From Bacteroidia bacterium (GTDB lineage Bacteria; Bacteroidota; Bacteroidia; UBA4408): a stretch of DNA of 64,000 nt. Location of the stretch: assembly GCA_044238735.1 (NCBI GenBank), contig JBIICS010000001.1, forward strand, positions 5,271 to 69,270. The letters are read 5' to 3'. The position numbers were made by a program, and so were the translations under genes. Below the pieces are notes generated by a model. It did no database searches. It was not told the origin of the DNA and saw only the letters and a program-made list of their open reading frames with translations. The number at the start of each line of letters is the position of its first letter. Positions within the stretch are counted from its first letter, which is position 1. Positions 1 through 64,000 of this stretch are shown one piece after another.

Positions 1-335
1 TTTTACTGGCACTCAGTACCTTCTCGTTGTTCTTCATTAAACCCTTGTATTCAAAAAAAGCTTCATCACCCACTAAATTAGCCGAATTGCTGGCCATGGG
101 CGTACCGGTTATAGCCAATAGTAATGTGGGAGATATGGATACAATATTTCGGGAAAATACCTGCGGCCTTTTAATTGATGAGTTTAATACAAACGCTTAT
201 ATGAAGGCTGTTAAACAATTGGATGCGATAGAAACATTATCTCATGACTCTTTAAGAACAATCTGCTTAAAAGAGTTTTCCCTATCTTTAGGCTTGGAGA
301 GATATAAAAGTGTTTACCGCAGCTTATCGATATGA
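1..335 (+). CDS. Glycosyltransferase family 1, C-terminal part; the 5' end lies upstream of the window.
   Basis: The reading frame is open to the window edge. The C-terminal motif 'ELLAMGVPVIANSNVGD' is typical of the GT1/GT4 UDP-sugar-binding domain. Its stop overlaps the next start in an ATGA junction. Confidence 0.6.
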   Translation, partial: LLALSTFSLFFIKPLYSKKASSPTKLAELLAMGVPVIANSNVGDMDTIFRENTCGLLIDEFNTNAYMKAVKQLDAIETLSHDSLRTICLKEFSLSLGLERYKSVYRSLSI

Positions 336-1234
336 ATCGCTTTAAATACAATCAGGAACCTCTAACAACAATTGATACGCCTCATGGTGAAATCTTTTCG
401 TTTAATCCGGGTGAAAACATAGATATTGTAACGGTTGAATCATTTGGTGAAGAATGGTTAAAGTTTAATGAATTCTCAAGGGAAGAGATTAAGAAAGTAG
501 GCGATGAATATTTTGACATCTGCTACGATATCCTTCCAAACAAAACCTGGAATGTACTGGATGTAGGCTGCGGAAGCGGTCGTTGGACCAAATACGTTGC
601 ACCTTTGGTTGGAAATGTTGAAGCCATTGATCCCAGCAATGCTGTTCAGGCAGCATCGGTATTACTAAAAGATGAAAAGAATGTGCGCATAACACAAGCC
701 GGTGTTTCAAATATTCCCTTTGAAAAAGAAAGTTTTGACCTTGTTTTTAGTTTAGGCGTATTGCACCATATACCGGATACTGCTCAGGCTATTAAGGATT
801 GTGTAAAGATGGTAAAGCCGGGAGGTTACTTCTTGGTTTATTTATATTATAGTTTAGATAATAAAGGACTATTGTATAAATTATTGTTTTATCTCTCTAG
901 CATTTTCAGGATAATTATCTGTCGATTGCCTTCTATCATCAAGAAACCGGTTTGCGATTTGATAGCAGTTCTTATTTATATGCCTTTTGTTTTACTTTCC
1001 AAGTCTCTGTTTGCAATAGGATTAAAAAAAATAGCTGACACATTACCGTTAAGTTATTACGCAAATAAAAGCTTCTTCGTTATTAGAAACGACGCCTTAG
1101 ACCGCTTTGGAACACCCCTAGAACAACGATTCTCAAAAGCAGAAATTACAGCCATGATGAAAGATGCCGGGCTTACCCAAATCGTATTCTCTGATAAAAC
1201 CCCATACTGGCATGCCCTTGGAAAAAAAGCCTAA
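332..1234 (+). CDS. Class I SAM-dependent methyltransferase with a C-terminal hydrophobic membrane anchor.
   Basis: Carries the glycine-rich SAM motif 'VLDVGCGSGRWT' and an acidic 'IDPS' motif. The C-terminal ~100 aa are strongly hydrophobic, consistent with transmembrane helices. It is translationally coupled to the flanking glycosyltransferase genes. Confidence 0.75.
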   Translation: MNRFKYNQEPLTTIDTPHGEIFSFNPGENIDIVTVESFGEEWLKFNEFSREEIKKVGDEYFDICYDILPNKTWNVLDVGCGSGRWTKYVAPLVGNVEAIDPSNAVQAASVLLKDEKNVRITQAGVSNIPFEKESFDLVFSLGVLHHIPDTAQAIKDCVKMVKPGGYFLVYLYYSLDNKGLLYKLLFYLSSIFRIIICRLPSIIKKPVCDLIAVLIYMPFVLLSKSLFAIGLKKIADTLPLSYYANKSFFVIRNDALDRFGTPLEQRFSKAEITAMMKDAGLTQIVFSDKTPYWHALGKKA

Positions 1235-2309
1235 AATAGCATTTGTTGTTCCTTATCCGCATGGAGTAGCTCCGGGTCAGCGTTTCAGATACGAGCAATA
1301 TTTAAATTATCTTTCTCAATTCTTCGAGATAAATGAGTTTCATTTTTTAGATGAAAAAACAAATAAGGTATTATACTTAAAAGGAAACTTCTTTAACAAA
1401 GCATTAGGAATGGTATCCTCATTCCTAACACGCTTCTCACAGTTAACTGAAATAAAAAAGCATGATGCAGTGTTTATTTTCAGAGAGGCTTCCCTTATTG
1501 GTCCACCGATATTTGAATGGATAATTGCAAAACGTTATAAGAAACCTGTTATTTTTGATTTTGATGATGCGATTTGGTTGCCAAATGTTTCGGAAGCGAA
1601 TCGTTTCTGGAGCTGGCTGAAGAATCATAACAAAACCGGAAAGATTATCTCCTGGTCTAAAACAGTTATTGCTGGAAATTCATACTTGGCCGAATATGCA
1701 AAGGTCTTTAATGCAAATACGTATATTATCCCCACCACAATAGATACCGAGTATCATCAAGTTTTACGAATTAAGAACACTAATCCGGAAAAAGTTATTA
1801 TTGGCTGGACCGGCTCAGATACTACTATACGTCATTTTAAAATGGCTTATCCTCTTTTTAAAGAGTTAGATAAAAAATACCCTGGCAAACTTGAATTTAG
1901 ATTAATCTCAAACAAATCGGTTAACGATGCTCCTGTAAAAATAAGCTTTGTAGCCTGGAATAAAGAAAGCGAAATAAAGGATTTGCAGCAATTAGATATT
2001 GGCATTATGCCATTACCTGACGATGAATGGTCGAGAGGAAAATGCGGCTTTAAAGGCTTACAATATATGTCGCTTGGTATACCCAGTGTTATGAGTGCCG
2101 TGGGAGCTAATAAAGATATTATCCAAGATAAAGAAAATGGTTTTTTACCCACCAACCAGGAAGAATGGATTGCGGTCTTAAGCTTACTAATAGAAAGTGT
2201 GGAACTACGAAACTACATTGGAGAAAGCGGTAGAAAAACAATACTCGAGAAATATTCGGTTGCAGCTCAAAAAGAAAATTATTTACAGGTAATAAAATCT
2301 GTATTATAA
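1212..2309 (+). CDS. Glycosyltransferase family 1 (GT4-like).
   Basis: A 366-aa protein with the C-terminal GT1 signature '...GFKGLQYMSLGIPSVMSAVGANKDIIQDKENGFL'. The start is placed at the internal Met 'MPLEKKPKIAFVV' to avoid a long overlap with the upstream methyltransferase. Confidence 0.75.
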   Translation: MPLEKKPKIAFVVPYPHGVAPGQRFRYEQYLNYLSQFFEINEFHFLDEKTNKVLYLKGNFFNKALGMVSSFLTRFSQLTEIKKHDAVFIFREASLIGPPIFEWIIAKRYKKPVIFDFDDAIWLPNVSEANRFWSWLKNHNKTGKIISWSKTVIAGNSYLAEYAKVFNANTYIIPTTIDTEYHQVLRIKNTNPEKVIIGWTGSDTTIRHFKMAYPLFKELDKKYPGKLEFRLISNKSVNDAPVKISFVAWNKESEIKDLQQLDIGIMPLPDDEWSRGKCGFKGLQYMSLGIPSVMSAVGANKDIIQDKENGFLPTNQEEWIAVLSLLIESVELRNYIGESGRKTILEKYSVAAQKENYLQVIKSVL

Positions 2310-2749
2310 CCCTACCTCCTCTATCCATATATTTCTTTATCTCCCCAAAATATGAATTAAGCCTTTGGTGGATAAACCTTATATAACCTCATTAACAGCG
2401 CCTATTTAAACTAAAAAATAAGTCACGCATAAAAACCAATAACATTAAGCCAATTAAAATAATTATAGTGCCCTTCATGCATTTCTTCTTTTCTTAATGT
2501 TTTATAAAAAGGAAAAATACACGCCTATATTCGATAAGGAGAGAGCCTTTGCGATAAATTTTTTTCTTAAGCTCTAGTCGGTTAGATGATTTTCGTATCC
2601 ATATATAAGCAGATTTGTATAATCTGCATTAAAATTGAACAAATCTATTTATTGATGAATACTTTATTTAAATTTAAAAATGGGGTGAAAAATAAAAGAT
2701 CTAATGATTATTTTTAAAATCTAAATTAGATGAATTAAAGTCAGCTATA

Positions 2750-3211
2750 ATGAAGCTTCAGAATTTAAAGGAGGAGTTAATTAAGAAAATAGAGATGCTG
2801 TTGGATGAAAAGATTCTGACCCTTGAATCTGCCTTAAAACAAACGCAGGAAGCTTCCAATAATAACACTAAAAGTACTGCCGGAGATAAACACGATACGG
2901 AAAGAGCAATGGCTCAACTGGAAATTGAAAAGCTGCAAAAACAATTGCATAACACATTATTGGAAAAGGAAAACTTTAATAAAAGCATTTTGCACGAAAA
3001 CAAGAGCGGAAATATAGCTCCAGGTTCCTTAATAAAACTAAACGACACTTTTATTTTTATTGCCTGTGCTCTTGGAAAAATTTCAGTAAACGGAACGGAT
3101 GTTTTTGTTATATCGAAAGAAGCACCTGTCGCAAAAGTATTAATGGGAAAAGAGTTAAATAGCTCGGTAATTCTGAACAATAAGAAAAGTTTGATCCTCG
3201 ATATTAAATAA
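2750..3211 (+). CDS. GreA/GreB-family transcription elongation factor-like protein (the short Bacteroidetes form).
   Basis: It has an N-terminal coiled coil rich in E/K/L. The C-terminal segment 'VFVISKEAPVAKVLMGKELNSSVIL' resembles the GreA C-terminal FKBP-like motif (I-S-x-x-S-P-L-A-x-A-L-L-G-K). Confidence 0.5.
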   Translation: MKLQNLKEELIKKIEMLLDEKILTLESALKQTQEASNNNTKSTAGDKHDTERAMAQLEIEKLQKQLHNTLLEKENFNKSILHENKSGNIAPGSLIKLNDTFIFIACALGKISVNGTDVFVISKEAPVAKVLMGKELNSSVILNNKKSLILDIK

Positions 3212-3240
3212 AAAACCCCGAATCTCTTCGGGGTTCAAGG
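3211..3240. terminator. Bidirectional intrinsic terminator between convergent genes.
   Basis: The hairpin AACCCCGAA-tctc-TTCGGGGTT at 3214-3235 has an A-run on its 5' side, which is a U-run for the minus-strand gene, and T-rich sequence on its 3' side. Confidence 0.7.
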
Positions 3241-3241
3241 C

Positions 3242-4408
3242 TTATTTTATTTTGGCTTTCAACTTCTCTGTCTCGCTTACATCTGCTCCTTCTTTCTTAC
3301 CTTGTTCAATTGCTTTGCTTATCCATTCTTTTGCTTTGGGATTTCCGGCTTTAACCAACAATGCAGCATGTGTATCATACAAAGCATAAGCGGGTTCGGC
3401 TGTGCAGGCATTATCCAAAAAGGGCAATACTTTTTCTAAGGCGTCTTTATTCTCTACTTTTTCGTAAAAATTCCAACCTATGCTATTAACCATCTCCGGA
3501 TTGGGGTCCTGGGTAATAGAAAGTAATTGCAAAGCGGTTTTGGCATAATCTTCATACTTTTCTTCTGCAAAATATTTTTCCATATCCATATTTAAGATGA
3601 TCTCTTTAGCATTCTTATACTCCGATTTTTGTAAACGCACTTTTAAATCGTTATAACGCGGAGTTTCTTTCTTACGCAATGCTGTATACATCTCGTTACT
3701 GTATACTTTACCAATTAATCCATCTACCTCTTGCTGGCCAAAACGGCTTACATAATCGGTGTAATTTTTTTCTACAAACGAAAACTCCCAACTCTCCATT
3801 TTATTGGCATATTGCATTATCATCTCCCAGGTGTCTTTACTAAACATCTCCTGCTCTTTTAACGTTGAGAAATATTGTGTAGATACGTCCTCGGTTCTTA
3901 AACAAGAAGAGGAAAGTATTTGAAGGTAATTTTTTAAAAAAACCGAATTAGTTTTATTTGCTTCATATTGTTTCTGAACATTAGCAAATTGCTTCTCTGG
4001 ATTTTTAGCATCCTTACCCAGTGCAATAAATTCCTGAGAAGCTAAAGCGCCACAACTACGATGAACTAATTCACCATTCGCATCAATATATAATAAATTA
4101 GGGTAAGCACTTACTTTATATTTTTTAGCAAGCTCAGGTCCTTGGCCTTTTTCCATATCCAGCTTATAATTTATATACTGCGCATTGTAAAAATCAGCTA
4201 CCGTATCATTTTTAAAGGCTGTTCGAGCCATCCATTTACAAGGACCACACCATGATGCATATGCATCCATAAAAATTAATTTATTTTCCTTTTTAGCCTT
4301 AGCCAAAACCTCTTCCCATGTGCCATGTTCAAAGGTTATTTCTTTATTTTGAGCATATGCATAATTTAATCCCATTAGGATTAACATAATTTGAACAGTT
4401 TTTTTCAT
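3242..4408 (-). CDS. Secreted thioredoxin-fold protein (thiol:disulfide oxidoreductase-like) with a helical C-terminal extension.
   Basis: The signal peptide ends in 'AYAQ'. The active site 'WCGPC' lies within 'DAYASWCGPCKWMA'. Confidence 0.75.
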   Translation of the reverse strand: MKKTVQIMLILMGLNYAYAQNKEITFEHGTWEEVLAKAKKENKLIFMDAYASWCGPCKWMARTAFKNDTVADFYNAQYINYKLDMEKGQGPELAKKYKVSAYPNLLYIDANGELVHRSCGALASQEFIALGKDAKNPEKQFANVQKQYEANKTNSVFLKNYLQILSSSCLRTEDVSTQYFSTLKEQEMFSKDTWEMIMQYANKMESWEFSFVEKNYTDYVSRFGQQEVDGLIGKVYSNEMYTALRKKETPRYNDLKVRLQKSEYKNAKEIILNMDMEKYFAEEKYEDYAKTALQLLSITQDPNPEMVNSIGWNFYEKVENKDALEKVLPFLDNACTAEPAYALYDTHAALLVKAGNPKAKEWISKAIEQGKKEGADVSETEKLKAKIK

Positions 4409-4745
4409 TTTAATACACTTATTTAATCAAATTTATGTAAAATTTTACCGCTTAAAAAGTATAAACTTAAATTTTACTCCTTAACTACTTACTTTCCGTC
4501 ATTTTTAACAGAACTTTAAAAAAATAGGGGGATAGAAAAAGCTATTGTGTTTATATGGGGCCCCCAACAAAGAGCTTTTTAAAATAATATACCTTCTTTA
4601 TTAATTAGAATAGTGCTCTTTGTTTAAGTGGCTTTATTCAACTTCAAGAAATAGTTTTCAAATTTAATAACGATTTTAAGTGGCCTTTAACTAATATCAT
4701 TAAACTAAATCTTAAATTTAAATACGTTAATCACATCTAATATAA

Positions 4746-5837
4746 ATGAGTTCAAACATTATTCGGTTTATTCCGCTTCAAAAAGAAAATCTCTTTCAAC
4801 GGATCTTTAATATTCGTCCCAAGCAAAATGCTTTTATAGAGGTAAATAATTTATTTGCAGCAAAATCTGTGTTTGAAATCTCGCCTGATGCTATCTCCGA
4901 AATTGCCAACCGATACAAGATAGATGTTTATAAAAAATTTTCCGATCAACTTAAAAAAATCTATGCTGATTATGTAAAATTCTGCTTAAATGATCACGTG
5001 GCGAATACAGAAGATCTTCATTTATTAAAACACTTGCGCGAGCTCTTATTGTTAAACGAAAAAGAAGTAAGCGAGATTTATCATCAACTGGCCTCAGAGA
5101 TTTATAAAAAGGAGTATAATGAAGCTATTGCTGATGGGCGTATGGATACGAATGATGATAAATCGTTAAAGTTTCTTCAAGAAAATTTATTACTACCCGA
5201 TAATCTTAAAAACAAAATTGATAATGAATGCCGGACTCTTTTTGTAAATAATTATTACACCAAAATAGTATCCGATCAACGTTTATCGCCCGATGAAATA
5301 AACGAGTTTGATGCTATCGCAAAAAGCCTGAACGCTACAGTGGTATTAGATGATACCTCCCGCGAATTATACAATAAGTTTAAATTATACTGGAATATAG
5401 AAAACGGAGTAATTCCTGCATTTGCGGTTGATCTTAATCTTCAAAAAAATGAGGTTTGTTATTATAAGGCGTATACAAGTTTTTACGAGCAACGTACGGT
5501 AACAAAAAGAATAAATTACGGTGGCCCAAGTTTAAGTATTAAAATTATGCGTGGCCTTTATTACAGAACGGGTAGTTACAAGGTTAATAAAGTTCAGGAA
5601 GAACAACTGGTAATGCTGGATAAAGGGTATGTTTATCTAACCAACAAACGTTTGTTGTTTGTAGGCGAAAAGAAGAATTCCACCTTGCGTTTAAATAGAA
5701 TTCTGGCTTTTACTCCTTACTCTAACGGATTAGAGATTGTAAAAGACAGTGGCCGAAATCCCTTCTATTTAATGGAATCGGATATTGATTTGTTCGCTAT
5801 GATTTTGTCGCGTGTTCTAAAAGATGATAATGGCTGA
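4746..5837 (+). CDS. Hypothetical protein with a helical N-terminal region and a C-terminal bacterial PH-like module.
   Basis: A 363-aa ORF with AT-rich upstream sequence. The C-terminus 'GYVYLTNKRLLFVGEKKNSTLRLNRI' resembles bPH-type domains. No catalytic motif was recognised. Confidence 0.5.
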   Translation: MSSNIIRFIPLQKENLFQRIFNIRPKQNAFIEVNNLFAAKSVFEISPDAISEIANRYKIDVYKKFSDQLKKIYADYVKFCLNDHVANTEDLHLLKHLRELLLLNEKEVSEIYHQLASEIYKKEYNEAIADGRMDTNDDKSLKFLQENLLLPDNLKNKIDNECRTLFVNNYYTKIVSDQRLSPDEINEFDAIAKSLNATVVLDDTSRELYNKFKLYWNIENGVIPAFAVDLNLQKNEVCYYKAYTSFYEQRTVTKRINYGGPSLSIKIMRGLYYRTGSYKVNKVQEEQLVMLDKGYVYLTNKRLLFVGEKKNSTLRLNRILAFTPYSNGLEIVKDSGRNPFYLMESDIDLFAMILSRVLKDDNG

Positions 5838-5875
5838 TTTTTAACTTTCATTCGATTAACTAATCCTAAACCCAT

Positions 5876-6256
5876 ATGAGAATAGATAAATGGTTATGGA
5901 CCATGAGGTTCTTTAAAACACGATCGTTAGCAACAGATTATTGTAACAGAGGTAGAGTAAAAATTAATACCAGCCTTGCAAAACCATCTCGAGAGATAAA
6001 GGCGGAAGACGTTATTTCAGTTGATCTAAAGTCTTATATAAGAACCTGTAAGATTTTGAAAGTTAATCCTGATCGCATTGCAGCAAAACTTTTACCTGAG
6101 TTTATACAAGATTTAACTCCAGAGAGCGAATATGCAAGAAGAAGTAAGATTGAAAAATTGAAACTTTACTATCTGGATGAAAAACCCAGCAAAAAAGACC
6201 GTAGAGATTTTGAGAAATTCTTGGAAGAAGAGTTTGGAGATGTGGATGAAGATTAA
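5876..6256 (+). CDS. hslR: S4-domain RNA-binding protein (Hsp15/HslR-like).
   Basis: 'MRIDKWLWTMRFFKTRSLATDYCNRGRVKIN' is the canonical S4 fold start. The C-terminus is rich in K/R/E. Confidence 0.7.
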   Translation: MRIDKWLWTMRFFKTRSLATDYCNRGRVKINTSLAKPSREIKAEDVISVDLKSYIRTCKILKVNPDRIAAKLLPEFIQDLTPESEYARRSKIEKLKLYYLDEKPSKKDRRDFEKFLEEEFGDVDED

Positions 6257-6792
6257 TCTAATTGTTTTACATTTTATTTAATGTAAACTAAGAAAATCAT
6301 TAAATCTTTTTGCTGGCTGAGCGGAGCCAAAGCCAGAGCTGTGCCAATAAACAAATAAACTCCTGAACTAAAAGAGATCCCGGACAGGGCATCAATTGAT
6401 CATTGAATATTAAATAGTATGTGCCCTTCCGGGAATCTCATAAAAGTGTAGATAGTAAAACTTGCCAACAGATCCCCGGCCGGAATGTAATGCAGAGCCG
6501 GTGTTTGTTATAAAGAGTTGAGCTAATAAATTAAATAAAGATTGCGGCTCGGATGCAGCAATTATTGATAGTATGGAGAACTAGAGTATAAAAAATAATG
6601 TCAGGCTGTGGTATCGAAGCCTTTTTAAATTACTCTTCCACTACCCTCCTACAAGCTCAGGGTGACAATGAAAGATAAACACGCCATCATCACTGGCCTG
6701 ACTTGGGATACATAAGTCCACTGTATATTTAATTTCAATACAGATTGGGGCTCGAGGGCAGCAATAACGAAACAATTGTTCTTAGCAAAGAA
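6257..6792. ncRNA. ORF-free, GC-enriched, hairpin-rich region; candidate structured non-coding RNA of unassigned family.
   Basis: The six-frame track shows no ORF of 60 aa or more. The region lies between the convergent 3' ends of two genes. A long imperfect hairpin pairs ATCCCGGACAGGGCA (6377-6391) with TGCCCTTCCGGGAAT (6422-6436). A CCGGCCGG palindrome is present. A direct repeat, AGATTG[C/G]GGCTCG..GCAGCAAT, occurs at 6539-6562 and 6742-6765. Confidence 0.3.
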
Positions 6793-7839
6793 CTATGTTA
6801 ATTTTCTATCGAAAATAACCTGGTTCTGCTTATTAATCGATTCGATATGAATTGCATCTAGAAAGTGAACAATAAATTCCTCCGATAAACCATGTTTCTT
6901 ACCTTTTGCAACATTTTCATTAATAATTTCCTGGAAGCGGTTAGGCTGTAAAATGGGCATGTTGTTTTCTTTTTTTAAACGACCAATATCTTCCGCAACC
7001 TTCATACGAGCTCCCAGCATTTGCATAATCTCATCATCCAGAAGATTAATCTGCTCACGCAACATCTTTAATTTATCTTGAACCGAAGTATTTAAAGAAG
7101 GTACTTTCCACTCTACTTTGCTTAATAATTCTTTTAACGCATCCGGTGTTATTTGTTGCTGAGCATCACTAAGAGCAACCTCCGGATTAATGTGCGTTTC
7201 AATCATCAATCCCTGATAATCCAAAGTTGCAGCTTTAGATGCTACATCAAGCAACCCATCACGTTTTCCTACTATATGGCTTACATCGCAAATCATCGGA
7301 TACTGGGGATGTCTAACCTTCATTTCAATAGGAATTTGCCATAACGGATTGTTTCGGTAACTGGAGTGATCATGCGTTTTGAAACCGCGATGTATTAATC
7401 CAATATCCTTAATGCCGCTTTTCTCTATTCGCTCTATTGCACCCTCCCACAGAGCCAGTTCGGGATGAGTTGGATTTTTAATATATACCGTTGCGTTGCT
7501 CCCTTTTAAAGCGTCAGCTATTTCCTGAACAGAAAAAGGATTAACGGTAGAACGGGCTCCAATCCACAACACGTCAACGCCATATTTTAAGGCAAGCTCC
7601 ACGTGCCCCGCATTAGCCACTTCGGTGGCGATTCTTAAACCTAAATCGTCCTTTACCTTCTTAAGCCAAACCAGGCCCTGTTCACCCATTCCTTCAAAAC
7701 TTCCTGGTTTTGTACGGGGTTTCCAAATTCCTGCTCTAAACAAAACCGACGAAGAGATTTCTTTAATCTTTCTTGCGGTAGTTAACATCTGCGTTTCCGA
7801 TTCTGCGCTGCAAGGACCGGCAATAATTACTTTTTCCAT
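6793..7839 (-). CDS. Bifunctional 3-deoxy-7-phosphoheptulonate (DAHP) synthase (class I-beta, KDO8PS-like) with a C-terminal chorismate mutase type II domain.
   Basis: The N-terminal 'VIIAGPCSAESETQ' TIM-barrel start matches Thermotoga-type DAHP synthase. The C-terminal 'LREQINLLDDEIMQMLGARMKVAEDIGRLK' is the AroQ chorismate mutase helix. Confidence 0.85.
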   Translation of the reverse strand: MEKVIIAGPCSAESETQMLTTARKIKEISSSVLFRAGIWKPRTKPGSFEGMGEQGLVWLKKVKDDLGLRIATEVANAGHVELALKYGVDVLWIGARSTVNPFSVQEIADALKGSNATVYIKNPTHPELALWEGAIERIEKSGIKDIGLIHRGFKTHDHSSYRNNPLWQIPIEMKVRHPQYPMICDVSHIVGKRDGLLDVASKAATLDYQGLMIETHINPEVALSDAQQQITPDALKELLSKVEWKVPSLNTSVQDKLKMLREQINLLDDEIMQMLGARMKVAEDIGRLKKENNMPILQPNRFQEIINENVAKGKKHGLSEEFIVHFLDAIHIESINKQNQVIFDRKLT

Positions 7840-8669
7840 TACTGTTCTATTTTACTGCATTTATACTCACCTAATATTTTAACCTTTTTGCAATAGGTAA
7901 CAAGCTCTGCCAAGGCTGCTTTGTATTGGCTATAATCATCCCATTCTAAATCCAAATGAAAATTATACTCATTTAAGTTTCCAACAATAGGAACGGATTG
8001 TATTTTAGTTAAGTTGATACGATGGTCACCCAAAACCGTTAGGGCCTTGGCCAAAGTTCCCGGATCGTGAAGTAATTGAAGGCTAATAGATGCTTTATCA
8101 GGATTTTCAACTACATCAGAGCCCTTGGTGATTACCAAAAAACGGGTATAATTTTTCTTGTTCGATTCTATATTAGAAGCTAAGATTTCCATTCCGTATG
8201 TATTAGCGGTAACTTCATTTCCAATAGCGGCAGCATTTCTAAGTTGTTTCTCCTTTATGTCTCTTGCACAACGCGCAGTATCATTACCTTCTACTACCCT
8301 AATATTAGAATGCTCCAATAAGAAAGGCTGACATTGAGAGATGGCCATAGGGTGAGAATTAATTACTTCTACTTCCTTAATTGAAACCCCCGGCAGGGCC
8401 ATTAAATGAAATTGTATGCGTACATATAATTCGCCTATAACCTTTAAATTATAATCTTCTATTAAATTATAATTAGATAAGATACTGCCGGCAGTAGAGT
8501 TTTCTATCGCCATAATTGCATAATCTGCCCTATTGTTTACAATAGCCTCGCACGTTTCCTTAAAGGTTGAACATTCAACTAACTCCAAGTCTTCTCCATA
8601 AATTTTTCGGGCGGCTAAATCGTGGTAAGAGGCCACTATCCCTTGTATTGCAACTCTGTGATTTCTCAT
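7839..8669 (-). CDS. pheA: Prephenate dehydratase (PDT domain plus ACT domain).
   Basis: It begins 'VAIQGIVASYHDLAARK' and has a C-terminal ACT regulatory domain. It is translationally coupled to the DAHP synthase gene. Confidence 0.85.
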   Translation of the reverse strand: MRNHRVAIQGIVASYHDLAARKIYGEDLELVECSTFKETCEAIVNNRADYAIMAIENSTAGSILSNYNLIEDYNLKVIGELYVRIQFHLMALPGVSIKEVEVINSHPMAISQCQPFLLEHSNIRVVEGNDTARCARDIKEKQLRNAAAIGNEVTANTYGMEILASNIESNKKNYTRFLVITKGSDVVENPDKASISLQLLHDPGTLAKALTVLGDHRINLTKIQSVPIVGNLNEYNFHLDLEWDDYSQYKAALAELVTYCKKVKILGEYKCSKIEQ

Positions 8670-8701
8670 GTTGTTTTAAAATTTAGTGTTAATATTCGTT
8701 C

Positions 8702-8727
8702 AAAAAAAAAGCCCCATTACTGGGGCT
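8702..8727 (-). terminator. Intrinsic terminator ending the minus-strand adhesin-locus transcript.
   Basis: The hairpin AGCCCCA-ttac-TGGGGCT is followed on the minus strand by a run of nine U (an A9 run on the plus strand). Confidence 0.65.
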
Positions 8728-8950
8728 TGAAATATCATAAAATCAAACTAGCCCCTAAATCGGAGTTTGGTAAAATAAAAAAAATAGTTGGCATTATTTA
8801 GGTAACTTGTAATCATGCTGCGAATATATTAAAATTTATATACTTCTAACTTACATTAAGGATTAACACAGCGTTTACTCTCTTCTTCTAATTAGGGCCT
8901 ATTTTAATCATTTACATTATTAATTATGAGTTTTACAAGTTTATAACTAT

Positions 8951-8965
8951 ATAATAAATAGGGCT
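8951..8965 (+). repeat. 15-mer ATAATAAATAGGGCT (containing the ATAAATAGGGC box), left border of the adhesin locus.
   Basis: An exact match to 19869-19883. It starts 2 bp beyond the stop codon of the 458-aa gene. Confidence 0.5.
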
Positions 8966-8966
8966 T

Positions 8967-10343
8967 TTAATCAATATTTGACACCAGATACTTGTGATAA
9001 TCACATTTTAAATTAGGGATAATTTCAGAACTCTTTATTTTTGAGCCCATTGCTAATTTCTTAAAGTGCGCTAAAACCAATGCATTATCATTACCGGTAA
9101 AAACTTTGTTTTTGTTAATATTTAAATAACGTTCGGTTCTACCGATCAAGTTTAAGGCAAAATCTTCATCGCGTTTTTTTAACCAATATAAAATCTCTAA
9201 TAACCGAGACCAGATGTTTATATAAAAATTGTCGCCAGATGTTAAATTGTTAAGATTCTGCTTAAGTGTTTTATAATCTTCTTCCGTATAAGCAACCAGC
9301 GATCTTATCAGAATCAGCATTTCATTATTATCATTTTTAAAGTACTTCAGCTTACTTCCGTTAATTAATTTATTCACCTGGTCGGACTTGCCTTGAAGTA
9401 CCAATAAAAACAAATAATAAAATAAGGTGGCATCATCATAATATTTATATGATTCATTGTGTTCCAGGGTTTTTTTAACCGTGGCAGTTAATGGTGCTAT
9501 GGGCCATCCAAAATGAAAGCCTGCACTAATCTTAGTAAACAGAACCCTTCTCGTCCACTTTTGCTTTTCGTCGCTTTTGCTTAAAACAGATGAAACCCTT
9601 CGTTCGCAATTCTCTATATGTTGTTTAAAGAACTCTTCATCACTAAAATGAAGGCGTGCAAGAGAAAGCTCATAAACAATACTGTAAATGGAGTCCTTTG
9701 TTTCTTCTATTAGGTCTTGAAAGTTTTCTAAGGAAGGGAGAATGGCGTTCTCTATAAAAGAAGAATCATCAATATACATATTACTAACTATGTTATAATA
9801 TTCGGATTGATTACGATGATACAACTCCCTGATAAAATTTACTTTTTGCTCTGCCAGTTTTTTAATTTGTTGTGTTGCTTTATCAGTTTGCACTTTTGCA
9901 AAGCTGGTTATAAAATTATCTAAGCAAATACTTTGTGAGATTATATCATCCCTTTTCTTACTCTCTGCAAATGCTTTGTCGAGATAATAATCTAGAAGAT
10001 ATCCGTTGCTCGATCCCAAAAACTCCTGAACCAGAATCATGTTTTTAGGAAGTTCATCCAATTGCAATCGCTTATTCACTTTTACATACTCTATTTCTTT
10101 GCAAGCAAAATCTATGAATCTGCGTATCGATTTATCTAAAGTTGGGCTTAATTTTCCGTTTTTAATAAAACAGTTCTCAATCTTGGTGTTTAATTTTTCA
10201 AAATCTTCGTAAGGCCTTTTGGAAAGAACATCATGGAGATATCGATGTCTCTTATCGTTACTTTGCTTACAAATATTAATGATGGTTTTTCCTTCAGAAG
10301 CATCTAGCGTTTCAATTAAATGATATAATCTCTTGCCTTTCAT
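8967..10343 (-). CDS. Hypothetical 458-aa all-helical cytoplasmic protein, the last gene of the adhesin locus.
   Basis: A long ORF lacking a signal peptide. It lies 75 bp downstream of the SprB-repeat gene on the same strand. No motif was recognised. Confidence 0.55.
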   Translation of the reverse strand: MKGKRLYHLIETLDASEGKTIINICKQSNDKRHRYLHDVLSKRPYEDFEKLNTKIENCFIKNGKLSPTLDKSIRRFIDFACKEIEYVKVNKRLQLDELPKNMILVQEFLGSSNGYLLDYYLDKAFAESKKRDDIISQSICLDNFITSFAKVQTDKATQQIKKLAEQKVNFIRELYHRNQSEYYNIVSNMYIDDSSFIENAILPSLENFQDLIEETKDSIYSIVYELSLARLHFSDEEFFKQHIENCERRVSSVLSKSDEKQKWTRRVLFTKISAGFHFGWPIAPLTATVKKTLEHNESYKYYDDATLFYYLFLLVLQGKSDQVNKLINGSKLKYFKNDNNEMLILIRSLVAYTEEDYKTLKQNLNNLTSGDNFYINIWSRLLEILYWLKKRDEDFALNLIGRTERYLNINKNKVFTGNDNALVLAHFKKLAMGSKIKSSEIIPNLKCDYHKYLVSNID

Positions 10344-10418
10344 AGTAATTATTTTTACGTTAATAGAATACCACTCTAAATATAAATTTAGATAATAATT
10401 TCTTGTTTATTATTTTAA

Positions 10419-12815
10419 CTACCTCTTTAGTGTAATATATCCCGAAAATTCTTTTGCTACACCGTTAATGGTGGTGGCGGTTAACAGGTAATAGTATGTT
10501 CCGTCTGGGGCAGTGCCACCAGACTGTGTTTTGCCATCCCAAACACCGTTTACACCATTAAACTCGAAAATTTTAAGTCCCCAACGATTAAATATTACAC
10601 AATTCAAATCTTTATATCCACTTTGTGTTATTTTAAATTCATTATTATCTGTGTCTCCATTTGGAGTATATATATTCGGTATAAATAGCTGTGATATTAT
10701 TATCTTAATGGTATCGCTGGCAACACAGCCAAAAGCATCAACAGCAGTTACCTCAACTATAAACTCTCCCCCTTGTGTGTAGGTATAACTATTTTGACCG
10801 TTTGTGGTTGAAGCCTGTGTTCCATTTCCATAATTCCACGAATACTGAACCGCTGTAGCACTTGTTGCTGTTAAATTTACTAATTGAGGAATGGTTTCGC
10901 TGTATAATGGATCGCCGGATAAACTAACCGATATATTTTGTTCGCCGATATTAACTACCGAATCGGCTTTACAATCGTTTACATCCTTTACTACTATGAA
11001 ATAAGATCCTGATCCTAAATTACCGAAAAGAGGGGTTGTAACGAAATTTGCACCATTATCAATACTGTATTGTATGGGTGTACTACCTCCTAAAACGTTA
11101 ATCTGTAAAGACCCATCTGTTTGATCGCAATGTTCTACATCTATATCTAAAGCACTTATAGTTGGTCCGGGAATATTGCTTAAAGTAACTGTAACGGTAT
11201 CTTTACAATTATTAACATCATTTACTATTACCTGATAAGAGCCGGATGCTAAGCTAATGTAATTAGTTGTACTATTTTGTGAAATTCCATTTAACTGGTA
11301 GGTATATGGAGATGTTCCACCGGTAGTATTAACGGAAATACTCCCATTTGTTTTATCACACTTTTCATCAACTTGCGTAGATACTGAAATAACCGGCGCC
11401 GGTATCTCGGTTACAGAAAACGATAATGAATCTACACAACCGTTAGCATCACTTACATATGCCCAGTAATTTTGAGCTGATTGATTAATAAAAACACTAT
11501 CGGGTTGAGGTGTACCTCCATTTAAAAAGAAACTATAAGGACTATTGCCTCCGGTTGCGTTTAATTCGAAGCTGGCGTTGTTTTGTCCACAAAACTCTGG
11601 TTTAATAATATTTACCGATGTTAAATCAGGACCATTAGCGTTAGTTAAGATAATAGAGGTGTCTGCCGAACACTGCCCTGAACTAACCGTAATGGTGTAT
11701 GTACCCGCCGTAAGGTTTACAAAAATACTGTCGGATTGAAGGGCCCCACCGTTAAGGGCGTATTGTAAAGTTCCTGCAGGCGTGGCATAAATAATCACGG
11801 ATCCACTTGAAGTACAACCGGGCTGAATAATTTTTAAACTATCGATAACGGGCCCCACGCCAATTTGATTTATGGTAAAGAATGTATCTTTTGCACAACC
11901 CGATGCAAATACCTGCAATGTATAATTTCCTGCTGCCAAGTTAATAAAAACTGAATCGGCTTGAGGAGCGCCGCCGTTGATAGAATAGGTAAAAGGACCG
12001 GTTCCGCTTGTAACGGTTACAATCGCTTTTCCTGTATCTTGTCCACACGAAGTACCGGTGGTTGTAATTGTTAAACCTATTGAAGCTCCTATGGGTTGAC
12101 ATATTCCATTACATGAGCCCTGGGTAGCATTTGAACCCAAACTCCATACTGAACCACCATCAACCGAACGTGAAACCGTTTTGCCTATAAACGCTGCGCC
12201 TACGGCAGAAGAAGAACAATCGCCTATATAAACAATACTGGTAATATCTTTAGCCATGCCTAATACAGCGGGAGTACATGGGCCCCCCGGAGAACAGAGA
12301 ACGTTATCAAATTCACCTCCTGTATTTATATTGTTTGCGTTTGTGGCCCAATAAATAGCATCTAATGGATTTCCGGTAGGATCGTAAAGGGCAATGTAAC
12401 CGTTACCATTGTTTAAGTGCCAGCGATTATTATAGCAGATGTTATTGGTTAAGCGCTCGTTAAAAAGGTTAACATCTACGTTTGGGCCTGCGCCAATTGT
12501 AATAAATCCGTGAGGCGGTATTTTAGTGCCAATAGGAAAAGAGTAGGCACCGTAATTAGTACCATCGGAAGTATTGGATCCTAATATAAAGCAACTTATG
12601 TCTGCCGAGTCGCACCCATTCTTATTATATAACTCTATCCATTCTTGTCCGGTGCCTGTGTTGTTTAACAATGACTGTATGTTGGCGTTAGTATTGTCAC
12701 CAGTTGGAACACCATAGTTAGTTCCCGGCATTACCATAACCTCGTTAATCACAACCTGCGATTGGGCTTTTAAACCTAAGGAAAGAGCAAAAAATGTGTA
12801 TAATAATTTTTTCAT
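10419..12815 (-). CDS. T9SS cargo adhesin with an N-terminal lamin-tail domain, an SprB-type repeat array, a PKD/Ig-like region and a type-B (gliding motility-associated, CHU_C) C-terminal domain.
   Basis: Signal peptide '..LKAQSQ'. The lamin-tail motif is 'VINEVMVMPG...EWIELYNKNGCDSADISCFIL'. It carries six or more repeats of the form 'C..NGS(I/L)...GG..PY.Y.(L/I)NG......F.NL..G.Y...V.D.N.C'. The C-terminus is 'IPNIYTPNGDTDNNEF...FNRWGLKIF...WDGK...PDGTYYY'. Confidence 0.85.
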   Translation of the reverse strand: MKKLLYTFFALSLGLKAQSQVVINEVMVMPGTNYGVPTGDNTNANIQSLLNNTGTGQEWIELYNKNGCDSADISCFILGSNTSDGTNYGAYSFPIGTKIPPHGFITIGAGPNVDVNLFNERLTNNICYNNRWHLNNGNGYIALYDPTGNPLDAIYWATNANNINTGGEFDNVLCSPGGPCTPAVLGMAKDITSIVYIGDCSSSAVGAAFIGKTVSRSVDGGSVWSLGSNATQGSCNGICQPIGASIGLTITTTGTSCGQDTGKAIVTVTSGTGPFTYSINGGAPQADSVFINLAAGNYTLQVFASGCAKDTFFTINQIGVGPVIDSLKIIQPGCTSSGSVIIYATPAGTLQYALNGGALQSDSIFVNLTAGTYTITVSSGQCSADTSIILTNANGPDLTSVNIIKPEFCGQNNASFELNATGGNSPYSFFLNGGTPQPDSVFINQSAQNYWAYVSDANGCVDSLSFSVTEIPAPVISVSTQVDEKCDKTNGSISVNTTGGTSPYTYQLNGISQNSTTNYISLASGSYQVIVNDVNNCKDTVTVTLSNIPGPTISALDIDVEHCDQTDGSLQINVLGGSTPIQYSIDNGANFVTTPLFGNLGSGSYFIVVKDVNDCKADSVVNIGEQNISVSLSGDPLYSETIPQLVNLTATSATAVQYSWNYGNGTQASTTNGQNSYTYTQGGEFIVEVTAVDAFGCVASDTIKIIISQLFIPNIYTPNGDTDNNEFKITQSGYKDLNCVIFNRWGLKIFEFNGVNGVWDGKTQSGGTAPDGTYYYLLTATTINGVAKEFSGYITLKR

Positions 12816-13227
12816 GATAAAAATAACTAGGGCAAAATTAGGGTAAATCTACCGTTTTAGAAATCAAATTGTCCTATTTTGTCACATCTATAAATCATGT
12901 TCCAAACCATAATTTTTTAAAAAAGTATAAACAGGCACTGCTAATGGAAGATGATTTTCTATTTATTGGTTCATTAAAACATAAGCCAATAATGGATATT
13001 AAAGAATATATATAATAATCCCGATTTAATAACTTAGTAAAGTTTCGTTACGCGTGATCGAAATAAAAAATAAAACGCCCTACTTGTTTCGGCTTATTTT
13101 TAATTACAAATACGGCACTTTCTAATTAAAATTTAATCTAATAATTGGAAGTAGCCTATTTTAACATTTTTGTCCCGACTAACTCCATTTTTAGAACTGG
13201 ATTAAACCGTAAGATTTAAGTTACAGA

Positions 13228-16200
13228 TTAATAATCGACACTATTTTTTAGCGCATGAAAATTATAAAGAATTTCGTTGCTGGATCCAACAACCTGAAAG
13301 AAATAAAGACCCGTTTTAAGATTATCCAGGCTAATTAGGGCATTGCCATCTATATTATATAGGGTTTTCACCAATCTTGAATCGGACGAGAATATGTTAA
13401 CGGTTAAATTGGACTCGTTTATATTTTTTAATTGAATAGAATTAGAGAACGGGTTGGGATAAAAGCCTGGTTTTAGTTGTTCCTTGCAATTAATGTAAAC
13501 CAGATCGCTATACGCCGATGTACCGTCGAAATCTACTTGTTTAATACGATAATAGGTAACGCCCAGACTGGAAATACCTAAATCGTTATACTTATAATTT
13601 AATGTACTGGAAGAATTTCCTGCCCCTTTAATCGTTCCAATAGCATCAAAGGTTTCTCCGTTAGTGCTTTTCTCAATAACAAAATAATCATTATTTAATT
13701 CTGATTCGGTAGACCAGGAAAGGCTGGTGCCTTTACTACTGCAGTTAGCACTTAAGTTTGAGAATTTTACGGGTAAAGGGGTAGTGCATGTTTGACAGCC
13801 AAACGGTGCTTCAATATAAAATGTGGAGGCTGCACCTCCGTTTCCGTCTATATACAGGTAATAGGTTTGACCAATTGTTAATCCTGACAGATTAAATTGA
13901 ACATTGCCTGAAATCCCGTTAACATAAGGGTCTGCTTGTGCTTCGAGGTAGGGGGAGAAGTTGGCATTGAATTCTGGGCATCCGCCGCTTGGTACGCTAT
14001 AGGTTCCAGAACTGCATCCGCCTGATCGGGAAAAAATGATGGGCTGCGTTTCTATTTGGTTAATACCGCTGTGAATGCCGCTTAGAGTAAGATAAGCTGT
14101 TGTTGCTGATGCAATAAAGGAGAACCAGGCGCTGTTATTGTTTGCTCCGTTCCAGGAACAGCCGGCCGTTGTGGTTCCGGGCCATGTTGAGGCATCTTCA
14201 CTGGCATACCCATTATTTGTACCTATGGTAACAAATCCATCTGAACCAATGCATGCAACGCCTGTACATTCATTATTGGCCGAACTAGTTGTTAAATCAT
14301 TTGTTTTTATTGTTGGCCCAAATATGAGTTCCACACTGCTGAAGCTGATGCCTGAACCCGAACCGTCGTCTTGCTCGCACATGGAAAATGTCCAATTTCC
14401 GTTTGGATTTTGATTGTTAAAGGTGCTTGCAAAGGAGTTGTCGGTTTCAACAGCGTAGTATCCTATAGAATAGGGGAACCAGGCTCCTGGAGAGCTGTAT
14501 TGATTTACTCTCTCCAAAGCCGGATGATCTCTGAATTTAATATTTGCATAGGTCGAGGTAGTTGAGGCACCGCCTAAATTGGAAATGAAATTGTATACAG
14601 TGCCTGTTGGGGAGGTTAAACTGAAGTCGTAGGTTGACAAATCTCTGAGACAGCTAGAGCTGCCAATATTTACATTTATCTGAATAAGCTGGTTGGTGCT
14701 TGTGTTAAGTAAACTCAAGCCTGAAACGGCAATCGTTCTGGTTAAACATTCTGAGGTTGTTGAAGCAGATCCCCAGCCACCACAAGCTACAGAAGTAGTG
14801 TTTGAAAAGATATTTTGCTGCAGAACAAAAAGTATTGCGCCACCACTTGTTACTGATCCACAGGAATTAGTTACAACACACCTGTATTGGTAACCATTAA
14901 AGGTGTTTGTGGGATTTGTAATTTGAAGGGTTGATGTTGTTGTTCCACTATAGAGTGCTGAATTAGAAATATTCGACCAACTGCTGCCTCCGTTTGTACT
15001 AACTTCCCATTGATAGCTCGCTCCGGTTAGAGGAACGGGCAAGACCCCAAAGGATGCGTTGCCAGATTGGTTGTAGACTGTGTCAGAAACTGGATTTCCT
15101 TCAATTTGGATACCTATCGCCATAGCGATTATATTCGAGCTTAATGCGCTGGCCCAAGATGATGTACAGTTTGCTTTAGCCAGTCTCCTGAACCAAGTTG
15201 TCTGACTTAATAATCCGGGATCATACGTTGCTGATGTGGCGCCAAGGATATCGGAATATCCGGTTCCAGAATTACTGGTGGACTGTTGCCATTTGTATTC
15301 GTAGGGGCAACTTGTTCCTGATGGTAGAGTTAAAGACGATATTGTTGTAGGGTCGAACGCTGCACAATTTGACTGAGCATTGCCTATTGTGCCACCATTG
15401 TTAACATTTATACAACTTACGGTCATCTCAATAACATTAGATTCAGCGGCCCCCGACCAATTGCTTTGGCAGTTTACGCGAGCCAGTCTTTTATACCATG
15501 TGGTTTGGCTGATTACACCGGGGTCATAGGTGGTACTGTTCGATGAACCAATGTCTGCAAATCCCGATGAAGAACTTGTTGTAGACTGCTGCCATTTGTA
15601 TTCCAGAGTGCCGTTTTGCCCGCTGGGAAGACTCACAGATGTAATGGTAGTTGGGTCGAATGATCCGCAGTTACTGCTTTGTGCGTTGCCGATAGATCCT
15701 GCACTGGTAGGGTTAAAACAGGGGGGGAGAATAGTTAAGCGAATTACAGGTCTGCTTGTAGATCTCGCAGAAACAGTTGTGAAACCACAACCAACACCTC
15801 CACCTGAACCTGTTCCTCCGTCGGATCGCTGATATTTTGTGCAGGTATACCCAGGGCTTGTTATATTCAATTCTCCTTGAGAAGTATTTGGATCTTGCCT
15901 TCCCCAACAAATCTGAATAATAATGTTTGAAGTTCCGTCCCAACTGAATAATGTGGAGAAATTGATGGTTCTCCATCCTGTTGAGGAGAAGGCACTTTCG
16001 GAAGTACTAGAGTATACAGTGGTTACCGCATCCATATCGCCTGCGGTAAAATCGGTTTGAGCGGTAGAGGCAATCCCAATGGCGAAGGAACTCAATGTGT
16101 TTGATGCGGATGAAATATTCAGGGAAATTTGGGAAAGACTTCCAGCACTTCCTCCTGCGGCAGTTATCTCACTGGCTCTGATTAAGTATTGAGTTTTAGC

Positions 16201-16368
16201 GCTTCGCCAGGTAGTTCTAATTCCAACGAAGGCATCATTTGTACTGGTAGTTCCCAATGTCCCAAGTGTGATTGTCGTCTGTCCCGCAACATCATTTAGA
16301 ACAAAAAAACACGCCAGCAACCAGATAAAAGGACTAATAAATTTGATATTGTAAATTTTGTATTTCAA
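13228..16368 (-). CDS. Giant secreted adhesin-like protein (1046 aa), Ser/Thr/Gly/Asn-rich, with Ig-like modules and a type-A T9SS C-terminal sorting domain.
   Basis: It has a signal peptide, an internal tandem duplication of ~100 aa and an Ig-like module ('YQWEVSTNGGSSW...YRCVVTN'). The C-terminal 'FYPNPFSNSIQLKN...GLYFFQV' is the Por_Secre_tail pattern. Confidence 0.8.
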   Translation of the reverse strand: MKYKIYNIKFISPFIWLLACFFVLNDVAGQTTITLGTLGTTSTNDAFVGIRTTWRSAKTQYLIRASEITAAGGSAGSLSQISLNISSASNTLSSFAIGIASTAQTDFTAGDMDAVTTVYSSTSESAFSSTGWRTINFSTLFSWDGTSNIIIQICWGRQDPNTSQGELNITSPGYTCTKYQRSDGGTGSGGGVGCGFTTVSARSTSRPVIRLTILPPCFNPTSAGSIGNAQSSNCGSFDPTTITSVSLPSGQNGTLEYKWQQSTTSSSSGFADIGSSNSTTYDPGVISQTTWYKRLARVNCQSNWSGAAESNVIEMTVSCINVNNGGTIGNAQSNCAAFDPTTISSLTLPSGTSCPYEYKWQQSTSNSGTGYSDILGATSATYDPGLLSQTTWFRRLAKANCTSSWASALSSNIIAMAIGIQIEGNPVSDTVYNQSGNASFGVLPVPLTGASYQWEVSTNGGSSWSNISNSALYSGTTTSTLQITNPTNTFNGYQYRCVVTNSCGSVTSGGAILFVLQQNIFSNTTSVACGGWGSASTTSECLTRTIAVSGLSLLNTSTNQLIQINVNIGSSSCLRDLSTYDFSLTSPTGTVYNFISNLGGASTTSTYANIKFRDHPALERVNQYSSPGAWFPYSIGYYAVETDNSFASTFNNQNPNGNWTFSMCEQDDGSGSGISFSSVELIFGPTIKTNDLTTSSANNECTGVACIGSDGFVTIGTNNGYASEDASTWPGTTTAGCSWNGANNNSAWFSFIASATTAYLTLSGIHSGINQIETQPIIFSRSGGCSSGTYSVPSGGCPEFNANFSPYLEAQADPYVNGISGNVQFNLSGLTIGQTYYLYIDGNGGAASTFYIEAPFGCQTCTTPLPVKFSNLSANCSSKGTSLSWSTESELNNDYFVIEKSTNGETFDAIGTIKGAGNSSSTLNYKYNDLGISSLGVTYYRIKQVDFDGTSAYSDLVYINCKEQLKPGFYPNPFSNSIQLKNINESNLTVNIFSSDSRLVKTLYNIDGNALISLDNLKTGLYFFQVVGSSNEILYNFHALKNSVDY

Positions 16369-16423
16369 GCTGTTTTTTGCTATATCACAAATTTGACGAT
16401 ACCATAATGAAAGAAAAAAGCAT

Positions 16424-16445
16424 AAATAGGGCGAATGCCCTATTT
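16424..16445. promoter_or_regulatory. Perfect 9-bp-stem hairpin AAATAGGGC-gaat-GCCCTATTT that contains a copy of the ATAAATAGGGC box, 56 bp upstream of the giant adhesin gene.
   Basis: The inverted repeat is visible directly in the sequence. It lies in the divergent promoter region between 16368 and 16954. Confidence 0.4.
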
Positions 16446-16953
16446 ATTTCTGAGAAAATTATTAGACCTTTGAGTGTTTAAAGGCCTCTCTGGTTGTTGT
16501 CTGCCTTAATTAAAGCGTGATTAAATTTTTGGTTCTACTATTAGTTAAAAAATGGCTTTTGGAAATACTTTGTGGTGTTTTTTTAGATTTACCTATCTAA
16601 CCTTTAAAATAGTATCCCCATTTATTACTAATTATAAATCCGATTTAAAACTAATGAAAAAAATATACTTTTGATTTATCTAAACCAATAAAAAATATTC
16701 AATTTATAATTTTGCAGTAAAGGTAAGTATTTACTAACTGTTTATACCTTTGTTTACCTTTTAAATACGTTCATATATCATACGAGATAATCTTTAATAT
16801 TTGACTATTAAATATGGCTATTTTAAATAAACATTTGATATTTTATAGACTATATGTGCTATAAATATAAATTAAAGAATAGGGCATATTTGCCCATATT
16901 AATTCGCTAAAAAAAAATAGGTCTGCTAAATTTGAATAAAAGCTATTAAACCA

Positions 16954-19872
16954 ATGAAACGATTATATATTGCTACCCTGTTAATGACCTTGAGCATAGC
17001 TTCGTTGGCTCAGGTTGTGATTAATGAAGTAATGCATAAACCAGGTCCAAACAATAACACGAACCAAGGTATTAGACGAAAAGAATATGTGGAGATATAC
17101 AATAAAGGGTGTTCTCCCGTTGATATCAGTTGTTGGGTGGTAGGTTCTGCCGGAATGGGTATTCAAACAGTGACTAATCCTTCTTATATAGGGGCCTTTC
17201 AGTTTCCTACCGGAACCATTATTAATCCAGGACAACACTTGGTTGTGGGTGGCACCGAAACTCAAAATAACACTGCATACAATGCCGCCGACATTGATTT
17301 TCAGGTGAGTCAGTTTTTAAACACCAACACCTGTGATCCTAATACCAACTGGCTTTTGCCTAATGGTGATGGTTGGATTGCTTTATATGACGACACCGGA
17401 ACTCCCGTTGATGCTGTTTATTGGTCGTTCAGCTCAACGGCTCCAAATTTGGCAACAGATGACGATTATGCATCAAACCCATGTGTTCCTTCCGCTTGTA
17501 GTGGTATCACCTCTTTAAGATCAGCCAGACAAATTATTGCTAATTTTCCAACCCGAATTTCATTTACAGGTTCCGCAACTTCAAACGATTTAACCTTTAG
17601 CAGACTTCCTGATGGGGGAACCTGGACGCGCAACGTAGCCCCAAGTATTGCTGGCTCTAACCAGTGTAATAGTGGACAATGCTCGAGTGCGCCCTCTTTT
17701 CAGCTTAGTTCTACCTCTACTGCTCCATCTTGTGGCGCCAGTAATGGAAGCATAAATCTAACGGCAAGTCCAACCGGGGGTGGTATTACTTACACCTATA
17801 CCTGGACACCTAACGTTTCCAGCTCATCATCTGCTTCAAATATTGCTTCGGGTACATATCAAATTAAAATTACTTCTTCAACCGGGTGTGAAAAAGACAC
17901 TAGTATAACTTTAACCAGCGGAAATGCTCCTTCCGCTATTGTTGTAAATCCTACCAACCCTTCTTGTGGTCAATCTAACGGAAGCATTAACTTAGGCGAT
18001 GTTACAGGCGGCGTAGGGCCTTATAATTATAGCTTAAATGGAGGTGCCTATTCTACTTTGCTTTCTTACCCTAACCTGGCTTCGGGCACCTACACACTTT
18101 CGGTAAGAGACTCTAACGGATGTATTTATAACGCGCCGGATGTTACTTTAAGTAACGGTTCGGGGCCAAGTGCCATCGCCACTACAATCTCTAATCCAAG
18201 CTGTGGACAAGCTAACGGGGCTATCAATTTAGGAACAGTAACCGGTGGTGTAGCGCCTTACACTTATAGCATTAATGGAGGTGCCTATTCTACTTTGCTT
18301 TCTTACCCTAACCTGGCTTCGGGCACCTACACACTTTCGGTAAGAGACGCTAACGGATGTATTTTTAATGCCCCTGATATCAATCTAACAAGCACTGCAG
18401 GACCAACTGCCGTAAACGTTACAACAGTGGATCCACAATGTGGACAATCTAACGGATCATTCACCGTTAATTCGGTAACTGGAGGATCCGGGCCATATCA
18501 GTACAGTGTTAATGGGGCAACGTATGTTAGTGGAGTTAGCACTTTTAATAATCTGGCAGCAGGGAGTTATAGTCTCGATATAAAGGATAACAACGGATGT
18601 ATTTATAATGCACCCGCTGTTAATATCAATAACTCTAATGCTCCTACTGCGGTTGCCGTTAATTTAACTCAGCCTACTTGTGGCTTAAGTAATGGAGAGG
18701 TAAATCTTGGGAATGTTACCGGAGGTACAGCGCCCTATAGTTATAATTTTAATGGACAAGGCAACAGTGGTAATTTCCAATACTCTGGGTTATCGGGGGG
18801 CAACTACAGTTTATCGGTTACAGATGCAGCGGGTTGTATCTATAATGCGCCAGCCATTATCTTAAATAGTAGCAATGCGCCAAGTGATATTTTGTACACC
18901 ATAACAAACGCAAAATGTGGTTCAAATAATGGCGCCATAAATATAACAAGCACAACAGGCGGTAGCGCTCCTTTCAATTATAGTTTAAACGGCGGACCTT
19001 CAACCTCAACATTATCCTACAGTAATCTTTCGGCTGGTAATTACTCTTTACAAGTTACTGATAACGGAGGGTGCACCTATATTGAAACCAACATAGTTGT
19101 AACCGTAACCCCGGCAATTACAAATATTATAAGCATTGTAACGAACTCAACCTGTTCTCAACCCAATGGCGCTATTGATATTAGTAATGTTCTAGGCGGA
19201 ACTCAGCCTTTTACTTATAACTTTAACAATGGAAGCCAATTTACCGCTCAAACCTCTTATGCCGGCCTCTCTGCCGGAAGTTATACCATTACTGCACAAG
19301 ACGCAAACTTGTGTTTATACACAGTAAGTGTAAGTGTTCAAAACGACAACAGTATTAATGGACCTCAACAACTTTTTACAACACTTACCCAAATTGAATG
19401 TGGAGCTAGTAATGGGGCAATAAAGATAGATTCGGTTAAAGGTGGCGTTTCACCTTATCAATATAAGTTTGAAAACAGCGTATACTCTTCTCAACTAATC
19501 TATGAAAACTTGCCTTCCGGAATTTATAACATCAGTATTAAAGATTCTAACAGTTGTGTTTTAGACACCATTGTGGTTATTCCAGAGAGCTTTGATGCCA
19601 GCGGTATATTTATTCCAAATGCTTTTACCCCAAACAATGATGCCTTTAATGCCAGCTGGGGACTTGAGGCAAACTGTGCAAAATCAGTTGAAGGTTATAT
19701 CTATAATAGATGGGGCGAAAAAATTGCTGACATTACAGATAAGGGTTTCCGCTGGGATGGAAAATATAAAAATCGTGAAGCTCCAATGGATGTATATGCT
19801 TATACTATTGAAATTACTTATTTATCCGAAAGAAAAGAGAAAAGATCAGGAGTGATTAGTTTGATAAGATAA
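16954..19872 (+). CDS. Second T9SS cargo adhesin with a lamin-tail domain, SprB-type repeats (10 or more) and a type-B (CHU_C) C-terminal domain.
   Basis: Signal peptide '..SLAQ'. Lamin-tail motif 'VINEVMHKPG...EYVEIYNKGCSPVDISCWVV'. The repeats have the form 'CGQSNGSINLG.VTGG..PY.YS.NGG.Y.....NL.SG.Y.L.V.D.NGCI'. The C-terminus is 'IPNAFTPNNDAFN...YNRWGEKI...WDGKY'. Confidence 0.85.
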   Translation: MKRLYIATLLMTLSIASLAQVVINEVMHKPGPNNNTNQGIRRKEYVEIYNKGCSPVDISCWVVGSAGMGIQTVTNPSYIGAFQFPTGTIINPGQHLVVGGTETQNNTAYNAADIDFQVSQFLNTNTCDPNTNWLLPNGDGWIALYDDTGTPVDAVYWSFSSTAPNLATDDDYASNPCVPSACSGITSLRSARQIIANFPTRISFTGSATSNDLTFSRLPDGGTWTRNVAPSIAGSNQCNSGQCSSAPSFQLSSTSTAPSCGASNGSINLTASPTGGGITYTYTWTPNVSSSSSASNIASGTYQIKITSSTGCEKDTSITLTSGNAPSAIVVNPTNPSCGQSNGSINLGDVTGGVGPYNYSLNGGAYSTLLSYPNLASGTYTLSVRDSNGCIYNAPDVTLSNGSGPSAIATTISNPSCGQANGAINLGTVTGGVAPYTYSINGGAYSTLLSYPNLASGTYTLSVRDANGCIFNAPDINLTSTAGPTAVNVTTVDPQCGQSNGSFTVNSVTGGSGPYQYSVNGATYVSGVSTFNNLAAGSYSLDIKDNNGCIYNAPAVNINNSNAPTAVAVNLTQPTCGLSNGEVNLGNVTGGTAPYSYNFNGQGNSGNFQYSGLSGGNYSLSVTDAAGCIYNAPAIILNSSNAPSDILYTITNAKCGSNNGAINITSTTGGSAPFNYSLNGGPSTSTLSYSNLSAGNYSLQVTDNGGCTYIETNIVVTVTPAITNIISIVTNSTCSQPNGAIDISNVLGGTQPFTYNFNNGSQFTAQTSYAGLSAGSYTITAQDANLCLYTVSVSVQNDNSINGPQQLFTTLTQIECGASNGAIKIDSVKGGVSPYQYKFENSVYSSQLIYENLPSGIYNISIKDSNSCVLDTIVVIPESFDASGIFIPNAFTPNNDAFNASWGLEANCAKSVEGYIYNRWGEKIADITDKGFRWDGKYKNREAPMDVYAYTIEITYLSERKEKRSGVISLIR

Positions 19873-19883
19873 TAAATAGGGCT
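19869..19883 (+). repeat. 15-mer ATAATAAATAGGGCT, right border of the adhesin locus.
   Basis: An exact match to 8951-8965. It overlaps the stop codon of the second SprB-repeat gene. Confidence 0.5.
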
Positions 19884-20033
19884 AAATTATTTTCTTTAAT
19901 TTATTTATCAGCTTATTAGGTTATAAATTTGCATCATAAAAAATAATAAAACATGAAAACAGGTGCAATTGAACAATTAATCTTACACACAACAAAGTAT
20001 TATTAATTTCTTATGGTTTTTAGTTAATTAAAA

Positions 20034-20058
20034 GGTCGCCTTGGCGGCCTTTTTTTTT
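20034..20058 (+). terminator. Intrinsic terminator downstream of the second SprB-repeat gene.
   Basis: GGTCGC-cttg-GCGGCC, with one G.U pair in the stem, followed by T9. Confidence 0.65.
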
Positions 20059-20108
20059 GCGATTAGTAAGCCTTTAGAAGATAGAAATAATGTGCAGGAT
20101 GGCTATTT

Positions 20109-20597
20109 CTAAAGCATTTTTTGCATTAACGTTACGTCTAGAATCCTGCCGAACTTTTGACCACATTTTTTTAGAACCCCAACATAGTCAAAACCATTCA
20201 TTTTGTGCAGGTATATACTGCTCTCATTTCCTTCCGTTATTCTGGCAATTAGATTGGTTAGTTTTGTTTGTTTAGCTTCGCTGCATATTGTTTCTATTAA
20301 TCTTTTACCTATACCCTTTCCTCTGAAATCGGGTAGGATATACAATGAAATTTCAGCTGTTATATCATACGCCTTGCGTTCGCTCCATTTATTTAAAGCC
20401 GCATATCCTACCACCTCTTCGCTAATAACCGCAACAATAATCGGAAAGTTCTCGTCTCTGTTTTCGAACCACTCTTTGCGGTCTGACGATGACTTTATCT
20501 CGGTATCAAAAGTAGCTGTAGTGTTTAGTATAGCATCGTTATAAATTAATCGGATTATTTCTAAATCATTAAGGGTGGCCTTACGAATATTTAGCAT
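20109..20597 (-). CDS. GNAT-family N-acetyltransferase.
   Basis: 'MLNIRKATLNDLEIIRLIYNDAI' and the acetyl-CoA-binding motif '..RGKGIGKRLIE..'. The start is placed at the internal Met. Confidence 0.75.
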   Translation of the reverse strand: MLNIRKATLNDLEIIRLIYNDAILNTTATFDTEIKSSSDRKEWFENRDENFPIIVAVISEEVVGYAALNKWSERKAYDITAEISLYILPDFRGKGIGKRLIETICSEAKQTKLTNLIARITEGNESSIYLHKMNGFDYVGVLKKCGQKFGRILDVTLMQKML

Positions 20598-20912
20598 TTT
20601 GGAAAGGTTTGAGATAAAATTATGTTTTTCTTTTGGAATAAAGAACAAAGAAAAAAGAACATAACAATCGATTCTTTAAAAATCAACTGCACAAAGGTTA
20701 AATAGTGCTGTATTGAATAGTGCAGGGTTTGCAGGAGAAGGAATTAGCATCAATTTTAAAATTTTTTGGCTTTAACGCCAAAAAAACCTTGACTTCATAG
20801 ATAGAAGAATCCGTAAAAAAGGCAACACCCTCATAAATAGATGGGCTGTCTAAAACCCCTTACAGGGTTATATCCATACAAATTAAATAGTTTTTCGTAT
20901 TTTTATAACTTG

Positions 20913-21251
20913 ATGGAGAACACAAGGTTAAAAAAGATAAATCGCTTATTACAGAAGGAGTTAGGCACCTATTTTCAACAACAGTCTAAGCCTCTTTTTT
21001 CGGGAGCTATGATAACTGTTACAGATGTATCCGTTACCACCGACTTATCAGTTGCTAAAATTTATTTAAGTTTATTTCTAAGCAAGGATGCAGGCGTGCT
21101 TCATAAAGAAATTATTGAACTAACTCCTCAAATTAGAAAAAGTATTGGGAATAATATTCGTCACCAACTGAGGGTTGTTCCGGAATTAATATTTATAATC
21201 GACGATTCGCTTGATCGCGCTATGCGTATAGAAGAATTACTAAAGAAATAA
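20913..21251 (+). CDS. rbfA: Ribosome-binding factor A.
   Basis: 'RLKKINRLLQKELGTYF...VTDVSVTTDLSVAKIYLS...VPELIFIIDDSLDRAMRIEELL' matches the RbfA KH-like fold. The start is the internal Met 'MENTRLKK'. Confidence 0.85.
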   Translation: MENTRLKKINRLLQKELGTYFQQQSKPLFSGAMITVTDVSVTTDLSVAKIYLSLFLSKDAGVLHKEIIELTPQIRKSIGNNIRHQLRVVPELIFIIDDSLDRAMRIEELLKK

Positions 21252-21252
21252 C

Positions 21253-22059
21253 ATGTATTACGATCCTATTAAACGAAGTTTAGGAAATGTTTTTAATAAA
21301 AGCGTTTTTTTACGATCATTATTTTATAAACTACTTGACTTATTACTATTACGTGCGTGGCATATAAAGAAGGAAATTAAAGATTGGCAGAAAACTGCAC
21401 CGAAAAATGCTCAGGTGTTTGATGCCGGTTCTGGTTTTGGACAATACTCCTATTTTATGGCTAAGAACAATCCTAACTACACCATCTATTCGGTTGATGT
21501 TAAACAAGAGCAGATGGATGACTGTAATGATTTTTTTAAAAGAGCCGGAATACGTAATTGTATTTTTGAGGTGCAAGATCTTGTTACTTATACTAACACC
21601 AATAGTTATGATCTCATTCTTTCTGTAGATGTTATGGAACATATACTTGAAGATGTGCAGGTTTTTAAGAATTTTGTAGCTTCCTTAAAACCCGGAGGGA
21701 TGCTATTGATTTCTACACCCAGTGATCAGGGGGGGTCGGATGTGCATGGTGATGATGAATCCTCTTTTATTGAAGAACATGTTAGAGACGGCTATAATAT
21801 TAAAGAAATAGAAGAGAAATTGTTGTCGGCTGGATTTAAGAAAGTAGAAGCTCGATATTCATATGGTGCTCCAGGAAAAATATCATGGCGCCTATCCATG
21901 AAATATCCAATTTTAATGCTTGGCTTTTCTAAGCTGTTTTTTATTGTAATTCCTTTTTATTACCTTATTACATACCCTATATCATACATCCTTAATGCGT
22001 TAGACGTAAAAGGTAATCATTCAACCGGAACAGGGCTTATTGTTAAAGCCTGGAAATAA
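21253..22059 (+). CDS. Class I SAM-dependent methyltransferase with a C-terminal membrane anchor.
   Basis: SAM motif 'VFDAGSGFGQYS', an acidic 'VDV' motif and 'LKPGGMLLIST'. The last ~60 aa are hydrophobic. Confidence 0.7.
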   Translation: MYYDPIKRSLGNVFNKSVFLRSLFYKLLDLLLLRAWHIKKEIKDWQKTAPKNAQVFDAGSGFGQYSYFMAKNNPNYTIYSVDVKQEQMDDCNDFFKRAGIRNCIFEVQDLVTYTNTNSYDLILSVDVMEHILEDVQVFKNFVASLKPGGMLLISTPSDQGGSDVHGDDESSFIEEHVRDGYNIKEIEEKLLSAGFKKVEARYSYGAPGKISWRLSMKYPILMLGFSKLFFIVIPFYYLITYPISYILNALDVKGNHSTGTGLIVKAWK

Positions 22060-22065
22060 CATACT

Positions 22066-23274
22066 TTGAATTTAGCCTTATACATAGCTTCCCGTTACAT
22101 TAAGGCAAAGAAATCGCATAATGCGGTTAATGTTATCTCCATTATCTCCGTTTTAGGCGTTAGTGTCGGTACTTTTGCTTTAATTGTAGTGCTCTCGGTA
22201 TTTAATGGATTTGAGCATTTGGTTGTTTCGTTATACAATACCTTTGATCCGGAGGTTAAAATTACACCGCTAAGCGGTAAATTTATAGATCTTAACGACC
22301 CACAGATTATCAAACTTAAAGAACGTAAGGACATTGCTCTATTTGTTCCTACGCTTGAAGAAAATGCATTATTAAAATATAAAGACAAACAAATAATTGC
22401 AACCCTTAAAGGTGTGCCTAAAGATTTCAGGAAATTAACCAAAATTGATTCGGCTGTTTTTAGTGGAGTATACCACGGAACAGAAAACAATAAAACTGCG
22501 GTAACTGTTGGAAATGGATTAGCTTATATGTTATCTCTACAACTTGATGATCCGGCAAACCCGTTAACGCTATACTTACCAAAACGAGAAGAGGGATATA
22601 ATATAAATCCGGAGGACGCTTTTGTTACCACTATTCTTCAGCCCTCGGGTGTGTTTAGTATACAGCAAGAATTTGATATAAAATATGTATTAGCCGATAT
22701 TACGCTCTTACAGGATTTAATGAGTTTAACCAACAAGGCCAGTGCAATAGAATTAAAACTAAACACAAGTAGCAGAAGCTTTATAGAAGAAGTTAAGCCC
22801 CTGTTAGATCGTTTTGAGGTTCGAGATCGATTCCAACAACACGAGTTATTATACAAGATAATGCGTTCAGAAAAATGGGCAGTGTTCTTAATTCTGGCAT
22901 TTATTCTAATAATCGCTACCTTTAATGTAATTGGGTCATTAACCATGTTAATAGTTGAGAAGAGGAAAGACATCGATATCCTGCAATCATTGGGAGCAAG
23001 CAACTCTTTAATTAAACGTATCTTCTTATTTGAAGGACTGCTCATTACCCTTGCTGGTGCCTTAAGTGGATTAATTTTAGGATTTATTATTTGCTATTTA
23101 CAATATACCTTTGGAATAATAAAACTAGGAGGGGCAGGAACATTTGTTATTGACTCCTATCCGGTTAGAATTCTTTGGAGTGATTTTTTATATGTATTCT
23201 TAGTAGTTTGTTTTATTGGATTTATAGCTGCCTGGATTCCGGCCCGTCAAATATTAAAACCAGAATATGATTAA
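22066..23274 (+). CDS. FtsX-like ABC transporter permease (LolC/LolE-like).
   Basis: The N-terminus 'ALYIASRYIKAKKSHNAVNVISIISVLGVSVGTFALIVVLSVFNGF' and a C-terminal four-TM FtsX domain. It lies downstream of rbfA, as is common in Bacteroidetes. Confidence 0.8.
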   Translation: MNLALYIASRYIKAKKSHNAVNVISIISVLGVSVGTFALIVVLSVFNGFEHLVVSLYNTFDPEVKITPLSGKFIDLNDPQIIKLKERKDIALFVPTLEENALLKYKDKQIIATLKGVPKDFRKLTKIDSAVFSGVYHGTENNKTAVTVGNGLAYMLSLQLDDPANPLTLYLPKREEGYNINPEDAFVTTILQPSGVFSIQQEFDIKYVLADITLLQDLMSLTNKASAIELKLNTSSRSFIEEVKPLLDRFEVRDRFQQHELLYKIMRSEKWAVFLILAFILIIATFNVIGSLTMLIVEKRKDIDILQSLGASNSLIKRIFLFEGLLITLAGALSGLILGFIICYLQYTFGIIKLGGAGTFVIDSYPVRILWSDFLYVFLVVCFIGFIAAWIPARQILKPEYD

Positions 23275-23986
23275 ATTAAGTGTTAATATTAACAAAATAG
23301 CAACCATCCGTAACTCAAGAGGAGGAAACACTCCCTCGGTTAGAGAAGCGGCCATTAATTGTCAGCGTTTCGGTGCAGATGGGATTACCGTTCATCCCCG
23401 CCCAGATGAGCGACATATAAGATATCAGGATGTAAGCGAGATATTACCGACCATTAAAACTGAATTCAACATAGAGGGAAATCCACGGGTTCAGAAATTT
23501 ATCGACTTAGTTTTAGAGACAAAGCCTCACCAGGTTACTTTAGTTCCCGATGCTGATGGACAATTAACCTCTGACCATGGTTGGGACACCATTATACATA
23601 AATCCTACTTAACGGATATAATCGCCATGTTTAAATCTAACAACATCAGAACCTCTGTTTTTGTAGATCCTAACCCGAGTATGATTGAAGGAGCCCGTTT
23701 AGCGGGTGCTGACCGAATAGAACTATATACTGAGCGTTACGCCCAACAATACACTAATAATAAGGAGGAAGCGATAAGACCATTTATTGAGGCTGCAGAT
23801 CATGCAACCAAATGTGGTTTAGGAATTAATGCCGGTCACGATTTAAACTTAGAGAATCTTAATTATTTTGCTTTGCATATTAATAGCCTCTTAGAGGTTT
23901 CTATCGGACATGCCTTGATATCGGATGCGCTTTACTTTGGATTAGAGAATACTATACAACTTTATAAACGCCAACTCCATGTCTAA
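23267..23986 (+). CDS. pdxJ: Pyridoxine 5'-phosphate synthase.
   Basis: 'LSVNINKIATIRNSRGGNTPSV...ITVHPRPDERHI' is a canonical PdxJ motif. It overlaps its neighbours by 8 bp. Confidence 0.9.
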   Translation: MIKLSVNINKIATIRNSRGGNTPSVREAAINCQRFGADGITVHPRPDERHIRYQDVSEILPTIKTEFNIEGNPRVQKFIDLVLETKPHQVTLVPDADGQLTSDHGWDTIIHKSYLTDIIAMFKSNNIRTSVFVDPNPSMIEGARLAGADRIELYTERYAQQYTNNKEEAIRPFIEAADHATKCGLGINAGHDLNLENLNYFALHINSLLEVSIGHALISDALYFGLENTIQLYKRQLHV

Positions 23987-24932
23987 ACCTATTATAATTA
24001 ACAATATAATAATTCATGAAGGCATGCACCTCATGGTTAACATGAGTTCTTATCGTTTACCTACCCGAACAATTATTGATATTCCTGCATACGTATATAG
24101 AGCAAAAGAAGAAGGGCCTGTTGTATTATTTCTTGCCGGGATGCATGGTGATGAAACAAATGGAATTGAGATTGTAAGAAGACTAATAACAGAAAAACAT
24201 TTTTTAAACCTCAAGAGAGGCTCAGTAATTGCAATACCGGTTATAAACATTGTTTCATTCTTAAATCATATGCGTGAGTTGCCTGACGGAAAAGATCTAA
24301 ACCGTTGTTTTCCCGGATCAAAAAACGGATCTTTTGGAGCTCAGATTGCGGCAGATTTAATGAGAGAAATAATTCCTCAAATTGATTTTGGAGTTGACTT
24401 CCATACGGGAGGAAAACAGATAAATAACTATCCACAGATAAGATGTGCGTTTGAGGATCCTAAAAGTGTTGAACTTGCTCTACAGTTCGGTGCTCCTTTT
24501 GTTATAAATTCCCCCTATAGAGACAAGACACTTCGAAAAGAAGCTAGTAAGCATAATAAATCTATTTTAGTTTATGAGGCCGGAGAATCATATCGCTTTA
24601 ACAGATTGGCTGTAGAGGAAGGTATTTATGGTTGTTTAAGGTTTTTGTATAATTTACAAATGATGGATATGAACTTAGTAGAGCAAAACTCCATCATACT
24701 GCATAGGTCTACCTGGGTTAGAGCAAAGGCTCCCGGTCTATTTTGGTCGCAACATAGATATGGCGTAAAAGTAGAGAAAGGGGAATTAATAGCTACTATT
24801 AATGACCCTTATGGTGAGCATCAAACCCATTTAATATCCCCCGAAGACGGCTATATTATTGGATTAAATAATCAACCAGTAGTAAATAGTGGAGATGCTT
24901 TATTTCATATAGGATCTGAAAGAAAAAAATAA
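23979..24932 (+). CDS. Succinylglutamate desuccinylase / aspartoacylase (AstE/AspA) family zinc hydrolase.
   Basis: 'VLFLAGMHGDETNGIEIVRRL' zinc-binding HxxE motif, plus a later 'DFHTGG' motif. Confidence 0.75.
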   Translation: MSKPIIINNIIIHEGMHLMVNMSSYRLPTRTIIDIPAYVYRAKEEGPVVLFLAGMHGDETNGIEIVRRLITEKHFLNLKRGSVIAIPVINIVSFLNHMRELPDGKDLNRCFPGSKNGSFGAQIAADLMREIIPQIDFGVDFHTGGKQINNYPQIRCAFEDPKSVELALQFGAPFVINSPYRDKTLRKEASKHNKSILVYEAGESYRFNRLAVEEGIYGCLRFLYNLQMMDMNLVEQNSIILHRSTWVRAKAPGLFWSQHRYGVKVEKGELIATINDPYGEHQTHLISPEDGYIIGLNNQPVVNSGDALFHIGSERKK

Positions 24933-24954
24933 AGTTCTGCTTATGACAATAATC

Positions 24955-24973
24955 AATACTTAAGCTAAGTATT
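24955..24973. promoter_or_regulatory. AT-rich inverted repeat AATACTTA-agc-TAAGTATT followed by a T7 run; either a weak terminator for the upstream operon or an operator for hsp20.
   Basis: A perfect 8-bp inverted repeat lies 60 bp upstream of the hsp20 start codon. Confidence 0.3.
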
Positions 24974-25034
24974 ATCATTTTTTTGGTTTAAAGTTCTGGC
25001 AATATTTGCAGTGTTAACTTAAAAACTAAATAAC

Positions 25035-25466
25035 ATGTCAACACTAACCAAAAAAACAGATCGTTTATTTCCGGATTTCTTCCGTGATTTTTTTGAGACA
25101 GATTTTTTACCAACTAACCTATGGGAGAAATCCTTTGCAAAACTAACGCCTTCAGCAAACATTAAGGAGAACGAAACTTCGTTTAACCTGGAGCTAGCTG
25201 CGCCGGGATTAAAAAAAGATGACTTTAAAATTGAAATAAATAATGGAGTTTTAACTATTTCGGCAGAGAAAAAAGAAGAAAAGAAAGAGGAAAATGAAAA
25301 ATTTAATAGAAGAGAATTCTTTTATAATTCATTTACAAGATCGTTTACATTGCCGGGTAATATTATTGAGAATCAAATTAAAGCTGCGTATGAGGAAGGT
25401 TTATTAAAACTTACGCTTCCAAAAACGTCAACAGAAAATAATGCAAAGAAAATAATATTACAATAA
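25035..25466 (+). CDS. Hsp20/alpha-crystallin family small heat shock protein.
   Basis: Alpha-crystallin domain 'FKIEINNGVLTISAEKK...FTRSFTLPGNI...GLLKLTLPK'. Confidence 0.85.
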   Translation: MSTLTKKTDRLFPDFFRDFFETDFLPTNLWEKSFAKLTPSANIKENETSFNLELAAPGLKKDDFKIEINNGVLTISAEKKEEKKEENEKFNRREFFYNSFTRSFTLPGNIIENQIKAAYEEGLLKLTLPKTSTENNAKKIILQ

Positions 25467-25614
25467 CTAACTATACCGGGCTTTTATACTAAATGAATAA
25501 TTATAGTACTTTGCCTAAGTATATTTAGCAACTTTATAAAGTATAATAGCTGTTTTAAGGAATTGCAGCACTTTCTTTTTAGCAAAACCAGCAATTAGCA
25601 TTTGAGAAGAAACC

Positions 25615-25645
25615 CGTCGGTAATGAGTTTATCGGCGGTTTTTTA
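25615..25645 (+). terminator. Intrinsic terminator whose stem includes G.U wobble pairs.
   Basis: CGTCGGTAA-tgagt-TTATCGGCG forms a 9-bp stem with two G.U pairs, followed by TTTTTT. Confidence 0.5.
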
Positions 25646-25716
25646 TTGATTTATGACCAATGTCATTTTTATTCTCTAGTTAAAATAACAATTTTGTTAA
25701 AATAAAAAAACATTCT

Positions 25717-26121
25717 ATGCTTCTTAAGATTGAAGAAAACATGACCATAGATCAGATTAATACTGATTTGCAAAACAAGTTCCCACATATAAAACTTGTG
25801 TTTTTTAAACATAAAAATAAAAATGATGTTGATGTTGCTGAAACACGTGTTACCGAACTATACATTCCCTTAAAGCAGATTTATTCTAACATGCGCAATG
25901 CACACCTAAATGTTAATGGGAATTTACAAGTAAGGAGATTAGAACAGAAAATAAATGAAATTACAGGTACTCGAGCACAAGTATTTAGGCGTTCCGGAAA
26001 ATTATGGCTAGAGACATTAACAACCGATAATAAGACACTTACAGAAATAAGTAAGATGGCCGAAGAATCCATTAGTGAGATATTAAAACTTGAGGATAAT
26101 GATTATAACGAACAAGAATAG
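25717..26121 (+). CDS. Hypothetical 134-aa protein.
   Basis: An ORF with an AT-rich upstream leader. No motif was recognised. Confidence 0.45.
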   Translation: MLLKIEENMTIDQINTDLQNKFPHIKLVFFKHKNKNDVDVAETRVTELYIPLKQIYSNMRNAHLNVNGNLQVRRLEQKINEITGTRAQVFRRSGKLWLETLTTDNKTLTEISKMAEESISEILKLEDNDYNEQE

Positions 26122-26215
26122 TTTTAAAATATAAGATCATAATGTTGCAAAAAATGCAATTATAACTTTAATAAAATAATCAGCCGTTTATCTTACTACT
26201 TATAACATGTATTGA

Positions 26216-27598
26216 ATGTTTATCCAACAGATATATACCAAATGTTTATCGCAAGCTTCCTATTATTTAGAGAGCAATGGTGAGGTCGCAATTGTAGATC
26301 CCATGAGAGATGTAGATACTTATATAAATCTTGCAAAGGAAAGAAATGCGCTTATCAAATTTGTTTTTGAAACACACTTTCATGCAGATTTTATTTCAGG
26401 ACATTTAGACTTGATGCGAAAAACAAATGCAGTTATAGTATTTGGTCCTGAAGCAAAGCCAAAATATCACGCATTTATTGCTAATCATCACGAGATATTC
26501 AGGTTAGGTACTTGCGCATTAAAACTAATTCATACACCCGGTCATACAATTGAAAGTAGTTGTATTTTGTTGTTTAACGAGGATGATAAACCAACGCATA
26601 TTTTTACGGGCGACACCCTATTTATAGGGGATGTTGGGAGGCCCGACTTATTAAGCGGTAATTTATCAAAAGAAGTTTTAGCAGAGAAACTGTATCACTC
26701 CATACAAGAAGAAATATTGAGCCTGTCTGATGAAATAATTATTTATCCTGGACATGGTGCTGGATCTGCCTGCGGCAAGATAACAAGTTCGGAAAACGTT
26801 AGTACTATTGGTGTACAGCGAAAAACAAATTTGGCTTTGCAAGCACCTACTAAAGAGGCATTCATCAGATATGTTACAACCGATCAACCCTTTTCTCCAC
26901 CGTATTTTTATAAAGACGCTTATATAAACACACAAGGGTATGAAGCTCTGGATGTAATTTTAAAACGAAGTTTAAGGCCATTAGACAGTGATTTGTTTAT
27001 AAATGAGATGGTTAAAGGTGTAATGATAATTGATTGCAGAAACCACAACGATTTTAGTGATCAACATATTCCAGGTTCGATAAATATTGGATTAGACGGT
27101 GAGTTTGCCTTTTGGGCCGGCGTTTTGATTCCATTTAATTGTAAACTATTACTTGTATGTACTTCGGGTCAGGAAAAGGAGGCTATAACTAGGCTAGCAC
27201 GCGTTGGTTATGAAAATGTGCTAGGCTTTTTTAAAGGTAATTTTAATGACTGGAATTTTTCTAAACACAAATTATCCAGTATTAAAACAACCACTATTAG
27301 TGAGGCGCGTAGAATATATTATCCAGATAAGTTTGTGTTAATAGATGTAAGAAGTTATCAAGAGGTTAAAAAAGAAAAGGTTATGGGCTCCATCAACATC
27401 CCTTTGCATCAAATTCTCGATATAGCAGAACATTTTGACAAAAAAGCAAATTATGTTCTTTATTGCCAAGGCGGTTACAGATCTATGATTGCATGTTCGA
27501 TTCTTCAAAGCATGGGTTTTCGAAATATCATAAATATTAAGGGAGGTATCAATCTTATAAAAGAAACCGATCCCGAAATATTAGAAGTAAACGGCTAA
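26216..27598 (+). CDS. MBL-fold metallo-hydrolase (persulfide dioxygenase-like) fused to tandem rhodanese domains.
   Basis: 'FETHFHADFISGH' is the HxHxDH metallo-beta-lactamase motif. The C-terminal 'YCQGGYRSMIACSILQSMG' is a rhodanese active-site Cys loop. Confidence 0.8.
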   Translation: MFIQQIYTKCLSQASYYLESNGEVAIVDPMRDVDTYINLAKERNALIKFVFETHFHADFISGHLDLMRKTNAVIVFGPEAKPKYHAFIANHHEIFRLGTCALKLIHTPGHTIESSCILLFNEDDKPTHIFTGDTLFIGDVGRPDLLSGNLSKEVLAEKLYHSIQEEILSLSDEIIIYPGHGAGSACGKITSSENVSTIGVQRKTNLALQAPTKEAFIRYVTTDQPFSPPYFYKDAYINTQGYEALDVILKRSLRPLDSDLFINEMVKGVMIIDCRNHNDFSDQHIPGSINIGLDGEFAFWAGVLIPFNCKLLLVCTSGQEKEAITRLARVGYENVLGFFKGNFNDWNFSKHKLSSIKTTTISEARRIYYPDKFVLIDVRSYQEVKKEKVMGSINIPLHQILDIAEHFDKKANYVLYCQGGYRSMIACSILQSMGFRNIINIKGGINLIKETDPEILEVNG

Positions 27599-27670
27599 TT
27601 AAATTCTAGTGATATTAAAAAATGCTCTTTATTTATCTATAAAGAGCACCTATTCATAAGAACCATTTTC

Positions 27671-28651
27671 TTATAGTGTCAACAAGTTACATCCTCTTAT
27701 TTCACTGTTATCCATACGGCCCAGCACCTCAAAACCTTTATCGTTCAATCGTCCTAAGTCATCACTTGCAATAAACGAACACGAATAGATATTGGCAAGA
27801 TCAATTATATTTAGGGCGCCTGTCCGTCCTTCATCCATGTAACTAAAGGGATCTGCATTATCTCTTATTAAAACCTTCATCCAGGGCGGTAATATAAATA
27901 CTCCATCGCCTTTAGAATAAGCCTGCGATAAAAGCTCTGTCATACCATACTCTGAATGGATATGTTTTGTACCAAATGCTTTTATTAACTGCAAATGAAT
28001 CTCCTCACGTGTTTGTTCAATTCTCCGTCCCTTCATTCCTCCAGTCTCCATAATAATTGTATTCGGAATATCGAGTTGAAATTTATCAGCAAAATCGAGC
28101 AATGCAAAAGTTACACCCAATAAAAGTGTTTTCTTTTTTTTGTCCTTTTTTTGTAACACCTCAAATAATTCCTGTTGATTATAAAGAAAAAAACCACTAT
28201 CTAAATCCTCACTCCGTTTAATTAGTTCATCTACCATAAAAATTAAAGAAGAGCCTTTACGTTCTATATAAGAAGGTAATAATGCTAGAATACAATAATC
28301 TTTTATGGGACCATAAAAAAGCTCAAAGGTTTTAATAAAACTTTTTATATAAATGGTTTTATCGGCTATCAAATGTTTAGACGGAATTTGTGAGGTAGTA
28401 GTGCTACTTGAAAACTCGATTTGTGGATTTTGTAAAGAACTATAAATTTCCTTATTCTTAAAAAACTGAATAGGAAGAAAGGGTATTTGGGTATAGTGAC
28501 TTAAATTGTTTGGATTTTGTTTAAGAACTAAACTGCAAAATTCATGATATACTTTATTATTATGATACTGATAATTAAAAATCTCCAGGCATAGCGAATT
28601 AAATTCGCGTTCATTATTAATCTCAAATATTTGTTCCGAGTAATTAAACAT
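27671..28651 (-). CDS. LuxE-like acyl-protein synthetase (adenylate-forming) family protein.
   Basis: 'EFSSSTTTSQ' resembles the LuxE 'FSSSGTTG' adenylation P-loop. It also has the motif 'METGGMKGRR' and is ~330 aa long. Confidence 0.5.
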   Translation of the reverse strand: MFNYSEQIFEINNEREFNSLCLEIFNYQYHNNKVYHEFCSLVLKQNPNNLSHYTQIPFLPIQFFKNKEIYSSLQNPQIEFSSSTTTSQIPSKHLIADKTIYIKSFIKTFELFYGPIKDYCILALLPSYIERKGSSLIFMVDELIKRSEDLDSGFFLYNQQELFEVLQKKDKKKKTLLLGVTFALLDFADKFQLDIPNTIIMETGGMKGRRIEQTREEIHLQLIKAFGTKHIHSEYGMTELLSQAYSKGDGVFILPPWMKVLIRDNADPFSYMDEGRTGALNIIDLANIYSCSFIASDDLGRLNDKGFEVLGRMDNSEIRGCNLLTL

Positions 28652-28681
28652 CTGCTCAAATTTATTCGTAAATTTGAATTG

Positions 28682-29170
28682 ATGCGCAATTTATTTATTT
28701 TTCTTGTTATCATTTCCTTTTTTGGAGCATCCTGCATAAAACGGAAGGAGTTCCCGAACGAGCCTATAATAAAATATCTCGATTTTATTCAGACGAAAGA
28801 TACTGCCTATTTGCGTTTCTCATTTACAGATGGAAATGGCGATTTAGGCCTTGACCAAGCGGATACGTTAAGTCCGTTCGAAATAAAAGGAAGTAATTAT
28901 TACAATGTTTATATTAAGTATTTTGAGAGGGTTAATGGTGCGTTTAAGGAAATATCGCTTTCTGCGCCCTATAATTATCGTTTTAAAAGGATAAGCTCGC
29001 CGGGCAGGTCTAAAGCGCTGGAAGGCGAAATGAAAATTAAAATTCCGGCTCCATATTACAGTCCATTATTGGAACCGGGCGATACAGTTAAATATGAATT
29101 TTATATAAAAGATCGCACATTAAATTCAAGCAATACGGAAAGTACCGGTCCTGTGATAATTCAATATTAA
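28682..29170 (+). CDS. Hypothetical lipoprotein.
   Basis: 'MRNLFIFLVIISFFGASC' has a lipobox Cys. The start is the internal Met, to avoid overlapping the convergent gene. Confidence 0.5.
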   Translation: MRNLFIFLVIISFFGASCIKRKEFPNEPIIKYLDFIQTKDTAYLRFSFTDGNGDLGLDQADTLSPFEIKGSNYYNVYIKYFERVNGAFKEISLSAPYNYRFKRISSPGRSKALEGEMKIKIPAPYYSPLLEPGDTVKYEFYIKDRTLNSSNTESTGPVIIQY

Positions 29171-29173
29171 TTT

Positions 29174-29686
29174 ATGGCTTTAGTAAAACCTGTAAACGGC
29201 ATATCGCCGCGATTTGGAAAAAATTGTTATTTAGCTGAAAACGCAACTGTTGTAGGAGATGTAGAAATGGGCGACGATTGCAGTATTTGGTTTAATGCTG
29301 TTGTAAGAGGAGATGTTAACAGTATTAAAATGGGTAATAAGGTTAACATCCAAGACGGTGCGGTTATTCATTGCACATATCAAAAAACAAAAACCGATTT
29401 GGGGAATAACGTCTCGGTAGGGCATAATGCCATAGTTCATGGGTGTAAAGTACATGATAACGTATTAATCGGCATGGGTGCAATTGTAATGGATAATTGT
29501 GAAATTGGGAGTAATACCATTATAGCTGCCGGATCTGTTGTACTGGAAAACACTAAGGTTGATGCCGGTTGCATTTACGCCGGTGTACCCGCCAAAAAAG
29601 TTAAAGATATCTCGCAGGAATTAATAAGCGGGGAAATTGAGCGTATAGCCAACAACTATTTAATGTACTCGGGTTGGTTTAAATAA
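29174..29686 (+). CDS. Gamma-carbonic anhydrase family / hexapeptide-repeat protein (PaaY/YrdA-like).
   Basis: Left-handed beta-helix hexapeptide repeats: 'VGDVEMGDDCSIWFNAVVRGDVN...IGSNTIIAAGSVV'. Confidence 0.8.
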   Translation: MALVKPVNGISPRFGKNCYLAENATVVGDVEMGDDCSIWFNAVVRGDVNSIKMGNKVNIQDGAVIHCTYQKTKTDLGNNVSVGHNAIVHGCKVHDNVLIGMGAIVMDNCEIGSNTIIAAGSVVLENTKVDAGCIYAGVPAKKVKDISQELISGEIERIANNYLMYSGWFK

Positions 29687-29717
29687 TCTTCTCGTTTTTA
29701 ACATATAAATCATCGTT

Positions 29718-31019
29718 TTACCTTATAAACGATGCAATATCTTTAATTACGTGTTCTTCTATATGTGAGGCCGAATCATAATCAGTGGGGATTCCCTTTC
29801 CTTTCATAAATAAATGATACAGCCCTTCGTAGTATTTAAACTCTACTTTCGGGTTGTTCTTTAAAGCTTCCTTCCACATATTAAAATCGGTTTGTGTAAC
29901 CTGATAATCCATAGAACCATTAATTACTAATATATCAAGATTTTGGTTTTTTGAAATGCTTTGCAGAAGAGTAAGGGGGTTATAATAAGATAACTCCATC
30001 CAGTATGTGGTTGGTATATGCAAGGGAAGGTTTTCGCGGGGAGTTTGCAAAGTGAAGTTTTTATTTTTTATAAGATTAACCGAGATAGTAAGATCAGCCA
30101 ATTTTCGCCTCTCATCGTTATCTAAAGAATCTAATCCCAAAACATATGTATATTGTTCTAATAACAACTGTTCTAACGGTCTGGCTGGTGCCGCCATTAA
30201 TATTATACCCTTTATTTTAATGGAGTTAACTGCAATAGATGGGGCCATAAATCCACCAAAACTATGCCCCAATATATAAACGTTATCAACATCCACTCCC
30301 CCCTGTATTAAGGCTAGTCGGAGTGCGGCCTGGGCATCACTTACCACTTCTTTTGTGGGTGTATCGGTTAGGCTATCTTCCTTATAATTTAATGTGCGCT
30401 TATCATAACGTATTGTGCCTATACCCTGTTGGGCTAAACCAATTGCTATGTCTTTAAAAGGTTTATTTTTACCAATAGTTTCATCCATGTCGCCCGGACC
30501 GGAGCCGTGAACTAAAATCACACATGGAAATTTCTTCTTATTTGGTTTAGTAAATAATGCTTTTAACTTTACGGGGCCGTTATTTATTTCAAGCGGAACT
30601 TCGCTATATTCACCTTTAAATGAATAACTAGGCATTTTATATTCGGTGGCATTTTGAATGGGGGCAAAAAACAAACCGACTAAATAACCCTCGTCATTAA
30701 AAGGGAGCCGAAGTTCCAACTGCATATTCTCAAAGGTAAAAACAGCGGTATAAAAATTCTTTGCAATCTCGGTGCGATTAATTGGCTGAGAAAATTCTTT
30801 AAGACTGCCCATTTGCTGTTTAACCTGTTGCCATACCGTACTTAACATTTGTGCGCTCATTTTTAGTTTAACGTCTTGGCTAAAAAAGTAATGAACAGAA
30901 TCTGTTTTATCCTCTTTAAAGAATTTACAAATACTTTGGCTTCGATTATTTAGATTAATTTCCTGAGCAAAATGTTGCAAAGTCAAAAAAATAAAAAGTA
31001 CCACGCTATAAAACTTCAT
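29718..31019 (-). CDS. Secreted alpha/beta hydrolase (serine hydrolase).
   Basis: Signal peptide '..HFAQ', nucleophile elbow 'ILGHSFGG' and an N-terminal accessory domain. Confidence 0.75.
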   Translation of the reverse strand: MKFYSVVLFIFLTLQHFAQEINLNNRSQSICKFFKEDKTDSVHYFFSQDVKLKMSAQMLSTVWQQVKQQMGSLKEFSQPINRTEIAKNFYTAVFTFENMQLELRLPFNDEGYLVGLFFAPIQNATEYKMPSYSFKGEYSEVPLEINNGPVKLKALFTKPNKKKFPCVILVHGSGPGDMDETIGKNKPFKDIAIGLAQQGIGTIRYDKRTLNYKEDSLTDTPTKEVVSDAQAALRLALIQGGVDVDNVYILGHSFGGFMAPSIAVNSIKIKGIILMAAPARPLEQLLLEQYTYVLGLDSLDNDERRKLADLTISVNLIKNKNFTLQTPRENLPLHIPTTYWMELSYYNPLTLLQSISKNQNLDILVINGSMDYQVTQTDFNMWKEALKNNPKVEFKYYEGLYHLFMKGKGIPTDYDSASHIEEHVIKDIASFIR

Positions 31020-31075
31020 CCCGCTTTTTTAAAAGAAAACAAATAAATCATAACGCTATAATTTTAAATATCCCA

Positions 31076-33127
31076 TTACTCGATAGAGAATCGCTTTACA
31101 ACAGAATAATTGTTATAATTAATTCTAACTAAATATAACCCTTTACTTAACAAGCTTATGTCTAACTGTTGTTTATTTCCTTCAATGGCTCTGGTATTAA
31201 TAATCTGCTTCCCTAATAGGTCTGAGACCTCGATATTATGAGGTTTAGAGTTCGCGCTATTAAACTCTATGTTAAGCACTTTAGAGGCTGGATTTGGATA
31301 AAGTATAAAATTATCTGTAATGCCTTCATTAATTCCCGTAACATTTGAATATAGATTGATATCATCTATATACAAGTTATTACCGGTATTATTGGTATAC
31401 TCAAATTTAACAAGCACATTAGATGCATTTAATACATTGTTAATGGTAATTAATTCTGTTCTCCATTCATTGGGTTGAGGAATAAAAGCATTCGATTGAT
31501 TAGGTGCTGTTGATAAATTATCACCATATTTAAAGTAACGCTGAAACCACGTTAAACCACAATTAGAACTTACAAGAACCCTTAAACGATTTTCTGACGC
31601 TGTTGTTTGCTGAGCATACGCTAACTTAAAGGATAAGGTTGGCGAAGGTATAGAAGACACATCTATACCGGGTGTTACAATAGCATCTACCTGATTTATT
31701 CCTTGAGATGCCCAGACGTTGTTGAGCGCTATAGAACTATTTCCGCTTGCTGATACTGAATTATTTTGTTGAAAAGCAAAAGCATCATCGTTAATTACAG
31801 TTAGTTCCGATAGAGCCTGATTAAAGTCTTCAAATCCTTCTACATAATAATTTTGGTAAAGGGCCACATTATTAAGAACATTAATAAACTGATTTTTTTC
31901 AATACTATCTGTACCTGTAATGTTGCCCGACTTAAGTTTTACTTTATACGTTCCGGGGACCGGATAAGTAATTTGAGGATTTTGTAGGTTAGATGTGGAC
32001 GGGTTTCCTCCCTCAAATTCCCAATACCAGCTGTTAGCATCAGCGTTTGAGGATAGATCGGTAAACTTAACCAGAGATTGAGCACAAACGATTCGCTTAT
32101 CCGAAGTAAAATCGGCGCGAGGAGAACAAGGCGCCGGATCATTAAAACGAATCTCGTCTGTACCGGTAGCAACAAGATTTTCTTCCTTCCATAAATTATT
32201 TCTATTTGCAATATTGCTGTTGAGTATACCAAGCATGCGCGACACTTGACCAACAGTAAACATTCTTCCGCAGTAAGAATACTCCATATAATTTTGAACA
32301 TTTTCTATAACCCCGGGAGTGCATTTAATACCGTTTACATTACAAGATACCCAACCTTCAGTAACAGGAGTATCGGATACTTCATCATCACCGCAGGATA
32401 TCCCCGGATCGTTAGTATCTCCCCACACATGTTGTAATTCTAAATAATGGCCCACTTCGTGGGTTAATGCTCTGGCTCTCGTATAATTACCGGTGCCAAT
32501 AGATCCTACATAGTCAGCTAAAATAACTATACCGTCTATCTGTGGCCATCCATCTGCACTGGTAGGATAATACGCATAACCCGCGGCACCAAATGAGATT
32601 GACTTTACGGTCCAAATATTTAAATACTTAGAAGGATCCCACTGATTAAATTTTACATCATCCTCTCCTGTATTGGTCAATTCAGAAAAAACGTGATTTA
32701 TGCCGTTGGTACAATTTCCTTGAGGATCTATTTTTGCTAATCTGAATTCAATTGTGGAAACACCCTTTAAGTCCTTAAATGCAGGCACTATGTCTGCAGT
32801 ATCTAAATTGGTAGCCTGAAAATCCTCGTTTAATATTCTAACCGCATCTCTTACTTGCTCATCCGATATATTCTCGCCCCCGTAAACATGCATAATATGA
32901 AAAACAACAGGTATAACCAGTGTTTGATTTGAATTAATCGAATTAGAGAAATTTCTATTTTTCTTTGCGGCGGCGGATGCTCTTAAGTTAGGATATTTTT
33001 TATAAAGCCTGTTCATGGCTTCCTGTTGCCCACAATGTTTAAGGTCTTGGGCTTTAATCTTTAATCCAACCATTAGAATCAGTAAAGAGAGTATATATTT
33101 CATCTTTTTATTTATTAAGTGCTTCAA
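31076..33127 (-). CDS. M43 (pappalysin/cytophagalysin-like) zinc metalloprotease with a type-A T9SS C-terminal sorting domain.
   Basis: Metzincin motif 'HEVGHYLELQHVW'. Signal peptide '..IKAQ'. C-terminal 'LYPNPASKVLNIEF...GLYLVRI'. Confidence 0.85.
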   Translation of the reverse strand: MKHLINKKMKYILSLLILMVGLKIKAQDLKHCGQQEAMNRLYKKYPNLRASAAAKKNRNFSNSINSNQTLVIPVVFHIMHVYGGENISDEQVRDAVRILNEDFQATNLDTADIVPAFKDLKGVSTIEFRLAKIDPQGNCTNGINHVFSELTNTGEDDVKFNQWDPSKYLNIWTVKSISFGAAGYAYYPTSADGWPQIDGIVILADYVGSIGTGNYTRARALTHEVGHYLELQHVWGDTNDPGISCGDDEVSDTPVTEGWVSCNVNGIKCTPGVIENVQNYMEYSYCGRMFTVGQVSRMLGILNSNIANRNNLWKEENLVATGTDEIRFNDPAPCSPRADFTSDKRIVCAQSLVKFTDLSSNADANSWYWEFEGGNPSTSNLQNPQITYPVPGTYKVKLKSGNITGTDSIEKNQFINVLNNVALYQNYYVEGFEDFNQALSELTVINDDAFAFQQNNSVSASGNSSIALNNVWASQGINQVDAIVTPGIDVSSIPSPTLSFKLAYAQQTTASENRLRVLVSSNCGLTWFQRYFKYGDNLSTAPNQSNAFIPQPNEWRTELITINNVLNASNVLVKFEYTNNTGNNLYIDDINLYSNVTGINEGITDNFILYPNPASKVLNIEFNSANSKPHNIEVSDLLGKQIINTRAIEGNKQQLDISLLSKGLYLVRINYNNYSVVKRFSIE

Positions 33128-33215
33128 AATTTATACGGGTTAATCTATGGGCCTAAATTTTGTGTAATAGTTGTGTGTTATTTATTTAAACAATTAAACT
33201 ATTGTTGTGTTTAAA

Positions 33216-33674
33216 TCATTCTTTTCGAAATCGTATCACTTCTACCCCAAACTTTCTCAGAAAATCAACTCCCTCATCAGAGGGTATTCCTTTATATTCT
33301 GCATAAGAATCTTTATAGTAAACTTTCTTTATGCCGGAAGTTAGAATTATTCTTGCGCATGAAATACAGGGCGACAATGTAACATAAAGCGTGGCTCCTT
33401 CTAAGGTAACACTATTTTTCGCGGCGTATAATATTGCATTCTGTTCTGCGTGAATAGCTAAAGAGCAACTACCCTTACTGTCGCGCGGACAACCTTCTTC
33501 TGGCCACTCCTCATCGCAGTTATGAGTTCCTGCCGGCGGACCATTATAACCCACAGAAACTATTCGGGTATCTTTAGTGATTACAGCTCCTACCTGCGCC
33601 TTAATGCAGTGCGATCGTGTAGCCAAATCAATGGCTAGATTCATATATATCTCGTCGAAACTAAGCTTATTCAT
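33216..33674 (-). CDS. dCMP deaminase (ComEB-like cytidine/deoxycytidylate deaminase).
   Basis: Zinc ligands 'HAEQNAI' and 'PCISCA'. Confidence 0.85.
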   Translation of the reverse strand: MNKLSFDEIYMNLAIDLATRSHCIKAQVGAVITKDTRIVSVGYNGPPAGTHNCDEEWPEEGCPRDSKGSCSLAIHAEQNAILYAAKNSVTLEGATLYVTLSPCISCARIILTSGIKKVYYKDSYAEYKGIPSDEGVDFLRKFGVEVIRFRKE

Positions 33675-33876
33675 AGTGTTTAAATTTAATTAAAAAATAA
33701 ACGGGAATCCAAAGAAAATTGAGTAGTTAAGCCCATTTAAATACAAACTGTAGTAAAAGATTAGTCATTATGGTTTATTCTGTTGTGTCTTATTATAACT
33801 TTTAAAAATTAGCCAACCCTGTGTGCTGAAATATCTGCCCGGCATTGTACTAACCATTAGACCGTTACACGCGTAT

Positions 33877-34353
33877 TTACTTAATAACAATTTCTCTTCT
33901 AATGCTCTGTTCAAGAGAAATAAAGGTTTCGGTTCGCTGAACCCCTTTAATGGCTTGAATCTTCTCGTTTAAAATTGTCCTCAGGTGAATAGTATCTTTA
34001 CAAACGATTTTAGCAAACATACTATAAGCCCCGGTGGTATAGTGTAATTCTACTACTTCGTTTATTTTTTTAAACTTTGCAAGGGCATCAAGATATTCTG
34101 ATCCCTTTTCTAAATATATCCCCATAAATGCGGTAATGTCGTAACCAATCTTAGACGGATCTACCTCGTAATGCGCGCCTTTTATAACGCCCATCTCCTT
34201 CAATTTTTTTATTCGCACGTGAATCGTTCCCCCCGAAACCACCAACTCTTTGGCAATATCCGTAAATGCAATTGTAGCATCCTTAATTAAGATGTTTAGT
34301 ATCTGTTTATCGAGATTATCAAATTGATAATTTTCTCCTTGATTTAATTCCAT
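33877..34353 (-). CDS. Lrp/AsnC-family transcriptional regulator.
   Basis: HTH 'LDKQILNILIKDATIAFTDIAKELVVSGGTIHVRIKKL' plus a C-terminal RAM domain. It is transcribed divergently from asnB. Confidence 0.8.
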   Translation of the reverse strand: MELNQGENYQFDNLDKQILNILIKDATIAFTDIAKELVVSGGTIHVRIKKLKEMGVIKGAHYEVDPSKIGYDITAFMGIYLEKGSEYLDALAKFKKINEVVELHYTTGAYSMFAKIVCKDTIHLRTILNEKIQAIKGVQRTETFISLEQSIRREIVIK

Positions 34354-34526
34354 AAATTTTATTTTATTCAATAAATATATCAATTAAATATCATATTCGT
34401 AAAAATAAAGGTATTTGTTTAAAATATTTGCAATAAAAAGGCGTTTATTATAAATTTGTGAAGAAATCATTAGAAATATTGATGATTTGATAATTAAAAA
34501 CCCTTAACAATTAAAAAAAAGAAACC

Positions 34527-36149
34527 ATGTGTGGAATTTTAGGAACAACAGCAGTCAGAAGTAAAGAGTATATTTCTTCTCTTTCTTCCAGAATGAGTCA
34601 TCGTGGGCCGGATGAACGCGAGGTGGTCATCACCAAGTTGGGAGCCCTTAGTCATGAACGTTTGGCGATTGTAGATTTAAATACGGGTCGCCAGCCTATT
34701 CAGGGTACCCGTAATACCTGGGTAATTCACAATGGTGAAATATATAACCATAAACAACTGCACGCCGAAGATTTAAAAGGAAAATACGCTTGCCGAACCA
34801 CTTCAGATTCCGAAGTAATCGTTCATTTATACGAGGAATATGGAACACAGTTTTGCGACAAATTGGATGGAATATTTGCTTTTGTTGTAATGGACGAAGA
34901 CAACGGTGTTGTAATGGCTGGTCGCGATCCTATAGGTGTTAAACCTCTTTATTATGGTTATGATAAAGATGGCAAAATTTGGTTTTCTTCAGAGATGAAA
35001 GTAATTATTGATGAGGTGGTAAAAGTAGAAATCTTTCCTGCGGGGCACTATTATCATAACGAAAAAGGATTTGTAAAATATTATCATCCGAAATGGGACA
35101 CATTGCCTGCGATTCAGAAAGACCCTACCGGATTAAGAGAACTTTTAACAAAAGCTGTTGAGAAACGTTTAATGTGTGATGTGCCTTTTGGTGTATTATT
35201 ATCGGGTGGTTTAGATTCGAGCCTAATTGCCTCCATTGTTGCACGCAAACTAAAAGCAGAGGGTAAAGAAGTACATTCGTTTAGTATTGGTTTGTCGCCC
35301 GATGCTCCAGACTTAAAAGCAGCGCGCAAGGTAGCCGAATTTTTAGGGACTGTTCATCACGAAGTTTATTTTAGCATTGAAGAAGGAATAGCAATGGCCG
35401 ATAAACTTATATGGCATCTCGAAAGTTATGATGTTACTACATTGCGTGCCAGCACCCCCATGTATTTTCTAACTAAATACATCCGCGAAAAAGGATTTAA
35501 AATGGTTCTTTCTGGCGAAGGCGCCGATGAGGTGTTTGGTGGATATTTATATTTTTACAATGCTCCGTCATTAGCCGAATTCCAGGAAGAAACTAAACGC
35601 AGAGTAAAACTCTTGTATACCGCCGATGTGTTAAGAGCCGATAAATCAACAATGGCAAACGCTATTGAGGTGCGTGTTCCGATGTTAGACAAAGCTTTTC
35701 TTGAAAAATCGATTCAATTATCTCCCGAACTAAAATTTCCTCGTCGTGCAAAAGGAGATGATAAAGGACAAATAGAAAAATATGTTTTAAGGGCTGCTTT
35801 TGATGATAAAGAAAACCCTTACTTGCCTGATGATATTTTATGGAGACAAAAAGAACAATTTTCGGATGGTGTGGGTTATGGGTGGATTGACGGTTTTAAA
35901 GATTATTGCGAAAAAGCCGTATCTGATTCAGACTTTAAAAAGGCTGAACAATTATTTCCATACAACACTCCTCAAACTAAGGAAGCCTTTTATATACGTA
36001 GTATTTTCGAGAAACATTTTGGTAAAGCCGAAAGCGAAAAAACCGTATTTCCATGGATACCGAAATGGCAAGCAAATGCCGATCCAAGTGGAAGAGCAAA
36101 CACTGTTCATGAACAAACTATTGAGGTTTTAAAAACAGAAAAAGTATAG
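34527..36149 (+). CDS. asnB: Asparagine synthase B (glutamine-hydrolysing).
   Basis: N-terminal nucleophile 'MCGILG' and PP-loop 'SGGLDSS'. Confidence 0.9.
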   Translation: MCGILGTTAVRSKEYISSLSSRMSHRGPDEREVVITKLGALSHERLAIVDLNTGRQPIQGTRNTWVIHNGEIYNHKQLHAEDLKGKYACRTTSDSEVIVHLYEEYGTQFCDKLDGIFAFVVMDEDNGVVMAGRDPIGVKPLYYGYDKDGKIWFSSEMKVIIDEVVKVEIFPAGHYYHNEKGFVKYYHPKWDTLPAIQKDPTGLRELLTKAVEKRLMCDVPFGVLLSGGLDSSLIASIVARKLKAEGKEVHSFSIGLSPDAPDLKAARKVAEFLGTVHHEVYFSIEEGIAMADKLIWHLESYDVTTLRASTPMYFLTKYIREKGFKMVLSGEGADEVFGGYLYFYNAPSLAEFQEETKRRVKLLYTADVLRADKSTMANAIEVRVPMLDKAFLEKSIQLSPELKFPRRAKGDDKGQIEKYVLRAAFDDKENPYLPDDILWRQKEQFSDGVGYGWIDGFKDYCEKAVSDSDFKKAEQLFPYNTPQTKEAFYIRSIFEKHFGKAESEKTVFPWIPKWQANADPSGRANTVHEQTIEVLKTEKV

Positions 36150-36171
36150 TTTTGCATTTTCTAAAATCAGT

Positions 36172-39100
36172 ATGACACCCATTAATAAAATTCTTGTTGC
36201 CAACAGAGGCGAAATAGCGATTAGGGTTTTTAGAGCCGCCGCCGAATTAAATATCAAAACTATAGCGGTCTATACATACGAGGATCGCTATAGTCTTCAC
36301 CGTTACAAAGCAGATGAGGCTTTTCAGATTGGAAAAGATTCTGATCCCCTTAAACCCTACCTGGATGTAGATGAAATTGTAAAAGTAGCAAAACGCGAGA
36401 ATGCCGATGCCATTCATCCTGGATATGGGTTTTTAAGCGAGAATGTTAAACTGGCAAAACGTTGTAAAGAAGAAGGAATTATTTGGATTGGCCCTGAACC
36501 CGAGGCAATGGCTCAACTAGGAGATAAAGTTTCGGCAAAAGAGGTTGCTATTAAAGCCGGTGTGCCTGTTATTAATGGTAGCGAAAAGAAACTGGTTGAC
36601 TATAGTGTGGTTTTAGAAGAGGCTAATCGCATTGGCTTTCCTTTAATTCTTAAAGCCTCTGCCGGTGGTGGAGGAAGGGGCATGCGCGTTATACGTAGTA
36701 AAGAAGATCTTGAAAAATCATTTAACGAAGCTCGTCGCGAAGCGGGTAATGCGTTTGGTGATGATACCATTTTTATTGAGCGTTTTGTAGAAAATCCTAA
36801 ACATATAGAAGTACAATTATTAGGAGACAAATATGGTCATTTAGTACACTTATTCGAAAGAGACTGTTCGCTTCAACGTCGTTTTCAAAAAGTAGTAGAA
36901 ATTGCTCCGGCTCCAAGTTTAAAGCAGGAGACAAAAAATAAACTATACGAGTACTCATTAAATATAGGAAAAACCGTTAATTATACCAATGCGGGAACCG
37001 TTGAATTTCTAGTTGATAAAGACGAAAATATATTCTTTATTGAGGTTAATCCACGCATTCAGGTAGAACATACCGTTACCGAAGAAGTTACCGGTATAGA
37101 CATTGTAAGAAGCCAAATCTTAATCGCTTCTGGAATCTCACTTACCAGTCCGGCTATTAATATTCAATCGCAAGAAAGCTTAGCCTGCAGAGGTTTTGCA
37201 ATTCAATGCCGGGTAACTACAGAAGATCCTGAAAATGATTTTAAACCCGACTATGGAACTATTGTTGCTTATCGCAACGCCGGAGGTTACGGTATTAGAA
37301 TTGATGAAGGTAGCTCTTACCCGGGAGTTAAAATCTCTCCTTTCTTCGATTCTATGTTAGCAAAAGTTACAGCAAAAGGCAGAACATTAAAAGGAACTGC
37401 TCAGCGCTTAAGAAGAGCCTTACTTGAATTTAGAATAAGGGGTGTAAAAACAAACATTCAGTTTCTGGAAAATGTAATTACACATCCAACTTTTGAGGAA
37501 GGTTTAGTTAACGTTAACTTTATTAATGAGCACCCCGAACTTTTTAAATTAACCAGAAAATACGATAGTGGAACACGCGTTCTTAAATACCTTGCTAATA
37601 CTATTGTAAATGGTAACCCGGATATAAAAGTTATTGACGATAAAAAAATTTTTTCTAATCCCCCTTTATTAAACCCGGATACTGAATTAAAACCACAGCC
37701 GGGATCAAAGCAATTACTGGATAAATTAGGTGCATACGGTTTGGCAGAATGGTTAAAAAATTCGAAATCGATTCAATACACCGATTGTACCTTAAGAGAT
37801 TCTCATCAGTCGTTATTCGCTACTAGAGCCCGAACCCGCGATATTCTTCCATATGCAAAGGCTTTTGCACAAAACCATCCTCAAACTTTTAGCCTTGAAG
37901 TATGGGGAGGAGCAACCTTTGATGTAGCACTACGTTTTTTACACGAAGACCCATGGGAACGACTAAAACTTATTCGCGAAGCTGCCCCCAATATCTTGTT
38001 GCAAATGCTTATTAGAGGAAGCAATGCCATTGGGTATACGGCGTATCCAAATAATCTGGTAGAACGATTCATTATAGAATCAAACCAGCAGGGTGTAGAT
38101 ATCTTCAGAATATTTGACTCGTTAAACAACCTTGATAACATGTTGTTTAGTATTGATACGGTTGTAAACAAAACAAAAGGTATTGCAGAACCTTGTATCT
38201 GTTATACGGGTGATATACTCGATAAATCAAAAACAAAATACAATCTAAACTATTATATCGAACTAGCAAAACGAATAGAAGATAAAGGAGCGCACATTCT
38301 CGGTATAAAAGATATGGCCGGTCTTCTAAAGCCTTATGCCGCTGAACTACTGATTAGTGAATTAAAACAACATATTAATATTCCTATTCATCTTCATACG
38401 CATGATACGTCGGGCATTCAGTCTGCAACCTATATTAAAGCCATTGAGGCAGGAGTAGACGCGCTTGATACAGCAATAGCGTCTATGAGTGGCTTAACCT
38501 CTCAGCCTAATATGAATAGTTTGGTTGAAGCGCTGAAAGGCACTCCTCGACATCTGGAATACGATATGAACAGCTTGAACCAGCTGAGTAACTATTGGGA
38601 AACTGTTCGGGAATATTATTATCCTTTCGAAAGTGACTTAAAAGCTGGTACAGCAGAAGTTTATAAAAATGAAATACCCGGCGGCCAATATTCTAATCTT
38701 AAACCACAAGCTCAGTCTTTAGGTTTACTGCACCGTATGGACGATGTTAAGAAAGCATACGAAGAGGCTAACGAATTGTTTGGAGACATTGTTAAAGTAA
38801 CTCCATCTTCCAAAGTTGTAGGTGATTTAGCCATGTTTATGGTGGCAAACAATTTAAATAAGGAAGATGTTTTAACTAAAGGAGAAACACTCTCATTCCC
38901 AGAATCTGTTAAAGGCATGCTAAAAGGAGACCTTGGTCAACCCCACGGTGGATGGCCGGCTGAATTTCAGAAAATAGTTTTAAAAGGCGAATTGCCCTAC
39001 ACCGGCCTGCCTCATGTACACTTAAAATCAGTTGATTTTGATAAGGAGTTTGAAACTTTTTTAAATAAATACGACAAAAACTTAAGCTTTCTGGATTTTC

Positions 39101-39606
39101 TTTCTTACAAATTTTATCCTAAAGTATTTGATAATTATTTTGAGCACAGGCAAAAATTTGGCAAAGTAGATTACATTCCAACTCCTGCCTTTTTCTTTGG
39201 TTTAAAACAAAACGAAGAGCTTTTGGTTGAAATTACTCACGGAAAAACCATTATGGTTAGGTACCTTCATAGCAGTGAGGCCGATGAAAGCGGAAACAGA
39301 ACAGTATTCTTTAAATTAAACGGGCAAAACCGTTTTATCGAAGTTAAAGATCTTAATGTTTCTATCTCTAAAATAAGTAATGTTAAAGCAGATAATGAAA
39401 ACCACGTGGGCTCTCCGCTACAGGGGCTCTTATCTAAGGTTTTTATAAAAGAAGGTCAGCTTGTAAAAAAGAATGAGCCTCTTTTTACTATTGAGGCCAT
39501 GAAAATGGAAAGCACCATAACCAGCACTCAGGATGGCACCGTAAAGAGAATTTATTTGAAGGAAGGAACATTGTTAGAGTCTAACGATTTAGTATTAGAA
39601 TTTTAG
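36172..39606 (+). CDS. pyc: Pyruvate carboxylase (single-chain: biotin carboxylase, carboxyltransferase and biotinyl domains).
   Basis: 1144 aa. The ATP-grasp biotin carboxylase domain is at the N-terminus ('GGGGRGMRV'). A central HMGL-like carboxyltransferase domain is present. The C-terminal biotinylation site is 'EAMKME'. Confidence 0.9.
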   Translation: MTPINKILVANRGEIAIRVFRAAAELNIKTIAVYTYEDRYSLHRYKADEAFQIGKDSDPLKPYLDVDEIVKVAKRENADAIHPGYGFLSENVKLAKRCKEEGIIWIGPEPEAMAQLGDKVSAKEVAIKAGVPVINGSEKKLVDYSVVLEEANRIGFPLILKASAGGGGRGMRVIRSKEDLEKSFNEARREAGNAFGDDTIFIERFVENPKHIEVQLLGDKYGHLVHLFERDCSLQRRFQKVVEIAPAPSLKQETKNKLYEYSLNIGKTVNYTNAGTVEFLVDKDENIFFIEVNPRIQVEHTVTEEVTGIDIVRSQILIASGISLTSPAINIQSQESLACRGFAIQCRVTTEDPENDFKPDYGTIVAYRNAGGYGIRIDEGSSYPGVKISPFFDSMLAKVTAKGRTLKGTAQRLRRALLEFRIRGVKTNIQFLENVITHPTFEEGLVNVNFINEHPELFKLTRKYDSGTRVLKYLANTIVNGNPDIKVIDDKKIFSNPPLLNPDTELKPQPGSKQLLDKLGAYGLAEWLKNSKSIQYTDCTLRDSHQSLFATRARTRDILPYAKAFAQNHPQTFSLEVWGGATFDVALRFLHEDPWERLKLIREAAPNILLQMLIRGSNAIGYTAYPNNLVERFIIESNQQGVDIFRIFDSLNNLDNMLFSIDTVVNKTKGIAEPCICYTGDILDKSKTKYNLNYYIELAKRIEDKGAHILGIKDMAGLLKPYAAELLISELKQHINIPIHLHTHDTSGIQSATYIKAIEAGVDALDTAIASMSGLTSQPNMNSLVEALKGTPRHLEYDMNSLNQLSNYWETVREYYYPFESDLKAGTAEVYKNEIPGGQYSNLKPQAQSLGLLHRMDDVKKAYEEANELFGDIVKVTPSSKVVGDLAMFMVANNLNKEDVLTKGETLSFPESVKGMLKGDLGQPHGGWPAEFQKIVLKGELPYTGLPHVHLKSVDFDKEFETFLNKYDKNLSFLDFLSYKFYPKVFDNYFEHRQKFGKVDYIPTPAFFFGLKQNEELLVEITHGKTIMVRYLHSSEADESGNRTVFFKLNGQNRFIEVKDLNVSISKISNVKADNENHVGSPLQGLLSKVFIKEGQLVKKNEPLFTIEAMKMESTITSTQDGTVKRIYLKEGTLLESNDLVLEF

Positions 39607-39607
39607 T

Positions 39608-40024
39608 ATGATTTTATTAAGTAAGAAACTATGTATGGCCAAGGATATTGGTATTCATGGAAATTTATTTGGAGGAATAATGATGAGCTGGATAGATGAG
39701 GCGGCGGCAACTTATGCGTCTGAATATTGCAGAACAAGCAGTTTAGTAACTGTAAAAATGGGGGAAATGGTTTTTAAGAAACCCGTTAAGGCCGGCAATC
39801 ATATTAGAATATATGGCGATGTTTCGCGCCTTGGCAATACCTCTATAACATTAAATGTTGAGGCCAGGAGATACAACGTTTTATCATCCGAGGAAACCGT
39901 TGTTTGCAGCACGAATATTACATTTGTTAGAATTGATGAAGAGGGCAATCCAATTCGGATTGAAATTCCAAGGATAACTGAGAAGGGGAAAAAATATATA
40001 GAGGATGTAATTTTAACTTGTTAG
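39608..40024 (+). CDS. Acyl-CoA thioesterase (hotdog fold, YciA-like).
   Basis: 'GNLFGGIMMSWIDEAAATYA' is a hotdog thioesterase motif. It starts 1 bp after the pyc stop. Confidence 0.75.
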   Translation: MILLSKKLCMAKDIGIHGNLFGGIMMSWIDEAAATYASEYCRTSSLVTVKMGEMVFKKPVKAGNHIRIYGDVSRLGNTSITLNVEARRYNVLSSEETVVCSTNITFVRIDEEGNPIRIEIPRITEKGKKYIEDVILTC

Positions 40025-40040
40025 TCTTGTATGCATGCAT

Positions 40041-40075
40041 AAAAAACCCCGTTAAGACATAACGGGGTTTTTATA
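40041..40075. terminator. Bidirectional intrinsic terminator (thioesterase on the plus strand, rimK on the minus strand).
   Basis: CCCCGTTA-agacat-TAACGGGG flanked by A6 on the 5' side and T5 on the 3' side. Confidence 0.75.
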
Positions 40076-40079
40076 TTAG

Positions 40080-40970
40080 TTAAAGATCTGTATTTACAAA
40101 CTCGTTTCGTTCTACATACTCAATAATCTTACCGGCTATATCAACCCCGGTTGCTCCTTCAATACCTTCGAGGCCTGGAGAAGAATTTACTTCCATAACC
40201 AGTGGGCCCCTCTCCGACTGAAGCATATCAACCCCAGCAATAGCCAATCCTAATTTTTTAGCTGCTTTTATTGCTGTAACAACTTCTTCTTTACTTAATT
40301 CAATTAATTGAGCCTTGCCTCCACGATGCAGATTAGATCTAAACTCTCCATCAACCCCTTTTCGCAACATGGCGCCTACCACTTTCCCATCAACCACAAA
40401 CGCTCTAATATCGGCCCCTTTTGCTTCCTTAATAAATTCCTGAACCAGAATGTTAGTATTAATATCCAGGAAGGCCTCTATAACGGATTTTGCAGATTGA
40501 TGTGTTTCTGCTAAAATTACACCTATTCCCTGTGTACCTTCAAGAAGTTTGATAACAACCGGTGCACCGCCTACCAAATTAATTACCTGATCAATATCAC
40601 GTGGAGAAGAAGCAAAAGCTGTTTTAGGCATGCCAATACCCGCCTTAGCCAATAACTGTAAACTTCTTAATTTATCTCGCGATCTTACCAAGGCTTGTGA
40701 TTCAACAGCACTAAACACTTTCATTTGCTCGAACTGACGAACCACTGCAGCCCCATAAAAAGTTACAGAAGCCCCAATTCGGGGAATAATAGCATCAACA
40801 CCAATTACCGGCTCTCCTCTGTGATATACCATAGGATTACTTTTTTCCATAGCCAAAACACACTTAGAGTGATCTAAAACCACAACCTCATGTCCTCTTT
40901 GTTCTGCAGCCTCTACTAGTCTTCTTGTAGAATATAGTTTAGCATTTCTTGAAAGTATCGCAATTTTCAT
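40080..40970 (-). CDS. rimK: RimK-family ATP-grasp alpha-L-glutamate ligase.
   Basis: '[29 protein letters not shown]' is highly RimK-like, and the rest of the protein is an ATP-grasp fold. Confidence 0.85.
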
Positions 40971-41018
40971 ATAGATTCATTAATAGTCTAAAATAAGAAA
41001 ATGCCCTACATTTTCAAA

Positions 41019-41474
41019 TTATTTAATGCTGTTTTTCTTTAATAAATGAACCCCCGAAACATCAACAAGAAACTTTTTACCAATTAATTTTCTTCCGATT
41101 AAAACGGGGTAACGCATATTTTGTCGATTAGCCAACGAAATGGTCGATTTAATCTTTCGCTTACCTAATTTAATTATCGTTTTAATAACGTAACGCGCTT
41201 CATATTCGCCGAAAGAATTTTTAATATTCTTTTGATAAAAATCGTGAAACACCAATTTTCGTTTATTATATTCAGGATGTGTTGGATCCAATAGATAAAA
41301 AGAAAGTACTTTTTTACCGTTTACTTCCTCTATTTTGATATTGTGGCAATGCAATGCGGTTGTAAATGCGCCTGTATCAATCTTAGCTTCAACCCCTTTT
41401 AATCCTAATTCAGGAAAATCAACAAACTCGCGTCTGCCAATAGTCTGCATCCATTTTTTCTTAGTAGCGTCCAT
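41019..41474 (-). CDS. RimK-associated putative ATP-dependent zinc protease / retropepsin-like aspartyl protease family protein.
   Basis: 'GRREFVDFPELGLKGVEAKIDTGAFTTALH' contains the DTGA signature of the family usually encoded next to rimK. Confidence 0.65.
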   Translation of the reverse strand: MDATKKKWMQTIGRREFVDFPELGLKGVEAKIDTGAFTTALHCHNIKIEEVNGKKVLSFYLLDPTHPEYNKRKLVFHDFYQKNIKNSFGEYEARYVIKTIIKLGKRKIKSTISLANRQNMRYPVLIGRKLIGKKFLVDVSGVHLLKKNSIK

Positions 41475-41602
41475 AATATCTGCCTACCGTTAATTTAACA
41501 ATAATTTAATTTCCGAAAAGTAACAATCTATTCTTTAAAATGATTGAAAATGCCCAATTAATTTTTTAGATTCGTTGAAGTTCATTTAAGTAAATTCAAA
41601 GC

Positions 41603-42037
41603 TTGGCGCGAAAGAAAAAACATGTTTTAAATCTGGAAATCGAAATCGATTTTGCTGTAATTGGTTTATCCAGTCACCAAAAAGATTTTAAATTATCGTG
41701 GAGCATAAACAAACATTGTTTTTGGCAGCTTAAAAAAGAAGACGATGTATTAGTAGAACTAAAGTCGAGCACCTCTAAAGTGCCTTTTACCTTATTCTCC
41801 TTTGTAAACCACGAAATTGGCTGCGAGTTTCTTCTGCTCGAAAATAAACATCAGGGCCACCAACTTTTACCTGAAATAAAGGGGGCCGATTACCTTGTAA
41901 TAGTTAGAGGCGCCTACAGTAAAGAGCTTTTAGCTGAAACAGTGGAGCGATTAAAACAAATCTCCTTAGTAATAACTGCCTTTGAGGTGGATGAAACTAA
42001 AATTGTAAACAAACAAAATTTATACTTTTTATTATGA
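41603..42037 (+). CDS. IPExxxVDY-family protein (Bacteroidetes-specific, unknown function).
   Basis: Contains 'LPEIKGADYLVIV', which matches the family's name motif. It overlaps the pyk start by 4 bp (ATGA). Confidence 0.6.
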   Translation: MARKKKHVLNLEIEIDFAVIGLSSHQKDFKLSWSINKHCFWQLKKEDDVLVELKSSTSKVPFTLFSFVNHEIGCEFLLLENKHQGHQLLPEIKGADYLVIVRGAYSKELLAETVERLKQISLVITAFEVDETKIVNKQNLYFLL

Positions 42038-43461
42038 TGAAAAATCATAGCCGAACAAAAATTGTGGCAACAGTTGGTCCCGCCTCCAGCTCTCCCGAAG
42101 TGCTGGAAAAAATGATTATTGCGGGTGTAGACGTTTTTCGTTTAAATTTCTCGCATGGGAGTTACGAAGACATGTCCGCCATAGTTAATAACATTAATGA
42201 GATCTCGGACAGGCTTGAAATGCCCATTGCTATTTTAGCCGACTTACAGGGCCCTAAAATAAGAATAGGTGAGGTAGAAAATAACGGTGTAATGATTGAA
42301 CCCGGACAGATATTAACTTTTACCACACAGGATACTATAGGAAACAGCGAACGTGTTTTTATTAAGTATTCAAATTTTCCGAAGGATGTAAAAGTGGGTG
42401 AACGAATATTGGTAGACGATGGAAAATTAGTACTGGAGGTAACGGAAACAAACAAAAACGATGAAGTAAAAGCCAAGGTAATTATTGGTGGTAAACTCTC
42501 TTCCAAAAAAGGAGTAAATCTTCCGAACACCAAAACTTCGATTCCTTGTTTAACCCCAAAAGACCTAAAAGATCTAGAGTTTGCGCTTTCTATTAGGGTT
42601 AATTGGATTGGCTTATCGTTTGTTAGAGATGCCAGCGATGTGATTGAGCTTAGGCATATAATTGCCAACCATAATCGCAAAACCCGGATAATTGCAAAAA
42701 TCGAAACCCCAATGGCCGTTGAAGATATTGATGATATTTTAAAAGAAGCCGACGGTATTATGGTTGCACGAGGCGATTTGGGTGTTGAGGTTCCTATTCA
42801 CGAAGTGCCGCTTATACAGAAAATGATAGTGCGTAAGTGTATAAATGCTTCTAAACCTGTGATTATTGCAACACAAATGATGGAGAGTATGATTACAAAT
42901 CTTACTCCGCTTAGAGCAGAAGTTAATGATGTGGCTAACTCAGTTCTTGATGGAGCCGACGCTCTTATGTTAAGCGGAGAAACATCTGTTGGTGCTCACC
43001 CGGAAAAAGTTATAGAGGCCATGCATAATATTATTTCGCATGTTGAAAAATCAAATCAATCTACACGATATGATCATCCACCAACCGTAATGAACGAACG
43101 TTTTATTTCGGACGCTATTTGTCACAGCGCGTGTTTATTGGCCGAACAGTCTAATGTAACCGCTATTGTTACTATGACACACAGTGGGCACACTGCTTTC
43201 AAGCTTTCGAGTTACCGACCTGATGCAAACATCTATATCTTTACAGATAATAAAGGAATATTAAGAATGCTTAACTTATTATGGGGCGTGCGCTGTTTCT
43301 TTTACGACAAAAGCATCAGCACTGATCATACCATAGCCGACATAAAAATGACTCTCAAAAAAAAGGGATTTGTTAATGATGGCGACTATATTATCAATAT
43401 AGCAAGCATACCTTTAAACGAAAAGGGAAAAGCAAATATGTTAAAACTTAGTGAAGTATAA
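42034..43461 (+). CDS. pyk: Pyruvate kinase.
   Basis: 'RTKIVATVGPAS', 'MVARGDLGVEVP' and an overall 475-aa PK architecture. Confidence 0.9.
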   Translation: MMKNHSRTKIVATVGPASSSPEVLEKMIIAGVDVFRLNFSHGSYEDMSAIVNNINEISDRLEMPIAILADLQGPKIRIGEVENNGVMIEPGQILTFTTQDTIGNSERVFIKYSNFPKDVKVGERILVDDGKLVLEVTETNKNDEVKAKVIIGGKLSSKKGVNLPNTKTSIPCLTPKDLKDLEFALSIRVNWIGLSFVRDASDVIELRHIIANHNRKTRIIAKIETPMAVEDIDDILKEADGIMVARGDLGVEVPIHEVPLIQKMIVRKCINASKPVIIATQMMESMITNLTPLRAEVNDVANSVLDGADALMLSGETSVGAHPEKVIEAMHNIISHVEKSNQSTRYDHPPTVMNERFISDAICHSACLLAEQSNVTAIVTMTHSGHTAFKLSSYRPDANIYIFTDNKGILRMLNLLWGVRCFFYDKSISTDHTIADIKMTLKKKGFVNDGDYIINIASIPLNEKGKANMLKLSEV

Positions 43462-44120
43462 TGACCGTTAATGAATTAACATCCCTATTTAATAAACACC
43501 GTAACCATCACAATGCCCTTCCAATGGAAGCTTATTTAAAAAATAAGTTTCCATTCTTTGGAATTAAAAAGCCCTCACGCTCTATTCTTCAAAAATCATT
43601 TATTGACTTAAATCGTTTAAAACCGGCAGAGGAACTTGAAGAGCTTGTGCTGGATCTCTTTAACAATACGGAAAGAGAATTACATTATGTGGCTATTGAA
43701 TTATTAGTTAAATCAAGGTATTATAAAAACAAGAAAAGTATTCAATTATTTGAACGGCTTTTAACTTCAAATTCTTGGTGGGACAGTGTAGACAGCATTG
43801 CGGTTAAATTAGTGGGGGCCTATTTTACGGAACACCCTAACGAGAGAGAGAAATGGATTGGCAAATGGATAAAATCCAACAATATCTGGTTAAACCGAAC
43901 GGCTATCATTTTCCAGTTAAGTTATAAGGATCATTTAGATGTTCAGTTTTTAGTCCGCGCCATTTTACCTCATACCCATAGCCATGAATTCTTTATACAA
44001 AAAGCCATTGGTTGGGCTTTAAGACAATATGCCAAGACCAATCCTACGTGGGTTAAAGATTTTGTTAGATCAACTTTACTAAAACCGCTAAGTAAAAGAG
44101 AGGCTTTAAAATATCTTTAG
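43461..44120 (+). CDS. DNA alkylation repair enzyme (AlkD-like HEAT-repeat protein).
   Basis: 'NALPMEAYLKNKFPFFGIKKPS' and a HEAT-like helical repeat fold. It overlaps the pyk stop. Confidence 0.7.
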   Translation: MTVNELTSLFNKHRNHHNALPMEAYLKNKFPFFGIKKPSRSILQKSFIDLNRLKPAEELEELVLDLFNNTERELHYVAIELLVKSRYYKNKKSIQLFERLLTSNSWWDSVDSIAVKLVGAYFTEHPNEREKWIGKWIKSNNIWLNRTAIIFQLSYKDHLDVQFLVRAILPHTHSHEFFIQKAIGWALRQYAKTNPTWVKDFVRSTLLKPLSKREALKYL

Positions 44121-44287
44121 CTTTTAACTTACCTTTTCAATTGGGCAATTAATAAATCATTCATTAAAACGGGTCAAACGAATTACATAAACATATTATT
44201 AAATTGTGACCGCTACAACTATTTTTATTAGCTACTTAAAATAAAAATATGGGCATCGGCTTATTACAAACTTACTAGTTAGAATAA

Positions 44288-45019
44288 TTATTCAAAAACT
44301 TCTTCTAGCACCGTTAAAGATTTAATATTTCCGAGCGAGTGCAAATAAAGATCCAGGTACTTAACAAGCAAGCGAAGCAACTCTCTTCTTTCCGAATTAT
44401 CAATTATCAAACTATCTACATCCTCAAAGTAATCTAGCGAAAATAGCTTAAACAACCATTTAGATGTAATTACACTTATGGGATAATAAATGGGTTGTTG
44501 TTCTTGTAAATGTCCGGTTTCTATATTAAAATAGGGTTTAGAGCTGCTATACTCCTCGTCGGGGCAAATACCAAAATGTTTACACAGATGTGAAAGAAAG
44601 CCGAGATGAAAATTTTTTGGATTATTTAATGAACTATTTAAATAAAGTATGGCACTAAATGTAAAATCGAATAAAGAATCCTCTCCGTGATGATCGCGCA
44701 GACATGCCCCCAGAACTTCACCCAGAAAAAGTTTAATGTTATTCTTATAAATTTCAAAAGAGGGACTTATGTTGCTCTGGATATTTAACTTTATCTCCTT
44801 TAAGCTTACAAACCCATCGTTTGGCTTTATTTCGTATTCCAGATCGAGTAAAGTAAGGGGCATTAACAATCCGCTTTTTTTATTCTTACTTTTTCCGGAA
44901 GTACTTCGCTTGATAATGGCACTTACAACTCCGTTGTATTCGGTGAAAATTTTTAAGATTACAGCGTTATCGCTATATGGGATTTGTTTAAGCACTAGTC
45001 CCCTACCCTTAACAAACAT
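44288..45019 (-). CDS. recO: DNA repair protein RecO.
   Basis: N-terminal OB-fold 'GRGLVLKQIPYSDNAVILKIFTEYNGVVSAI'. Size 243 aa. Confidence 0.8.
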   Translation of the reverse strand: MFVKGRGLVLKQIPYSDNAVILKIFTEYNGVVSAIIKRSTSGKSKNKKSGLLMPLTLLDLEYEIKPNDGFVSLKEIKLNIQSNISPSFEIYKNNIKLFLGEVLGACLRDHHGEDSLFDFTFSAILYLNSSLNNPKNFHLGFLSHLCKHFGICPDEEYSSSKPYFNIETGHLQEQQPIYYPISVITSKWLFKLFSLDYFEDVDSLIIDNSERRELLRLLVKYLDLYLHSLGNIKSLTVLEEVFE

Positions 45020-47322
45020 TATTTAATAAATAATATCTTAGTTACATCGGTTTTTGCACCATCGGTTGAGGCTGAGAAAACCAAATAAACTCCCGAGCTA
45101 ACTTTATCGCCGTTAAACTTTCTTCCATTCCAAACAGCCTGTCCACCTAGTGCTTTAGTTTCATAAACTATATTTCCCTGTGTGTCTGTAATTTTAACTA
45201 TCGCATTTTCAACTAAATTTTTAATGGCTATAACTCCTGTGTAATCTGGTTTAACGGGATTAGGATAGGCATAAACACCATTAAAATTTTCTGAAGGTTC
45301 TGTAGCGTCGCTTTTGTAAGAGATAATACCCTTTTCGGTACCAAAAAAGACCTCGCCTGTTGTATGGTTAATACCAATGGACATTATAGAATTAGAGAGT
45401 ATAGGGCTGTTTTGAGTGTCAAAATGTTTTATTTCTGATGTGCCATCTTCCGAAACCAAAAATACTCCGGCGGAGCGGGTTCCAATCCATTTTCTATTGG
45501 CTTTATCAACAGCTATAGCCGTAACCTCCTCTGATTCCAACAAATACGAAACAACGCCGTTTTGCTCTATCTTTATTTGTTGAGCATCAAATACAGCGCC
45601 TGTAAAAACTCCGCCAGGATTATTAAAAACACTTATACCTTTGTCGGTTCCAATCCAAATGTTTCCATCTAAATCCTTTGCCATTGCATAAATGGTGGTT
45701 GTATGTAACCCTCCTTTTCCAACTGTTTCATTAATTATAGTTTGTTTATCATCCGAAACATCATCAATAGTTCCATTATCGTCATAAACAAATAATCCGG
45801 TTCCTCTTGGAAGCTGGACCCATTTTTTTCCAAAATCATCTATCAGTAAACGACCCGTAAAAACGGTGTTATTAACCCCATTTAAAGTGTATCCCTTCCA
45901 ACTTCCATCCGGCTTTAAAACATGTAAAGGTTTATTAGAAATAGTGTTTACCAACCAAAGATTTCCATTATTATCAAAAGACATCCCGCTTATACCACAA
46001 CGGAAATTTCGTTCCAATGTTGAATTGTTCTCGTTATAAATTTGAGTAGCCTTTTCGTCTTTAAATTCAATTAATCCATTAAAATATGAGCCCGCATACA
46101 TTTGCTTCTCGTCTTTAGGATTAACCACTACGGTTAAAACATCTAACATATCGGTAATTAATACATTATTTACTTTATTAATTACACTCCACTCCCCTTC
46201 CTTAAAAACGTAAATTTCGGGTGGTAAATAAAAATTACCCCAGGTATCATCTGTATTGCCCCTAGCTACATAAAGAGTTCCGTTACTTAATGCGCTATAG
46301 CTAGAACTTGATGTGTTGGTAGGACCATTAGGAACAATAAAAGAAAAATCGACTTTATTATTAGTTTGAACCAATCCAAAATTAAAATCGGCAATCCAAA
46401 GTTTACCGTCGTTATCCTGATAAACCTGATAAGGAGAAGCATTCCCAAAGTTATAACTACCAAAAGTTTGGCCAAGACTTCCGTTGGTATTTAAAAAGGA
46501 AACACCATACCATGTTATTCTGGCTAAATTTCCACCGATGTTCTGCAAACGCCTGGCATTTTGAACAACGGTAGAATTAAAATAATTCCACGACCCGTTT
46601 TGATATTGATACAAAGTGTCCTGATCTATTTTAGAACTAGTATAATTTGCATATAGAATATTATTTGCGGTAGTAATGGAATTTATATTTCCCTGAGGTA
46701 TTTGTGTTACAAGCGACCAGTATTCAAAATTCGCCAGGTTAGGAGCGTTTAAGGAGGCTTTGAATAAACCTTTCTCGGTTGCGGCAAAAATTTCACTATT
46801 TAATATCGCAACCTCTTTTACATTTATAAACGCGCCGTTTGTATTGATTAAATATGTGTCTTTTACTTCCTTTTTATTTAGATCCAGAACCACAATCCCA
46901 AAACCGGTTGAAACATAGGCTATATTGCCAAGCACCAAAACGTTATTAATAGTTTTATCGCCTGTTATATTTTTCCGCTTAATATCGGAGATGTTTTGTG
47001 TTTTTCCATCTTCCGAAATAATATCAATATTTCCGTTTTTGTATCCAACCAATAATTGTTTTCTGTCGGGGTCGGCAGCCAAAATATTAATATCCAAATC
47101 GCTAAGCCCGTTTATTTTAGATACCCTTTCTATAGAATTGTCCTGCTTATCGTAATAAAATATTCCGGTTGGTGTTGCGGCAAATATTTTTGAACCTAAA
47201 GGCGCTACCGAGATGCAATTATAATAAGGCAAATGAACCCTCCACTGACCTATTGCAATCTCCTGTCCGAGCAACAATTCACTTATAAACAGTACTATAA
47301 AAAGTATGGAGATTCTACTCAT
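45019..47322 (-). CDS. Two-beta-propeller (two-component-regulator propeller repeat) protein with a type-A T9SS C-terminal domain; PorZ-like.
   Basis: Signal peptide, repeated propeller blades and a C-terminal 'YAYPNPVKPDYTGVIAIKNL...GVYLVFSAS' domain. The architecture matches PorZ. Confidence 0.6.
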   Translation of the reverse strand: MSRISILFIVLFISELLLGQEIAIGQWRVHLPYYNCISVAPLGSKIFAATPTGIFYYDKQDNSIERVSKINGLSDLDINILAADPDRKQLLVGYKNGNIDIISEDGKTQNISDIKRKNITGDKTINNVLVLGNIAYVSTGFGIVVLDLNKKEVKDTYLINTNGAFINVKEVAILNSEIFAATEKGLFKASLNAPNLANFEYWSLVTQIPQGNINSITTANNILYANYTSSKIDQDTLYQYQNGSWNYFNSTVVQNARRLQNIGGNLARITWYGVSFLNTNGSLGQTFGSYNFGNASPYQVYQDNDGKLWIADFNFGLVQTNNKVDFSFIVPNGPTNTSSSSYSALSNGTLYVARGNTDDTWGNFYLPPEIYVFKEGEWSVINKVNNVLITDMLDVLTVVVNPKDEKQMYAGSYFNGLIEFKDEKATQIYNENNSTLERNFRCGISGMSFDNNGNLWLVNTISNKPLHVLKPDGSWKGYTLNGVNNTVFTGRLLIDDFGKKWVQLPRGTGLFVYDDNGTIDDVSDDKQTIINETVGKGGLHTTTIYAMAKDLDGNIWIGTDKGISVFNNPGGVFTGAVFDAQQIKIEQNGVVSYLLESEEVTAIAVDKANRKWIGTRSAGVFLVSEDGTSEIKHFDTQNSPILSNSIMSIGINHTTGEVFFGTEKGIISYKSDATEPSENFNGVYAYPNPVKPDYTGVIAIKNLVENAIVKITDTQGNIVYETKALGGQAVWNGRKFNGDKVSSGVYLVFSASTDGAKTDVTKILFIK

Positions 47323-47403
47323 GTTTGATGCTTTAAAAATAAGAAATATTGGACTAAGTAACCGAAAAACACCAGTTTATTATATTAACTTTGAAAAATT
47401 TTT

Positions 47404-47475
47404 GGTCTTGTAGTATAATGGATATTACGTGGGTCTCCGGAACCCAAGATTCAGGTTCGATTCCTGACAAGATCA
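47404..47475 (+). tRNA. tRNA-Arg (anticodon CCG).
   Basis: The cloverleaf was folded by hand. The acceptor stem GGTCTTG/CAAGATC has one G.U pair. The anticodon stem is TGGGT/ACCCA and the anticodon loop is CT-CCG-GA. The T-arm is TCAGG-TTCGATT-CCTGA, and the discriminator is A. Confidence 0.8.
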
Positions 47476-47583
47476 CAATAAAATACAGTCTGATTGACCT
47501 TTTGATACTCGAGTATCTTTATAAATTTTAGTTAGGTTTTTAAAACAAGAAACGTGAATCCTGATAATCGCTTTATTGTTTTA

Positions 47584-48303
47584 TTAGCGTTTTATTAGCT
47601 TGTTATTTATCATCTTTTCAAAAAAGGCATCTTTATACTCTTTGCCAATAGATATTTGTTGCCCATCCAGCATATTTATCATATTGCCCTCTACCTCCTT
47701 AATTTTTGTCATTGAAACAATATACGAACGATGAACCCTAATAAAAATATCTTGCGGTAATTGACTTTCGATGTTTTTTAAATTAACTAATGCTAAGAAA
47801 CGCTCCTTACCCGTATGAATCTTAACATAATCTTTTAATCCTTCAATAAACAATACATCGTTATAATTTAAGCGAACATATTTTTTATCGGTTTTTATAA
47901 TTAAATAATCTTTCCCTCCTTCTTTTCCTTGCTTAGAGGCCGCATTTTGATTAAGCCTGTTTACTAATTTATCAACCGTTTTTAAGAAACGATCGAGTGT
48001 AATGGGTTTTAAAAGATAATCGGCGGCATCTAACTCAAATCCTTTAACCGCATAATTACTGTATGCTGTGGTAAAAACAACAAGTGGTTTATTTTCGAGC
48101 GAAGCAACAAAGTCTAAGCCATTAATAGAAGGCATCTCTATGTCAATAAACATGATATCTACCTTTTTTTCTTTAATTAACGGAAGCGCATCAAGCGGGC
48201 TTGAAAAATCGCCTATACAATTAATTAAATCTATTTGGGTTATATAATCTTTTAAACCCTGGCGAGCCATTGGCTCATCGTCAATTACAATACAGTTAAA
48301 CAT
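47584..48303 (-). CDS. LytTR-family two-component response regulator.
   Basis: The receiver domain ('IVIDDEPMARQG...DIMFIDIEMP') is followed by a C-terminal LytTR DNA-binding domain. Confidence 0.85.
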   Translation of the reverse strand: MFNCIVIDDEPMARQGLKDYITQIDLINCIGDFSSPLDALPLIKEKKVDIMFIDIEMPSINGLDFVASLENKPLVVFTTAYSNYAVKGFELDAADYLLKPITLDRFLKTVDKLVNRLNQNAASKQGKEGGKDYLIIKTDKKYVRLNYNDVLFIEGLKDYVKIHTGKERFLALVNLKNIESQLPQDIFIRVHRSYIVSMTKIKEVEGNMINMLDGQQISIGKEYKDAFFEKMINNKLIKR

Positions 48304-48304
48304 A

Positions 48305-49351
48305 TTATTGTGTTATTTCTAATTGAACTTTAAACTTACCCAATAATTCTTCAATAATCAAGTGGTGTTGACCGGGATATAAAATATTTAGCCGCTTAAT
48401 AATGTTATTAATCCCAATGCCTCCTGTTTTAAGCTTTTGCTGGATTTCTTCTTCGTTTACGGAGTTCACTGCATAAAATAAAATAGAATTGGGTTTAAGC
48501 TCAAAACGGATATCAATATATACATCCCCAAAATTAGAGGGGCGTGCATGTTTAAAACAATTTTCCACAAAATCCATAAAAATAAAAGGCTCCACCATCA
48601 TGTCGCATTTACCATTTTCGGAAAACGTAATTATGATTTCATCACCATATCTCACTCGCTGTAAATCGAGATAATTTTTAGTGTAGTTAATCTCATCGTT
48701 AATGTTTACTTTTTCATCAGCAGCAACATACAATCGGTATCGTAAAAGTTCCGATAACTTTATTACCGATTCTTCTGCTTTATCCGGATTACGTTTAATA
48801 AGAAAGAAGATGTTGTTAAGTGTGTTAAACAAGAAATGTGGCTGCATTTGTGTTTTTAAAAACTTAAGCTCTGTTTGAAGTCTTTGATTATCCAGCTCCT
48901 TATAATATTTCTGAGAATTAGCCCAATCCTGAATAATCTGGAACGAGGAGATGGCTATTGTTTCGAACAAGCTCTTAAAAAACCAAGCAGAAAGTATGGT
49001 TAAGATACTGTACTCTTGGATATCGGTAGAGGGAATAATATAGATGTACGAGATGGATTTAATTAAGGCTCCTACAAAAACTATTAAAACAAGGAGTATG
49101 CTATACTGAACATATTGTTTTCTATATAAATATCGAGGAAGTAAAAAACTAATGTTAAAATACACCGTAAGCAGTGTAGAGGCTAGATAAATTAAACTAT
49201 CTATTAAAGAGGTGAATAACTGATCGAAACTATATCCGGCATCCCAAACCAGATATAAGTAAAATGTAATCCAAAAAAAGGTATGCACCCAAGGATTTCT
49301 CCTTACCTCGGGTATATACAAATCACGATCTCTTTCTAATAGGTTTGCCAT
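48305..49351 (-). CDS. Sensor histidine kinase (LytS/YehU type, membrane-bound).
   Basis: Five N-terminal transmembrane helices, the 'HFLFNTLNNI' H-box of His_kinase/LytS and a C-terminal HATPase domain. Confidence 0.8.
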   Translation of the reverse strand: MANLLERDRDLYIPEVRRNPWVHTFFWITFYLYLVWDAGYSFDQLFTSLIDSLIYLASTLLTVYFNISFLLPRYLYRKQYVQYSILLVLIVFVGALIKSISYIYIIPSTDIQEYSILTILSAWFFKSLFETIAISSFQIIQDWANSQKYYKELDNQRLQTELKFLKTQMQPHFLFNTLNNIFFLIKRNPDKAEESVIKLSELLRYRLYVAADEKVNINDEINYTKNYLDLQRVRYGDEIIITFSENGKCDMMVEPFIFMDFVENCFKHARPSNFGDVYIDIRFELKPNSILFYAVNSVNEEEIQQKLKTGGIGINNIIKRLNILYPGQHHLIIEELLGKFKVQLEITQ

Positions 49352-49376
49352 AAAAAAGGGGAGCCTTTAACTCCCC
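49352..49376 (-). terminator. Intrinsic terminator or attenuator between the M43 protease gene and the histidine kinase gene.
   Basis: GGGGAG-cctttaa-CTCCCC is followed on the minus strand by U6. The hairpin ends 1 nt before the histidine kinase start codon. Confidence 0.6.
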
Positions 49377-49396
49377 CTGAAATTAATTTAAATTTT

Positions 49397-51577
49397 CTAT
49401 TGTTCTATAATTAATCGCTTAACAGCACTTCCGTTTTCGGTTTCTATCTGAACAAAATAAACTCCGTTTTTTAAATCAAGCGTTTTAATTTCGGTATATG
49501 AATTAAAGTTTCCAGAATAGGTGTTAATAAGCTCACCCAAAACATTGTAAAGTCGAACTTCATTTATATTATTTCCGGAATTTGTATTCACATAAATTAA
49601 ATCTTTAGCAGGATTAGGGAAAATCGTTATACTTAAATTTTTGGAGATTATTTCTTTTGTACTAACGATATTGTCCACCGATAAATCATCAATAAATAGA
49701 TTGTTTTCGTATGCAGTTGTATTTTCAATTTTAATTATTGCCGTATTGCTTGATGCAAAGGGTGTAAGGTCTACTGTTTCCAACCTCCACTGACTTTGTT
49801 GTGTAGGGAAATAATCAGAGCCCTGAAATGTGGGTGTATTTGTAACAAGGGCAGTTCCCGCTTTTCTATAAACGGTTGTCCAGCTTAATCCACAATCTGT
49901 AGAGACGGTGATGTCTAGTGTGTCGCTGAAATTGGGGTTGGCCCCTGGGTTTGTCCATAATTTGTATGAAACATAGAAACTTAGGGTTGGATTTGGAAGA
50001 GAAGTTAAGTCCAGCTGAGGCAAGACCATTCTGTCTTTTTGATCATTATCATTATAGTTAGCATTATCGACATAAGCCGATGCTGTTCCGTTGTATTTTG
50101 CCTGAGTTGTTTTAGACCAGGTTTTACTATTATCAGGATTTTCCAATGTCCATCCTGTTGGCGGAAAGGCCCCTTCAAAGCCTTCAAAGAGGGGTAGCGA
50201 TAATCCGCCTGTGTTTACAGAGAATGAAACGCTTAAGCTGTCGTTGGTTGTATTTTCGTCTGCCACACCATTAGGGGTATTTGTGGAAAACAACAGGGTG
50301 TGATTTCCGCTATTAACCGAAACAGGAGATAAAGTAATCGATTCAGTAGCATATTGAGCTAAACTTCCCATCCAACTATAGGTTACGAGAGCGCCGCCAT
50401 CTAATTGATAATTTATATTAGCCGAAACCAAAGGATTTGAGCCAAAATTCTTTATGGTAACCTTAGGGCTTATGATGTTAGAACAAACAGACTGCCCGGG
50501 GTCGTTAACCGAAATTAAAGCTATATCATGATTGGTAAGTAAGGGGGGGTTACAAGCGGTTGAATTTTTTAAGACATTATAAGGGGGGTTGTTAATGATT
50601 GCTAACATTTCAGCTACCTGTCCCTGAGAAAACATATTCATGCAAGCGTCGTCTGTATAATCCATATAATTCATGTACATTGAACTTTGATCGGCGGCAT
50701 TACAACATCCCGTTGTTGAACTGGTACCCTGAGGAAAGGACGGACAACCGTAATTCTCGGCCTTCTGTTGAGGCGTGTCTGCTATACCATCATCCTGTGC
50801 GCATTGGGATTCATCGCCCCAAATGTGATACAAGCCAAAGCAATGACCAAACTCATGTGTACCGGTTCTTCCCAAATTATATGGCGCCGAACCCCCTACT
50901 CCCGTTGAACTATATTGCAAAACCAAGCCCCAGGTATTACTAATGGTATTGCTTGGAAATTCGGCATAACCTAAAATCCCACCCCCTATATCACAAATCC
51001 AAATATTTACATATTTGGTTACATCCCATGCATCAGAACCGCCTTGAGCAGTAAACTTAACCGCATCGGTAGTACCAAATGATGTTTTACTTGTTTGAAC
51101 CCTTACAATACCATTTGTTGGTACTCCGGTTGGGTCAACTTGTGCGGCGCAAAAATTAACACCGCCCATACCCGCTGCTCTCGACTTAAAAAGAGCCGGT
51201 ATGTTTGCGGTGTCAGCATTTGTTTTATTAAAATCGGCATTTAAAACATCCAATTGAGATAAAACGCGAGTATCGCTTATATTTTCAGCCGCGTTATTGT
51301 AAAGCACATGAAAGACTACCGGAATGTTTATTGTTGATCTCTCCTCTCCCGTTTTTCCGCTTGGGTGAAGCGCCAAAAAATCATTTATCCTTTTTCTATA
51401 CGAATCGATGTCTTCTTTATATCCAAGTCGGGTTTTTAATAAATATTCGTGATGATCCATTGTTCCGCAAACTCTCTTATCAGCATCAACAGCTATTTTA
51501 GCATGCTTTGCGGTTTGTGCATTAAGGCCACAAAAAGAGAGTGTAAACAATAATGCTCCATAAATTTTTTTCTTCAT
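49397..51577 (-). CDS. M43 (pappalysin-like) zinc metalloprotease, a paralogue of the gene at 31076..33127, with a type-A T9SS C-terminal domain.
   Basis: 'HEFGHCFGLYHIWGDE' metzincin motif. Signal peptide '..LNAQ'. C-terminal 'IFPNPAKDLIYVNT...GVYFVQI'. Confidence 0.85.
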   Translation of the reverse strand: MKKKIYGALLFTLSFCGLNAQTAKHAKIAVDADKRVCGTMDHHEYLLKTRLGYKEDIDSYRKRINDFLALHPSGKTGEERSTINIPVVFHVLYNNAAENISDTRVLSQLDVLNADFNKTNADTANIPALFKSRAAGMGGVNFCAAQVDPTGVPTNGIVRVQTSKTSFGTTDAVKFTAQGGSDAWDVTKYVNIWICDIGGGILGYAEFPSNTISNTWGLVLQYSSTGVGGSAPYNLGRTGTHEFGHCFGLYHIWGDESQCAQDDGIADTPQQKAENYGCPSFPQGTSSTTGCCNAADQSSMYMNYMDYTDDACMNMFSQGQVAEMLAIINNPPYNVLKNSTACNPPLLTNHDIALISVNDPGQSVCSNIISPKVTIKNFGSNPLVSANINYQLDGGALVTYSWMGSLAQYATESITLSPVSVNSGNHTLLFSTNTPNGVADENTTNDSLSVSFSVNTGGLSLPLFEGFEGAFPPTGWTLENPDNSKTWSKTTQAKYNGTASAYVDNANYNDNDQKDRMVLPQLDLTSLPNPTLSFYVSYKLWTNPGANPNFSDTLDITVSTDCGLSWTTVYRKAGTALVTNTPTFQGSDYFPTQQSQWRLETVDLTPFASSNTAIIKIENTTAYENNLFIDDLSVDNIVSTKEIISKNLSITIFPNPAKDLIYVNTNSGNNINEVRLYNVLGELINTYSGNFNSYTEIKTLDLKNGVYFVQIETENGSAVKRLIIEQ

Positions 51578-52218
51578 TTTTCTAGATTTTTTTCAAATAT
51601 CAGTTAGGAATAATGATCTGTTTAATAAAATATACTAATACAATTAGCGAGTATACCATCACAATATTCTAACAATGGAACCAAAAGTTTCGTATAAATG
51701 TTTGTATATCAAAACATTAATGCTTTAGGAAAATTTTATCACGCAATTTTTATGGGCCCTAAATTATAAGTTAGATGAAGTAAATCCTCTTATTCGATTT
51801 ATAGCAACCAAAATTGAAGCCAGGATGCATAACCAAAATAAAAAAATTATGTTTCCCGTGGAACATTAAATTCTTACTTAAGGCAAGCCAAATTTTAAAA
51901 GGAGAATTCTTTAAACTGAAGTTATCGTAAGTATAAAAAATTTCGAGCAATAGATTTACTGCTATTGAGAGCTCTTAATCTAGTTTATCTCATATAAGTA
52001 TTTATTATAAATAGGCAATTAAAGATAATCCAATCTTCAGAGAAAATATCCATGACTTTGAAAATCTATATTTTTGAAATTTTGTATCAATTATTTAAAA
52101 GTATATTTTTTTAAAATCCTAATGCGTTTTGCTATAATAATTAGCTAAAGAACGTGGTAAAAAGATTAAATAAAAAATAAATGGTTATAACCATCATGCA
52201 AGAAAAAGGACAGATAAA

Positions 52219-52232
52219 GTTTCACGTGAAAC
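52219..52232. promoter_or_regulatory. Perfect 14-bp palindrome GTTTCACGTGAAAC, copy 1; candidate transcription-factor operator.
   Basis: An exact self-complementary 14-mer. An identical copy lies 239 bp downstream. Confidence 0.5.
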
Positions 52233-52457
52233 AAGAAAATAGTTATAAAAAAAATTTCATTAGACTATGATAAGAGTAAGCCAAATTATGGCTATCTTTT
52301 AAATATAAATTTAAAAATTATTTAAACGTTTATTTTTGAGCCTAAAAAATTAATCCGAAAATAATGAAGTTCGAAGCTAAAAAGGATGCTGGGCAAGTTA
52401 GGTTTTTAACTATGAATATTTTATTATAGGTCTTAAAAAAACATTCTCATAAATTGT

Positions 52458-52471
52458 GTTTCACGTGAAAC
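52458..52471. promoter_or_regulatory. Perfect 14-bp palindrome GTTTCACGTGAAAC, copy 2.
   Basis: Identical to the copy at 52219-52232. Degenerate copies lie at 52655-52670 (GGTTCCACGTGAAAAA) and 51849-51866 (ATGTTTCCCGTGGAACAT). Confidence 0.5.
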
Positions 52472-52880
52472 TATGGAATCAATATATATGGTGAAACGAA
52501 TGTAAAGAATAATTAATGTGAAATAAACACAGATCGAGATTAAGATTCTTAGGGTCATCAATCAATAAGTAAATTAATCTAGATTTATAGACGGGTGTCT
52601 AAATACATAACGACTTTTGGATACGAAAAGAAATCAAGATAAAATACTTAAGCGGTTCCACGTGAAAAAATTATGATATCCGAAACAAGAATTAAATATA
52701 ATCGCGAAGCATTTCACGATAATATAATTGTACCAGGTTGTTTTAAATTAATATAAGGGTAAATAAACAAAGGCATCCGATCATTTATGGTTGAAGAGTA
52801 TTGGAGGTTATATAATTAAGGGCTCTTATTAAATTATAAAATAGAAGTTTTATAATTATAAATATTTATCCTAAATTAAA

Positions 52881-52888
52881 TACCTTTG
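52881..52888 (+). promoter_or_regulatory. Bacteroidetes sigma-A -7 box (TAnnTTTG) for mnmG.
   Basis: TACCTTTG ends 10 nt before the mnmG ATG, which would give a near-leaderless transcript. Confidence 0.35.
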
Positions 52889-52898
52889 CACGAACGCT

Positions 52899-54761
52899 AT
52901 GAAAACAAACTACGACATTATTGTTATTGGAGCGGGTCATGCCGGATGTGAAGCGGCAGCATCTGCGGCTAATTTAGGTTCATCCGTTCTGCTTCTTACC
53001 ATGAACATGCAAACCATTGGACAGATGAGTTGTAATCCGGCAATGGGAGGAATAGCAAAAGGACAAATTGTTAGAGAAATAGACGCTCTTGGTGGTTACA
53101 GCGCTATTGTTACCGATTGGTCGGCTATACAATTTAGAATGCTTAACCTGAGTAAGGGTGCAGCTATGTGGAGTCCTCGTGCACAAAACGATAGGATGCG
53201 ATTTGCAGAAAAATGGAGACTGATGCTAGAGCAAACACCAAACCTAGATTTTTGGCAGGATTCGGTAAAACAATTAATTATCGAAGATAACCACGTTAAA
53301 GGAGTGATAACACAAATGGGGCTGGAATTCAGGTCTAAAGCTGTTATATTAACCTCTGGCACTTTTGGAAATGGCCTAATTCATATAGGAGAAAAACAAT
53401 TTGGTGGTGGCAGAATGGGAGAGCCGGCGAGTTATGGAATAACGGAACAATTAGTATCATTAGGTTTTGAAGCCGGCAGAATGAAAACGGGAACTCCTCC
53501 AAGAATTGATGGTAGGAGTATAGATTATTCTAAAACAGAAGAACAGGGGGGCGACGAAAATCCTGGTAAATTTTCGTTTAGCGATACTCCCTATTTGGGA
53601 AAACAGATGTCCTGCTTTATAACTTATACGAATAAAGAGGTGCATGATATTTTAGCCGAGGGTTTTGAAAAATCGCCCATGTTTGCCGGTAGAATTCAGG
53701 GTAGGGGACCAAGATATTGCCCTTCCATTGAAGACAAGATTACACGCTTTGCGGAAAGGGAAAGACATCAGTTATTTATAGAACCCGAAGGATGGAAAAC
53801 GGTAGAAATATATCTTAATGGTTTTTCTTCGTCCCTTCCCGAAGATATTCAATACAAAGCCTTAACTAAAGTTCCCGGGCTCGAAAAAGTTAAACTGTTT
53901 AGACCGGGTTATGCAATTGAATACGACTATTTTCCGCCTACACAACTAAATCTAACTTTAGAAACAAAAATAATCAATAACCTCTATTTTGCCGGTCAAA
54001 TTAATGGAACTACCGGATATGAAGAGGCTGCATGCCAAGGTTTAATGGCAGGAATAAATGCCCATCATAAGATAAGCGGTAAAGCTCCATTTATTCTAAA
54101 ACGCTCTGAGGCTTATATTGGGGTTTTAATAGACGATTTGGTAACGAAAGGCACGGATGAACCTTACCGTATGTTTACATCCAGGGCAGAATACAGAATA
54201 CTTTTACGGCAAGATAATGCAGATATTAGGTTAACGCCTATTGGTTATGCTATTGGTTTAGCAAGTAAAGAAAGGTATGATGCGGTGTTATCTAAGATGA
54301 AATATAGCCACGAGATTATTAAATTCTTTAAAACAGAGAGTGTGGATCCTTCCGAAATTAATACTACTTTATCTGACTTAGGCTCATCCGACTTAATACA
54401 AAAAACAAAATTATTTAATGTGTTAAGCAGACCCCAAGTTAATATTGCCGATATTATAGATAGCGTTCCTCGTATAAAGAAATTTGTAGAAAATTATAAT
54501 TACGAGATTGTGGAGCAGGCTGAAATCTTAATGAAATATGAAGGCTATATTGCAAAGGAACAAGACATGGCCGAAAAAATGCAACGACTGGAGAATATAC
54601 GTTTACACGAGGACCTCGACTATGGTAAACTTTCCTCTTTAAGTGCAGAAGCCAGAGAGAAATTAGTTAAAATAAAACCTCAAACAATTGGTCAGGCTTC
54701 TAGAATTAGCGGTGTTACCCCTTCTGATATTTCAATTTTGATGATTTATTTGGGTCGATGA
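52899..54761 (+). CDS. mnmG: tRNA uridine-5-carboxymethylaminomethyl modification enzyme MnmG (GidA).
   Basis: FAD-binding 'YDIIVIGAGHAGCEAA' and a conserved 'GTTGYEEAA...QGL' core. Size 620 aa. Confidence 0.9.
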   Translation: MKTNYDIIVIGAGHAGCEAAASAANLGSSVLLLTMNMQTIGQMSCNPAMGGIAKGQIVREIDALGGYSAIVTDWSAIQFRMLNLSKGAAMWSPRAQNDRMRFAEKWRLMLEQTPNLDFWQDSVKQLIIEDNHVKGVITQMGLEFRSKAVILTSGTFGNGLIHIGEKQFGGGRMGEPASYGITEQLVSLGFEAGRMKTGTPPRIDGRSIDYSKTEEQGGDENPGKFSFSDTPYLGKQMSCFITYTNKEVHDILAEGFEKSPMFAGRIQGRGPRYCPSIEDKITRFAERERHQLFIEPEGWKTVEIYLNGFSSSLPEDIQYKALTKVPGLEKVKLFRPGYAIEYDYFPPTQLNLTLETKIINNLYFAGQINGTTGYEEAACQGLMAGINAHHKISGKAPFILKRSEAYIGVLIDDLVTKGTDEPYRMFTSRAEYRILLRQDNADIRLTPIGYAIGLASKERYDAVLSKMKYSHEIIKFFKTESVDPSEINTTLSDLGSSDLIQKTKLFNVLSRPQVNIADIIDSVPRIKKFVENYNYEIVEQAEILMKYEGYIAKEQDMAEKMQRLENIRLHEDLDYGKLSSLSAEAREKLVKIKPQTIGQASRISGVTPSDISILMIYLGR

Positions 54762-54900
54762 AAAACCCGATGTTGATTTAATAAGTTTTATCTAAATTAA
54801 GAAATTAAAGTGGTATAGGCCGGCTATTATTAACTGTAAAGAATTAAAATTATTTTTTTTATTTCGTTTTAAAAATTTATTATTAAGAATACATACAAAA

Positions 54901-55269
54901 GTGAAGGGCCTACAATCCATTCTTTTACTTATACTTTCCAATGCATTTATGACGCTGGCTTGGTACGGACACTTAAGATTTAATAAAATTAAATGGTTTG
55001 AGTCGTGGGGGATTCTGGGCATAATTATAGTTAGCTGGGGAATTGCCCTATTTGAATATATGTTGCAAGTTCCCGCTAACCGATTAGGCTTTAAGGAAAC
55101 AGGCGGACCCTTTAATCTTATTCAATTAAAAATTATACAAGAGGTTATTTCCATTATTGTTTTTGTTGTTTTTTCAGTAACATTTTTCAGAAACGAGGAG
55201 TTTAGATGGAATCATGTATTTGCTTTTGCATTAATCATTGTAGCCGTTTATCTGGTTTTTAAAAAATAA
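54901..55269 (+). CDS. DMT-superfamily small membrane protein (DUF486-like).
   Basis: A 122-aa protein with four transmembrane helices, 'LSNAFMTLAWYGHLRF'. Possible GTG start. Confidence 0.6.
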   Translation: MKGLQSILLLILSNAFMTLAWYGHLRFNKIKWFESWGILGIIIVSWGIALFEYMLQVPANRLGFKETGGPFNLIQLKIIQEVISIIVFVVFSVTFFRNEEFRWNHVFAFALIIVAVYLVFKK

Positions 55270-55332
55270 AGGCGCGTCATCTTGAAAAAAATTATTCATT
55301 AGCTCCATTTGATATAGTAAAAAAACGAAAGC

Positions 55333-56415
55333 GTGAAACCCTTCTTTAACTTAAATATTAATTATACAAAACGTATTTATGGTTTAGACATCCTGCGTTC
55401 TGTTGCTATATTAATAGTAATGCTGGGGCATTGCGGACCTTTATTAAACGAGACCGACTTTCAAGATTTTCCTTATATAAGTTTATTAGACGGGGTGGAA
55501 CTATTCTTTGTATTAAGCGGGTATTTAATAGGGGGCATATTAATTAAAGAAATAGATAATGGCGATTTTAAACTCAAACAATTACTAAACTTTTGGAAAC
55601 GACGGTGGTTTAGAACTTTACCTAATTATTACTTAATATTAATCATTAATATCCTTTTAGTCTCGTATAATATTATACCGGGTAAACCCGAGAATATTTC
55701 GGCAGATTTCTTCTTATTTCTGCAAAACTTCAGAAAACCCTTTACTGATTTTTTTTGGGAATCGTGGAGTCTTTGTGTGGAAGAATGGTTTTATATCTTC
55801 TTTGGATTGGGGATTTTAATTTCCATGAAATTATTTAAACCCATAACCGCTTATGTCGTTTGTACGATTTTATTGATATTACTTCCTCTATTTTACAGAA
55901 TATCAATTTCGTATCAAGACGTTAATGAATTTTGGTGGGATGTAATCTTTAGAAAAACGGTGCTGTGCCGGTTGGACGCCATCGGCTATGGCGCACTTGC
56001 GGCCTATTTACATTTACGATTTCCTTACTACTGGATAAAGTATAAAATTTTCTTACTGTTAATTTCAATGCCATTGTTGATTTACTGGCCTTATTTAGAT
56101 ATTAATAAAAACGGGTGGTTTGCCAAAACGCTCTCGTTTAGCGTAATACCCCTTTTTTGTTCTTTACTTTTACCTTTTTTTAGTGATATAAAACAAGGCA
56201 AGGGAAAGGTGTTTATGTTTTTTACAATCACAAGCGTTTTAAGCTATAGCTTATATTTAATAAACCTTTCGCTTGTTGAACAAATAATTGAGGTTCACTT
56301 AAAAATTAATGGTATTTTGAGTTATGGATTATTTTGGCTAACCTGCTATTTGGTGGCCTTTCTATTATATACGCTTTACGAAAAACCCCTTATGGATTTA
56401 AGGGATAAAACTTAA
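55333..56415 (+). CDS. Acyltransferase family 3 membrane O-acyltransferase.
   Basis: 'GLDILRSVAILIVMLGHCG' N-terminal signature with ten or more transmembrane helices. Confidence 0.7.
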   Translation: MKPFFNLNINYTKRIYGLDILRSVAILIVMLGHCGPLLNETDFQDFPYISLLDGVELFFVLSGYLIGGILIKEIDNGDFKLKQLLNFWKRRWFRTLPNYYLILIINILLVSYNIIPGKPENISADFFLFLQNFRKPFTDFFWESWSLCVEEWFYIFFGLGILISMKLFKPITAYVVCTILLILLPLFYRISISYQDVNEFWWDVIFRKTVLCRLDAIGYGALAAYLHLRFPYYWIKYKIFLLLISMPLLIYWPYLDINKNGWFAKTLSFSVIPLFCSLLLPFFSDIKQGKGKVFMFFTITSVLSYSLYLINLSLVEQIIEVHLKINGILSYGLFWLTCYLVAFLLYTLYEKPLMDLRDKT

Positions 56416-56422
56416 CACTGTT

Positions 56423-57052
56423 TTGACTATTAAAATAAATTCGGTAAACGAGTACCTGGTTGACGGGTGTGGAAGATGCAAACATCACGCAACACCACAA
56501 TGCAAGGTTAATTTATGGCGCAAAGAACTTGTAATGTTAAGATCTATAGCTTTAGAGAATGGTTTTAAAGAAGTTATTAAATGGGGAATGCCCTGTTATA
56601 CCTATAATGGAGCAAATGTTTTTATTATAAGTGCTTTTAAAGAATATTGTTCTATAAACTTTTTTAAAGGATCGTTATTAAACGATGCTCAACAATTATT
56701 GATAAAGCCGGGGGAAAACACACAAGGGGGAAGACAATTACGTTTTACCAATTTAGCCGATATTAAAAATCTGGAAAAAGACATAGTATCTTTTTTAAAG
56801 GAAGCTAAAAACATAGAGGAAAGTGGTAAAAAAATGGAAAAGAAAAATTTAGATGAACTTCCAATTCCTTTAGAATTAGAAATAAGATTTAAAAAAGATA
56901 CTGTTTTTAAAAAAGCGTTTAAAGCGTTAACTCCGGGTAGGCAAAGAGGTTATCTGATATTTTTCAGCGCTGCCAAACAAAGCAATACGCGAATATCCAG
57001 GATAGAAAAAAATATCGATAATATATTAAAAGGTAAGGGCCTTAACGAGTAA
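56423..57052 (+). CDS. DUF1801 / YdeI-OmpD-associated family protein.
   Basis: N-terminal DUF1801-like region 'VDGCGRCKHH...KWGMPCYTYNG'. C-terminal YdeI/OmdA-like 'FKALTPGRQRGYLIFFSAAKQ'. Confidence 0.55.
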   Translation: MTIKINSVNEYLVDGCGRCKHHATPQCKVNLWRKELVMLRSIALENGFKEVIKWGMPCYTYNGANVFIISAFKEYCSINFFKGSLLNDAQQLLIKPGENTQGGRQLRFTNLADIKNLEKDIVSFLKEAKNIEESGKKMEKKNLDELPIPLELEIRFKKDTVFKKAFKALTPGRQRGYLIFFSAAKQSNTRISRIEKNIDNILKGKGLNE

Positions 57053-57056
57053 ATAT

Positions 57057-58397
57057 CTATTTATTCTTTGCTCGCCACTGTTCATTAAAGGAAGTGCTGG
57101 CAACACTTGGAAATTCTCTGTTATTCCCCCACGGTTTTTTAAAAAACTGTCTTAACATAAAGTTTTTTAATTTACTTCCACCTTTTTCCATATTACTTCT
57201 TTTTAAAACAGCACCCTTGTAAAAAAATATAGCAATATTATCGCTTCGAGGAACCAGACGCTTAAAAACATTATCGCGTCTATTGTATAATAGCATTTTA
57301 TTAAAATCAATAGCAACCGGACAATGTTCCTTTAAATTGGCGTCTAACGGATTTAAAAAAGATTCGTAGGCATGTTCGCTTTCATCTTGATAATGCTGAT
57401 TAATTACATGTCCAATAACACCTTTATACAAGCCTTGCTGAGCGTTTGCGCTGTACTTATATAAAGGGTCGTGGAGTTGGCATGATCCACACTTAATACA
57501 CGTAGCGGCCAATCTTAAATCGCTGTTTAATAAAAGTTCACTTCTCCCATTATCTAATAATATTATTATTAGTTCGCTTTCACCTTGTGGTGAACTTATT
57601 ATTGTATTATAGTTTGCATTAAATTGACCGGTGGCAAATGAAGAGAGTAAGGGCAGCATTAAATCAAGGTCGTTTGTGCTTGCTAAAACTTTATCGATAC
57701 CGCAAACCACAATGTGTGTATTGGCATTGCTTAAACCTCTTAAGATGTTTCCCTCATTTTCTGTAAAAACAATACCGCCAACATCAGCCAAAAGGAAAGT
57801 AGCGCCCGAAATAAAAACCTCCATTTCCTTTGTTTTTTCAGTTATTTCGGAGGCAATAAAGGCGCTTGCCTGATGTAAGTCGCTAAAATCTTTATTTATT
57901 AAAGAATTAATTTCTTCGAAACTCTTGTCAAGTAATGGTAAAATATTTTGAAACGAATTAGTCTTTGCTTCACTACACAAGTAGTCTCCCGTATCTGTCT
58001 CAACAACATTAATTTTAAAATCGTTTAAGAGTTCTCGCAATCCTATCTCATTTAAAGTGGTGGATTTAGATTTAACAACCGTATTAACGTTTTTAGACTT
58101 TAATATATCTAGAATCTCCTGATTTGCTTCATCGGAATCGCTGGCCCACAATACCTTAATATTTCTTTTTATCATCTCACCCTCTAAATTGATAAGATGA
58201 GTATCTAAATATTCTATAGTTTTATGACGAATATTTGCTGCTCTTTTGCGAGCCAAATTAAGATTGGCATAATTACTTTTAGCATCTTGATATGCCTCCT
58301 CATAATTTACTAAATTATTTGAAACATTAGCAATGGAGGCTTCGTTTTTTAAACAATTGTTTAATGCTTTAACATATTGATCCTGTTTAGAGCTCAT
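57057..58397 (-). CDS. LUD-domain iron-sulfur protein (LutB/LldF-like).
   Basis: A ~450-aa protein with the cluster motif 'CIKCGSCQ' and a LUD-type alpha/beta region. The assignment is from overall similarity only. Confidence 0.45.
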   Translation of the reverse strand: MSSKQDQYVKALNNCLKNEASIANVSNNLVNYEEAYQDAKSNYANLNLARKRAANIRHKTIEYLDTHLINLEGEMIKRNIKVLWASDSDEANQEILDILKSKNVNTVVKSKSTTLNEIGLRELLNDFKINVVETDTGDYLCSEAKTNSFQNILPLLDKSFEEINSLINKDFSDLHQASAFIASEITEKTKEMEVFISGATFLLADVGGIVFTENEGNILRGLSNANTHIVVCGIDKVLASTNDLDLMLPLLSSFATGQFNANYNTIISSPQGESELIIILLDNGRSELLLNSDLRLAATCIKCGSCQLHDPLYKYSANAQQGLYKGVIGHVINQHYQDESEHAYESFLNPLDANLKEHCPVAIDFNKMLLYNRRDNVFKRLVPRSDNIAIFFYKGAVLKRSNMEKGGSKLKNFMLRQFFKKPWGNNREFPSVASTSFNEQWRAKNK

Positions 58398-58398
58398 A

Positions 58399-60009
58399 CT
58401 AACGGTTGCTTTTAAAATCGTTTACCTTATCCACTTTAATGCGTTCGTTGCGGTTTGCAATATCCCAGGCTGTATAAAAAATAAGTCGGGTAATTTTTTC
58501 CATTTTGTTAAAATCAATTTTATCAACCGTATCTGTTGGTTTATGATAATCGGCATGTACACCCGTAAAATAAAAAATAACGGGTATGTTATTCTTAGCA
58601 AAATTATAATGATCGCTGCGATAATAAAATCGATTGGGATCTGACGGTTTGTTATAAGTATAATCCAATAAAATATTTACCGACTTTTTATTAGCCTCTT
58701 CATTAATAAAATGCAAATCGGAGCTTAATTTATCTGAACCTATTATATAAACATAGTTTGGATTGTTTTCGTGTTCTTTATCTAATCTTCCTATCATATC
58801 AATATTAAGATCGCATACCGTTTGGTTTAATGGAACTATTGGATTTTTAGAATAGTATTCGCTACCCAATAAGCCCTTTTCTTCACCAGAAAAATTGATA
58901 AATAACACATTGCGTTTGGGACCATTACCATTTTTGTATGACTCATAAAAAGCTTGTGCTAATTCCAAAACAGCAACTGTACCGGAGCCGTCATCATCTG
59001 CGCCATAATAAATTTTACCATCCTGTATTCCTAAATGATCGTAATGCGCAGAGAAAACAACATATTCATCCTTAAACTGCGATCCCGGTATAAAGGCCAT
59101 AACATTTTGAGCGGTTAACTTTTGTTGCTCTCGTTCAATTTTAATTTTTAAGTTTCCTTTTACATTAGTGTTTTTAAGCGTTTTTTCTTCGCTAAAATCT
59201 GATTTAATTTTTTTAAGCGATTTACCTAATAATTTCTCTGCCATATCCTTACTAATATAGAAATAAGGTATTCGTCCCTTTAATTTATTATCTTCTCCAT
59301 CCAATTTTGTTAAAGGTTTTTCTATAGAGTGCTTATAGGTTTTAATGTTTTGATTTATGTTTTCATCAACAATTAATAACGCGTTTAGGCCCTGGTTTTT
59401 AGCCTCCTCTAATTTTGCTCTAACGCTTTCGCTCCAGCGTGATGATTTATCACTTTTACTAATAACGTACTGACCATTATCATCTTTTGGCTCTCCGTCT
59501 AGTATTATAGCTACTTTATATCTTAAATTTAAATTTTTATAATCGTTATAAGAGCCTTCGTTTATTCCGTAGCCAACAAAATAAACCTCACTGGCAATTA
59601 ATTCCTGTGCATCAAAACGTGGAAAAAAGAAATAATCTTCTAAAAATTTAAACTCTTTATTATCGAAAGAAATGGAAGATTCTTTAGCTTTTTCCTGTGA
59701 TATTGGATAATGCTGAAAATAGTCGATTGTAAATCCTTTTAAACCAATATTATTATAATATTGAGCCAGATAAGTTGCTGCCAATCTCTGGCCTTCTTCG
59801 CTTGTTTCCCTTCCGGCATATTTATCAGAAGCTAATTCTGTTAGATGATTTTTTAAATCACTTGCCCTTATTTCTTTTGCAAACTTGTTTATAACCGAAG
59901 TGTCTTGCAACTGAGCATAAGATGAACCAAAAAATAAAACAAATACCGGTACAAGTAGTTGATTTAAATTAATAATCTTAAAAATTGAATTTGATTTTTT
60001 TAAGTTCAC
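58399..60009 (-). CDS. Secreted M28-family zinc aminopeptidase with a PA domain.
   Basis: Signal peptide '..SYAQ'. Zinc ligands 'SAHYDHLG', 'GADDDGSG' and 'SGEEKGLLGSEY'. Confidence 0.8.
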   Translation of the reverse strand: MNLKKSNSIFKIINLNQLLVPVFVLFFGSSYAQLQDTSVINKFAKEIRASDLKNHLTELASDKYAGRETSEEGQRLAATYLAQYYNNIGLKGFTIDYFQHYPISQEKAKESSISFDNKEFKFLEDYFFFPRFDAQELIASEVYFVGYGINEGSYNDYKNLNLRYKVAIILDGEPKDDNGQYVISKSDKSSRWSESVRAKLEEAKNQGLNALLIVDENINQNIKTYKHSIEKPLTKLDGEDNKLKGRIPYFYISKDMAEKLLGKSLKKIKSDFSEEKTLKNTNVKGNLKIKIEREQQKLTAQNVMAFIPGSQFKDEYVVFSAHYDHLGIQDGKIYYGADDDGSGTVAVLELAQAFYESYKNGNGPKRNVLFINFSGEEKGLLGSEYYSKNPIVPLNQTVCDLNIDMIGRLDKEHENNPNYVYIIGSDKLSSDLHFINEEANKKSVNILLDYTYNKPSDPNRFYYRSDHYNFAKNNIPVIFYFTGVHADYHKPTDTVDKIDFNKMEKITRLIFYTAWDIANRNERIKVDKVNDFKSNR

Positions 60010-60065
60010 TAAATAATAATATAGATAAAGTACTTTATGTTGTTATGTATTTTAATAAATCTAAA

Positions 60066-60497
60066 TTAAATACAGCTTATTTTATTTACCCTCGTTTGAT
60101 GTCTTCCTCCTTCGAATTCTGTATTTAAAAAGACATCAACCATTTCTTTACATTCATCAATAGTTGTATATCGAGCGGGCAATGTAATTATGTTGGCGTC
60201 ATTATGAAGCCTGGCTAAGGCTGCTATTTCTTTTTTCCAACATAAAGCACTTCTAATACCATTATGTTTATTAGCTGTAATATTTACACCATTTCCACTT
60301 CCACAAATTAAAATTCCATACTGAGTTTCATTTTGTTCAACGCTTAATGCAACTTTATGAGCGAAATCAGGATAATCTACACTTTGAGAGGAGAAACACC
60401 CCATATCTTTAATTCCAAAACCCTTTTGCATTAAAAAAAATTTAATTTGTTCTTTATAATCATAACCAGCATGATCACAACCTATACTTATATTCAT
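60066..60497 (-). CDS. rpiB: Ribose-5-phosphate isomerase B.
   Basis: 'ISIGCDHAGYDYK...ILICGSGNGV' is the RpiB/LacAB signature. Size 143 aa. Confidence 0.85.
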   Translation of the reverse strand: MNISIGCDHAGYDYKEQIKFFLMQKGFGIKDMGCFSSQSVDYPDFAHKVALSVEQNETQYGILICGSGNGVNITANKHNGIRSALCWKKEIAALARLHNDANIITLPARYTTIDECKEMVDVFLNTEFEGGRHQTRVNKISCI

Positions 60498-61061
60498 GAT
60501 ACTTTTTTTATTTTATTAATATAGTCAATTAAGTGCACTAAATATTTGTACTTATTAATTCCTAAATTTAATAATAAAGTAGTTATTAACTTTCAAAGCT
60601 TTTTTAATAAAATAAACATTTGTTTATCAATATATTAATATAAACATAAATAACAATTATAGTGTTAATAGTCGTTAATTGTATACAATAAGTGTTTAAG
60701 AAAAAATTATAATAAAATTTTAATTATCCATAGTATTATTTAATTGGTATTTTAAACTTATAAAACAAACAATTTTTTTAAATTATATAACACAATAATT
60801 AACACTATGGCACACAAATAAACAGTATAATCTAATAACTTTATTTTGTTAACATACTAATACTAACAAATGTTAATATAAACTCTAGTTTTTAGTTATA
60901 TCAAGCTTTTAATAAGAAATTTGCTGTTAATTAAATGTTATGTAAATAACAAAAGTCAAATATCAAAACATTTTTAAATAAAAAAACTTACAGTACTAAC
61001 ACACTAATAAATAATACATAATATTTAAATAATTAAATAAATTAATATATAATTTAGTTTT

Positions 61062-62054
61062 ATGATAATAGATAAAGATTGGATTAAAAATGGATTTGTA
61101 GATATTCCTGTTAATCCTGTTTTGGATTTATTTAAGGAAATAGAGAAACTTAAAAAAGAAAAGAATGCGATTATATTAGCGCATTATTACCAAGATGCCG
61201 ATATACAGGATATTGCTGATTATATTGGAGATAGTTTAGGCTTAGCTCAGCAAGCAGCAAAAACTAAAGCCGATATTATCTTGTTTGCAGGGGTACATTT
61301 TATGGCAGAAACGGCGAAGATTTTAAATCCGGGTAAAAAAGTTATACTTCCCGATTTAAATGCGGGTTGTTCTTTGGCAGATTCATGCCCTAAAAACGAT
61401 TTTAAAGCCTTTAGAGACACGAACGCCGATCATTTGGTAATATCCTACATAAATTGTACTGCAGAGATTAAAGCCCTCTCAGACATTATTTGTACATCTA
61501 GTAATGCCAGGCAAATTGTTGAAGATTTACCTGTTAATCAAAAAATAATATTTGCACCGGATAAAAATTTAGGAGCATATATTAACAAAGTAACTGGAAG
61601 AAATATGTTACTTTGGAACGGATCATGTATGGTTCATGAAATATTTTCACTAGAAAAGATTTTAAAACTTAAAGTGGAATATCCGGATGCAGAATTACTT
61701 GCGCATCCCGAATGTGAAGAAGACTTATTGAAACATGCTAATTTTATTGGAAGTACAACGGGAATATTAAATTATGCCAAAAGTTCAAATACGAAAGCTT
61801 TTATTGTAGCTACTGAGACAGGTATTCTTCATCAAATGATAAAGAATTCTCCCGAAAAAACTTTTATTCCTGCTCCACCAAATAATTCCTGCGCTTGTAA
61901 TGATTGTCCGCACATGAAATTAAATACCTTGGAAAAAGTGTATAATTGTTTAAAATTCGAAGCACCGGAATTATTAATGGATGAACAGTTACGTAAAGAA
62001 GCAGAAAAGCCAATTAGAAGAATGCTAGAAATAAGTGAGCGATTAGGTTTATGA
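61062..62054 (+). CDS. nadA: Quinolinate synthase A.
   Basis: A 330-aa protein with three-fold repeated Cys ligands ('NAGCSLA', 'CMVHE', '[12 protein letters not shown]') typical of NadA. Confidence 0.8.
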
Positions 62055-62145
62055 TAGTGCTTAAATATAAATGATGATTAATAATGAACTTTGAGTATTG
62101 TAAACAACCACTACTACAGTAAATAATTTTCGAATAAATAAAATA

Positions 62146-63705
62146 GTGAATCAGATAAAAACATACTTAAAACTTAAAACGTGTAGCCTAAATCTATTCA
62201 TGAGTTTTTTAATTATGTTTTCAAATTATTTATTTGCTCAGGATTCAATGTTAATTAATTATAAGAAATTTTATTACGATAATGGTACAATATCCAGTGA
62301 GGGGACAATGCGTAATGGAAAACCGGATGGATATTGGAAAACATATTACAAAACCGGCTTATTAAAATCAGAAGGAAATAGAAAAGATTTTTTATTGGAC
62401 AGTATCTGGATTTTTTATAATGAAGATGGGAATAAAATAAATTCATTTAATTATAAAAAAGGAAAGAAAAATGGTATTAAAAATACTTATCATCCTGTTT
62501 CAGGTAAAATAGAATCGTCAGAAAATTATGAAAACGATTTAAAACATGGTTTATCCTCTTTTTATTATGGACCTGATTCGATAAGCAAGGTAATTCCATT
62601 TGATAAAGGTCGTGAACAAGGTACAGGTTACGAATTTGAAAAAGATGGTAGAGTGATTTCAATACTTACATATAAAAATGGTTTTATAGCTAAAAATGAA
62701 AAAATAAACAGAATTGATGATAAAAATAGAAAACAGGGTGTTTGGAAAACATTTTTTTCTAACATGAATTTAAAAACAGAGTGCAGATATATAGACGATA
62801 AATTGAATGGATATTATAAAGAATACAATGAAAAAGGAGAAGAAATTAAAACTATTAAATATGTAGATGGAATAGAACAATTGGAAGCGCAGGAATTAAT
62901 AAAACTTGATGTTAATGTTTTAGATTATTATAACAATGGAAAACCTAAAGTGATCGTTACATCTAAAAATGGAGTTAAAGAAGGTGTAGAAAGAAATTAT
63001 GATTCAACCGGTACAATTTTATCGGGTAAGGTTTTTAAAAATGGAGTTTTAATTAGTAAAGGAGTTGTTGATGAAGCTGGAAAGAATCAAGGTCCATTCG
63101 AAGAATTTTATCCCGATGGTTCTTTAAAATGTAAAGGTGAATATAAAAACAATAAGAAAACCGGGCCATGGATATATTTTCATCCAAATGGAACGGAAGA
63201 ACAAAAAGGAATTTATAAAAACGGGTTACCAGATGGAGAATGGAATTGGTATTATTCTAATAAGCAATTAAGAAGAACGGAAATTTTTGTTAAAGGAAAA
63301 GAAGAGGGTAATATTATTGAATATGATGAACAAGGTAATATTATTACAAAGGGTCAATATTATGAAGGTTTTGAGGATGGAGAATGGCTTTATGAATATG
63401 GTGATTTTAAAGAAATTGGTAAATACAAAGAAGGAAATAGAATAGATGAATGGAAAGGTTATTTTAAAACCAATGGTAAATTAGCATATAGCATTAAGTA
63501 TGTTGATGGAAATGAAAACGGTAAATTTTCATTTTATTATGAAAATGGATCTCCTCGCATCGAAGGTAATTATATTATGGGTTTAAAAGACGGTACCTGG
63601 AAATATTACAGCGAAAATGGTTTACTGTTTTTAACAGAATATTATGAATCGGATACATTAATTAAAATAGATGGTGTTAAGGTAAAACAGCTTAGCGAAA
63701 AATAA
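62146..63705 (+). CDS. Secreted MORN-repeat-variant (YwqK-like) repeat protein.
   Basis: Signal peptide '..LFAQ', followed by ~15 repeats of the form 'G.(K/P).G.W..YY.NG.L..EG.Y.NG'. Confidence 0.75.
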   Translation: MNQIKTYLKLKTCSLNLFMSFLIMFSNYLFAQDSMLINYKKFYYDNGTISSEGTMRNGKPDGYWKTYYKTGLLKSEGNRKDFLLDSIWIFYNEDGNKINSFNYKKGKKNGIKNTYHPVSGKIESSENYENDLKHGLSSFYYGPDSISKVIPFDKGREQGTGYEFEKDGRVISILTYKNGFIAKNEKINRIDDKNRKQGVWKTFFSNMNLKTECRYIDDKLNGYYKEYNEKGEEIKTIKYVDGIEQLEAQELIKLDVNVLDYYNNGKPKVIVTSKNGVKEGVERNYDSTGTILSGKVFKNGVLISKGVVDEAGKNQGPFEEFYPDGSLKCKGEYKNNKKTGPWIYFHPNGTEEQKGIYKNGLPDGEWNWYYSNKQLRRTEIFVKGKEEGNIIEYDEQGNIITKGQYYEGFEDGEWLYEYGDFKEIGKYKEGNRIDEWKGYFKTNGKLAYSIKYVDGNENGKFSFYYENGSPRIEGNYIMGLKDGTWKYYSENGLLFLTEYYESDTLIKIDGVKVKQLSEK

Positions 63706-64000
63706 TGGTATCTAAATCGTCCAATACACCAGAATACAAAACATTTTTTGAGTTAAATCCTCAACCGCTAATTTTATTTGATTCTAAATCCTTAAAAATA
63801 TTAGATGCTAATAAGTCGGCATTAAAACTGTACAAGTATAATAAAAAAGAATTTTTAACGTACACTATTTCCAAACTTAACGGCGATAAAATAAAGCAGA
63901 AACTTTCGGATATTTATTCAGGTAAATTTAGAACGCTTAAAAATGTTACGCATCTTAATAAAGATGGAAATAAAATTAAAGTTGAAATTAATTTTACCGA
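63706..64000 (+). CDS. PAS-domain protein, 5' part only; it continues beyond the window.
   Basis: The ATG at 63706 has an open frame to the window end. 'FELNPQPLILFDSKSLKILDANKSALKLYKYNKKEFL' is a PAS-fold start. Confidence 0.4.

Follow-up and report, generated by a model that had tools for sequence, protein, structure and literature searches.

The window, that is, the whole stretch of 64,000 nucleotides that was analyzed, is a low-GC Bacteroidota fragment (35.1% G+C, or 0.351). Within it, the gene for an S4-domain/Hsp15-like RNA-binding protein (5876-6256, plus strand, 126 aa; Pfam PF01479; JGI name "ribosome-associated heat shock protein Hsp15") and the gene for a bifunctional DAHP synthase/chorismate mutase (6793-7839, minus strand, 348 aa; Pfam PF00793 and PF01817) converge on a gap of 536 bp (6257-6792). 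As stated in the original prediction, no ORF of 60 aa or more is found in the gap: the longest start-to-stop ORF has 44 aa, and the longest stop-free frame has 56 aa. In a crude ORF map, the convergent spacers elsewhere in the window measure 4, 30, 31, 55, 72, 167 and 236 bp. The earlier statement that they are shorter than ~60 bp does not hold for those of 72, 167 and 236 bp, but the 536-bp spacer is the longest, at more than twice the length of the next one. The G+C content of the gap (0.38, with a peak of 0.43) also exceeds that of all other non-coding gaps that are 40 bp or longer (0.12-0.35, crude ORF map), in agreement with the predicted enrichment over the surrounding intergenic DNA. 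The gap is therefore unusual in both its length and its G+C content when compared with other gaps. As a side observation, a 1321-bp gap was searched for DnaA boxes as a possible origin, and no cluster was detected.

A long imperfect hairpin had been placed at 6377-6436. It was recovered at 6374-6439 (66 nt, hairpin A), with imperfect 18-nt arms (6374-6391 and 6422-6439) and an AT-rich loop of 30 nt. Its minimum free energy was -28.6 kcal/mol on the plus strand (z = -6.0) and -29.7 kcal/mol on the minus strand (z = -5.0), and none of 200 shuffled sequences was equally stable, so that the structure is well beyond chance. The arms of hairpin A are an inverted doublet of two small units, each with the layout ...GCCC-N4/5-GGG(A)AT-CTC, and on the minus strand the hairpin is followed by TTTTAGTT. 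The sequence of a CCC-GGAA-GGG tetraloop hairpin, listed earlier as an element in its own right, is present, but it is a piece of the 3′ arm of hairpin A, namely one of its two units, rather than a separate feature. The palindrome noted earlier, CCGGCCGG, was located at 6476-6483. Local folds at 6300-6365, 6455-6520, 6530-6575, 6595-6680 and 6733-6775 had z scores of +0.5 to -2.2, not clearly beyond those of shuffled sequences. The description of the gap as hairpin-rich was overstated, since only hairpin A clearly folds better than shuffled sequence. The region as a whole folds modestly better than shuffles (z = -2.85 and -2.74 on the two strands), and this probably owes much to hairpin A.

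The direct repeat of ~24 nt reported at 6539 and 6742 proved to be longer than claimed. The two copies of this repeat (D1), at 6527-6562 and 6730-6765, extend over 36 nt with 81% identity, and the 24-nt D1 consensus has two matches in the window vs. 0.00 expected. Read on the minus strand, copy 1 contains unit C (6539-6562), with ATTGCTGC-ATCCGA-GCCGCAAT-CT followed by TTATTTAATTT, and copy 2 contains unit D (6742-6765), with CGTT-ATTGCTGC-CCTCGA-GCCCCAAT-CT followed by GTATTGAAATT. From the DAHP synthase stop codon to the start of unit D, the distance is 28 nt. The stem of unit C (ATTGCTGC/GCCGCAAT) has one mismatch and a 6-nt loop, and that of unit D has two mismatches and folds weakly. Unit B (6469-6488, minus strand; AC-ATTCC-GGCCG-GGGAT-CTG, then GTTGGCAAGTTTTACT) is terminator-like, with a 5-bp stem that includes one G-U pair and a 5-nt loop, and its fold is not beyond that of shuffles. 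The arms of hairpin A provide units A-left (minus strand, GCCC-TGTC-CGGGAT-CTC) and A-right (plus strand, GCCC-TTCC-GGGAAT-CTC).

These five spacer units have a common layout, with an ATT(G/C)C or (G/T)GCCC stem, a short loop, G(G/C)(A)AT and CT. Units A-left, B, C and D are oriented as the DAHP synthase gene and A-right is inverted; the long hairpin A is the result of this inversion. T-rich tracts lie 3′ of the minus-strand units (CTGTATTGAAATT for D, CTTTATTTAATTT for C, GTTGGCAAGTTTTACT for B and TTTTAGTT for A). The 3′ boundary of the units, SSRATCT, a motif that was defined post hoc, occurs 5 times in 536 bp vs. 42 times in 64 kb, a 14-fold excess. Module A (the 5′ arm and loop of hairpin A) can be aligned with unit C and its flank (…ATAGTATG), and this alignment suggests a local duplication. 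A tandem duplication with a 203-nt unit was also considered and was rejected, because extension past the 36-nt core adds almost no alignment score. Further unit copies were found neither in the 64-kb window outside the spacer nor in ~1.03 Mb of related loci.

JGI metagenome contigs were then scanned with the D1 core consensus, AGATTGNGGCTCGNNNGCAGCAAT. Besides this locus itself (in L113), the scan matched two high-GC contigs that are unrelated to it (L111 and L112), whose intergenic hairpins differ from unit C by 1 nt and 2 nt, respectively, and are nearly identical to unit D as well. With 20 specified bases and a very large database, about one chance match is expected, on a rough estimate of the database size. 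A chance origin of the L111 and L112 matches is unlikely, because both are intergenic and lie downstream of genes, both have extra bases in common (…GCAATGAC and a GTC tag), and the L111 match is the third in a cluster of three GATT[CG]C…G[GC]AATGAC hairpins between the apparent lipB and recJ genes (assigned by eye). Units C and D and the L111 and L112 hairpins align without gaps on the strand of the upstream gene, in the order (T/G)GTC, ATTGCTGC, CNCCGA, GCCGCAAT and CT. These segments represent an unpaired tag, the two arms of an 8-nt stem whose first pairs are A-T, the short loop between the arms, and a short tail. No covariation was observed among these four hairpins from three genomes, and the same mismatch is kept in all of them.

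As described by Di Nocera et al. (2013; PMC3733652), REPs of the CGTC-tagged type have an unpaired CGTC tag (with the variants TGTC, which is frequent, and CCTC), an 8-9 bp stem starting with A-T pairs, a 4-5 nt loop and a tail that is short and unpaired. The same paper places them in five phyla, Bacteroidetes included, mostly between convergent or same-direction ORFs and near 3′ ends; the Neisseria members, the dRS3 repeats, form groups within large mosaic intergenic regions. The spacer hairpins fit this structure in part. They are small, and the 8-nt stem arms of units C and D open with A-T pairs, with one and two mismatches, respectively; unit B has a stem of 5 bp. Loops and unpaired tails are short. 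As with these REPs, the units adjoin the 3′ ends of convergent genes, with several units clustered in one long spacer. The position is also that of a REP: unit D lies in a convergent spacer, 28 nt past a stop codon, and the L111 and L112 copies are likewise downstream of genes. The L111 hairpins are tagged TGTC, and the L112 hairpin is tagged GGTC. In contrast, the units of the window have lost the tag (CGTT in D, AATA in C and TTAC in B), their loops have 5-6 nt rather than 4-5 nt, and the tail is CTN (CTT or CTG) instead of CCA. Moreover, CGTC-tagged REPs have many dispersed copies, whereas in the 64-kb window the unit copies are confined to this spacer.

BIMEs are the mosaic REP clusters of E. 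coli, and REPINs are the REP doublets of Pseudomonas that form hairpins; in families of both kinds, a genome carries tens to hundreds of copies, and the GTAG-type tag is conserved. Hairpin A, which consists of two inverted units plus a spacer, is like these elements, and so is the spacer as a whole, a mosaic of units with fixed orientations. Unlike them, the units of the window carry no GTAG-type tag, and a high copy number is not seen in the 64-kb window. The literature that matched the repeat sequence strings comprised primers and vectors only.

The species has no GTDB representative genome, and the best relatives of its DAHP synthase are at most 57% identical. When the region was compared with 80 GTDB loci found via DAHP synthase, nhmmer and blastn returned chance matches only. 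Exact-protein look-ups recovered ~20 same-species contigs, from lake and other metagenomes, that are 98.8-100% identical across the locus, and closer relatives, among them L101, L102, L105 and L106, were obtained by protein searches. In the sister contig L105, whose S4 protein is 88% identical, the same two genes converge on a spacer of 27 bp, within which lies a perfect 11-bp hairpin (AATGAGGATTA..TAATCCTCATT). Its homology to the window breaks off at position 6216 and begins again at 6791, and window positions 6310-6790 are replaced by 35 bp. The L105 contig is a 975-bp mosaic, 81% identical on one side and 98-100% identical on the other. In L101 and L106 (82-85% protein identity, one sample), the S4 and DAHP synthase genes are on separate contigs and in different contexts.

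Window positions 6154-6309 can be aligned with L101 positions 5300-5458 (74% identity over 160 nt), and the alignment ends 11 nt into the L101 DUF1801 ORF. The alignment with L101 and L102 shows that the acidic tail at the C terminus of the S4 protein, together with ~50 nt past it, is ancestral, and positions 6257-6309 represent the ancestral 3′ flank of the S4 gene, within which an AT-only hairpin is present (6264-6288). L105 is without the ancestral S4 tail, so the L105 state is a deletion or replacement and not an empty insertion site. Positions 6291-6307, which align with the first codons of the L101 DUF1801 gene, may be what is left of the 5′ end of a DUF1801 gene that was lost, and this alignment hints at a rearrangement junction. 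Homology to the closer relatives stops at 6309; the remaining segment, 6310-6790, gave no blastn match with them and is an orphan non-coding segment without a homolog outside the species. The region has no second copy in the rest of the 64-kb window and no match in phage and plasmid sequences (blastn) or in viral contigs (two pattern scans). An orthologous intergenic region, which had been proposed as a source of covariation, was sought and not found in the relatives, and the sister lineage is without the region. With no homologous sequence in relatives, an analysis of covariation is impossible.

The terminator scan flagged only 6480→6464 on the minus strand (unit B), with the tail AAGTTTTACT. 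By eye, a loose fit to a terminator was seen at 6603-6631 (plus strand), at hairpin A with TTTTAGTT (minus strand) and at unit C with CTTTATTTAATTT (minus strand). The hairpin at 6603-6631 (AGGCU..AGCCU, then UUUUAAAUU) was missed by the scan because its loop is longer than 8 nt; it is intrinsic-terminator-like, and it is the first canonical-looking terminator 3′ of the S4 gene. The canonical terminators of the window (3212-3241, 20040-20060 and 40040-40075) are compact G+C hairpins flanked by A and T tracts. The resemblance to intrinsic terminators, including the tandem or bidirectional ones of convergent genes, is a loose one: on the strand of the respective upstream gene, T-rich tracts lie 3′ of the spacer hairpins, but most of their stems are weak or mismatched, the T-tracts are interrupted, the loop of hairpin A has 30 nt, and five units in series over 400 bp go far beyond what termination needs.

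The -7 promoter box of Bacteroidetes is TAnnTTTG. Among its 62 occurrences in the window are one immediately 5′ of the tRNA (47386) and others immediately 5′ of several genes, and it is absent from both strands of 6257-6792, a result that applies to the consensus box. A sigma-70-type promoter scan of the region gave matches no more frequent than in shuffled sequences.

Comparison with L082, a haplotype of the same species, revealed 11 substitutions and 2 indels in the 536-bp gap vs. 9 substitutions in 1428 bp of flanking coding DNA. In L113, 8 events were found in 207 bp (6586-6792), when coding DNA differs by ~0.5% and the spacer at 8670-8966 by 2%. The right half of the gap varies ~7 times faster than coding DNA. 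In the left half (6257-6500), 2 events were observed in 244 bp in a single haplotype, L082, the sole hint of constraint; this low polymorphism and the stability of hairpin A could reflect selection. The DAHP synthase protein is unchanged in L082, so the 5 substitutions in its gene are synonymous, and since all 5 are synonymous the substitution rate of the gap is, as a rough estimate, close to the synonymous-site rate. Among the L082 substitutions in stems, 6505 U>C and 6540 G>A keep or improve pairing and that at 6422 breaks the apical pair of hairpin A, but three changes are too few to be informative.

A search with Rfam 15 at gathering thresholds yielded no match in the region, the sole gathering match being a tRNA-Arg at 47404. 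At E ≤ 10, all models that matched the region were eukaryotic (snoRNA, miRNA and lncRNA), with scores of 10-18 bits vs. thresholds of 43-90, and ARAGORN detected no tmRNA in it. The RNA-family check that had been recommended for the region thus returned nothing relevant at gathering or permissive thresholds, and the inspection by hand that had failed to find tmRNA, RNase P RNA, SRP RNA or 6S RNA is in agreement with Rfam (both thresholds) and ARAGORN. The idea of an unannotated structured RNA is not borne out: Rfam, ARAGORN, the relatives and the -7 box search provided no match, and one hairpin only is clearly beyond shuffles.

It is unlikely that the spacer gives rise to species-specific sRNAs, be they sibling or 3′UTR-derived sRNAs from minus-strand transcripts that end at the serial hairpin and T-tail modules, or convergent 3′UTRs that pair across ~6366-6631. 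Such RNAs would be in keeping with the very stable hairpin A (z -6), the folding of the whole region relative to shuffles (z -2.85 and -2.74), a G+C content that exceeds the intergenic background, the few polymorphisms of the left half, the L082 changes 6505 U>C and 6540 G>A that keep or improve stem pairing, and the terminator-like ends on both strands. However, the region has no Rfam match and no homolog in relatives, the sister lineage is without it, the -7 promoter box is absent from both strands, and the right half changes at least as fast as other spacers do. The folds besides hairpin A are within chance, and the four aligned hairpins from three genomes show the same mismatch and no covariation. 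The spacer is like loci of 3′UTR-derived or sibling sRNAs in lying downstream of a gene and in having repeated modules with terminator-like 3′ ends, and unlike them in having no conservation, no -7 promoter box and no seed-like conserved single-stranded stretch.

We also regard as very unlikely that REP-derived hairpins were co-opted as a species-specific RNA, either as minus-strand sibling or 3′UTR-derived sRNAs ending at repeat-derived terminators, or as a ~260-nt antisense 3′UTR overlap (~6366-6631) that would couple the Hsp15-like and aromatic amino-acid genes. If so, selection would lie behind both the great stability of hairpin A and the low polymorphism seen in 6257-6500. An RNA at this locus would be a regulatory RNA newly born from repeat elements; nothing that we found favors it.

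The spacer might instead be what remains, after decay, of one or more protein-coding genes that were lost as the S4 and DAHP synthase genes came to lie next to each other; this reading was examined at the coding level and is quite unlikely. The codon-usage log-odds score of the best of six frames was -0.07 to -0.13, within the range of other intergenic DNA (-0.18 ± 0.09; coding DNA, +0.21 ± 0.09), so that there is no residual coding signal in any of the six frames. Eight stop-free frames of the gap had no Pfam match, and a word-indexed protein search with all gap frames concatenated (5.8-billion-cluster search) found none. A full HMMER search of the 56-aa frame against 1.84 billion representative proteins returned three matches, a WD40-repeat protein and two other tandem-repeat proteins, which were rejected because the score is inflated by the repeats of the target, single stretches giving at most 28 bits. 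When the neighboring genes of the relatives and 3529 ORFs from all loci were used as tblastn queries, the best per-query E value was 1.7e-5, which is not significant after correction.

A remnant of this kind would have in its favor the near-coding G+C content of the gap, the somewhat long stop-free frames of the minus strand (56, 47, 46, 45 and 41 aa), the resemblance of 6291-6307 to the start of the DUF1801 gene that lies 3′ of the S4 gene in L101, and a gene order that varies among relatives, from which it follows that a rearrangement did occur at the S4/DAHP synthase junction. The translated searches, with no similarity to neighboring genes of relatives that survives correction, no Pfam match and no real match in either protein collection, together with the intergenic-like codon usage, argue against it. 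Two short ORFs were set aside as small proteins: the 44-aa ORF (6641-6775, minus strand) is broken by a 2-nt deletion (6682-6684) in natural haplotypes, and a 41-aa ORF that was called in L085 does not remain open in the window sequence.

That the spacer is a single inserted non-autonomous element (MITE) or a horizontally acquired fragment is highly improbable, for although the segment is present in this species and absent from the sister contig L105, has a G+C content slightly above the genome mean and is bounded by a weak inverted repeat (6291-6314 and 6784-6807, 71% complementary), the right arm of this edge repeat coincides with conserved coding sequence at the end of the DAHP synthase gene, the edges show no target-site duplication, no second copy exists in the 64-kb window, the phage, plasmid and viral collections gave no match, and in L105, which is also without the ancestral S4 tail, the site has undergone deletion or replacement and is not simply an empty one.

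On balance, and with modest confidence, we favor the interpretation that the spacer is young, species-specific non-coding DNA at a rearrangement junction, made up largely of a decayed REP/BIME-like mosaic and of terminator-like hairpins. The original prediction had left the choice between a non-coding RNA and a degraded repeat. The first part found no support, given the lack of an Rfam match, of a homolog and of a -7 promoter box and the near-neutral right half; the second is supported by the dispersed intergenic hairpins and the layout of CGTC-tagged REPs. We count these hairpins and this layout (PMC3733652) as a match to a repeat family rather than to an RNA model, the outcome that the prediction itself had named as speaking against a structured RNA. 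The REP-like label is suggested by the layout and by the L111 and L112 matches, for units that carry no CGTC tag and whose copies are confined to the spacer in the 64-kb window. The G+C content of 0.38 is above expectation for old drifting DNA in an AT-rich genome, and it counts against a reading as decayed repeats.

As a heuristic, it is reasonable to suspect a structured RNA in a GC-richer gap with hairpins when the genome is AT-rich; in the present case, such a gap would mark young repeat-derived junk at a rearrangement junction. The locus may serve as an example of REP-like palindromes in a low-GC freshwater Bacteroidota lineage, of how REP-like units can accumulate at convergent gene ends, and of how a sister lineage can swap the entire patch for one clean bidirectional terminator.

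For the young repeat-derived spacer, we propose that (i) the units would derive from a CGTC-tagged REP-type family and would have spread locally by duplication; (ii) the spacer would be no independent RNA gene, and any transcript of it would belong to the 3′ untranslated ends of both genes; (iii) on the minus strand, the hairpins and their T-rich tails may act as serial, partly redundant terminators or 3′-end stabilizers of the DAHP synthase transcript, and the hairpin at 6603-6631 may terminate the S4 transcript; and (iv) most of the spacer sequence is probably drifting and dispensable, because the sister lineage replaces it with a single perfect 11-bp bidirectional hairpin.

When the whole of L105, a metagenome contig of the sister lineage (L105:1-975), was compared with window positions 5695-7210, identity was found to be mosaic along its length. 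The side carrying the S4/Hsp15-like gene is 81% identical to the window, the final 120 nt of the DAHP synthase gene are ∼92% identical, and the next 300 nt are 100% identical. This pattern reflects either recent recombination between the two lineages or chimeric metagenome assembly. At L105:480-560, the conserved acidic C-terminal tail (FLEEEFGD.DE) of the Hsp15-like protein is gone, and a perfect 11-bp bidirectional hairpin contains the new stop codon of the gene.

Three clustered TGTC-tagged hairpins are present at L111:1815-1960 in the unrelated high-GC metagenome contig, between genes that by eye appear to be lipB and recJ. They are of two types, GTCATTCC…GGAATCT (two copies) and GTCATTGC…GCAATCT (one copy), and one of the three differs from the window's repeat by a single base. 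This group is a REP-like cluster in an unrelated high-GC bacterium.

The nonsense translation of 56 aa, used as an HMMER query, matched a 5212-aa repeat protein with E = 2e-22, because HMMER added up 16 weak matches to the repeats of the target. Whole-sequence E-values are misleading when a short query meets a repetitive target.

At window 47386-47476, tRNA-Arg(CCG) has TAACTTTG upstream of it, which ends 10 nt from the gene; this site is a clean example of the Bacteroidetes -7 box in use in this genome. Three other long gaps in the window separate divergent genes. The AT-rich gap of 1321 bp at 51578-52898 (GC 0.26) has no ORF larger than 59 aa, searches of it for Rfam matches and for a DnaA-box cluster returned none, and the gene downstream looks mnmG/gidA-type by eye. 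The 564-bp gap at 60498-61061, of extremely low GC (0.15), contains two tandem repeats, both short and AT-rich, one at 60750-60800 and the other at 61019-61056. The third, of 585 bp (16369-16953), precedes a 972-aa gene and has four TAnnTTTG motifs on the + strand (16666, 16707, 16745 and 16927). Within that 972-aa ORF, a 237-nt tandem repeat of ∼2 copies with 75-81% identity (18013-18515) probably corresponds to a repeated protein domain.

Follow-up and report, generated by a model that had tools for sequence, protein, structure and literature searches.

A TAGGGC-centred repeat as a candidate cis-regulatory DNA box of a T9SS adhesin locus in a Bacteroidia bacterium

Genes of the locus and copies of the 11-mer

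The adhesin locus lies between the housekeeping genes pheA and GNAT/rbfA within a 64-kb stretch of DNA, which was analysed as a whole and is called the window here. Its genes, and the sequence features found in and around them, are as follows.

8893..8898, plus strand: extra TAGGGC in the left intergenic region, not conserved
8951..8969, plus strand: left 15-mer, extended to the 19-mer ATAATAAATAGGGCTTTTA, abutting the stop codon of the 458-aa gene and antisense to that gene
8967..10343, minus strand: 458-aa protein without Pfam or NCBIfam match or signal peptide, all-alpha, with TPR-like repeats
10419..12815, minus strand: 798-aa T9SS cargo protein with LTD, SprB repeats, PKD and type B CTD (CHU_C)
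12871..12876, minus strand: TAGGAC variant within AAAATAGGACAATTT, upstream of the 798-aa gene
13077..13116, minus strand: hairpin past the end of the 1046-aa gene (-13.1 kcal/mol, z -1.9), with TAGGGC in the 3' arm ACAAGTAGGGC and a T-run after that arm
13228..16368, minus strand: 1046-aa T9SS cargo protein with type A CTD (Por_Secre_tail), first gene of the minus-strand operon
16422..16432 (plus) and 16437..16447 (minus): arms of the perfect 26-nt palindrome ATAAATAGGGC-gaat-GCCCTATTTAT (fold -17.4 kcal/mol, z -4.75)
16875..16885, plus strand: copy AAGAATAGGGC upstream of the 972-aa gene, with 2 mismatches to the 11-mer, its TAGGGC at 16880-16885
16954..19872, plus strand: 972-aa T9SS cargo protein with LTD, 8 SprB repeats and type B CTD (CHU_C)
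19953..20006, plus strand: 17-aa small ORF MKTGAIEQLILHTTKYY with its own predicted promoter of the same architecture

An exact-match scan of the window located the 11-mer ATAAATAGGGC on the plus strand at 8954-8964, 16422-16432 and 19872-19882, as the original prediction had stated, and on the minus strand at 16437-16447. This fourth copy is the other arm of the hairpin. The hairpin itself was recovered as described: its arms measure 11 bp, its loop 4 nt, and it lies in the 585-bp region between the divergent genes. The two outer copies extend to the identical 15-mer ATAATAAATAGGGCT (8951-8965 and 19869-19883), and ORF coordinates confirmed their placement at the stop codons of the 458-aa and 972-aa genes: the former stop (8967-8969) is one base away from the left 15-mer and the latter (19870-19872) falls within the right one. 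Since both outer copies are on the plus strand, they have opposite orientations relative to the genes whose stops they touch.

In shuffled sequence, 0.06 copies of ATAAATAGGGC are expected, which agrees with the value of about 0.05 given originally but holds only for a word named beforehand, not for one chosen post hoc. Fifteen to 33 other 11-mers occur at three or more loci of the same window with an equal or smaller model P, and simulated 64-kb windows yielded a rare 11-mer at 3 loci inside 11 kb 1.2-3.2 times apiece. With up to 2 mismatches allowed, 40 matches were counted window-wide against 35.6 expected, and every exact copy has an imperfect counterpart in the sister lineage. By themselves, the three copies are therefore little proof. 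All these counts would suit an AT-rich word recurring by accident and picked up in an open-ended pattern scan, with the hairpin as an unrelated local feature, an explanation that we nevertheless regard as improbable in view of the spacing, enrichment, conservation and recurrence of its core.

Spacing of the TAGGGC core to predicted promoters

The core hexamer TAGGGC is concentrated in the intergenic DNA of the locus, where it occurs 8 times in 1605 nt; intergenic DNA elsewhere, of equal G+C, has it 2 times in 5916 nt (15-fold enrichment). The whole window was scanned for TAGGGC followed 25-60 nt downstream by [T/C]AnnTTTG, the Bacteroidota -7 box. Three matches were obtained, all of them inside the locus and all with a spacing of 41 nt (TAGGGC-N41-[T/C]AnnTTTG), each 19-21 nt ahead of a start codon.

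Minus strand, predicted promoter of the 1046-aa gene: TAGGGC 16442 to 16437, 41 nt, CAAATTTG 16395 to 16388, 19 nt, TTG 16368
Plus strand, predicted promoter of the 972-aa gene: TAGGGC of the 16875..16885 copy, 41 nt, TAAATTTG 16927-16934, 19 nt, ATG 16954
Plus strand, predicted promoter of the small ORF: TAGGGC 19877-19882, within the right 15-mer ATAATAAATAGGGCT, 41 nt, TAAATTTG 19924-19931, 21 nt, ATG 19953

None of 300 Markov-3 simulations gave 3 matches at one spacing and, among hexamers with 10-40 copies, only TAGGGC and the overlapping ATAGGG did so; the choice of hexamer, of spacing window and of box definition was made post hoc, with the data in view. According to PMC9723704, the -7 box occupies positions -12 to -5. 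This numbering places the hexamer at about -59 to -54 and the 11-mer at -64 to -54. It is in this region that class-I-type activators or upstream promoter elements contact RNA polymerase.

Several sites are arranged differently. No -7 box is present at +41 for several other TAGGGC sites or for the hairpin arm 16422..16432; it was also sought, and found absent, 41 nt downstream of the left copy, which may be an extra binding site adjoining the end of the 458-aa gene. The 16875..16885 copy is followed by the short palindrome GGGCATATTTGCCC, and GCCCTA lies at 12828-12833, 12 nt ahead of the ATG of the 798-aa gene, where it is invariant in groups B and C.

Judging from these sequences, we consider it moderately probable that ATAAATAGGGC, with its core TAGGGC and A/T-rich 5' flank, is a cis-regulatory DNA box of the adhesin locus. 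TAGGGC stands exactly 41 nt upstream of a predicted Bacteroidota sigma-A -7 box at three putative promoters, which would serve the 1046-798-458 operon on the minus strand, the divergent 972-aa gene and the 17-aa small ORF just past the latter. Most likely, one DNA-binding protein would dock at the box and co-regulate all three units; we infer that the -7 boxes belong to active promoters and that the bound protein activates them. The placement at stop codons would then be a by-product, the small-ORF promoter abutting the end of the 972-aa gene and the left copy being an extra site beside the end of the 458-aa gene. The outer copies had been taken as borders of the locus; the right one is not its edge, as the small ORF lies beyond it and is followed by a terminator at 20030-20053. 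Nor does the motif accompany T9SS cargo genes in general: within the window it is missing from porZ and from two M43-peptidase cargo genes.

Conservation in the sister lineage and in distant loci

The sister lineage (group C) retains the hexamer at 5 of 8 sites, where its intergenic identity of 62-76% would leave 0.6-1.5 of them intact. At the promoter of the 1046-aa gene, GTAGGGC and its 41-nt spacing to CATATTTG persist in spite of differences in about half of the spacer, and the promoter of the 972-aa gene likewise has GTAGGGC with unchanged 41-nt spacing. The box of the small ORF reads TAAGGC, also with unchanged spacing; the ORF itself has 6 changed codons, 5 of them synonymous and one T>I. 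At the left site, ATAAGTAGGGCTTTTA is kept and the next ~115 nt have diverged, and the extra site at 8893..8898 reads TACGGC (GCCGTA on the aligned strand). The outer copies each carry a different substitution; with 2 mismatches between them within the 11-mer, they have ceased to be mutual repeats there.

Four distant loci (L041, L038, L062 and L063), in which a 458-family gene with 24-29% identity adjoins an LTD-type T9SS gene, were tested only once the motif had been defined. TAGGGC was present in the intergenic DNA of all four (4 sites against 0.31 expected, P = 2.9e-4). L041 has a 19-mer identical to the left site ATAATAAATAGGGCTTTTA in 19 of 19 nt, L038 carries CATAATAAGTAGGGC, and TAGGRCAAATAA is common to L038, L062 and L063. 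In L063, GCCCTA is found 5 nt past the stop of the 458-family gene, and the 15-mer AAAATAGGACAATTT, located here upstream of the 798-aa gene, recurs upstream of the 458-family gene. The motif in these loci is situated 122-144 nt upstream of the LTD gene, without a canonical -7 box at +41. The observed sequence pattern, with its fixed spacing at three predicted promoters, its enrichment, its conservation in the sister lineage and its recurrence in four independent homologous loci, strains the chance reading.

The original prediction had also offered the reading that the 11-kb locus was inserted and that the short direct repeats are traces of this event, as att sites or as a duplicated target. 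Identical direct 15-mers do flank four genes, which are set between housekeeping genes, and more distant pheA neighbourhoods are without the locus; these are not syntenic, and all close relatives examined carry it, so that the search for an empty site found none. However, integrase, transposase and recombinase genes are absent from both the locus and the 64-kb window, and the proposed comparison of composition with the flanks disclosed no deviation, GC3 of the four genes being within 1.6 sd of other window genes. The 19-mer was not found in IMG/VR viral contigs, the outer copies of the sister lineage are not identical, and the motif also occupies non-border positions, both within the locus and within the distant homologous loci. 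Moreover, the right copy is in phase with a predicted promoter, and the small ORF, which would be co-regulated, is outside the supposed border. Insertion is thus unsupported, short of formal refutation, and appears very unlikely.

Copies in both orientations around strongly variable adhesin genes might instead be sites of a recombinase encoded elsewhere, by which adhesin segments would be inverted or excised in a phase-variation shufflon. Yet gene order and orientation are identical in 20-odd contigs from three lineages, no recombinase gene occurs in the window, and strains differ in the number of repeats and in a central region that has diverged, not by rearrangements at the motif; no alignment of the centre of the 1046-aa gene (13789-16318) was possible between strains sharing 98.5-98.9% identity in the flanks. 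We consider a shufflon highly improbable.

The motif could also act at the RNA level, by supplying the arms of terminator-like hairpins (GCCC..TATTT / AAATA..GGGC plus T-run) whose role would be to terminate or insulate transcripts or to stabilise the 3' ends of mRNAs. On the minus strand, GCTTTTTT follows the strong 16422-16447 hairpin; the hairpin past the 1046-aa gene has a TAGGGC arm, kept in group C together with a compensatory G-C to A-T change in its stem; and the sites at 8959 and at 4829 of L041 read GGGCTTTTA, for which weak pairing with an upstream GCC..TATTT is possible. Against this, the strong hairpin is located upstream of a promoter and not past a gene. It is also lineage-specific: group C has ATAAAGTTTCC in place of the arm 16422..16432 and no equivalent hairpin, the promoter-proximal arm 16437..16447 being the one retained. 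In group C an A-run takes the place of the T-run at the 13077 hairpin, the outer copies are oppositely oriented relative to their genes and fold no better than shuffles (z -0.8 to +0.03), and an Rfam search found nothing. An RNA element is accordingly unlikely, and the stability variant proposed earlier finds no support, in view of the loss of the hairpin and the lack of a significant fold at the outer copies. Of the two interpretations put forward originally, that of a shared cis element or regulator box is the one supported, and is sharpened by the 41-nt spacing, the 5 of 8 retained sites and the four distant loci.

Comparison with known systems

Genomic-island att sites and target duplications resemble the present case in the identical 15-bp direct repeats around an 11-kb accessory-looking locus. 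They differ in that no recombinase (64-kb window) and no compositional deviation accompany the repeats here, which are not maintained in the sister lineage and are in phase with predicted promoters.

RRNPP systems have been described in Firmicutes and their phages. The 458-aa protein is similar to RRNPP/MalT-type regulators in being predicted as cytoplasmic and all-alpha with C-terminal TPR-like repeats, and a small ORF is found in the same locus. The best Foldseek matches of its structure model (pLDDT 71) are Rap, NprR, AimR and MalT domain III, though these are not significant (E 0.016-0.3, TM 0.3-0.4); no XRE- or LuxR-type HTH was detected in the protein, and the 17-aa ORF is without an export signal. 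Given the synteny of its family with LTD-type T9SS genes, this helical-repeat protein may, speculatively, be proposed as a candidate regulator or binder.

The Bacteroidota sigma-A promoter comprises -33 TTTG and -7 TAnnTTTG, with variants SM1-SM6 in Flavobacterium psychrophilum (PMC9723704). A targeted reading of that paper and searches of the literature yielded no upstream TAGGGC element, and the Flavobacterium sprB operon is given sigma-54 and SM5 promoters, unlike the TAGGGC-N41 pattern (PMC9723704). The three units of the present locus conform to the sigma-A type: each has a good -7 box (TAAATTTG in two cases, CAAATTTG in one) placed 19-21 nt ahead of the start codon.

Among class I activators, CRP binds sites centred near -61.5, and the PlcR and MalT boxes are examples of locus-specific operators. 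The predicted promoters here differ in being of the Bacteroidota sigma-A type (-7 TAnnTTTG), with a putative box, most copies of which are single non-palindromic hexamers, and in the distance to the gene, which is not the same in the distant loci. The likeness consists in a short specific box, here centred near -59, at a fixed distance ahead of the core promoter and common to several promoters of one functional locus, with one palindromic copy, half-site-like copies elsewhere and a candidate regulator gene within the same locus.

Gene content of the locus and the repeated motif

The gene layout agreed with that of the original prediction, which had placed exact copies of the 11-mer ATAAATAGGGC (core hexamer TAGGGC, or GCCCTA on the opposite strand) at the borders and in the centre of an 11-kb T9SS adhesin locus. 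The locus is neighboured on the left by pheA and aroG/chorismate mutase and on the right by a GNAT acetyltransferase gene and rbfA.

Genes of the adhesin locus
8967-10343, minus strand, 458-aa ORF without a family match
10419-12815, minus strand, 798-aa lamin-tail-domain (LTD)/SprB/PKD protein with type B T9SS sorting domain (TIGR04131)
13228-16368, minus strand, 1046-aa protein with type A T9SS sorting domain (TIGR04183)
16954-19872, plus strand, 972-aa LTD/SprB protein with type B T9SS sorting domain (TIGR04131)
19953-20006, plus strand, 17-aa small ORF MKTGAIEQLILHTTKYY, conserved, just 3' of the 972-aa gene

The C-terminal sorting domains characteristic of T9SS cargo are present in the 798- and 972-aa proteins (type B) and in the 1046-aa protein (type A). 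The source organism is an uncultured member of the Bacteroidota known from metagenome contigs alone; a pheA scan of genome contigs yielded no close species representative, the best match being 51% identical. Three lineages were compared.

Lineages sharing the locus
Lineage A, including the window: contigs L001 and L036
Lineage B: contigs L042 and L043; 458-aa protein 98% identical
Lineage C, a sister lineage: contigs L044-L050 and L058-L061; 458-aa protein 89%, pheA 96% and 972-aa protein 80% identical

The 2.5-kb centre of the 1046-aa gene (13789-16318) could not be aligned by megablast with L036 and L042, its flanks being 98.5-98.9% identical, and the type A cargo gene products in this comparison (window, L036, L042) measure 1046, 931 and 948 aa; judged from sequence, this segment is a strain-variable passenger domain. 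The LTD/SprB/CHU_C gene at 10419-12815 encodes 798 aa in the window versus 1257 aa in lineages B and C (counterparts at 5034-8807 of L042 and 645-4418 of L045), which is consistent with a differing number of 237-nt SprB repeats. Upstream of pheA-aroG, a Phe- and Tyr-rich leader ORF of 22 codons (MITSYLNNANYFFYFTKLRFRG, 8748-8816, minus strand) is accompanied by a strong terminator hairpin (8709-8728, minus strand, GCCCCAGTAATGGGGC with T9) some 30 nt ahead of the pheA start and by an alternative pairing segment, AGGGGCT. The arrangement resembles a classical ribosome-mediated attenuator and has hardly changed in lineage C.

The plus-strand copies of ATAAATAGGGC at 8954-8964, 16422-16432 and 19872-19882 were borne out, as was the identity of the 15-mer ATAATAAATAGGGCT at 8951-8965 and 19869-19883. 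An extra copy on the minus strand (16437-16447) is the other arm of a perfect palindrome with 11-bp arms and a 4-nt loop. The left 15-mer ends one base short of the 458-aa stop codon, on the strand opposite to the gene, and the 972-aa stop codon lies inside the right 15-mer; the left copy is thus antisense to the 458-aa gene and the right copy sense to the 972-aa gene, so that the outer copies are opposite in gene-relative orientation.

The 0.05 copies originally expected by chance hold for a word named in advance (shuffles gave 0.06), but three copies by themselves are not beyond chance. Between 15 and 33 other 11-mers with a model probability no higher than that of ATAAATAGGGC are found in the window at no fewer than three separate loci, and rare 11-mers (expected count at most 0.1) appeared at three loci within 11 kb 1.2, 1.6 and 3.2 times per simulated window under Markov-1, Markov-3 and Markov-5 models, respectively. 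Matches to ATAAATAGGGC with up to two mismatches numbered 40 in the whole window, against 35.6 expected. The statistical argument in its original form is weak; the motif itself is real. TAGGGC was found eight times in the intergenic DNA of the locus (1605 nt) versus twice in 5916 nt of other intergenic DNA (two in total in the 38 other intergenic regions of the window), the G+C content of both being alike at 26%, and GGGC is preceded by TA in 8 of 12 cases in the locus versus 2 of 19 elsewhere. A dispersed repeat of the REP or MITE type was ruled out within the 64 kb by the confinement of the exact copies to the locus and by the lack of a longer repeat unit around them, the repeat search having returned just the SprB coding repeats and one weak match, a 30-nt similarity between 12906 and 16401.

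Promoter phasing and conservation

The whole window was scanned on both strands for TAGGGC followed 25-60 nt on by [T/C]AnnTTTG, the -7 box of Bacteroidota sigma-A promoters. Exactly three matches were obtained, all inside the locus, every one with a spacer of 41 nt and located 19-21 nt before a start codon.

Phased sites and predicted promoters
TAGGGC 16442->16437, minus strand, -7 box CAAATTTG, 19 nt to TTG 16368 of the 1046-aa gene
TAGGGC 16880-16885, plus strand, -7 box TAAATTTG, 19 nt to ATG 16954 of the 972-aa gene
TAGGGC 19877-19882, plus strand, -7 box TAAATTTG, 21 nt to ATG 19953 of the 17-aa ORF

Three matches at one spacing were seen in 0 of 300 Markov-3 simulations, and of all hexamers present 10-40 times in the window, that number was reached by TAGGGC and by ATAGGG, which overlaps it, and by no other. 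If the Bacteroidota -7 box is placed at -12 to -5, as in PMC9723704, the 11-mer would span -64 to -54, its hexamer occupying roughly -59 to -54. When the phased position was inspected for all 102 boxes of the window, four showed 0, 0, 2 and 2 mismatches to ATAAATAGGGC and the rest at least five. A fixed position at several co-located predicted promoters, as expected of a transcription-factor box or upstream element, is thereby apparent.

The fourth phased site, TTAAATAGGGA at 43478-43488 (minus strand, two mismatches), lies 41 nt before a CATATTTG box (43440->43433, minus strand), antisense where a 475-aa pyruvate-kinase-like gene meets a DNA-alkylation-repair gene. Its chance expectation is about 0.03, and no ORF of at least 20 aa follows it.

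The sequence observation behind the original prediction was correct; of the two readings offered there, the shared cis element was supported, as a regulator box, and the insertion scar was not. The motif is best explained as a cis-regulatory box common to the transcription units of the adhesin locus. The placement at stop codons and borders would be the outcome of compact promoters, the small-ORF promoter presumably beginning where the 972-aa gene ends, with an additional site lying just beyond the 458-aa gene. A general tie to T9SS cargo genes was rejected, since porZ and two cargo genes for M43 peptidases, all in the window, are without a copy. The minus-strand region 45019-51577 contains porZ, a LytTR response regulator with histidine kinase and, adjoining, an M43 peptidase with a type A sorting domain; the second M43 cargo gene is at 31076-33127. 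No TAGGGC box was found at porZ, the LytTR/histidine kinase genes or either M43 gene.

Lineage B equals lineage A at the left copy and the hairpin, and its contigs stop short of the right copy. In lineage C, the left copy reads ATAAGTAGGGC and the right copy ATAAATAAGGC, while the hairpin is absent (GCATAAAGTTTCCACTTGCCCTACC), GCCCTA being kept only in the 16437-16447 arm. The repeats in their exact form are thus confined to one lineage, and the presence of the locus in relatives lacking them, a refuting condition named in the original prediction, weakens the idea of border repeats. At the 1046- and 972-aa promoters of lineage C, TAGGGC and the 41-nt spacing are kept, even with about half of the 1046-aa promoter spacer changed; the small-ORF promoter has the same spacing with the hexamer TAAGGC. 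Of the two hairpin arms, the one kept is on the minus strand and in phase with the promoter, the plus-strand arm noted originally being not conserved. Intergenic identity between lineages A and C is 62-76%, which gives a per-hexamer survival of about 0.06-0.19 and hence 0.6-1.5 of eight hexamers expected intact. Five of the eight are intact (8959, 12828, 13077, 16437 and 16880), so that conservation exceeds the neutral background, as expected of a regulatory box, though some copies are lost.

Repeats bordering a locus would also fit an att-like or target-site duplication, an origin left without support, as neither a recombinase nor a compositional deviation was found. RecO excepted, no integrase, transposase or site-specific recombinase was detected by Pfam among the 50 main ORFs of the locus, both flanks and the rest of the window. 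Every contig of the three lineages carries the locus with identical gene order, giving no sign of inversion or excision, as does every contig with an exact or 96%-identical pheA. Synteny is lost in the next relatives, whose pheA is 59-65% identical (neighbourhoods compared at 62-64%), and an exact-protein search with the GNAT neighbour returned no match. The compositional departure for which the original prediction had proposed a check did not appear: G+C and skew show no break at the borders of 8.9-19.9 kb, GC3 z-scores of the four locus genes against other genes range from -0.2 to +1.6, and although the adhesin genes have a higher total G+C, another cargo gene in the window equals them in this. 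A phage att origin was rejected, the 19-mer of the left site having no exact match in IMG/VR viral contigs. As this case would show, repeats at locus borders may come from promoter boxes instead of an insertion.

A function in RNA is suggested by the palindrome at 16422-16447, which folds well (z -4.75, plus strand) and on the minus strand is followed by a T-run, fitting the pattern of an intrinsic terminator; a terminator here was rejected, the hairpin being upstream of the 1046-aa promoter and gone in lineage C. The outer copies and that of the distant locus L041 fold no better than shuffles, and a search of 8500-20900 against Rfam (E <= 1) gave three chance-level matches, none on the motif. 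TAGGGC at 13077 forms the 3' arm of a hairpin downstream of the 1046-aa gene, where lineage C has a compensatory change in the stem, but with an A-run in place of the T-run.

Distant homologous loci

Homologs of the 458-aa protein with 24-29% identity adjoin LTD-type T9SS genes in four distant loci (L041, L038/L039, L062 and L063). The hexamer, fixed beforehand from the window, was counted in these and occurred in the intergenic DNA of all four, with 4 sites versus 0.31 expected (P = 2.9e-4); the probability of at least one TAGGGC in every locus is 2.6e-5. In L041, ATAATAAATAGGGCTTTTA is identical to the left site at 19 of 19 positions, with an LTD/SprB/CHU_C gene 132 nt downstream, and in L038 CATAATAAGTAGGGCAAAT precedes such a gene by 144 nt. 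The L062 site, TTATAGGGCAAATAA, overlaps the stop of the 458-family gene and is followed by an LTD gene 122 nt further on. In L063, GCCCTA lies 5 nt past the stop of the 458-family gene, as in the window, and TAGGAC variants are found upstream of that gene and of the LTD gene, one of them within the 15-mer AAAATAGGACAATTT, the same as at 12862-12876 of the window. L041 probably belongs to a different organism, and it may instead be a paralogous locus within the same genome.

No canonical -7 box was found 41 nt 3' of TAGGGC in the distant loci, so promoter phasing is shown for lineages A to C only. TATCTA about 36 nt and CATCTT 52-57 nt after TAGGGC are common to L041 (+36 to +57) and L038 (+37 to +57), and no TAnnTTTG box is present in that region of either; another promoter type may lie downstream of the same box there. 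The top words of a cross-lineage k-mer screen, GGCAAAT and GCTTTTAT, both reach into the sequence flanking certain TAGGGC sites on the 3' side; several occurrences of GGCAAAT and notably of GCTTTTAT fall elsewhere, and the screen is too small for a matrix.

The 458-aa family, the small ORF and known systems

The 458-aa protein is all-alpha and without a signal peptide. In structural comparison it came closest to regulators of the TPR type (Rap, NprR, AimR and MalT domain III), with matches that at E 0.016-0.3 and TM 0.3-0.4 are not significant. The unannotated family (about 450 aa) has a conserved N-terminus, MKGKRL...DKR...RRFIDFACKEIE, is found beside lamin-tail-domain T9SS cargo genes in five lineages (L041, L038, L062, L063 and the window at 8967-10343), and has four cluster representatives among 5.8 billion proteins in a word-based search. 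Because it accompanies both LTD genes and the motif in five lineages, the protein is the obvious candidate for the regulator, a role that we infer from context alone.

The small ORF has its own predicted promoter (-7 box 19924-19931) and terminator (20030-20053). Six codons are changed in lineage C, five synonymously and one T>I, and this mostly synonymous pattern suggests that a small protein is translated. The distant loci yielded no similar peptide.

If the regulatory reading holds, it provides a testable promoter architecture (TAGGGC, 41 nt, -7 box), an unannotated candidate regulator family and a co-regulated 17-aa ORF, all belonging to strain-variable LTD/SprB adhesins of uncultured lake Bacteroidota. 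A bolder proposal, which we consider rather unlikely, is that the 458-aa helical-repeat family, the TAGGGC box, the LTD/SprB-type T9SS adhesin genes and possibly the 17-aa ORF constitute a previously undescribed, dedicated module of uncultured freshwater Bacteroidota, in which a DNA-binding regulator of a new type, without a recognisable HTH family, would dock at -64 to -54 and switch strain-variable surface adhesins on and off.

RRNPP and TPR-HTH regulators have a cognate exported propeptide gene beside the receptor gene; the 458-aa protein differs from them in this respect, since the sole small ORF, MKTGAIEQLILHTTKYY, is 9.6 kb away from the 458-aa gene and lacks a signal sequence. In a full-text literature search, neither a box nor a regulator specific to a locus of T9SS cargo genes was found described; the known regulators PorX/PorY, SigP and ECF sigma factors have been linked mainly to genes for the secretion machinery. 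The TAGGGC box would be an element of an ordinary kind, a regulator box, in a system for which none was found described.

Follow-up and report, generated by a model that had tools for sequence, protein, structure and literature searches.

The window (the whole 64,000-nucleotide stretch of Bacteroidia DNA analyzed here) contains a strain-variable cluster of genes encoding three cell-surface proteins that are exported first by Sec and afterwards by a type IX secretion system (T9SS). Beside them lies a gene encoding a 458-aa protein, and we hypothesize, at a probability of roughly one in two, that this protein serves the cluster as its local one-component regulator of transcription, acting through a conserved box, AATAGGGCAAWT, and a sensing solenoid. 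A broader and more tentative proposal is that its family consists of Bacteroidota-specific one-component regulators that combine an unseen DNA-binding domain with a solenoid of the RNPP/MalT-domain-III type and switch single T9SS adhesin genes via the same box.

PorXY and SigP are global regulators. The published studies on type-B substrates considered here treat secretion and sorting (PMC12618676, PMC9143113), and we found nothing in the literature on these substrates about the switching of single surface adhesins. If the broader proposal is true, these proteins would be the first regulators that are both dedicated to T9SS cargo and locally encoded, as well as Gram-negative structural counterparts to the RNPP receptors of Firmicutes. 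The locus offers a compact candidate system made up of a single gene, a 12-nt box, and three promoters as targets. Should the 458-aa protein prove not to be a regulator, what is left is a T9SS adhesin cluster that is variable but otherwise ordinary.

Organization of the locus

The features discussed below are as follows.

8709..8728 (-), intrinsic-terminator-like hairpin, eight pairs and then a T-run, about 240 nt past the 458-aa gene
8967..10343 (-), 458-aa gene, candidate local regulator, unnamed Bacteroidota family
10419..12815 (-), 798-aa T9SS type-B cargo gene
12864..12880 (-), variant box AAAATAGGACAATTTGA, whose T precedes the ATG of the 798-aa gene by 61 nt
13228..16368 (-), 1046-aa T9SS type-A cargo gene, TTG start
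13899..16319 (-), allelic cassette, 2.4 kb of the type-A gene, codons ~17-823
16369..16953, 585-bp spacer between the divergent type-A and LTD-SprB genes, 25% GC
16422..16447 (-), perfect 11-bp inverted repeat ATAAATAGGGC-N4-GCCCTATTTAT with a TAGGGCA box
16876..16900 (+), box AGAATAGGGCATATTTGCCCATATT, an imperfect palindrome, its T 74 nt upstream of the ATG of the 972-aa gene
16954..19872 (+), 972-aa T9SS type-B cargo gene
20030..20053 (+), terminator-like hairpin, 10 pairs and then a T-run, 3' of the 972-aa gene

All four open reading frames that a first-pass annotation of this DNA had claimed are present at its coordinates, and the ORF check gave the same 75-bp gap between the 798-aa and 458-aa genes; 412 bp separate the 1046-aa gene from the downstream 798-aa gene. 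The annotation had also described a 585-bp AT-rich control region with all three cargo genes arranged divergently around it. Its size and low GC content hold (the window averages about 35%), but only the 1046-aa (-) and 972-aa (+) genes diverge from it, and a small-ORF scan of this spacer found none that was convincing. The terminator placed at 8702-8727 exists as a hairpin whose computed coordinates are 8728-8709(-), and it is probably the end of the 798-aa/458-aa transcription unit.

Three T9SS cargo proteins

Domains were called with Pfam and NCBIfam HMMs at curated cut-offs, and all cargo-domain matches reported here exceed them. The lamin-tail domain (LTD), the SprB repeats, and the type-A and type-B T9SS C-terminal domains (CTDs) read from the sequence in the first pass were all recovered, and the CTDs together with the signal peptides bear out the assignment of the three proteins as T9SS cargo. 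The 798-aa protein consists of a signal peptide, an LTD (PF00932, 42.5 bits; gathering cut-off, 34.3), SprB repeats (PF13573, 58.2 bits, E = 6e-16, four stretches or about five repeats), a PKD domain (32 bits), and a type-B CTD (CHU_C, PF13585, 67.9 bits; TIGR04131, 46.8 bits, cut-off 35). In the 972-aa protein, the signal peptide is followed by an LTD (67.1 bits, same cut-off), eight SprB repeats (153.8 bits, E = 8e-46, eight stretches; 8 x 79 aa, with a DNA period of 237 nt), and CHU_C (47.1 bits; TIGR04131, 53.8 bits, again above 35). The Sec signal peptides of these type-B cargo, MKKLLYTFFALSLGLKAQ and MKRLYIATLLMTLSIASLAQ, were recognized by eye at the N termini of the translations, and the LTD (QVVINEVM...) follows directly, as it does in other secreted bacterial proteins with this domain.

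The two LTD genes had been taken for paralogues; they have a common architecture, but the identity of their products is only 31%. "Giant" does not suit adhesins of 798 to 1046 aa, nor is the domain order unusual, since 58 of the 120 top-ranking homologue clusters combine LTD, SprB, and CHU_C, under the JGI name "gliding motility-associated-like protein." The suggestion that the LTD fusion is uncharacterized stands insofar as we found no characterized LTD-SprB-CHU_C protein in the literature examined, where a single paper names the lamin tail domain alongside type IX secretion, and only in passing; the architecture itself is common.

The 1046-aa protein is S/T/G/N-rich and multidomain and ends in a type-A CTD (Por_Secre_tail, PF18962, 30.9 bits, cut-off 27; TIGR04183, 28.2 bits, cut-off 23), a class that, according to the literature, is handled by PorV. 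Its C-terminal ~530 aa are homologous to type-A cargo that adjoin genes of the 458-aa family in lineages L007 (41-45% identity) and L009 (30-31%). PorZ and two more type-A cargo genes are encoded within the same window.

The type-B cargo resemble SprB of Flavobacterium johnsoniae and other type-B substrates (PMC12618676, PMC9143113) in having a Sec signal peptide and SprB repeats followed by a type-B CTD (PF13585/TIGR04131) and in coming from a member of the Bacteroidota with T9SS genes, here PorZ. A related locus, L010, even has a canonical porP/sprF directly downstream of its LTD-SprB gene. Gliding adhesins of the SprB type travel over the cell surface and are needed for gliding. SprB of F. 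johnsoniae is about 6,500 aa long, whereas the LTD proteins of the window have 800-970 aa and an N-terminal lamin-tail domain. The window also differs in having no porP/sprF gene anywhere: no ORF of at least 200 aa matched PF11751, and tblastn of the window with the L010 PorP/SprF protein gave no match. The slot downstream of the 798-aa gene, where porP/sprF often sits, is taken by the 458-aa gene. A porP/sprF-like shuttle gene directly downstream of type-B cargo is common but not universal, and "orphan" type-B substrates have been described (PMC12618676). Because no such gene is nearby, the two type-B cargo of the window are orphans in this sense, and they presumably use a shuttle encoded elsewhere.

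The 458-aa protein and its family

Searches of Pfam, NCBIfam, PADLOC, and PHROGs gave no above-cut-off match for the 458-aa protein. Its family is small and has no name, with 95 representatives among 1.84 billion proteins, and is found in uncultured Flavobacteriales- and Chitinophagales-type genomes beside LTD, SprB, and type-A cargo. Members have about 450 aa (almost all 445-480 aa) and a mutual identity of 24-41%, and searches for known-family matches returned none for any of them. The predicted structure is all-helical (pLDDT 93.1, pTM 0.83), and neither a signal peptide nor a transmembrane segment was found, in agreement with the initial description of a helical, cytoplasmic protein with no recognizable motif. 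Residues 1-95 form a basic (pI 9.5), highly conserved five-helix domain with the motifs MKGKRLY, DKR, and RRFIDFxxKEIE; this region matched nothing in sequence searches, which detected no known DNA-binding domain. The remainder is modeled as a TPR-like solenoid. The overall fold is like that of NprR, Rap, and MalT domain III, and the best structural neighbors are transcription factors and receptors rather than RNA binders. Foldseek returned generic TPR matches only, and a profile search of the PDB found only the LapB TPR (E about 0.4).

A close analogy is with the RNPP/RRNPP receptors of Firmicutes and phages (NprR, Rap, PlcR, AimR), which are likewise cytoplasmic, have about 350-450 aa, and place a small N-terminal helical domain before a TPR superhelix; the modeled 458-aa fold is RNPP-like, and the gene adjoins those it would regulate. 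There are also differences. Sequence identity is about 10%, with no Pfam TPR or HTH match; the five-helix N-terminal domain, in the place where PlcR, NprR, and AimR have an XRE-type HTH and Rap a three-helix bundle, is not a recognizable XRE-type HTH by sequence. Among the small ORFs in 8670-8966, 12816-13227, and 16369-16953, none was plausible as a propeptide gene with an export signal. Moreover, the 458-aa family occurs in Bacteroidota, not Firmicutes, and a large-scale survey assigns RRNPP systems to the Gram-positive Firmicutes and to mobile elements of these bacteria. The modeled solenoid also resembles the sensor superhelix of domain III of MalT (STAND), but the 458-aa protein is half the size of MalT and has no HMM match to an NTPase/NOD domain or LuxR-type HTH.

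Linkage of the family to cargo genes

In the synteny check, 11 lineages were sampled, and in 7 of them the family gene directly adjoined a T9SS cargo gene with a confirmed CTD (the lineage of the window, L003/L004, L006, L007/8, L009, L010, and L020; binomial P = 1.4e-3 at a generous background of 0.19). In a single reverse test (n = 1), an LTD-SprB-CHU_C homologue picked for its long contig had a family member directly upstream. The proposed association of the 458-aa ORF with adhesin genes in other genomes was thus found again. The family gene is co-directional with cargo genes at short gaps, and the spacers beside family genes at other loci range from 22 to 779 nt.

The short, co-directional gaps are also what may suggest that the protein is cytoplasmic and acts on the neighboring cargo before Sec, as a TPR scaffold or as a chaperone or export factor; the last two are options that the first-pass annotation had listed beside a regulator. 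We regard this as very improbable. T9SS cargo pass the inner membrane via Sec with ordinary signal peptides (PMC12618676), and the cargo beside family genes are heterogeneous (LTD, SprB, and type-A modules without any common domain). The 458-aa family is also much too small, compared with the cargo family, to supply a partner for most LTD-SprB-CHU_C genes, and the conserved DNA box described below would be left unexplained. That box and the fold like NprR, Rap, and MalT domain III favor a regulator.

Inheritance rather than selection may account for part of the linkage, because the genomes have some wider synteny in common: pheA adjoins the family gene in the window and L010, and Lactamase_B-Rhodanese or TauE lies near it in the window, L003, and L019. 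The 458-aa protein could then have a function unrelated to its neighbors, and the box could belong, for example, to an alternative sigma factor or a global surface-protein regulator. The absence of a cargo neighbor in three lineages (L005, L011, and L016-18) and the high-scoring boxes away from family genes (window 55038, L009 12557) fit this explanation, which we consider unlikely but worth serious attention. Against it, adjacency persists although family identity is only 24-41% and the order and orientation of cargo and partner vary among lineages; in L016-18, where cargo is absent, it is the family gene that has a box, 46 nt upstream; and the box is strongly concentrated beside family genes.

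A conserved box upstream of cargo and partner genes

The box AATAGGGCAAWT was first spotted by eye, but the subsequent 8-mer enumeration was unbiased and returned it as the single outstanding 8-mer of family-flanking intergenic DNA (p about 3e-17). Ten copies of the 8-mer TAGGGCAA were counted, spread over 6 of 14 lineage groups, where 0.10 would be expected (p = 3e-17), whereas the next unrelated k-mer reached only 6e-7. Nine boxes fall in 6.7 kb of family-flanking intergenic DNA, compared with nine in the other 227 kb. In L005, L006, L011, L012, and L020, the box was looked for and absent. The window itself has the variants TAGGGCAT and TAGGACAA, and boxes outside it are mostly non-palindromic.

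Both divergent cargo genes of the window have a box 74 nt upstream of the start codon, with its T 47 nt upstream of a -7-like element (CAAATTTG for the 1046-aa gene; TAAATTTG, 16927-16934, for the 972-aa gene). At the 798-aa gene, the T of AAAATAGGACAATTTGA lies 36 nt upstream of TAATTTTG (12840-12833). Overall, the offsets from box to -7-like element are 47, 47, 47, 36, and 58 nt. These elements are consensus matches only, and the TAnnTTTG pattern showed no enrichment across the window as a whole.

The nine partner-flanking boxes and the three upstream of window cargo all point in the same direction as the downstream gene, an orientation that would also suit RNA recognition. The 458-aa protein might accordingly be a helical-repeat RNA-binding protein that recognizes AAUAGGGCA in the leaders of cargo genes, with control exerted on termination, stability, or translation, for instance by blocking formation of a hairpin before the 1046-aa gene. 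There, the inverted repeat that contains the box also scores as a terminator-like hairpin, strong and followed by a T-run (centroid -15 kcal/mol, z = -2.6), weaker hairpins include the box at L010a and upstream of the 972-aa gene, and designed PPR-RNA complexes are among the weak Foldseek matches. We nevertheless judge this reading improbable: no conserved RNA structure was found around the box in L003, L009, and L019, and the top structural neighbors are not RNA binders. Further, the boxes lie upstream of the -7-like elements, at offsets differing by about one helical turn, which would put them outside the transcript.

For the preferred transcription-regulator hypothesis, we envisage that the basic, conserved N-terminal helical domain would bind the box, whose spacing from the cargo -7 element downstream (36, 47, or 58 nt) is roughly in helical phase, and that the C-terminal solenoid would respond to a ligand or to a partner protein and so determine adhesin expression. 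The analysis establishes the domain content, the family, the fold, the gene linkage, and the box with its enrichment and spacing; box binding by the 458-aa protein, its activation or repression of transcription, a ligand, and promoter function of the -7-like matches are inferred from these.

Allelic variation between strains

The locus had been called accessory-looking; however, its position between pheA and rbfA is constant in related strains, and only its allelic content varies. In L001 and L002, the allele of the 798-aa gene is longer and encodes 1257 aa; 459 aa inserted in frame near 11700 contribute another LTD and extra SprB repeats. At the type-A gene, L001 and L015 have a 2.14-kb sequence in place of the cassette at 13899..16319; it is not alignable with the cassette at the nucleotide level, and the flanks are 96.6-98.8% identical. 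Near-identical strains (~98% identity) bear swapped or expanded adhesin alleles, a natural case of allele exchange that is relevant to surface variation, whether from phage or grazer pressure or from substrate specificity.

Cargo proteins of the locus

All four open reading frames (ORFs) were found where the first-pass annotation had placed them, and each of the domains it had claimed in the locus was recovered by HMM searches. The genes, together with the terminator-like hairpins that follow the outer two, are the following.

8728-8709, terminator-like hairpin after the 458-aa gene
8967-10343 (-), 458-aa protein, the partner of the cargo genes
10419-12815 (-), 798-aa protein, type-B type IX secretion system (T9SS) cargo
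13228-16368 (-), 1046-aa protein, TTG start, type-A T9SS cargo
16954-19872 (+), 972-aa protein, type-B T9SS cargo
20030-20053, terminator-like hairpin after the 972-aa gene

In the 798-aa protein, a signal peptide is accompanied by a lamin-tail domain (LTD) that scores 42.5 bits against a cut-off of 34.3, SprB repeats (four HMM-scored stretches; five CGxxNG-type units counted by eye), a PKD domain, and a type-B sorting domain recognised by both CHU_C (67.9 bits) and TIGR04131 (46.8 bits). The 972-aa protein combines a signal peptide, an LTD (67.1 bits), and a type-B sorting domain with eight SprB repeats, which score 153.8 bits and recur every 79 aa (237 nt). The sole HMM match of the 1046-aa protein is a type-A sorting domain (30.9 and 28.2 bits). 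Of the three cargo genes once described as divergently arranged, the 1046-aa and 972-aa genes do diverge from a 585-bp spacer of 25% GC, but the 798-aa gene does not; it follows the 1046-aa gene at a distance of 412 bp. The two LTD proteins, called paralogues, share their architecture; however, they are just 31% identical and are therefore not recent duplicates. Nor is the LTD-SprB-CHU_C order unusual, as had been thought: a search with the full-length 972-aa protein, from which the frequency was taken, found PF00932, PF13573, and PF13585 together in 58 (a manual count) of its 120 best homologue clusters; a word-indexed LTD-only search had returned five fragments. The architecture is a widespread class. 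Literature searches on LTDs with T9SS found nothing relevant and no studied LTD-SprB-CHU_C example; one paper refers in passing to lamin tail domains together with type IX secretion. Proteins of the window also turn up in assemblies from NCBI, JGI, ENA, and Logan, under the names “hypothetical protein” or “gliding motility-associated-like protein,” and the window appears to come from an uncultured member of the Bacteroidota. The three cargo proteins add new members to two known groups, type-A and type-B T9SS substrates. The initial interpretation is supported in part: its adhesin part is ordinary and was somewhat overstated, and it is the idea of a dedicated partner that survives, sharpened into a testable regulator-plus-operator hypothesis.

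Genomic surroundings and secretion

The locus is flanked by housekeeping genes, with prephenate dehydratase and DAHP synthase/chorismate mutase on one side and GNAT, rbfA, methyltransferase, FtsX-type permease, and pdxJ on the other. Roughly 5 of the window's about 55 genes encode T9SS cargo. The window also encodes the T9SS component PorZ and a pair of M43 peptidases that bear type-A sorting domains, from which we conclude that the organism has a T9SS.

31076-33127 (-), M43 peptidase
45019-47322 (-), PorZ
47584-49351 (-), His_kinase gene beside one M43 peptidase gene
49397-51577 (-), M43 peptidase

The His_kinase gene that adjoins one of these peptidase genes is followed by a 239-aa ORF, and a His_kinase-LytTR pair adjoins the partner-family gene in comparison loci L016 and L018. 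In Flavobacterium johnsoniae, type-B substrates require a cognate PorP/SprF shuttle, commonly encoded directly downstream, and “orphan” type-B substrates use a common shuttle encoded elsewhere (PMC12618676). No PorP/SprF-like gene was found among window ORFs of at least 200 aa, and tblastn with the PorP/SprF protein of L010 gave no match in the window; its two type-B proteins belong to the orphan class. An Rfam scan of the window returned one tRNA and nothing else. Between the stop codon of the 458-aa gene and its terminator, about 240 nt (8729-8966) are untranslated, with no convincing ORF (maximum, 22 to 23 aa) and no Rfam match.

An undescribed family of solenoid proteins

The 458-aa protein had no HMM match above threshold. 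A word-indexed search found four relatives, and a metagenome scan with a nine-sequence alignment found four loci in two lineages; an exhaustive profile search of 1.84 billion proteins recovered 95 representatives (50% clustering), 65 of them below 1e-30 and almost all 445 to 480 aa long. No Pfam family matched any of the 65 aligned members, and the family is undescribed in every library searched (Pfam, NCBIfam, PADLOC, and PHROGs). Sub-threshold matches to TipAS and MobL, in at most 3 of the 65 members, were dismissed as noise, and a defence-system or phage origin was dropped because the PADLOC and PHROGs searches were empty. Profile searches of PDB sequences with the whole family and with the N-terminal 100 residues gave nothing meaningful.

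Conservation is concentrated in residues 1 to 95 (MKGKRLYxLL, an invariant D30 followed by K31-R32, R74-R75-F-I-D-F, and an invariant E85), and the N-terminal domain has a pI of 9.5. The protein lacks a signal peptide and transmembrane segments (maximal 19-residue hydropathy, 1.02). An AlphaFold model built on the 65-sequence alignment (pLDDT, 93.1; pTM, 0.83) has 24 helices, arranged as a five-helix N-terminal domain and a TPR-like solenoid, and an earlier, poorer model gave the identical top three fold matches. Foldseek against the PDB returned generic TPR matches alone, with E values of 4.5e-4 or weaker and poor TM-scores. The fold resembles RNPP receptors and MalT domain III, at about 10% identity, which is a likeness rather than membership. 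Compared with RNPP receptors, the protein has no sequence homology, no propeptide gene, and no HTH recognisable by sequence in its N-terminal domain; small propeptide ORFs were sought beside the locus genes, and none was convincing. A literature search on RNPP in Bacteroidetes found nothing relevant. In function, the family would represent a new form of one-component regulator.

Linkage of the family to cargo genes

We compiled the genomic context of 11 lineages, reached through the 458-aa protein.

Neighbours of the family gene in the window and in comparison loci on other contigs
Window, L001, L002, L015: LTD-SprB-CHU_C
L003, L004: LTD with type-A C-terminal domain
L006: PKD-CHU_C and SprB-PKD-CHU_C
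L007, L008: two type-A genes, one of which matches the 1046-aa protein over its C-terminal half (41-45% identity)
L009: type-A gene homologous to the 1046-aa C-terminal module
L010: LTD-SprB-CHU_C, PorP/SprF, type-A gene; pheA on the opposite side, as in the window
L012: truncated DUF11 surface protein
L020: SprB-PKD-CHU_C
L005, L011, L016-18: no cargo neighbour

The conservation of the partner beside adhesin-type cargo, anticipated from the window, extends to 7 of the 11 lineages, in which the immediate neighbour has a confirmed T9SS sorting domain (binomial P = 1.4e-3, at a generous background of 19% of genes with a cargo neighbour). In a reverse test, an LTD-SprB-CHU_C homologue picked solely for its 4.43-Mb contig had a 453-aa family member directly upstream (24% identity over the full length; E, 4e-31). 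These genomes have some wider synteny in common, so part of the linkage stems from inherited gene order; partner and cargo, however, vary among lineages in how they are ordered and oriented relative to each other, which counts against purely inherited order. It is conceivable, if somewhat unlikely, that the linkage is coincidental and that the DNA motif described below belongs to another factor. The fullest cluster, at L010 7766-13578, comprises pheA, the family gene, the LTD-SprB-CHU_C gene, PorP/SprF, and the type-A cargo gene. At L019 6362-12699, an LTD-SprB gene is followed by a collagen-repeat/PTL_trimer protein and not by a PorP gene.

A conserved DNA box upstream of cargo genes

A short motif with a TAGGGCA core, AATAGGGCAAWT, was spotted by eye in printed intergenic sequences before all 8-mers were enumerated in the intergenic DNA (7.8 kb) around family genes and the cargo genes linked to them. 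The outlier in that enumeration was TAGGGCAA, which was expected 0.10 times but occurred 10 times, in 6 of 14 lineage groups (p, 3e-17); the next-ranked k-mers were overlapping words of the same box, and the first unrelated one had a p of 6e-7. Nine copies of TAGGGCAA lie in 6.7 kb of partner-flanking intergenic DNA, against nine in the other 227 kb. The nine partner-flanking boxes and three boxes upstream of the window cargo genes are oriented as the downstream gene. Another TAGGGCA copy, at 12828 on the plus strand, is antisense and precedes the 798-aa start codon by 13 nt, and plus-strand TAGGGCT variants past the stop codons at both locus ends have no downstream gene in their own direction. 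In L016-18, where cargo is absent, the box lies 46 nt upstream of the family gene itself. A literature search on the box sequence found nothing relevant.

The box or a TAGGACA variant also occurs within the family gene (L003 8625-8641, L004 1750-1766, and L009 9202-9218), at codons of the conserved LIDRAN/R402 region (GAT AGG GCA AAT); these copies may have arisen by coincidence from the coding sequence or may mark an internal site. In the spacer that separates mnmG/gidA from a following acyltransferase_3 gene, at window 55038-55054 (-), lies a further high-scoring box, CAAATAGGGCAATTCCC (PWM, 17.8), which points away from any obvious downstream gene.

At both divergent genes, the box lies exactly 74 nt upstream of the start codon.

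16442, box of the 1046-aa gene, within the perfect palindrome ATAAATAGGGC-N4-GCCCTATTTAT
16880, box of the 972-aa gene

Promoter-like elements considered for the cargo start sites were TAAATTTG and CAAATTTG. The Bacteroidetes -7 consensus is TAnnTTTG, and an AAATTTG element matching it lies 47 nt downstream of the box at both divergent genes, the sequence in between being otherwise unrelated. A variant, TAGGACAATTT, precedes the 798-aa ATG by 61 nt and TAATTTTG by 36 nt. Elsewhere, the box-to-(-7) offsets are 47 (L007), 58 (L009), 56 (L003), 72 (L010), and 22 (L016); offsets of 36, 47, and 58 differ by one helical turn. A sigma-70 promoter scan did no better than shuffled sequence (46 versus 43), and the full Bacteroidetes -33/-7 pattern had no match in the locus.

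We propose, with a probability of about 0.5, that the 458-aa protein is a local transcription regulator, given its cytoplasmic nature, receptor-like solenoid, basic and invariant N-terminal domain, and cargo neighbours, and the oriented box upstream of promoter-like elements. It would bind the box upstream of the adjoining cargo genes and so control their transcription locally. From the observed fold, linkage, box, and box spacing we infer the binding, together with a sign of regulation and a signal. RNA folding gave a hairpin around the box at some loci only and no conserved structure, and a regulator acting at the RNA level seems improbable. A role as chaperone or scaffold appears more improbable still. 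The box palindrome upstream of the 1046-aa gene (16422-16447, -) scores as an intrinsic terminator (11 pairs and a T-run; fold z, -2.6) and could be a leader attenuator or the terminator of an unannotated transcript from the 585-bp spacer.

Strain variation

Contigs L001, L002, and L015 come from strains whose flanks are 96.6 to 98.8% identical to the window, and between these flanks two cargo genes differ.

Swapped type-A segment: window 13899-16319, L001 1804-3948, L015 2300-4443
LTD-SprB insertion: window ~11700, L001 6154-7520, L002 1462-2828

In L001 and L015, 2.4 kb of the type-A gene (codons ~17 to 823) is exchanged for 2.14 kb with no nucleotide-level alignment, the breakpoints lying within the signal-peptide codons and about 220 codons ahead of the stop. 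The variable part of the resulting 931-aa allele has about 45% protein identity where aligned, and its first ~190 residues have no counterpart. The LTD-SprB gene of L001 and L002 has an in-frame insertion of 1,367 nt (459 aa), which carries a second, divergent LTD and extra SprB repeats and makes the protein 1257 aa long, against 798 aa. L015 combines the 931-aa type-A allele with the 798-aa LTD-SprB allele, and the combinations in the window, L001, L002, and L015 therefore amount to at least three haplotypes. The position of the locus is fixed and its content mosaic, which would fit surface proteins under diversifying selection. A recently inserted island was rejected, as the position is kept in related strains and as pheA is likewise a neighbour of the family gene in L010, a distant lineage. 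The four-gene locus is bracketed almost to the base by a perfect direct repeat of 15 nt, ATAATAAATAGGGCT, at 8951-8965 and 19869-19883. One copy lies just past the 458-aa stop codon and the other just past the 972-aa stop codon, and the repeat contains the TAGGGCT box variant. We estimate the chance of some 15-nt repeat within 11.6 kb at ~0.2, and yet its placement is striking; the repeats could represent additional boxes or the boundaries of past recombination.

Follow-up and report, generated by a model that had tools for sequence, protein, structure and literature searches.

Probable chromosomal parS sites cluster in the gene-free region preceding mnmG in an uncultured lineage of Bacteroidota

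Here, we provide evidence that the palindromes upstream of mnmG in this Bacteroidota genome are very probably chromosomal parS sites, the bacterial centromere, arranged as a cluster of four within a single gene-free spacer and predicted from their sequence to be bound by ParB (Spo0J). The initial annotation of the window (the whole 64-kb stretch of DNA analyzed here) had left the cognate protein of these palindromes unnamed after checking Fur, CRP/FNR, Rex, cre, PurR, and LexA; ParB was omitted from that list, and the motif is the consensus parS TGTTTCACGTGAAACA. The feature is of a kind already known, an ordinary partition site, with no need for the operator of a novel regulator. What holds of the dimeric operator array first proposed is that the sites are probably recognized by a dimeric helix-turn-helix protein, but the regulon operators do not hold, since the motif is the parS of ParB.

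Scanning the 64-kb window recovered two exact copies of the 14-bp palindrome GTTTCACGTGAAAC (52219-52232 and 52458-52471) and two degenerate copies, GTTTCCCGTGGAAC (51851-51864) and GTTCCACGTGAAAA (52655-52668), all as originally annotated, with no further copy at ≤2 mismatches anywhere in the window. Extending the two perfect palindromes by one base on each side gives 15/16 identity to TGTTTCACGTGAAACA, and it is on this basis that we identify the motif as parS (Table 1). Mismatches to the 16-mer are 2, 1, 1, and 3 in coordinate order, placing the sites at 52218, 52457, and 51850 within the limit of about two mismatches to TGTTNCACGTGAAACA or TGTTTCACGTGAAACA applied to parS, with the site at 52654 one beyond it. 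At ≤3 mismatches, the 16-mer matched the window five times against 0.26 expected, a count reached in 0 of 100 shuffles. Four of these matches are confined to 820 bp of the spacer, and all credible copies in the window thus form one cluster; the fifth, at 62496, has three mismatches and no CACGTG core and is apparently a chance match. The half-site GTTYCAC/GTGRAAC is likewise enriched about 30-fold, with seven copies in the 1.32-kb spacer compared with 0.18 per kb in the rest of the window. Successive sites are 368, 239, and 197 bp apart and lie 1,048, 680, 441, and 244 bp upstream of mnmG. Within the 64 kb, the sites are clustered and their flanking sequences are unrelated, in keeping with the original view that they are not a dispersed repeat element.

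Table 1. Sites in the spacer upstream of mnmG and the genes on either side, in window coordinates.
Feature	Position	Strand	Remarks
Peptidase_M43 + T9SS sorting domain protein gene	49397-51577	-	Domain search
Gene-free AT-rich spacer with probable parS cluster	51578-52898	.	1,321 bp; 25.7% GC vs 35.1% in the window
Probable degenerate parS site TGTTTCCCGTGGAACA	51850-51865	.	2 mismatches to consensus parS
Probable parS site AGTTTCACGTGAAACA	52218-52233	.	15/16 to consensus; perfect 14-bp palindromic core
Probable parS site TGTTTCACGTGAAACT	52457-52472	.	15/16 to consensus; perfect 14-bp core
Putative orphan parS half-site GTGAAAC	52491-52497	.	Half-site scan; 20 bp from second perfect site
Probable degenerate parS site GGTTCCACGTGAAAAA	52654-52669	.	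3 mismatches to TGTTTCACGTGAAACA
mnmG (gidA)	52899-54761	+	GIDA/MnmG PF01134, E 2.6e-162

The two degenerate sites of the four may bind weakly, judging from their departures from the consensus. One half of the site at 51850 is consensus-like (TGTTCCAC), and the other, on the left (TGTTTCCC), has A7 replaced by C, a base typical of Noc-binding sites (NBS); its G at position 12 is a common variant among the Bacteroidota mnmG loci compared here, and its CCCGTG variant also adjoins mnmG in loci L010 and L032. We regard it as probably a weak ParB site. At 52654, one of the three mismatches (T5 to C) is a common natural variant, leaving two mismatches to the Bacillus subtilis form with N at position 5, and the same GTTCCACGTGAAAA adjoins mnmG in L012. 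The orphan half-site at 52491 could represent either a decayed site or a half-site of low affinity. Reportedly, the chromosomal parS of ParB/Spo0J was described by Lin and Grossman in 1998 and Livny et al. in 2007, with the form TGTTNCACGTGAAACA in B. subtilis and the consensus TGTTTCACGTGAAACA across bacteria. The methods of a ParABS report (PMC10197239) quote the latter unchanged as their parS consensus, after Livny et al. 2007, and another study writes of the "consensus parS site TGTTTCAC-GTGAAACA" (bioRxiv 10.1101/724823). Among the matches listed in a full-text literature search for the 16-mer TGTTTCACGTGAAACA, nearly all concerned ParB/parS topics. For whole-genome scans, we give the parS pattern as TGTTNCACGTGRAACA with ≤2 mismatches.

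The spacer is ORF-free and AT-rich, as initially annotated, with no ORF of at least 60 aa (the longest are 59 and 42 aa), and its flanking genes are those first named, a minus-strand M43 protease gene and plus-strand mnmG, in agreement with domain matches. A 13-kb stretch including the spacer recurs at 100% identity in independent metagenome assemblies, on which gene callers placed no gene within the spacer. We presume that the spacer is a zone of ParB loading and spreading; it also accommodates the promoter regions of both divergent genes, that for the M43 protease and mnmG. The sequence TAnnTTTG, which we take to be the Bacteroidota-type -7 promoter element, occurs only once upstream of mnmG, as TACCTTTG at 52881-52888, 18 bp before the ATG, and likely marks the mnmG promoter. 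The gene context of the window is that of chromosomal housekeeping (mnmG, pyk, pyc, asnB, nadA, pdxJ, rbfA, and recO). The window is also rich in components and cargo of type IX secretion, or T9SS (10419-19872, 31076-33127, 45019-47322, and 49397-51577), namely a PorZ homologue, a Por_Secre_tail protein of 1,046 aa, two paralogous M43 metalloproteases that carry Por_Secre_tail, and two SprB-repeat/CHU_C proteins with lamin-tail domains.

To place the cluster in the context of the phylum, we compared 160 Bacteroidota mnmG loci, 80 from species-representative genomes and 80 from metagenomes, with MnmG identities of 63-75%; scans of genomes and metagenomes yielded no MnmG relative closer than 75%, and a look-up of the exact protein returned identical DNA alone. 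In 133 of the 160 loci, the strict core GTTYCACGTGRAAC lay no more than 300 bp from the start or the stop codon of mnmG, and the conservation at orthologous loci in relatives that the initial annotation had put forward as a check is thus present. Upstream of the start, the core lay within 300 bp in 111 of 150 loci with enough flank, and downstream of the stop in 67 of 151. Altogether, 258 of 295 core sites fell in these mnmG-flanking zones, or about 7% of the 1.37 Mb searched, with four sites inside mnmG and 33 elsewhere, where base composition alone would lead us to expect an estimated 0.01 core sites or so in the entire 1.37 Mb. The base before the core was T in 205 of the 295 sites and the base after it A in 221, flanks that complete the 16-bp parS. 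The window therefore is, on sequence grounds, one more case of a phylum-wide mnmG-parS pattern, and the literature library searched contained nothing specific on parS beside mnmG in Bacteroidota.

The layout of the sites varies among relatives. Most Bacteroidota loci have just one to three sites close to the mnmG ORF, typically a pair spaced by 33-47 bp, no farther than about 130 bp from the start codon and ending 13-30 bp before the ATG, or, alternatively or additionally, one site 5-25 bp after the stop codon. Compared to these, the window has an atypical, stretched arrangement, with sites 244-1,048 bp from mnmG and 197-368 bp apart. Other multisite arrays by mnmG comprise four sites each in L044, L130, and L133 and five over 2.7 kb in L027. 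The most extreme among the 160 loci is that of Terrimonas ferruginea (L054, 3057-3965), where nine parS cores with irregular spacing of 47-172 bp are found in a gene-free spacer of 1,021 bp that precedes mnmG. The nearest relatives from metagenomes, L085 (5905-6782) and L086 (6020-7225), have three to four sites downstream of mnmG; these surround a gene for a class-I SAM methyltransferase (Methyltransf_23) and lie partly within its long ORF. This gene often follows mnmG in Bacteroidota and has no homologue beside mnmG in this window.

Gene order around mnmG differs between the window and its relatives. The order RecO-PorZ-...-mnmG-...-LUD-...-rpiB is common to the window (44288-60497) and its closest relative L001 (695-9131), with the mnmG block and its upstream parS inverted in the window relative to their neighbors and with a LytTR/His_kinase pair, M43 protease, DMT_6, acyltransferase, DUF1801, and M28 genes inserted as extras; in L085, mnmG directly follows nadA. 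Across the window, L001, and L085, parS moves together with mnmG through these rearrangements. That palindromic sites flanking mnmG mediate the inversion is pure speculation.

Several of the related loci place parS close to a probable origin of replication. About 25 of the 160 contain clusters of canonical TTATCCACA DnaA boxes a few kilobases from mnmG, with up to 20 boxes at ≤1 mismatch in L045 (7582-8587) and 12-13 in L074 (8481-8816) and L091 (7868-8208). With two exceptions, the clusters are found about 2-3.6 kb past the mnmG stop (3.9-5.5 kb from the start), apart from the parS sites; in L030, L035, L006, L022, and L116, the distance from the mnmG start is about +4.2 to +4.5 kb, and the exceptions, L075 and L076, have them upstream of mnmG. 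Such clusters are likely oriC regions one or two genes away from mnmG, and their positions suggest that, in those relatives, mnmG and its parS sites lie near the origin, where parS would be expected. Because canonical clusters coexist separately with the parS palindromes, the DnaA of this phylum seems to rely on ordinary boxes.

No canonical DnaA-box cluster occurs anywhere in the 64 kb of the window, and GC skew over that length follows mainly gene orientation and is not decisive for an origin. A 564-bp intergenic region at 60498-61061, between divergent rpiB (-) and nadA (+), has only 15.4% GC, a reversal in sign of both GC and AT skew around it, and one near-canonical DnaA box (TTATCCATA, 60724). 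DnaA-box clusters are found directly beside rpiB in the Weeksellaceae relatives L014, L026, and L053, and the rpiB-adjacent spacer is also very AT-rich in L085, L086, and L001. This region is a possible candidate for oriC or an unwinding element, about 8 kb from the parS cluster. The densest group of DnaA-box-like 9-mers in the window, TAATCCACA, TTATCGACA, and TTTTCCACA with one mismatch each within ≤400 bp, falls inside the M43 protease coding sequence (49886-50290) and is probably due to chance.

Could the palindromes instead be operators of some dimeric transcription factor that coregulates the divergent mnmG and M43 protease genes, as the initial annotation had it? Their symmetry, their location in a divergent intergenic region, and their conservation beside mnmG would all fit such an array, as would the pair of sites 13-80 bp before the mnmG start in many relatives, a possible promoter position. 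However, the motif is identical to parS, for which the binding protein is already known, and in 67 of 151 loci a site follows the mnmG stop codon by no more than about 50-100 bp, where an operator would not be placed. In the window, the nearest site lies about 230 bp upstream of the sole TAnnTTTG motif, TACCTTTG, a location that is likewise unsuited to a promoter operator, and the M43 protease is not a conserved neighbor of mnmG; nor do the fetched loci give any sign of a regulon, with only 33 of 295 sites found elsewhere, some of them (L027 and L054) in arrays extending from mnmG. We consider an operator array very unlikely. Similar odds apply to the idea that the palindromes are lineage-specific DnaA boxes, each composed of two overlapping TGTTTCACG nonamers, in a spacer that functions as oriC. 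Such a spacer would be AT-rich and gene-free, next to gidA/mnmG and between divergent genes, as this one is, and there is a precedent in the Ori-Finder paper (PMC2275245), which concerns the same palindrome by gidA in Bradyrhizobiaceae. In contrast, relatives within the phylum have their canonical TTATCCACA clusters elsewhere, a few kilobases from mnmG and alongside parS, and the spacer holds no TTATCCACA box at ≤1 mismatch and only two at ≤2 mismatches against 6.2 expected; where such boxes are missing, AT richness is uninformative as to an unwinding element. With DnaA boxes depleted and parS as the sole repeated motif in the spacer, we rejected oriC as the main explanation and judge it highly improbable.

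Least probable of all, to the point of being hardly credible, is that a small RNA, a gene for a small protein, or a mobile-element remnant is concealed in the spacer and includes the palindromes. The length of the spacer, 1.3 kb, is unusual among intergenic regions of this window, and among sliding 120-nt folds on both strands, the minus strand at 52218-52377 folds somewhat better than shuffled sequence (z about -2.9). Yet this value is near the extreme expected among 60 windows and is unremarkable, no Rfam match was found over 51300-53100 even at E ≤1 (the whole window has a single match at the gathering threshold, a tRNA at 47404), and promoter-like and terminator-like matches in the spacer occur at chance level only; the small RNA raised as a possibility in the initial annotation is thus unsupported. 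Coding sequence fares no better, given that no gene was called in the spacer on the independent assemblies. Compared by tblastx and sensitive blastn with the 160 related loci and with the remainder of the window, the spacer gave matches at the parS sites alone, which led us to reject a pseudogene or coding remnant, and a mobile-element origin was rejected on the lack of any similarity to plasmid and phage collections. No repeated motif other than parS was found in the spacer, and the flanks of the repeats are unrelated.

We therefore return to the palindromes as parS sites. Taking their sequence identity, clustering, and conservation as directly observed, and assuming a cognate ParB for this organism, the established ParABS pathway would run as follows. 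A ParB (Spo0J) dimer, encoded elsewhere in the genome, would recognize each palindrome through its helix-turn-helix domains, and CTP binding would shut the ParB clamp, which would then leave parS and slide onto the DNA on either side. Through successive rounds of loading at the four sites, together with ParB-ParB bridging, a single partition complex would form over the spacer and its flanks, and a ParA ATPase would move this complex and origin-proximal DNA into daughter cells. Should mnmG or the M43 protease gene be transcribed differently as a result, this would be a by-product of ParB occupancy and not its primary function. The DNA looping suggested in the initial annotation would be loosely right, as ParB bridges and condenses DNA around parS.

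No ParB, ParA, or ParBc domain was detected among all window ORFs of at least 120 aa, no GERRxRA box occurs in six-frame translations of the window and the 160 loci, and parA, parB, and dnaA are absent both from the 64-kb window and from the 160 related loci (±4 kb of mnmG). ParABS homologues and clustered origin parS have been reported in Bacteroidota, with B. caecimuris and M. intestinale among the 12 genomes of one ParABS report (PMC10197239). That report gives known condensins as not found in its two Bacteroidetes genomes (PMC10197239), and a step in which ParB loads SMC should therefore not be assumed here.

With these findings, a motif that stands out in this uncultured lineage receives a precise known function, that of a chromosome partition site, and the false lead of a novel regulator and its regulon is removed. 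They also have a practical use. dnaA is a poor origin marker in Bacteroidota. The mnmG-parS linkage found in this phylum offers a marker for the centromere, and probably for the origin region, in Bacteroidota metagenome-assembled genomes, and the case flags a recurring annotation trap, as the same palindrome beside gidA was once proposed as a DnaA box. A more ambitious reading, which we put forward as a conjecture and think unlikely, is that parS in Bacteroidota has been selected for physical coupling to mnmG itself, beyond any coupling to the origin region, given sites 13-80 bp ahead of its start codon and 5-25 bp past its stop in most of the 160 loci. Such coupling would have been kept through rearrangements, including the inversion of the mnmG block seen here, with ParB loading and sliding controlling mnmG transcription, or mnmG transcription shaping the ParB domain, and would have been expanded in this lineage into a 1.3-kb gene-free centromere. 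If true, it would tie chromosome segregation to tRNA modification and translation capacity. Our evidence neither supports nor opposes a regulatory link between mnmG and ParB.

Compared to known systems, the cluster shares with the parS of ParB/Spo0J its 16-bp palindrome (15/16 in two sites), low copy number within the window, noncoding clustered arrangement, gidA/mnmG neighborhood, and phylum-wide conservation of the motif. Unlike in many Proteobacteria and Firmicutes, where the order is gidAB-parAB, parAB does not lie beside mnmG here or in the fetched Bacteroidota loci. NBS sites are dispersed across the chromosome and are not clustered. They are related 16-bp palindromes (TATTTCCCGGGAAATA) bound by a ParB paralogue, Noc, and the left half of the site at 51850, TGTTTCCC, shares their C7, whereas the perfect sites have the parS-specific G2 and A7 and a core of CACGTG, not CCCGGG. 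NBS differs from parS at position 7 (C), and Noc is limited to Firmicutes (bioRxiv 10.1101/724823); we rejected a Noc-binding site on the CACGTG core with G2 and on the Bacteroidota host, as indicated by its T9SS domains and by closest mnmG loci from Bacteroidia. The palindrome from which the Ori-Finder study of 2008 derived its "species-specific DnaA box TGTTTCACG" in Bradyrhizobiaceae, TGTTTCACGTGAAACA beside gidA, is identical to that considered here (PMC2275245). That proposal was computational, whereas the role of the palindrome as a ParB site is experimentally established, and because TGTTTCACGTGAAACA is the consensus parS, the study likely took ParB sites for DnaA boxes. Clustered parS arrays are known, for example, as a several-site cluster in Caulobacter and as four origin-proximal sites in Pseudomonas aeruginosa (PMC13438810). 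Like these, the cluster upstream of mnmG has several sites of graded quality in a short stretch, on which one ParB complex would be expected to form, but its four sites are set in a dedicated 1.3-kb gene-free, AT-rich spacer.
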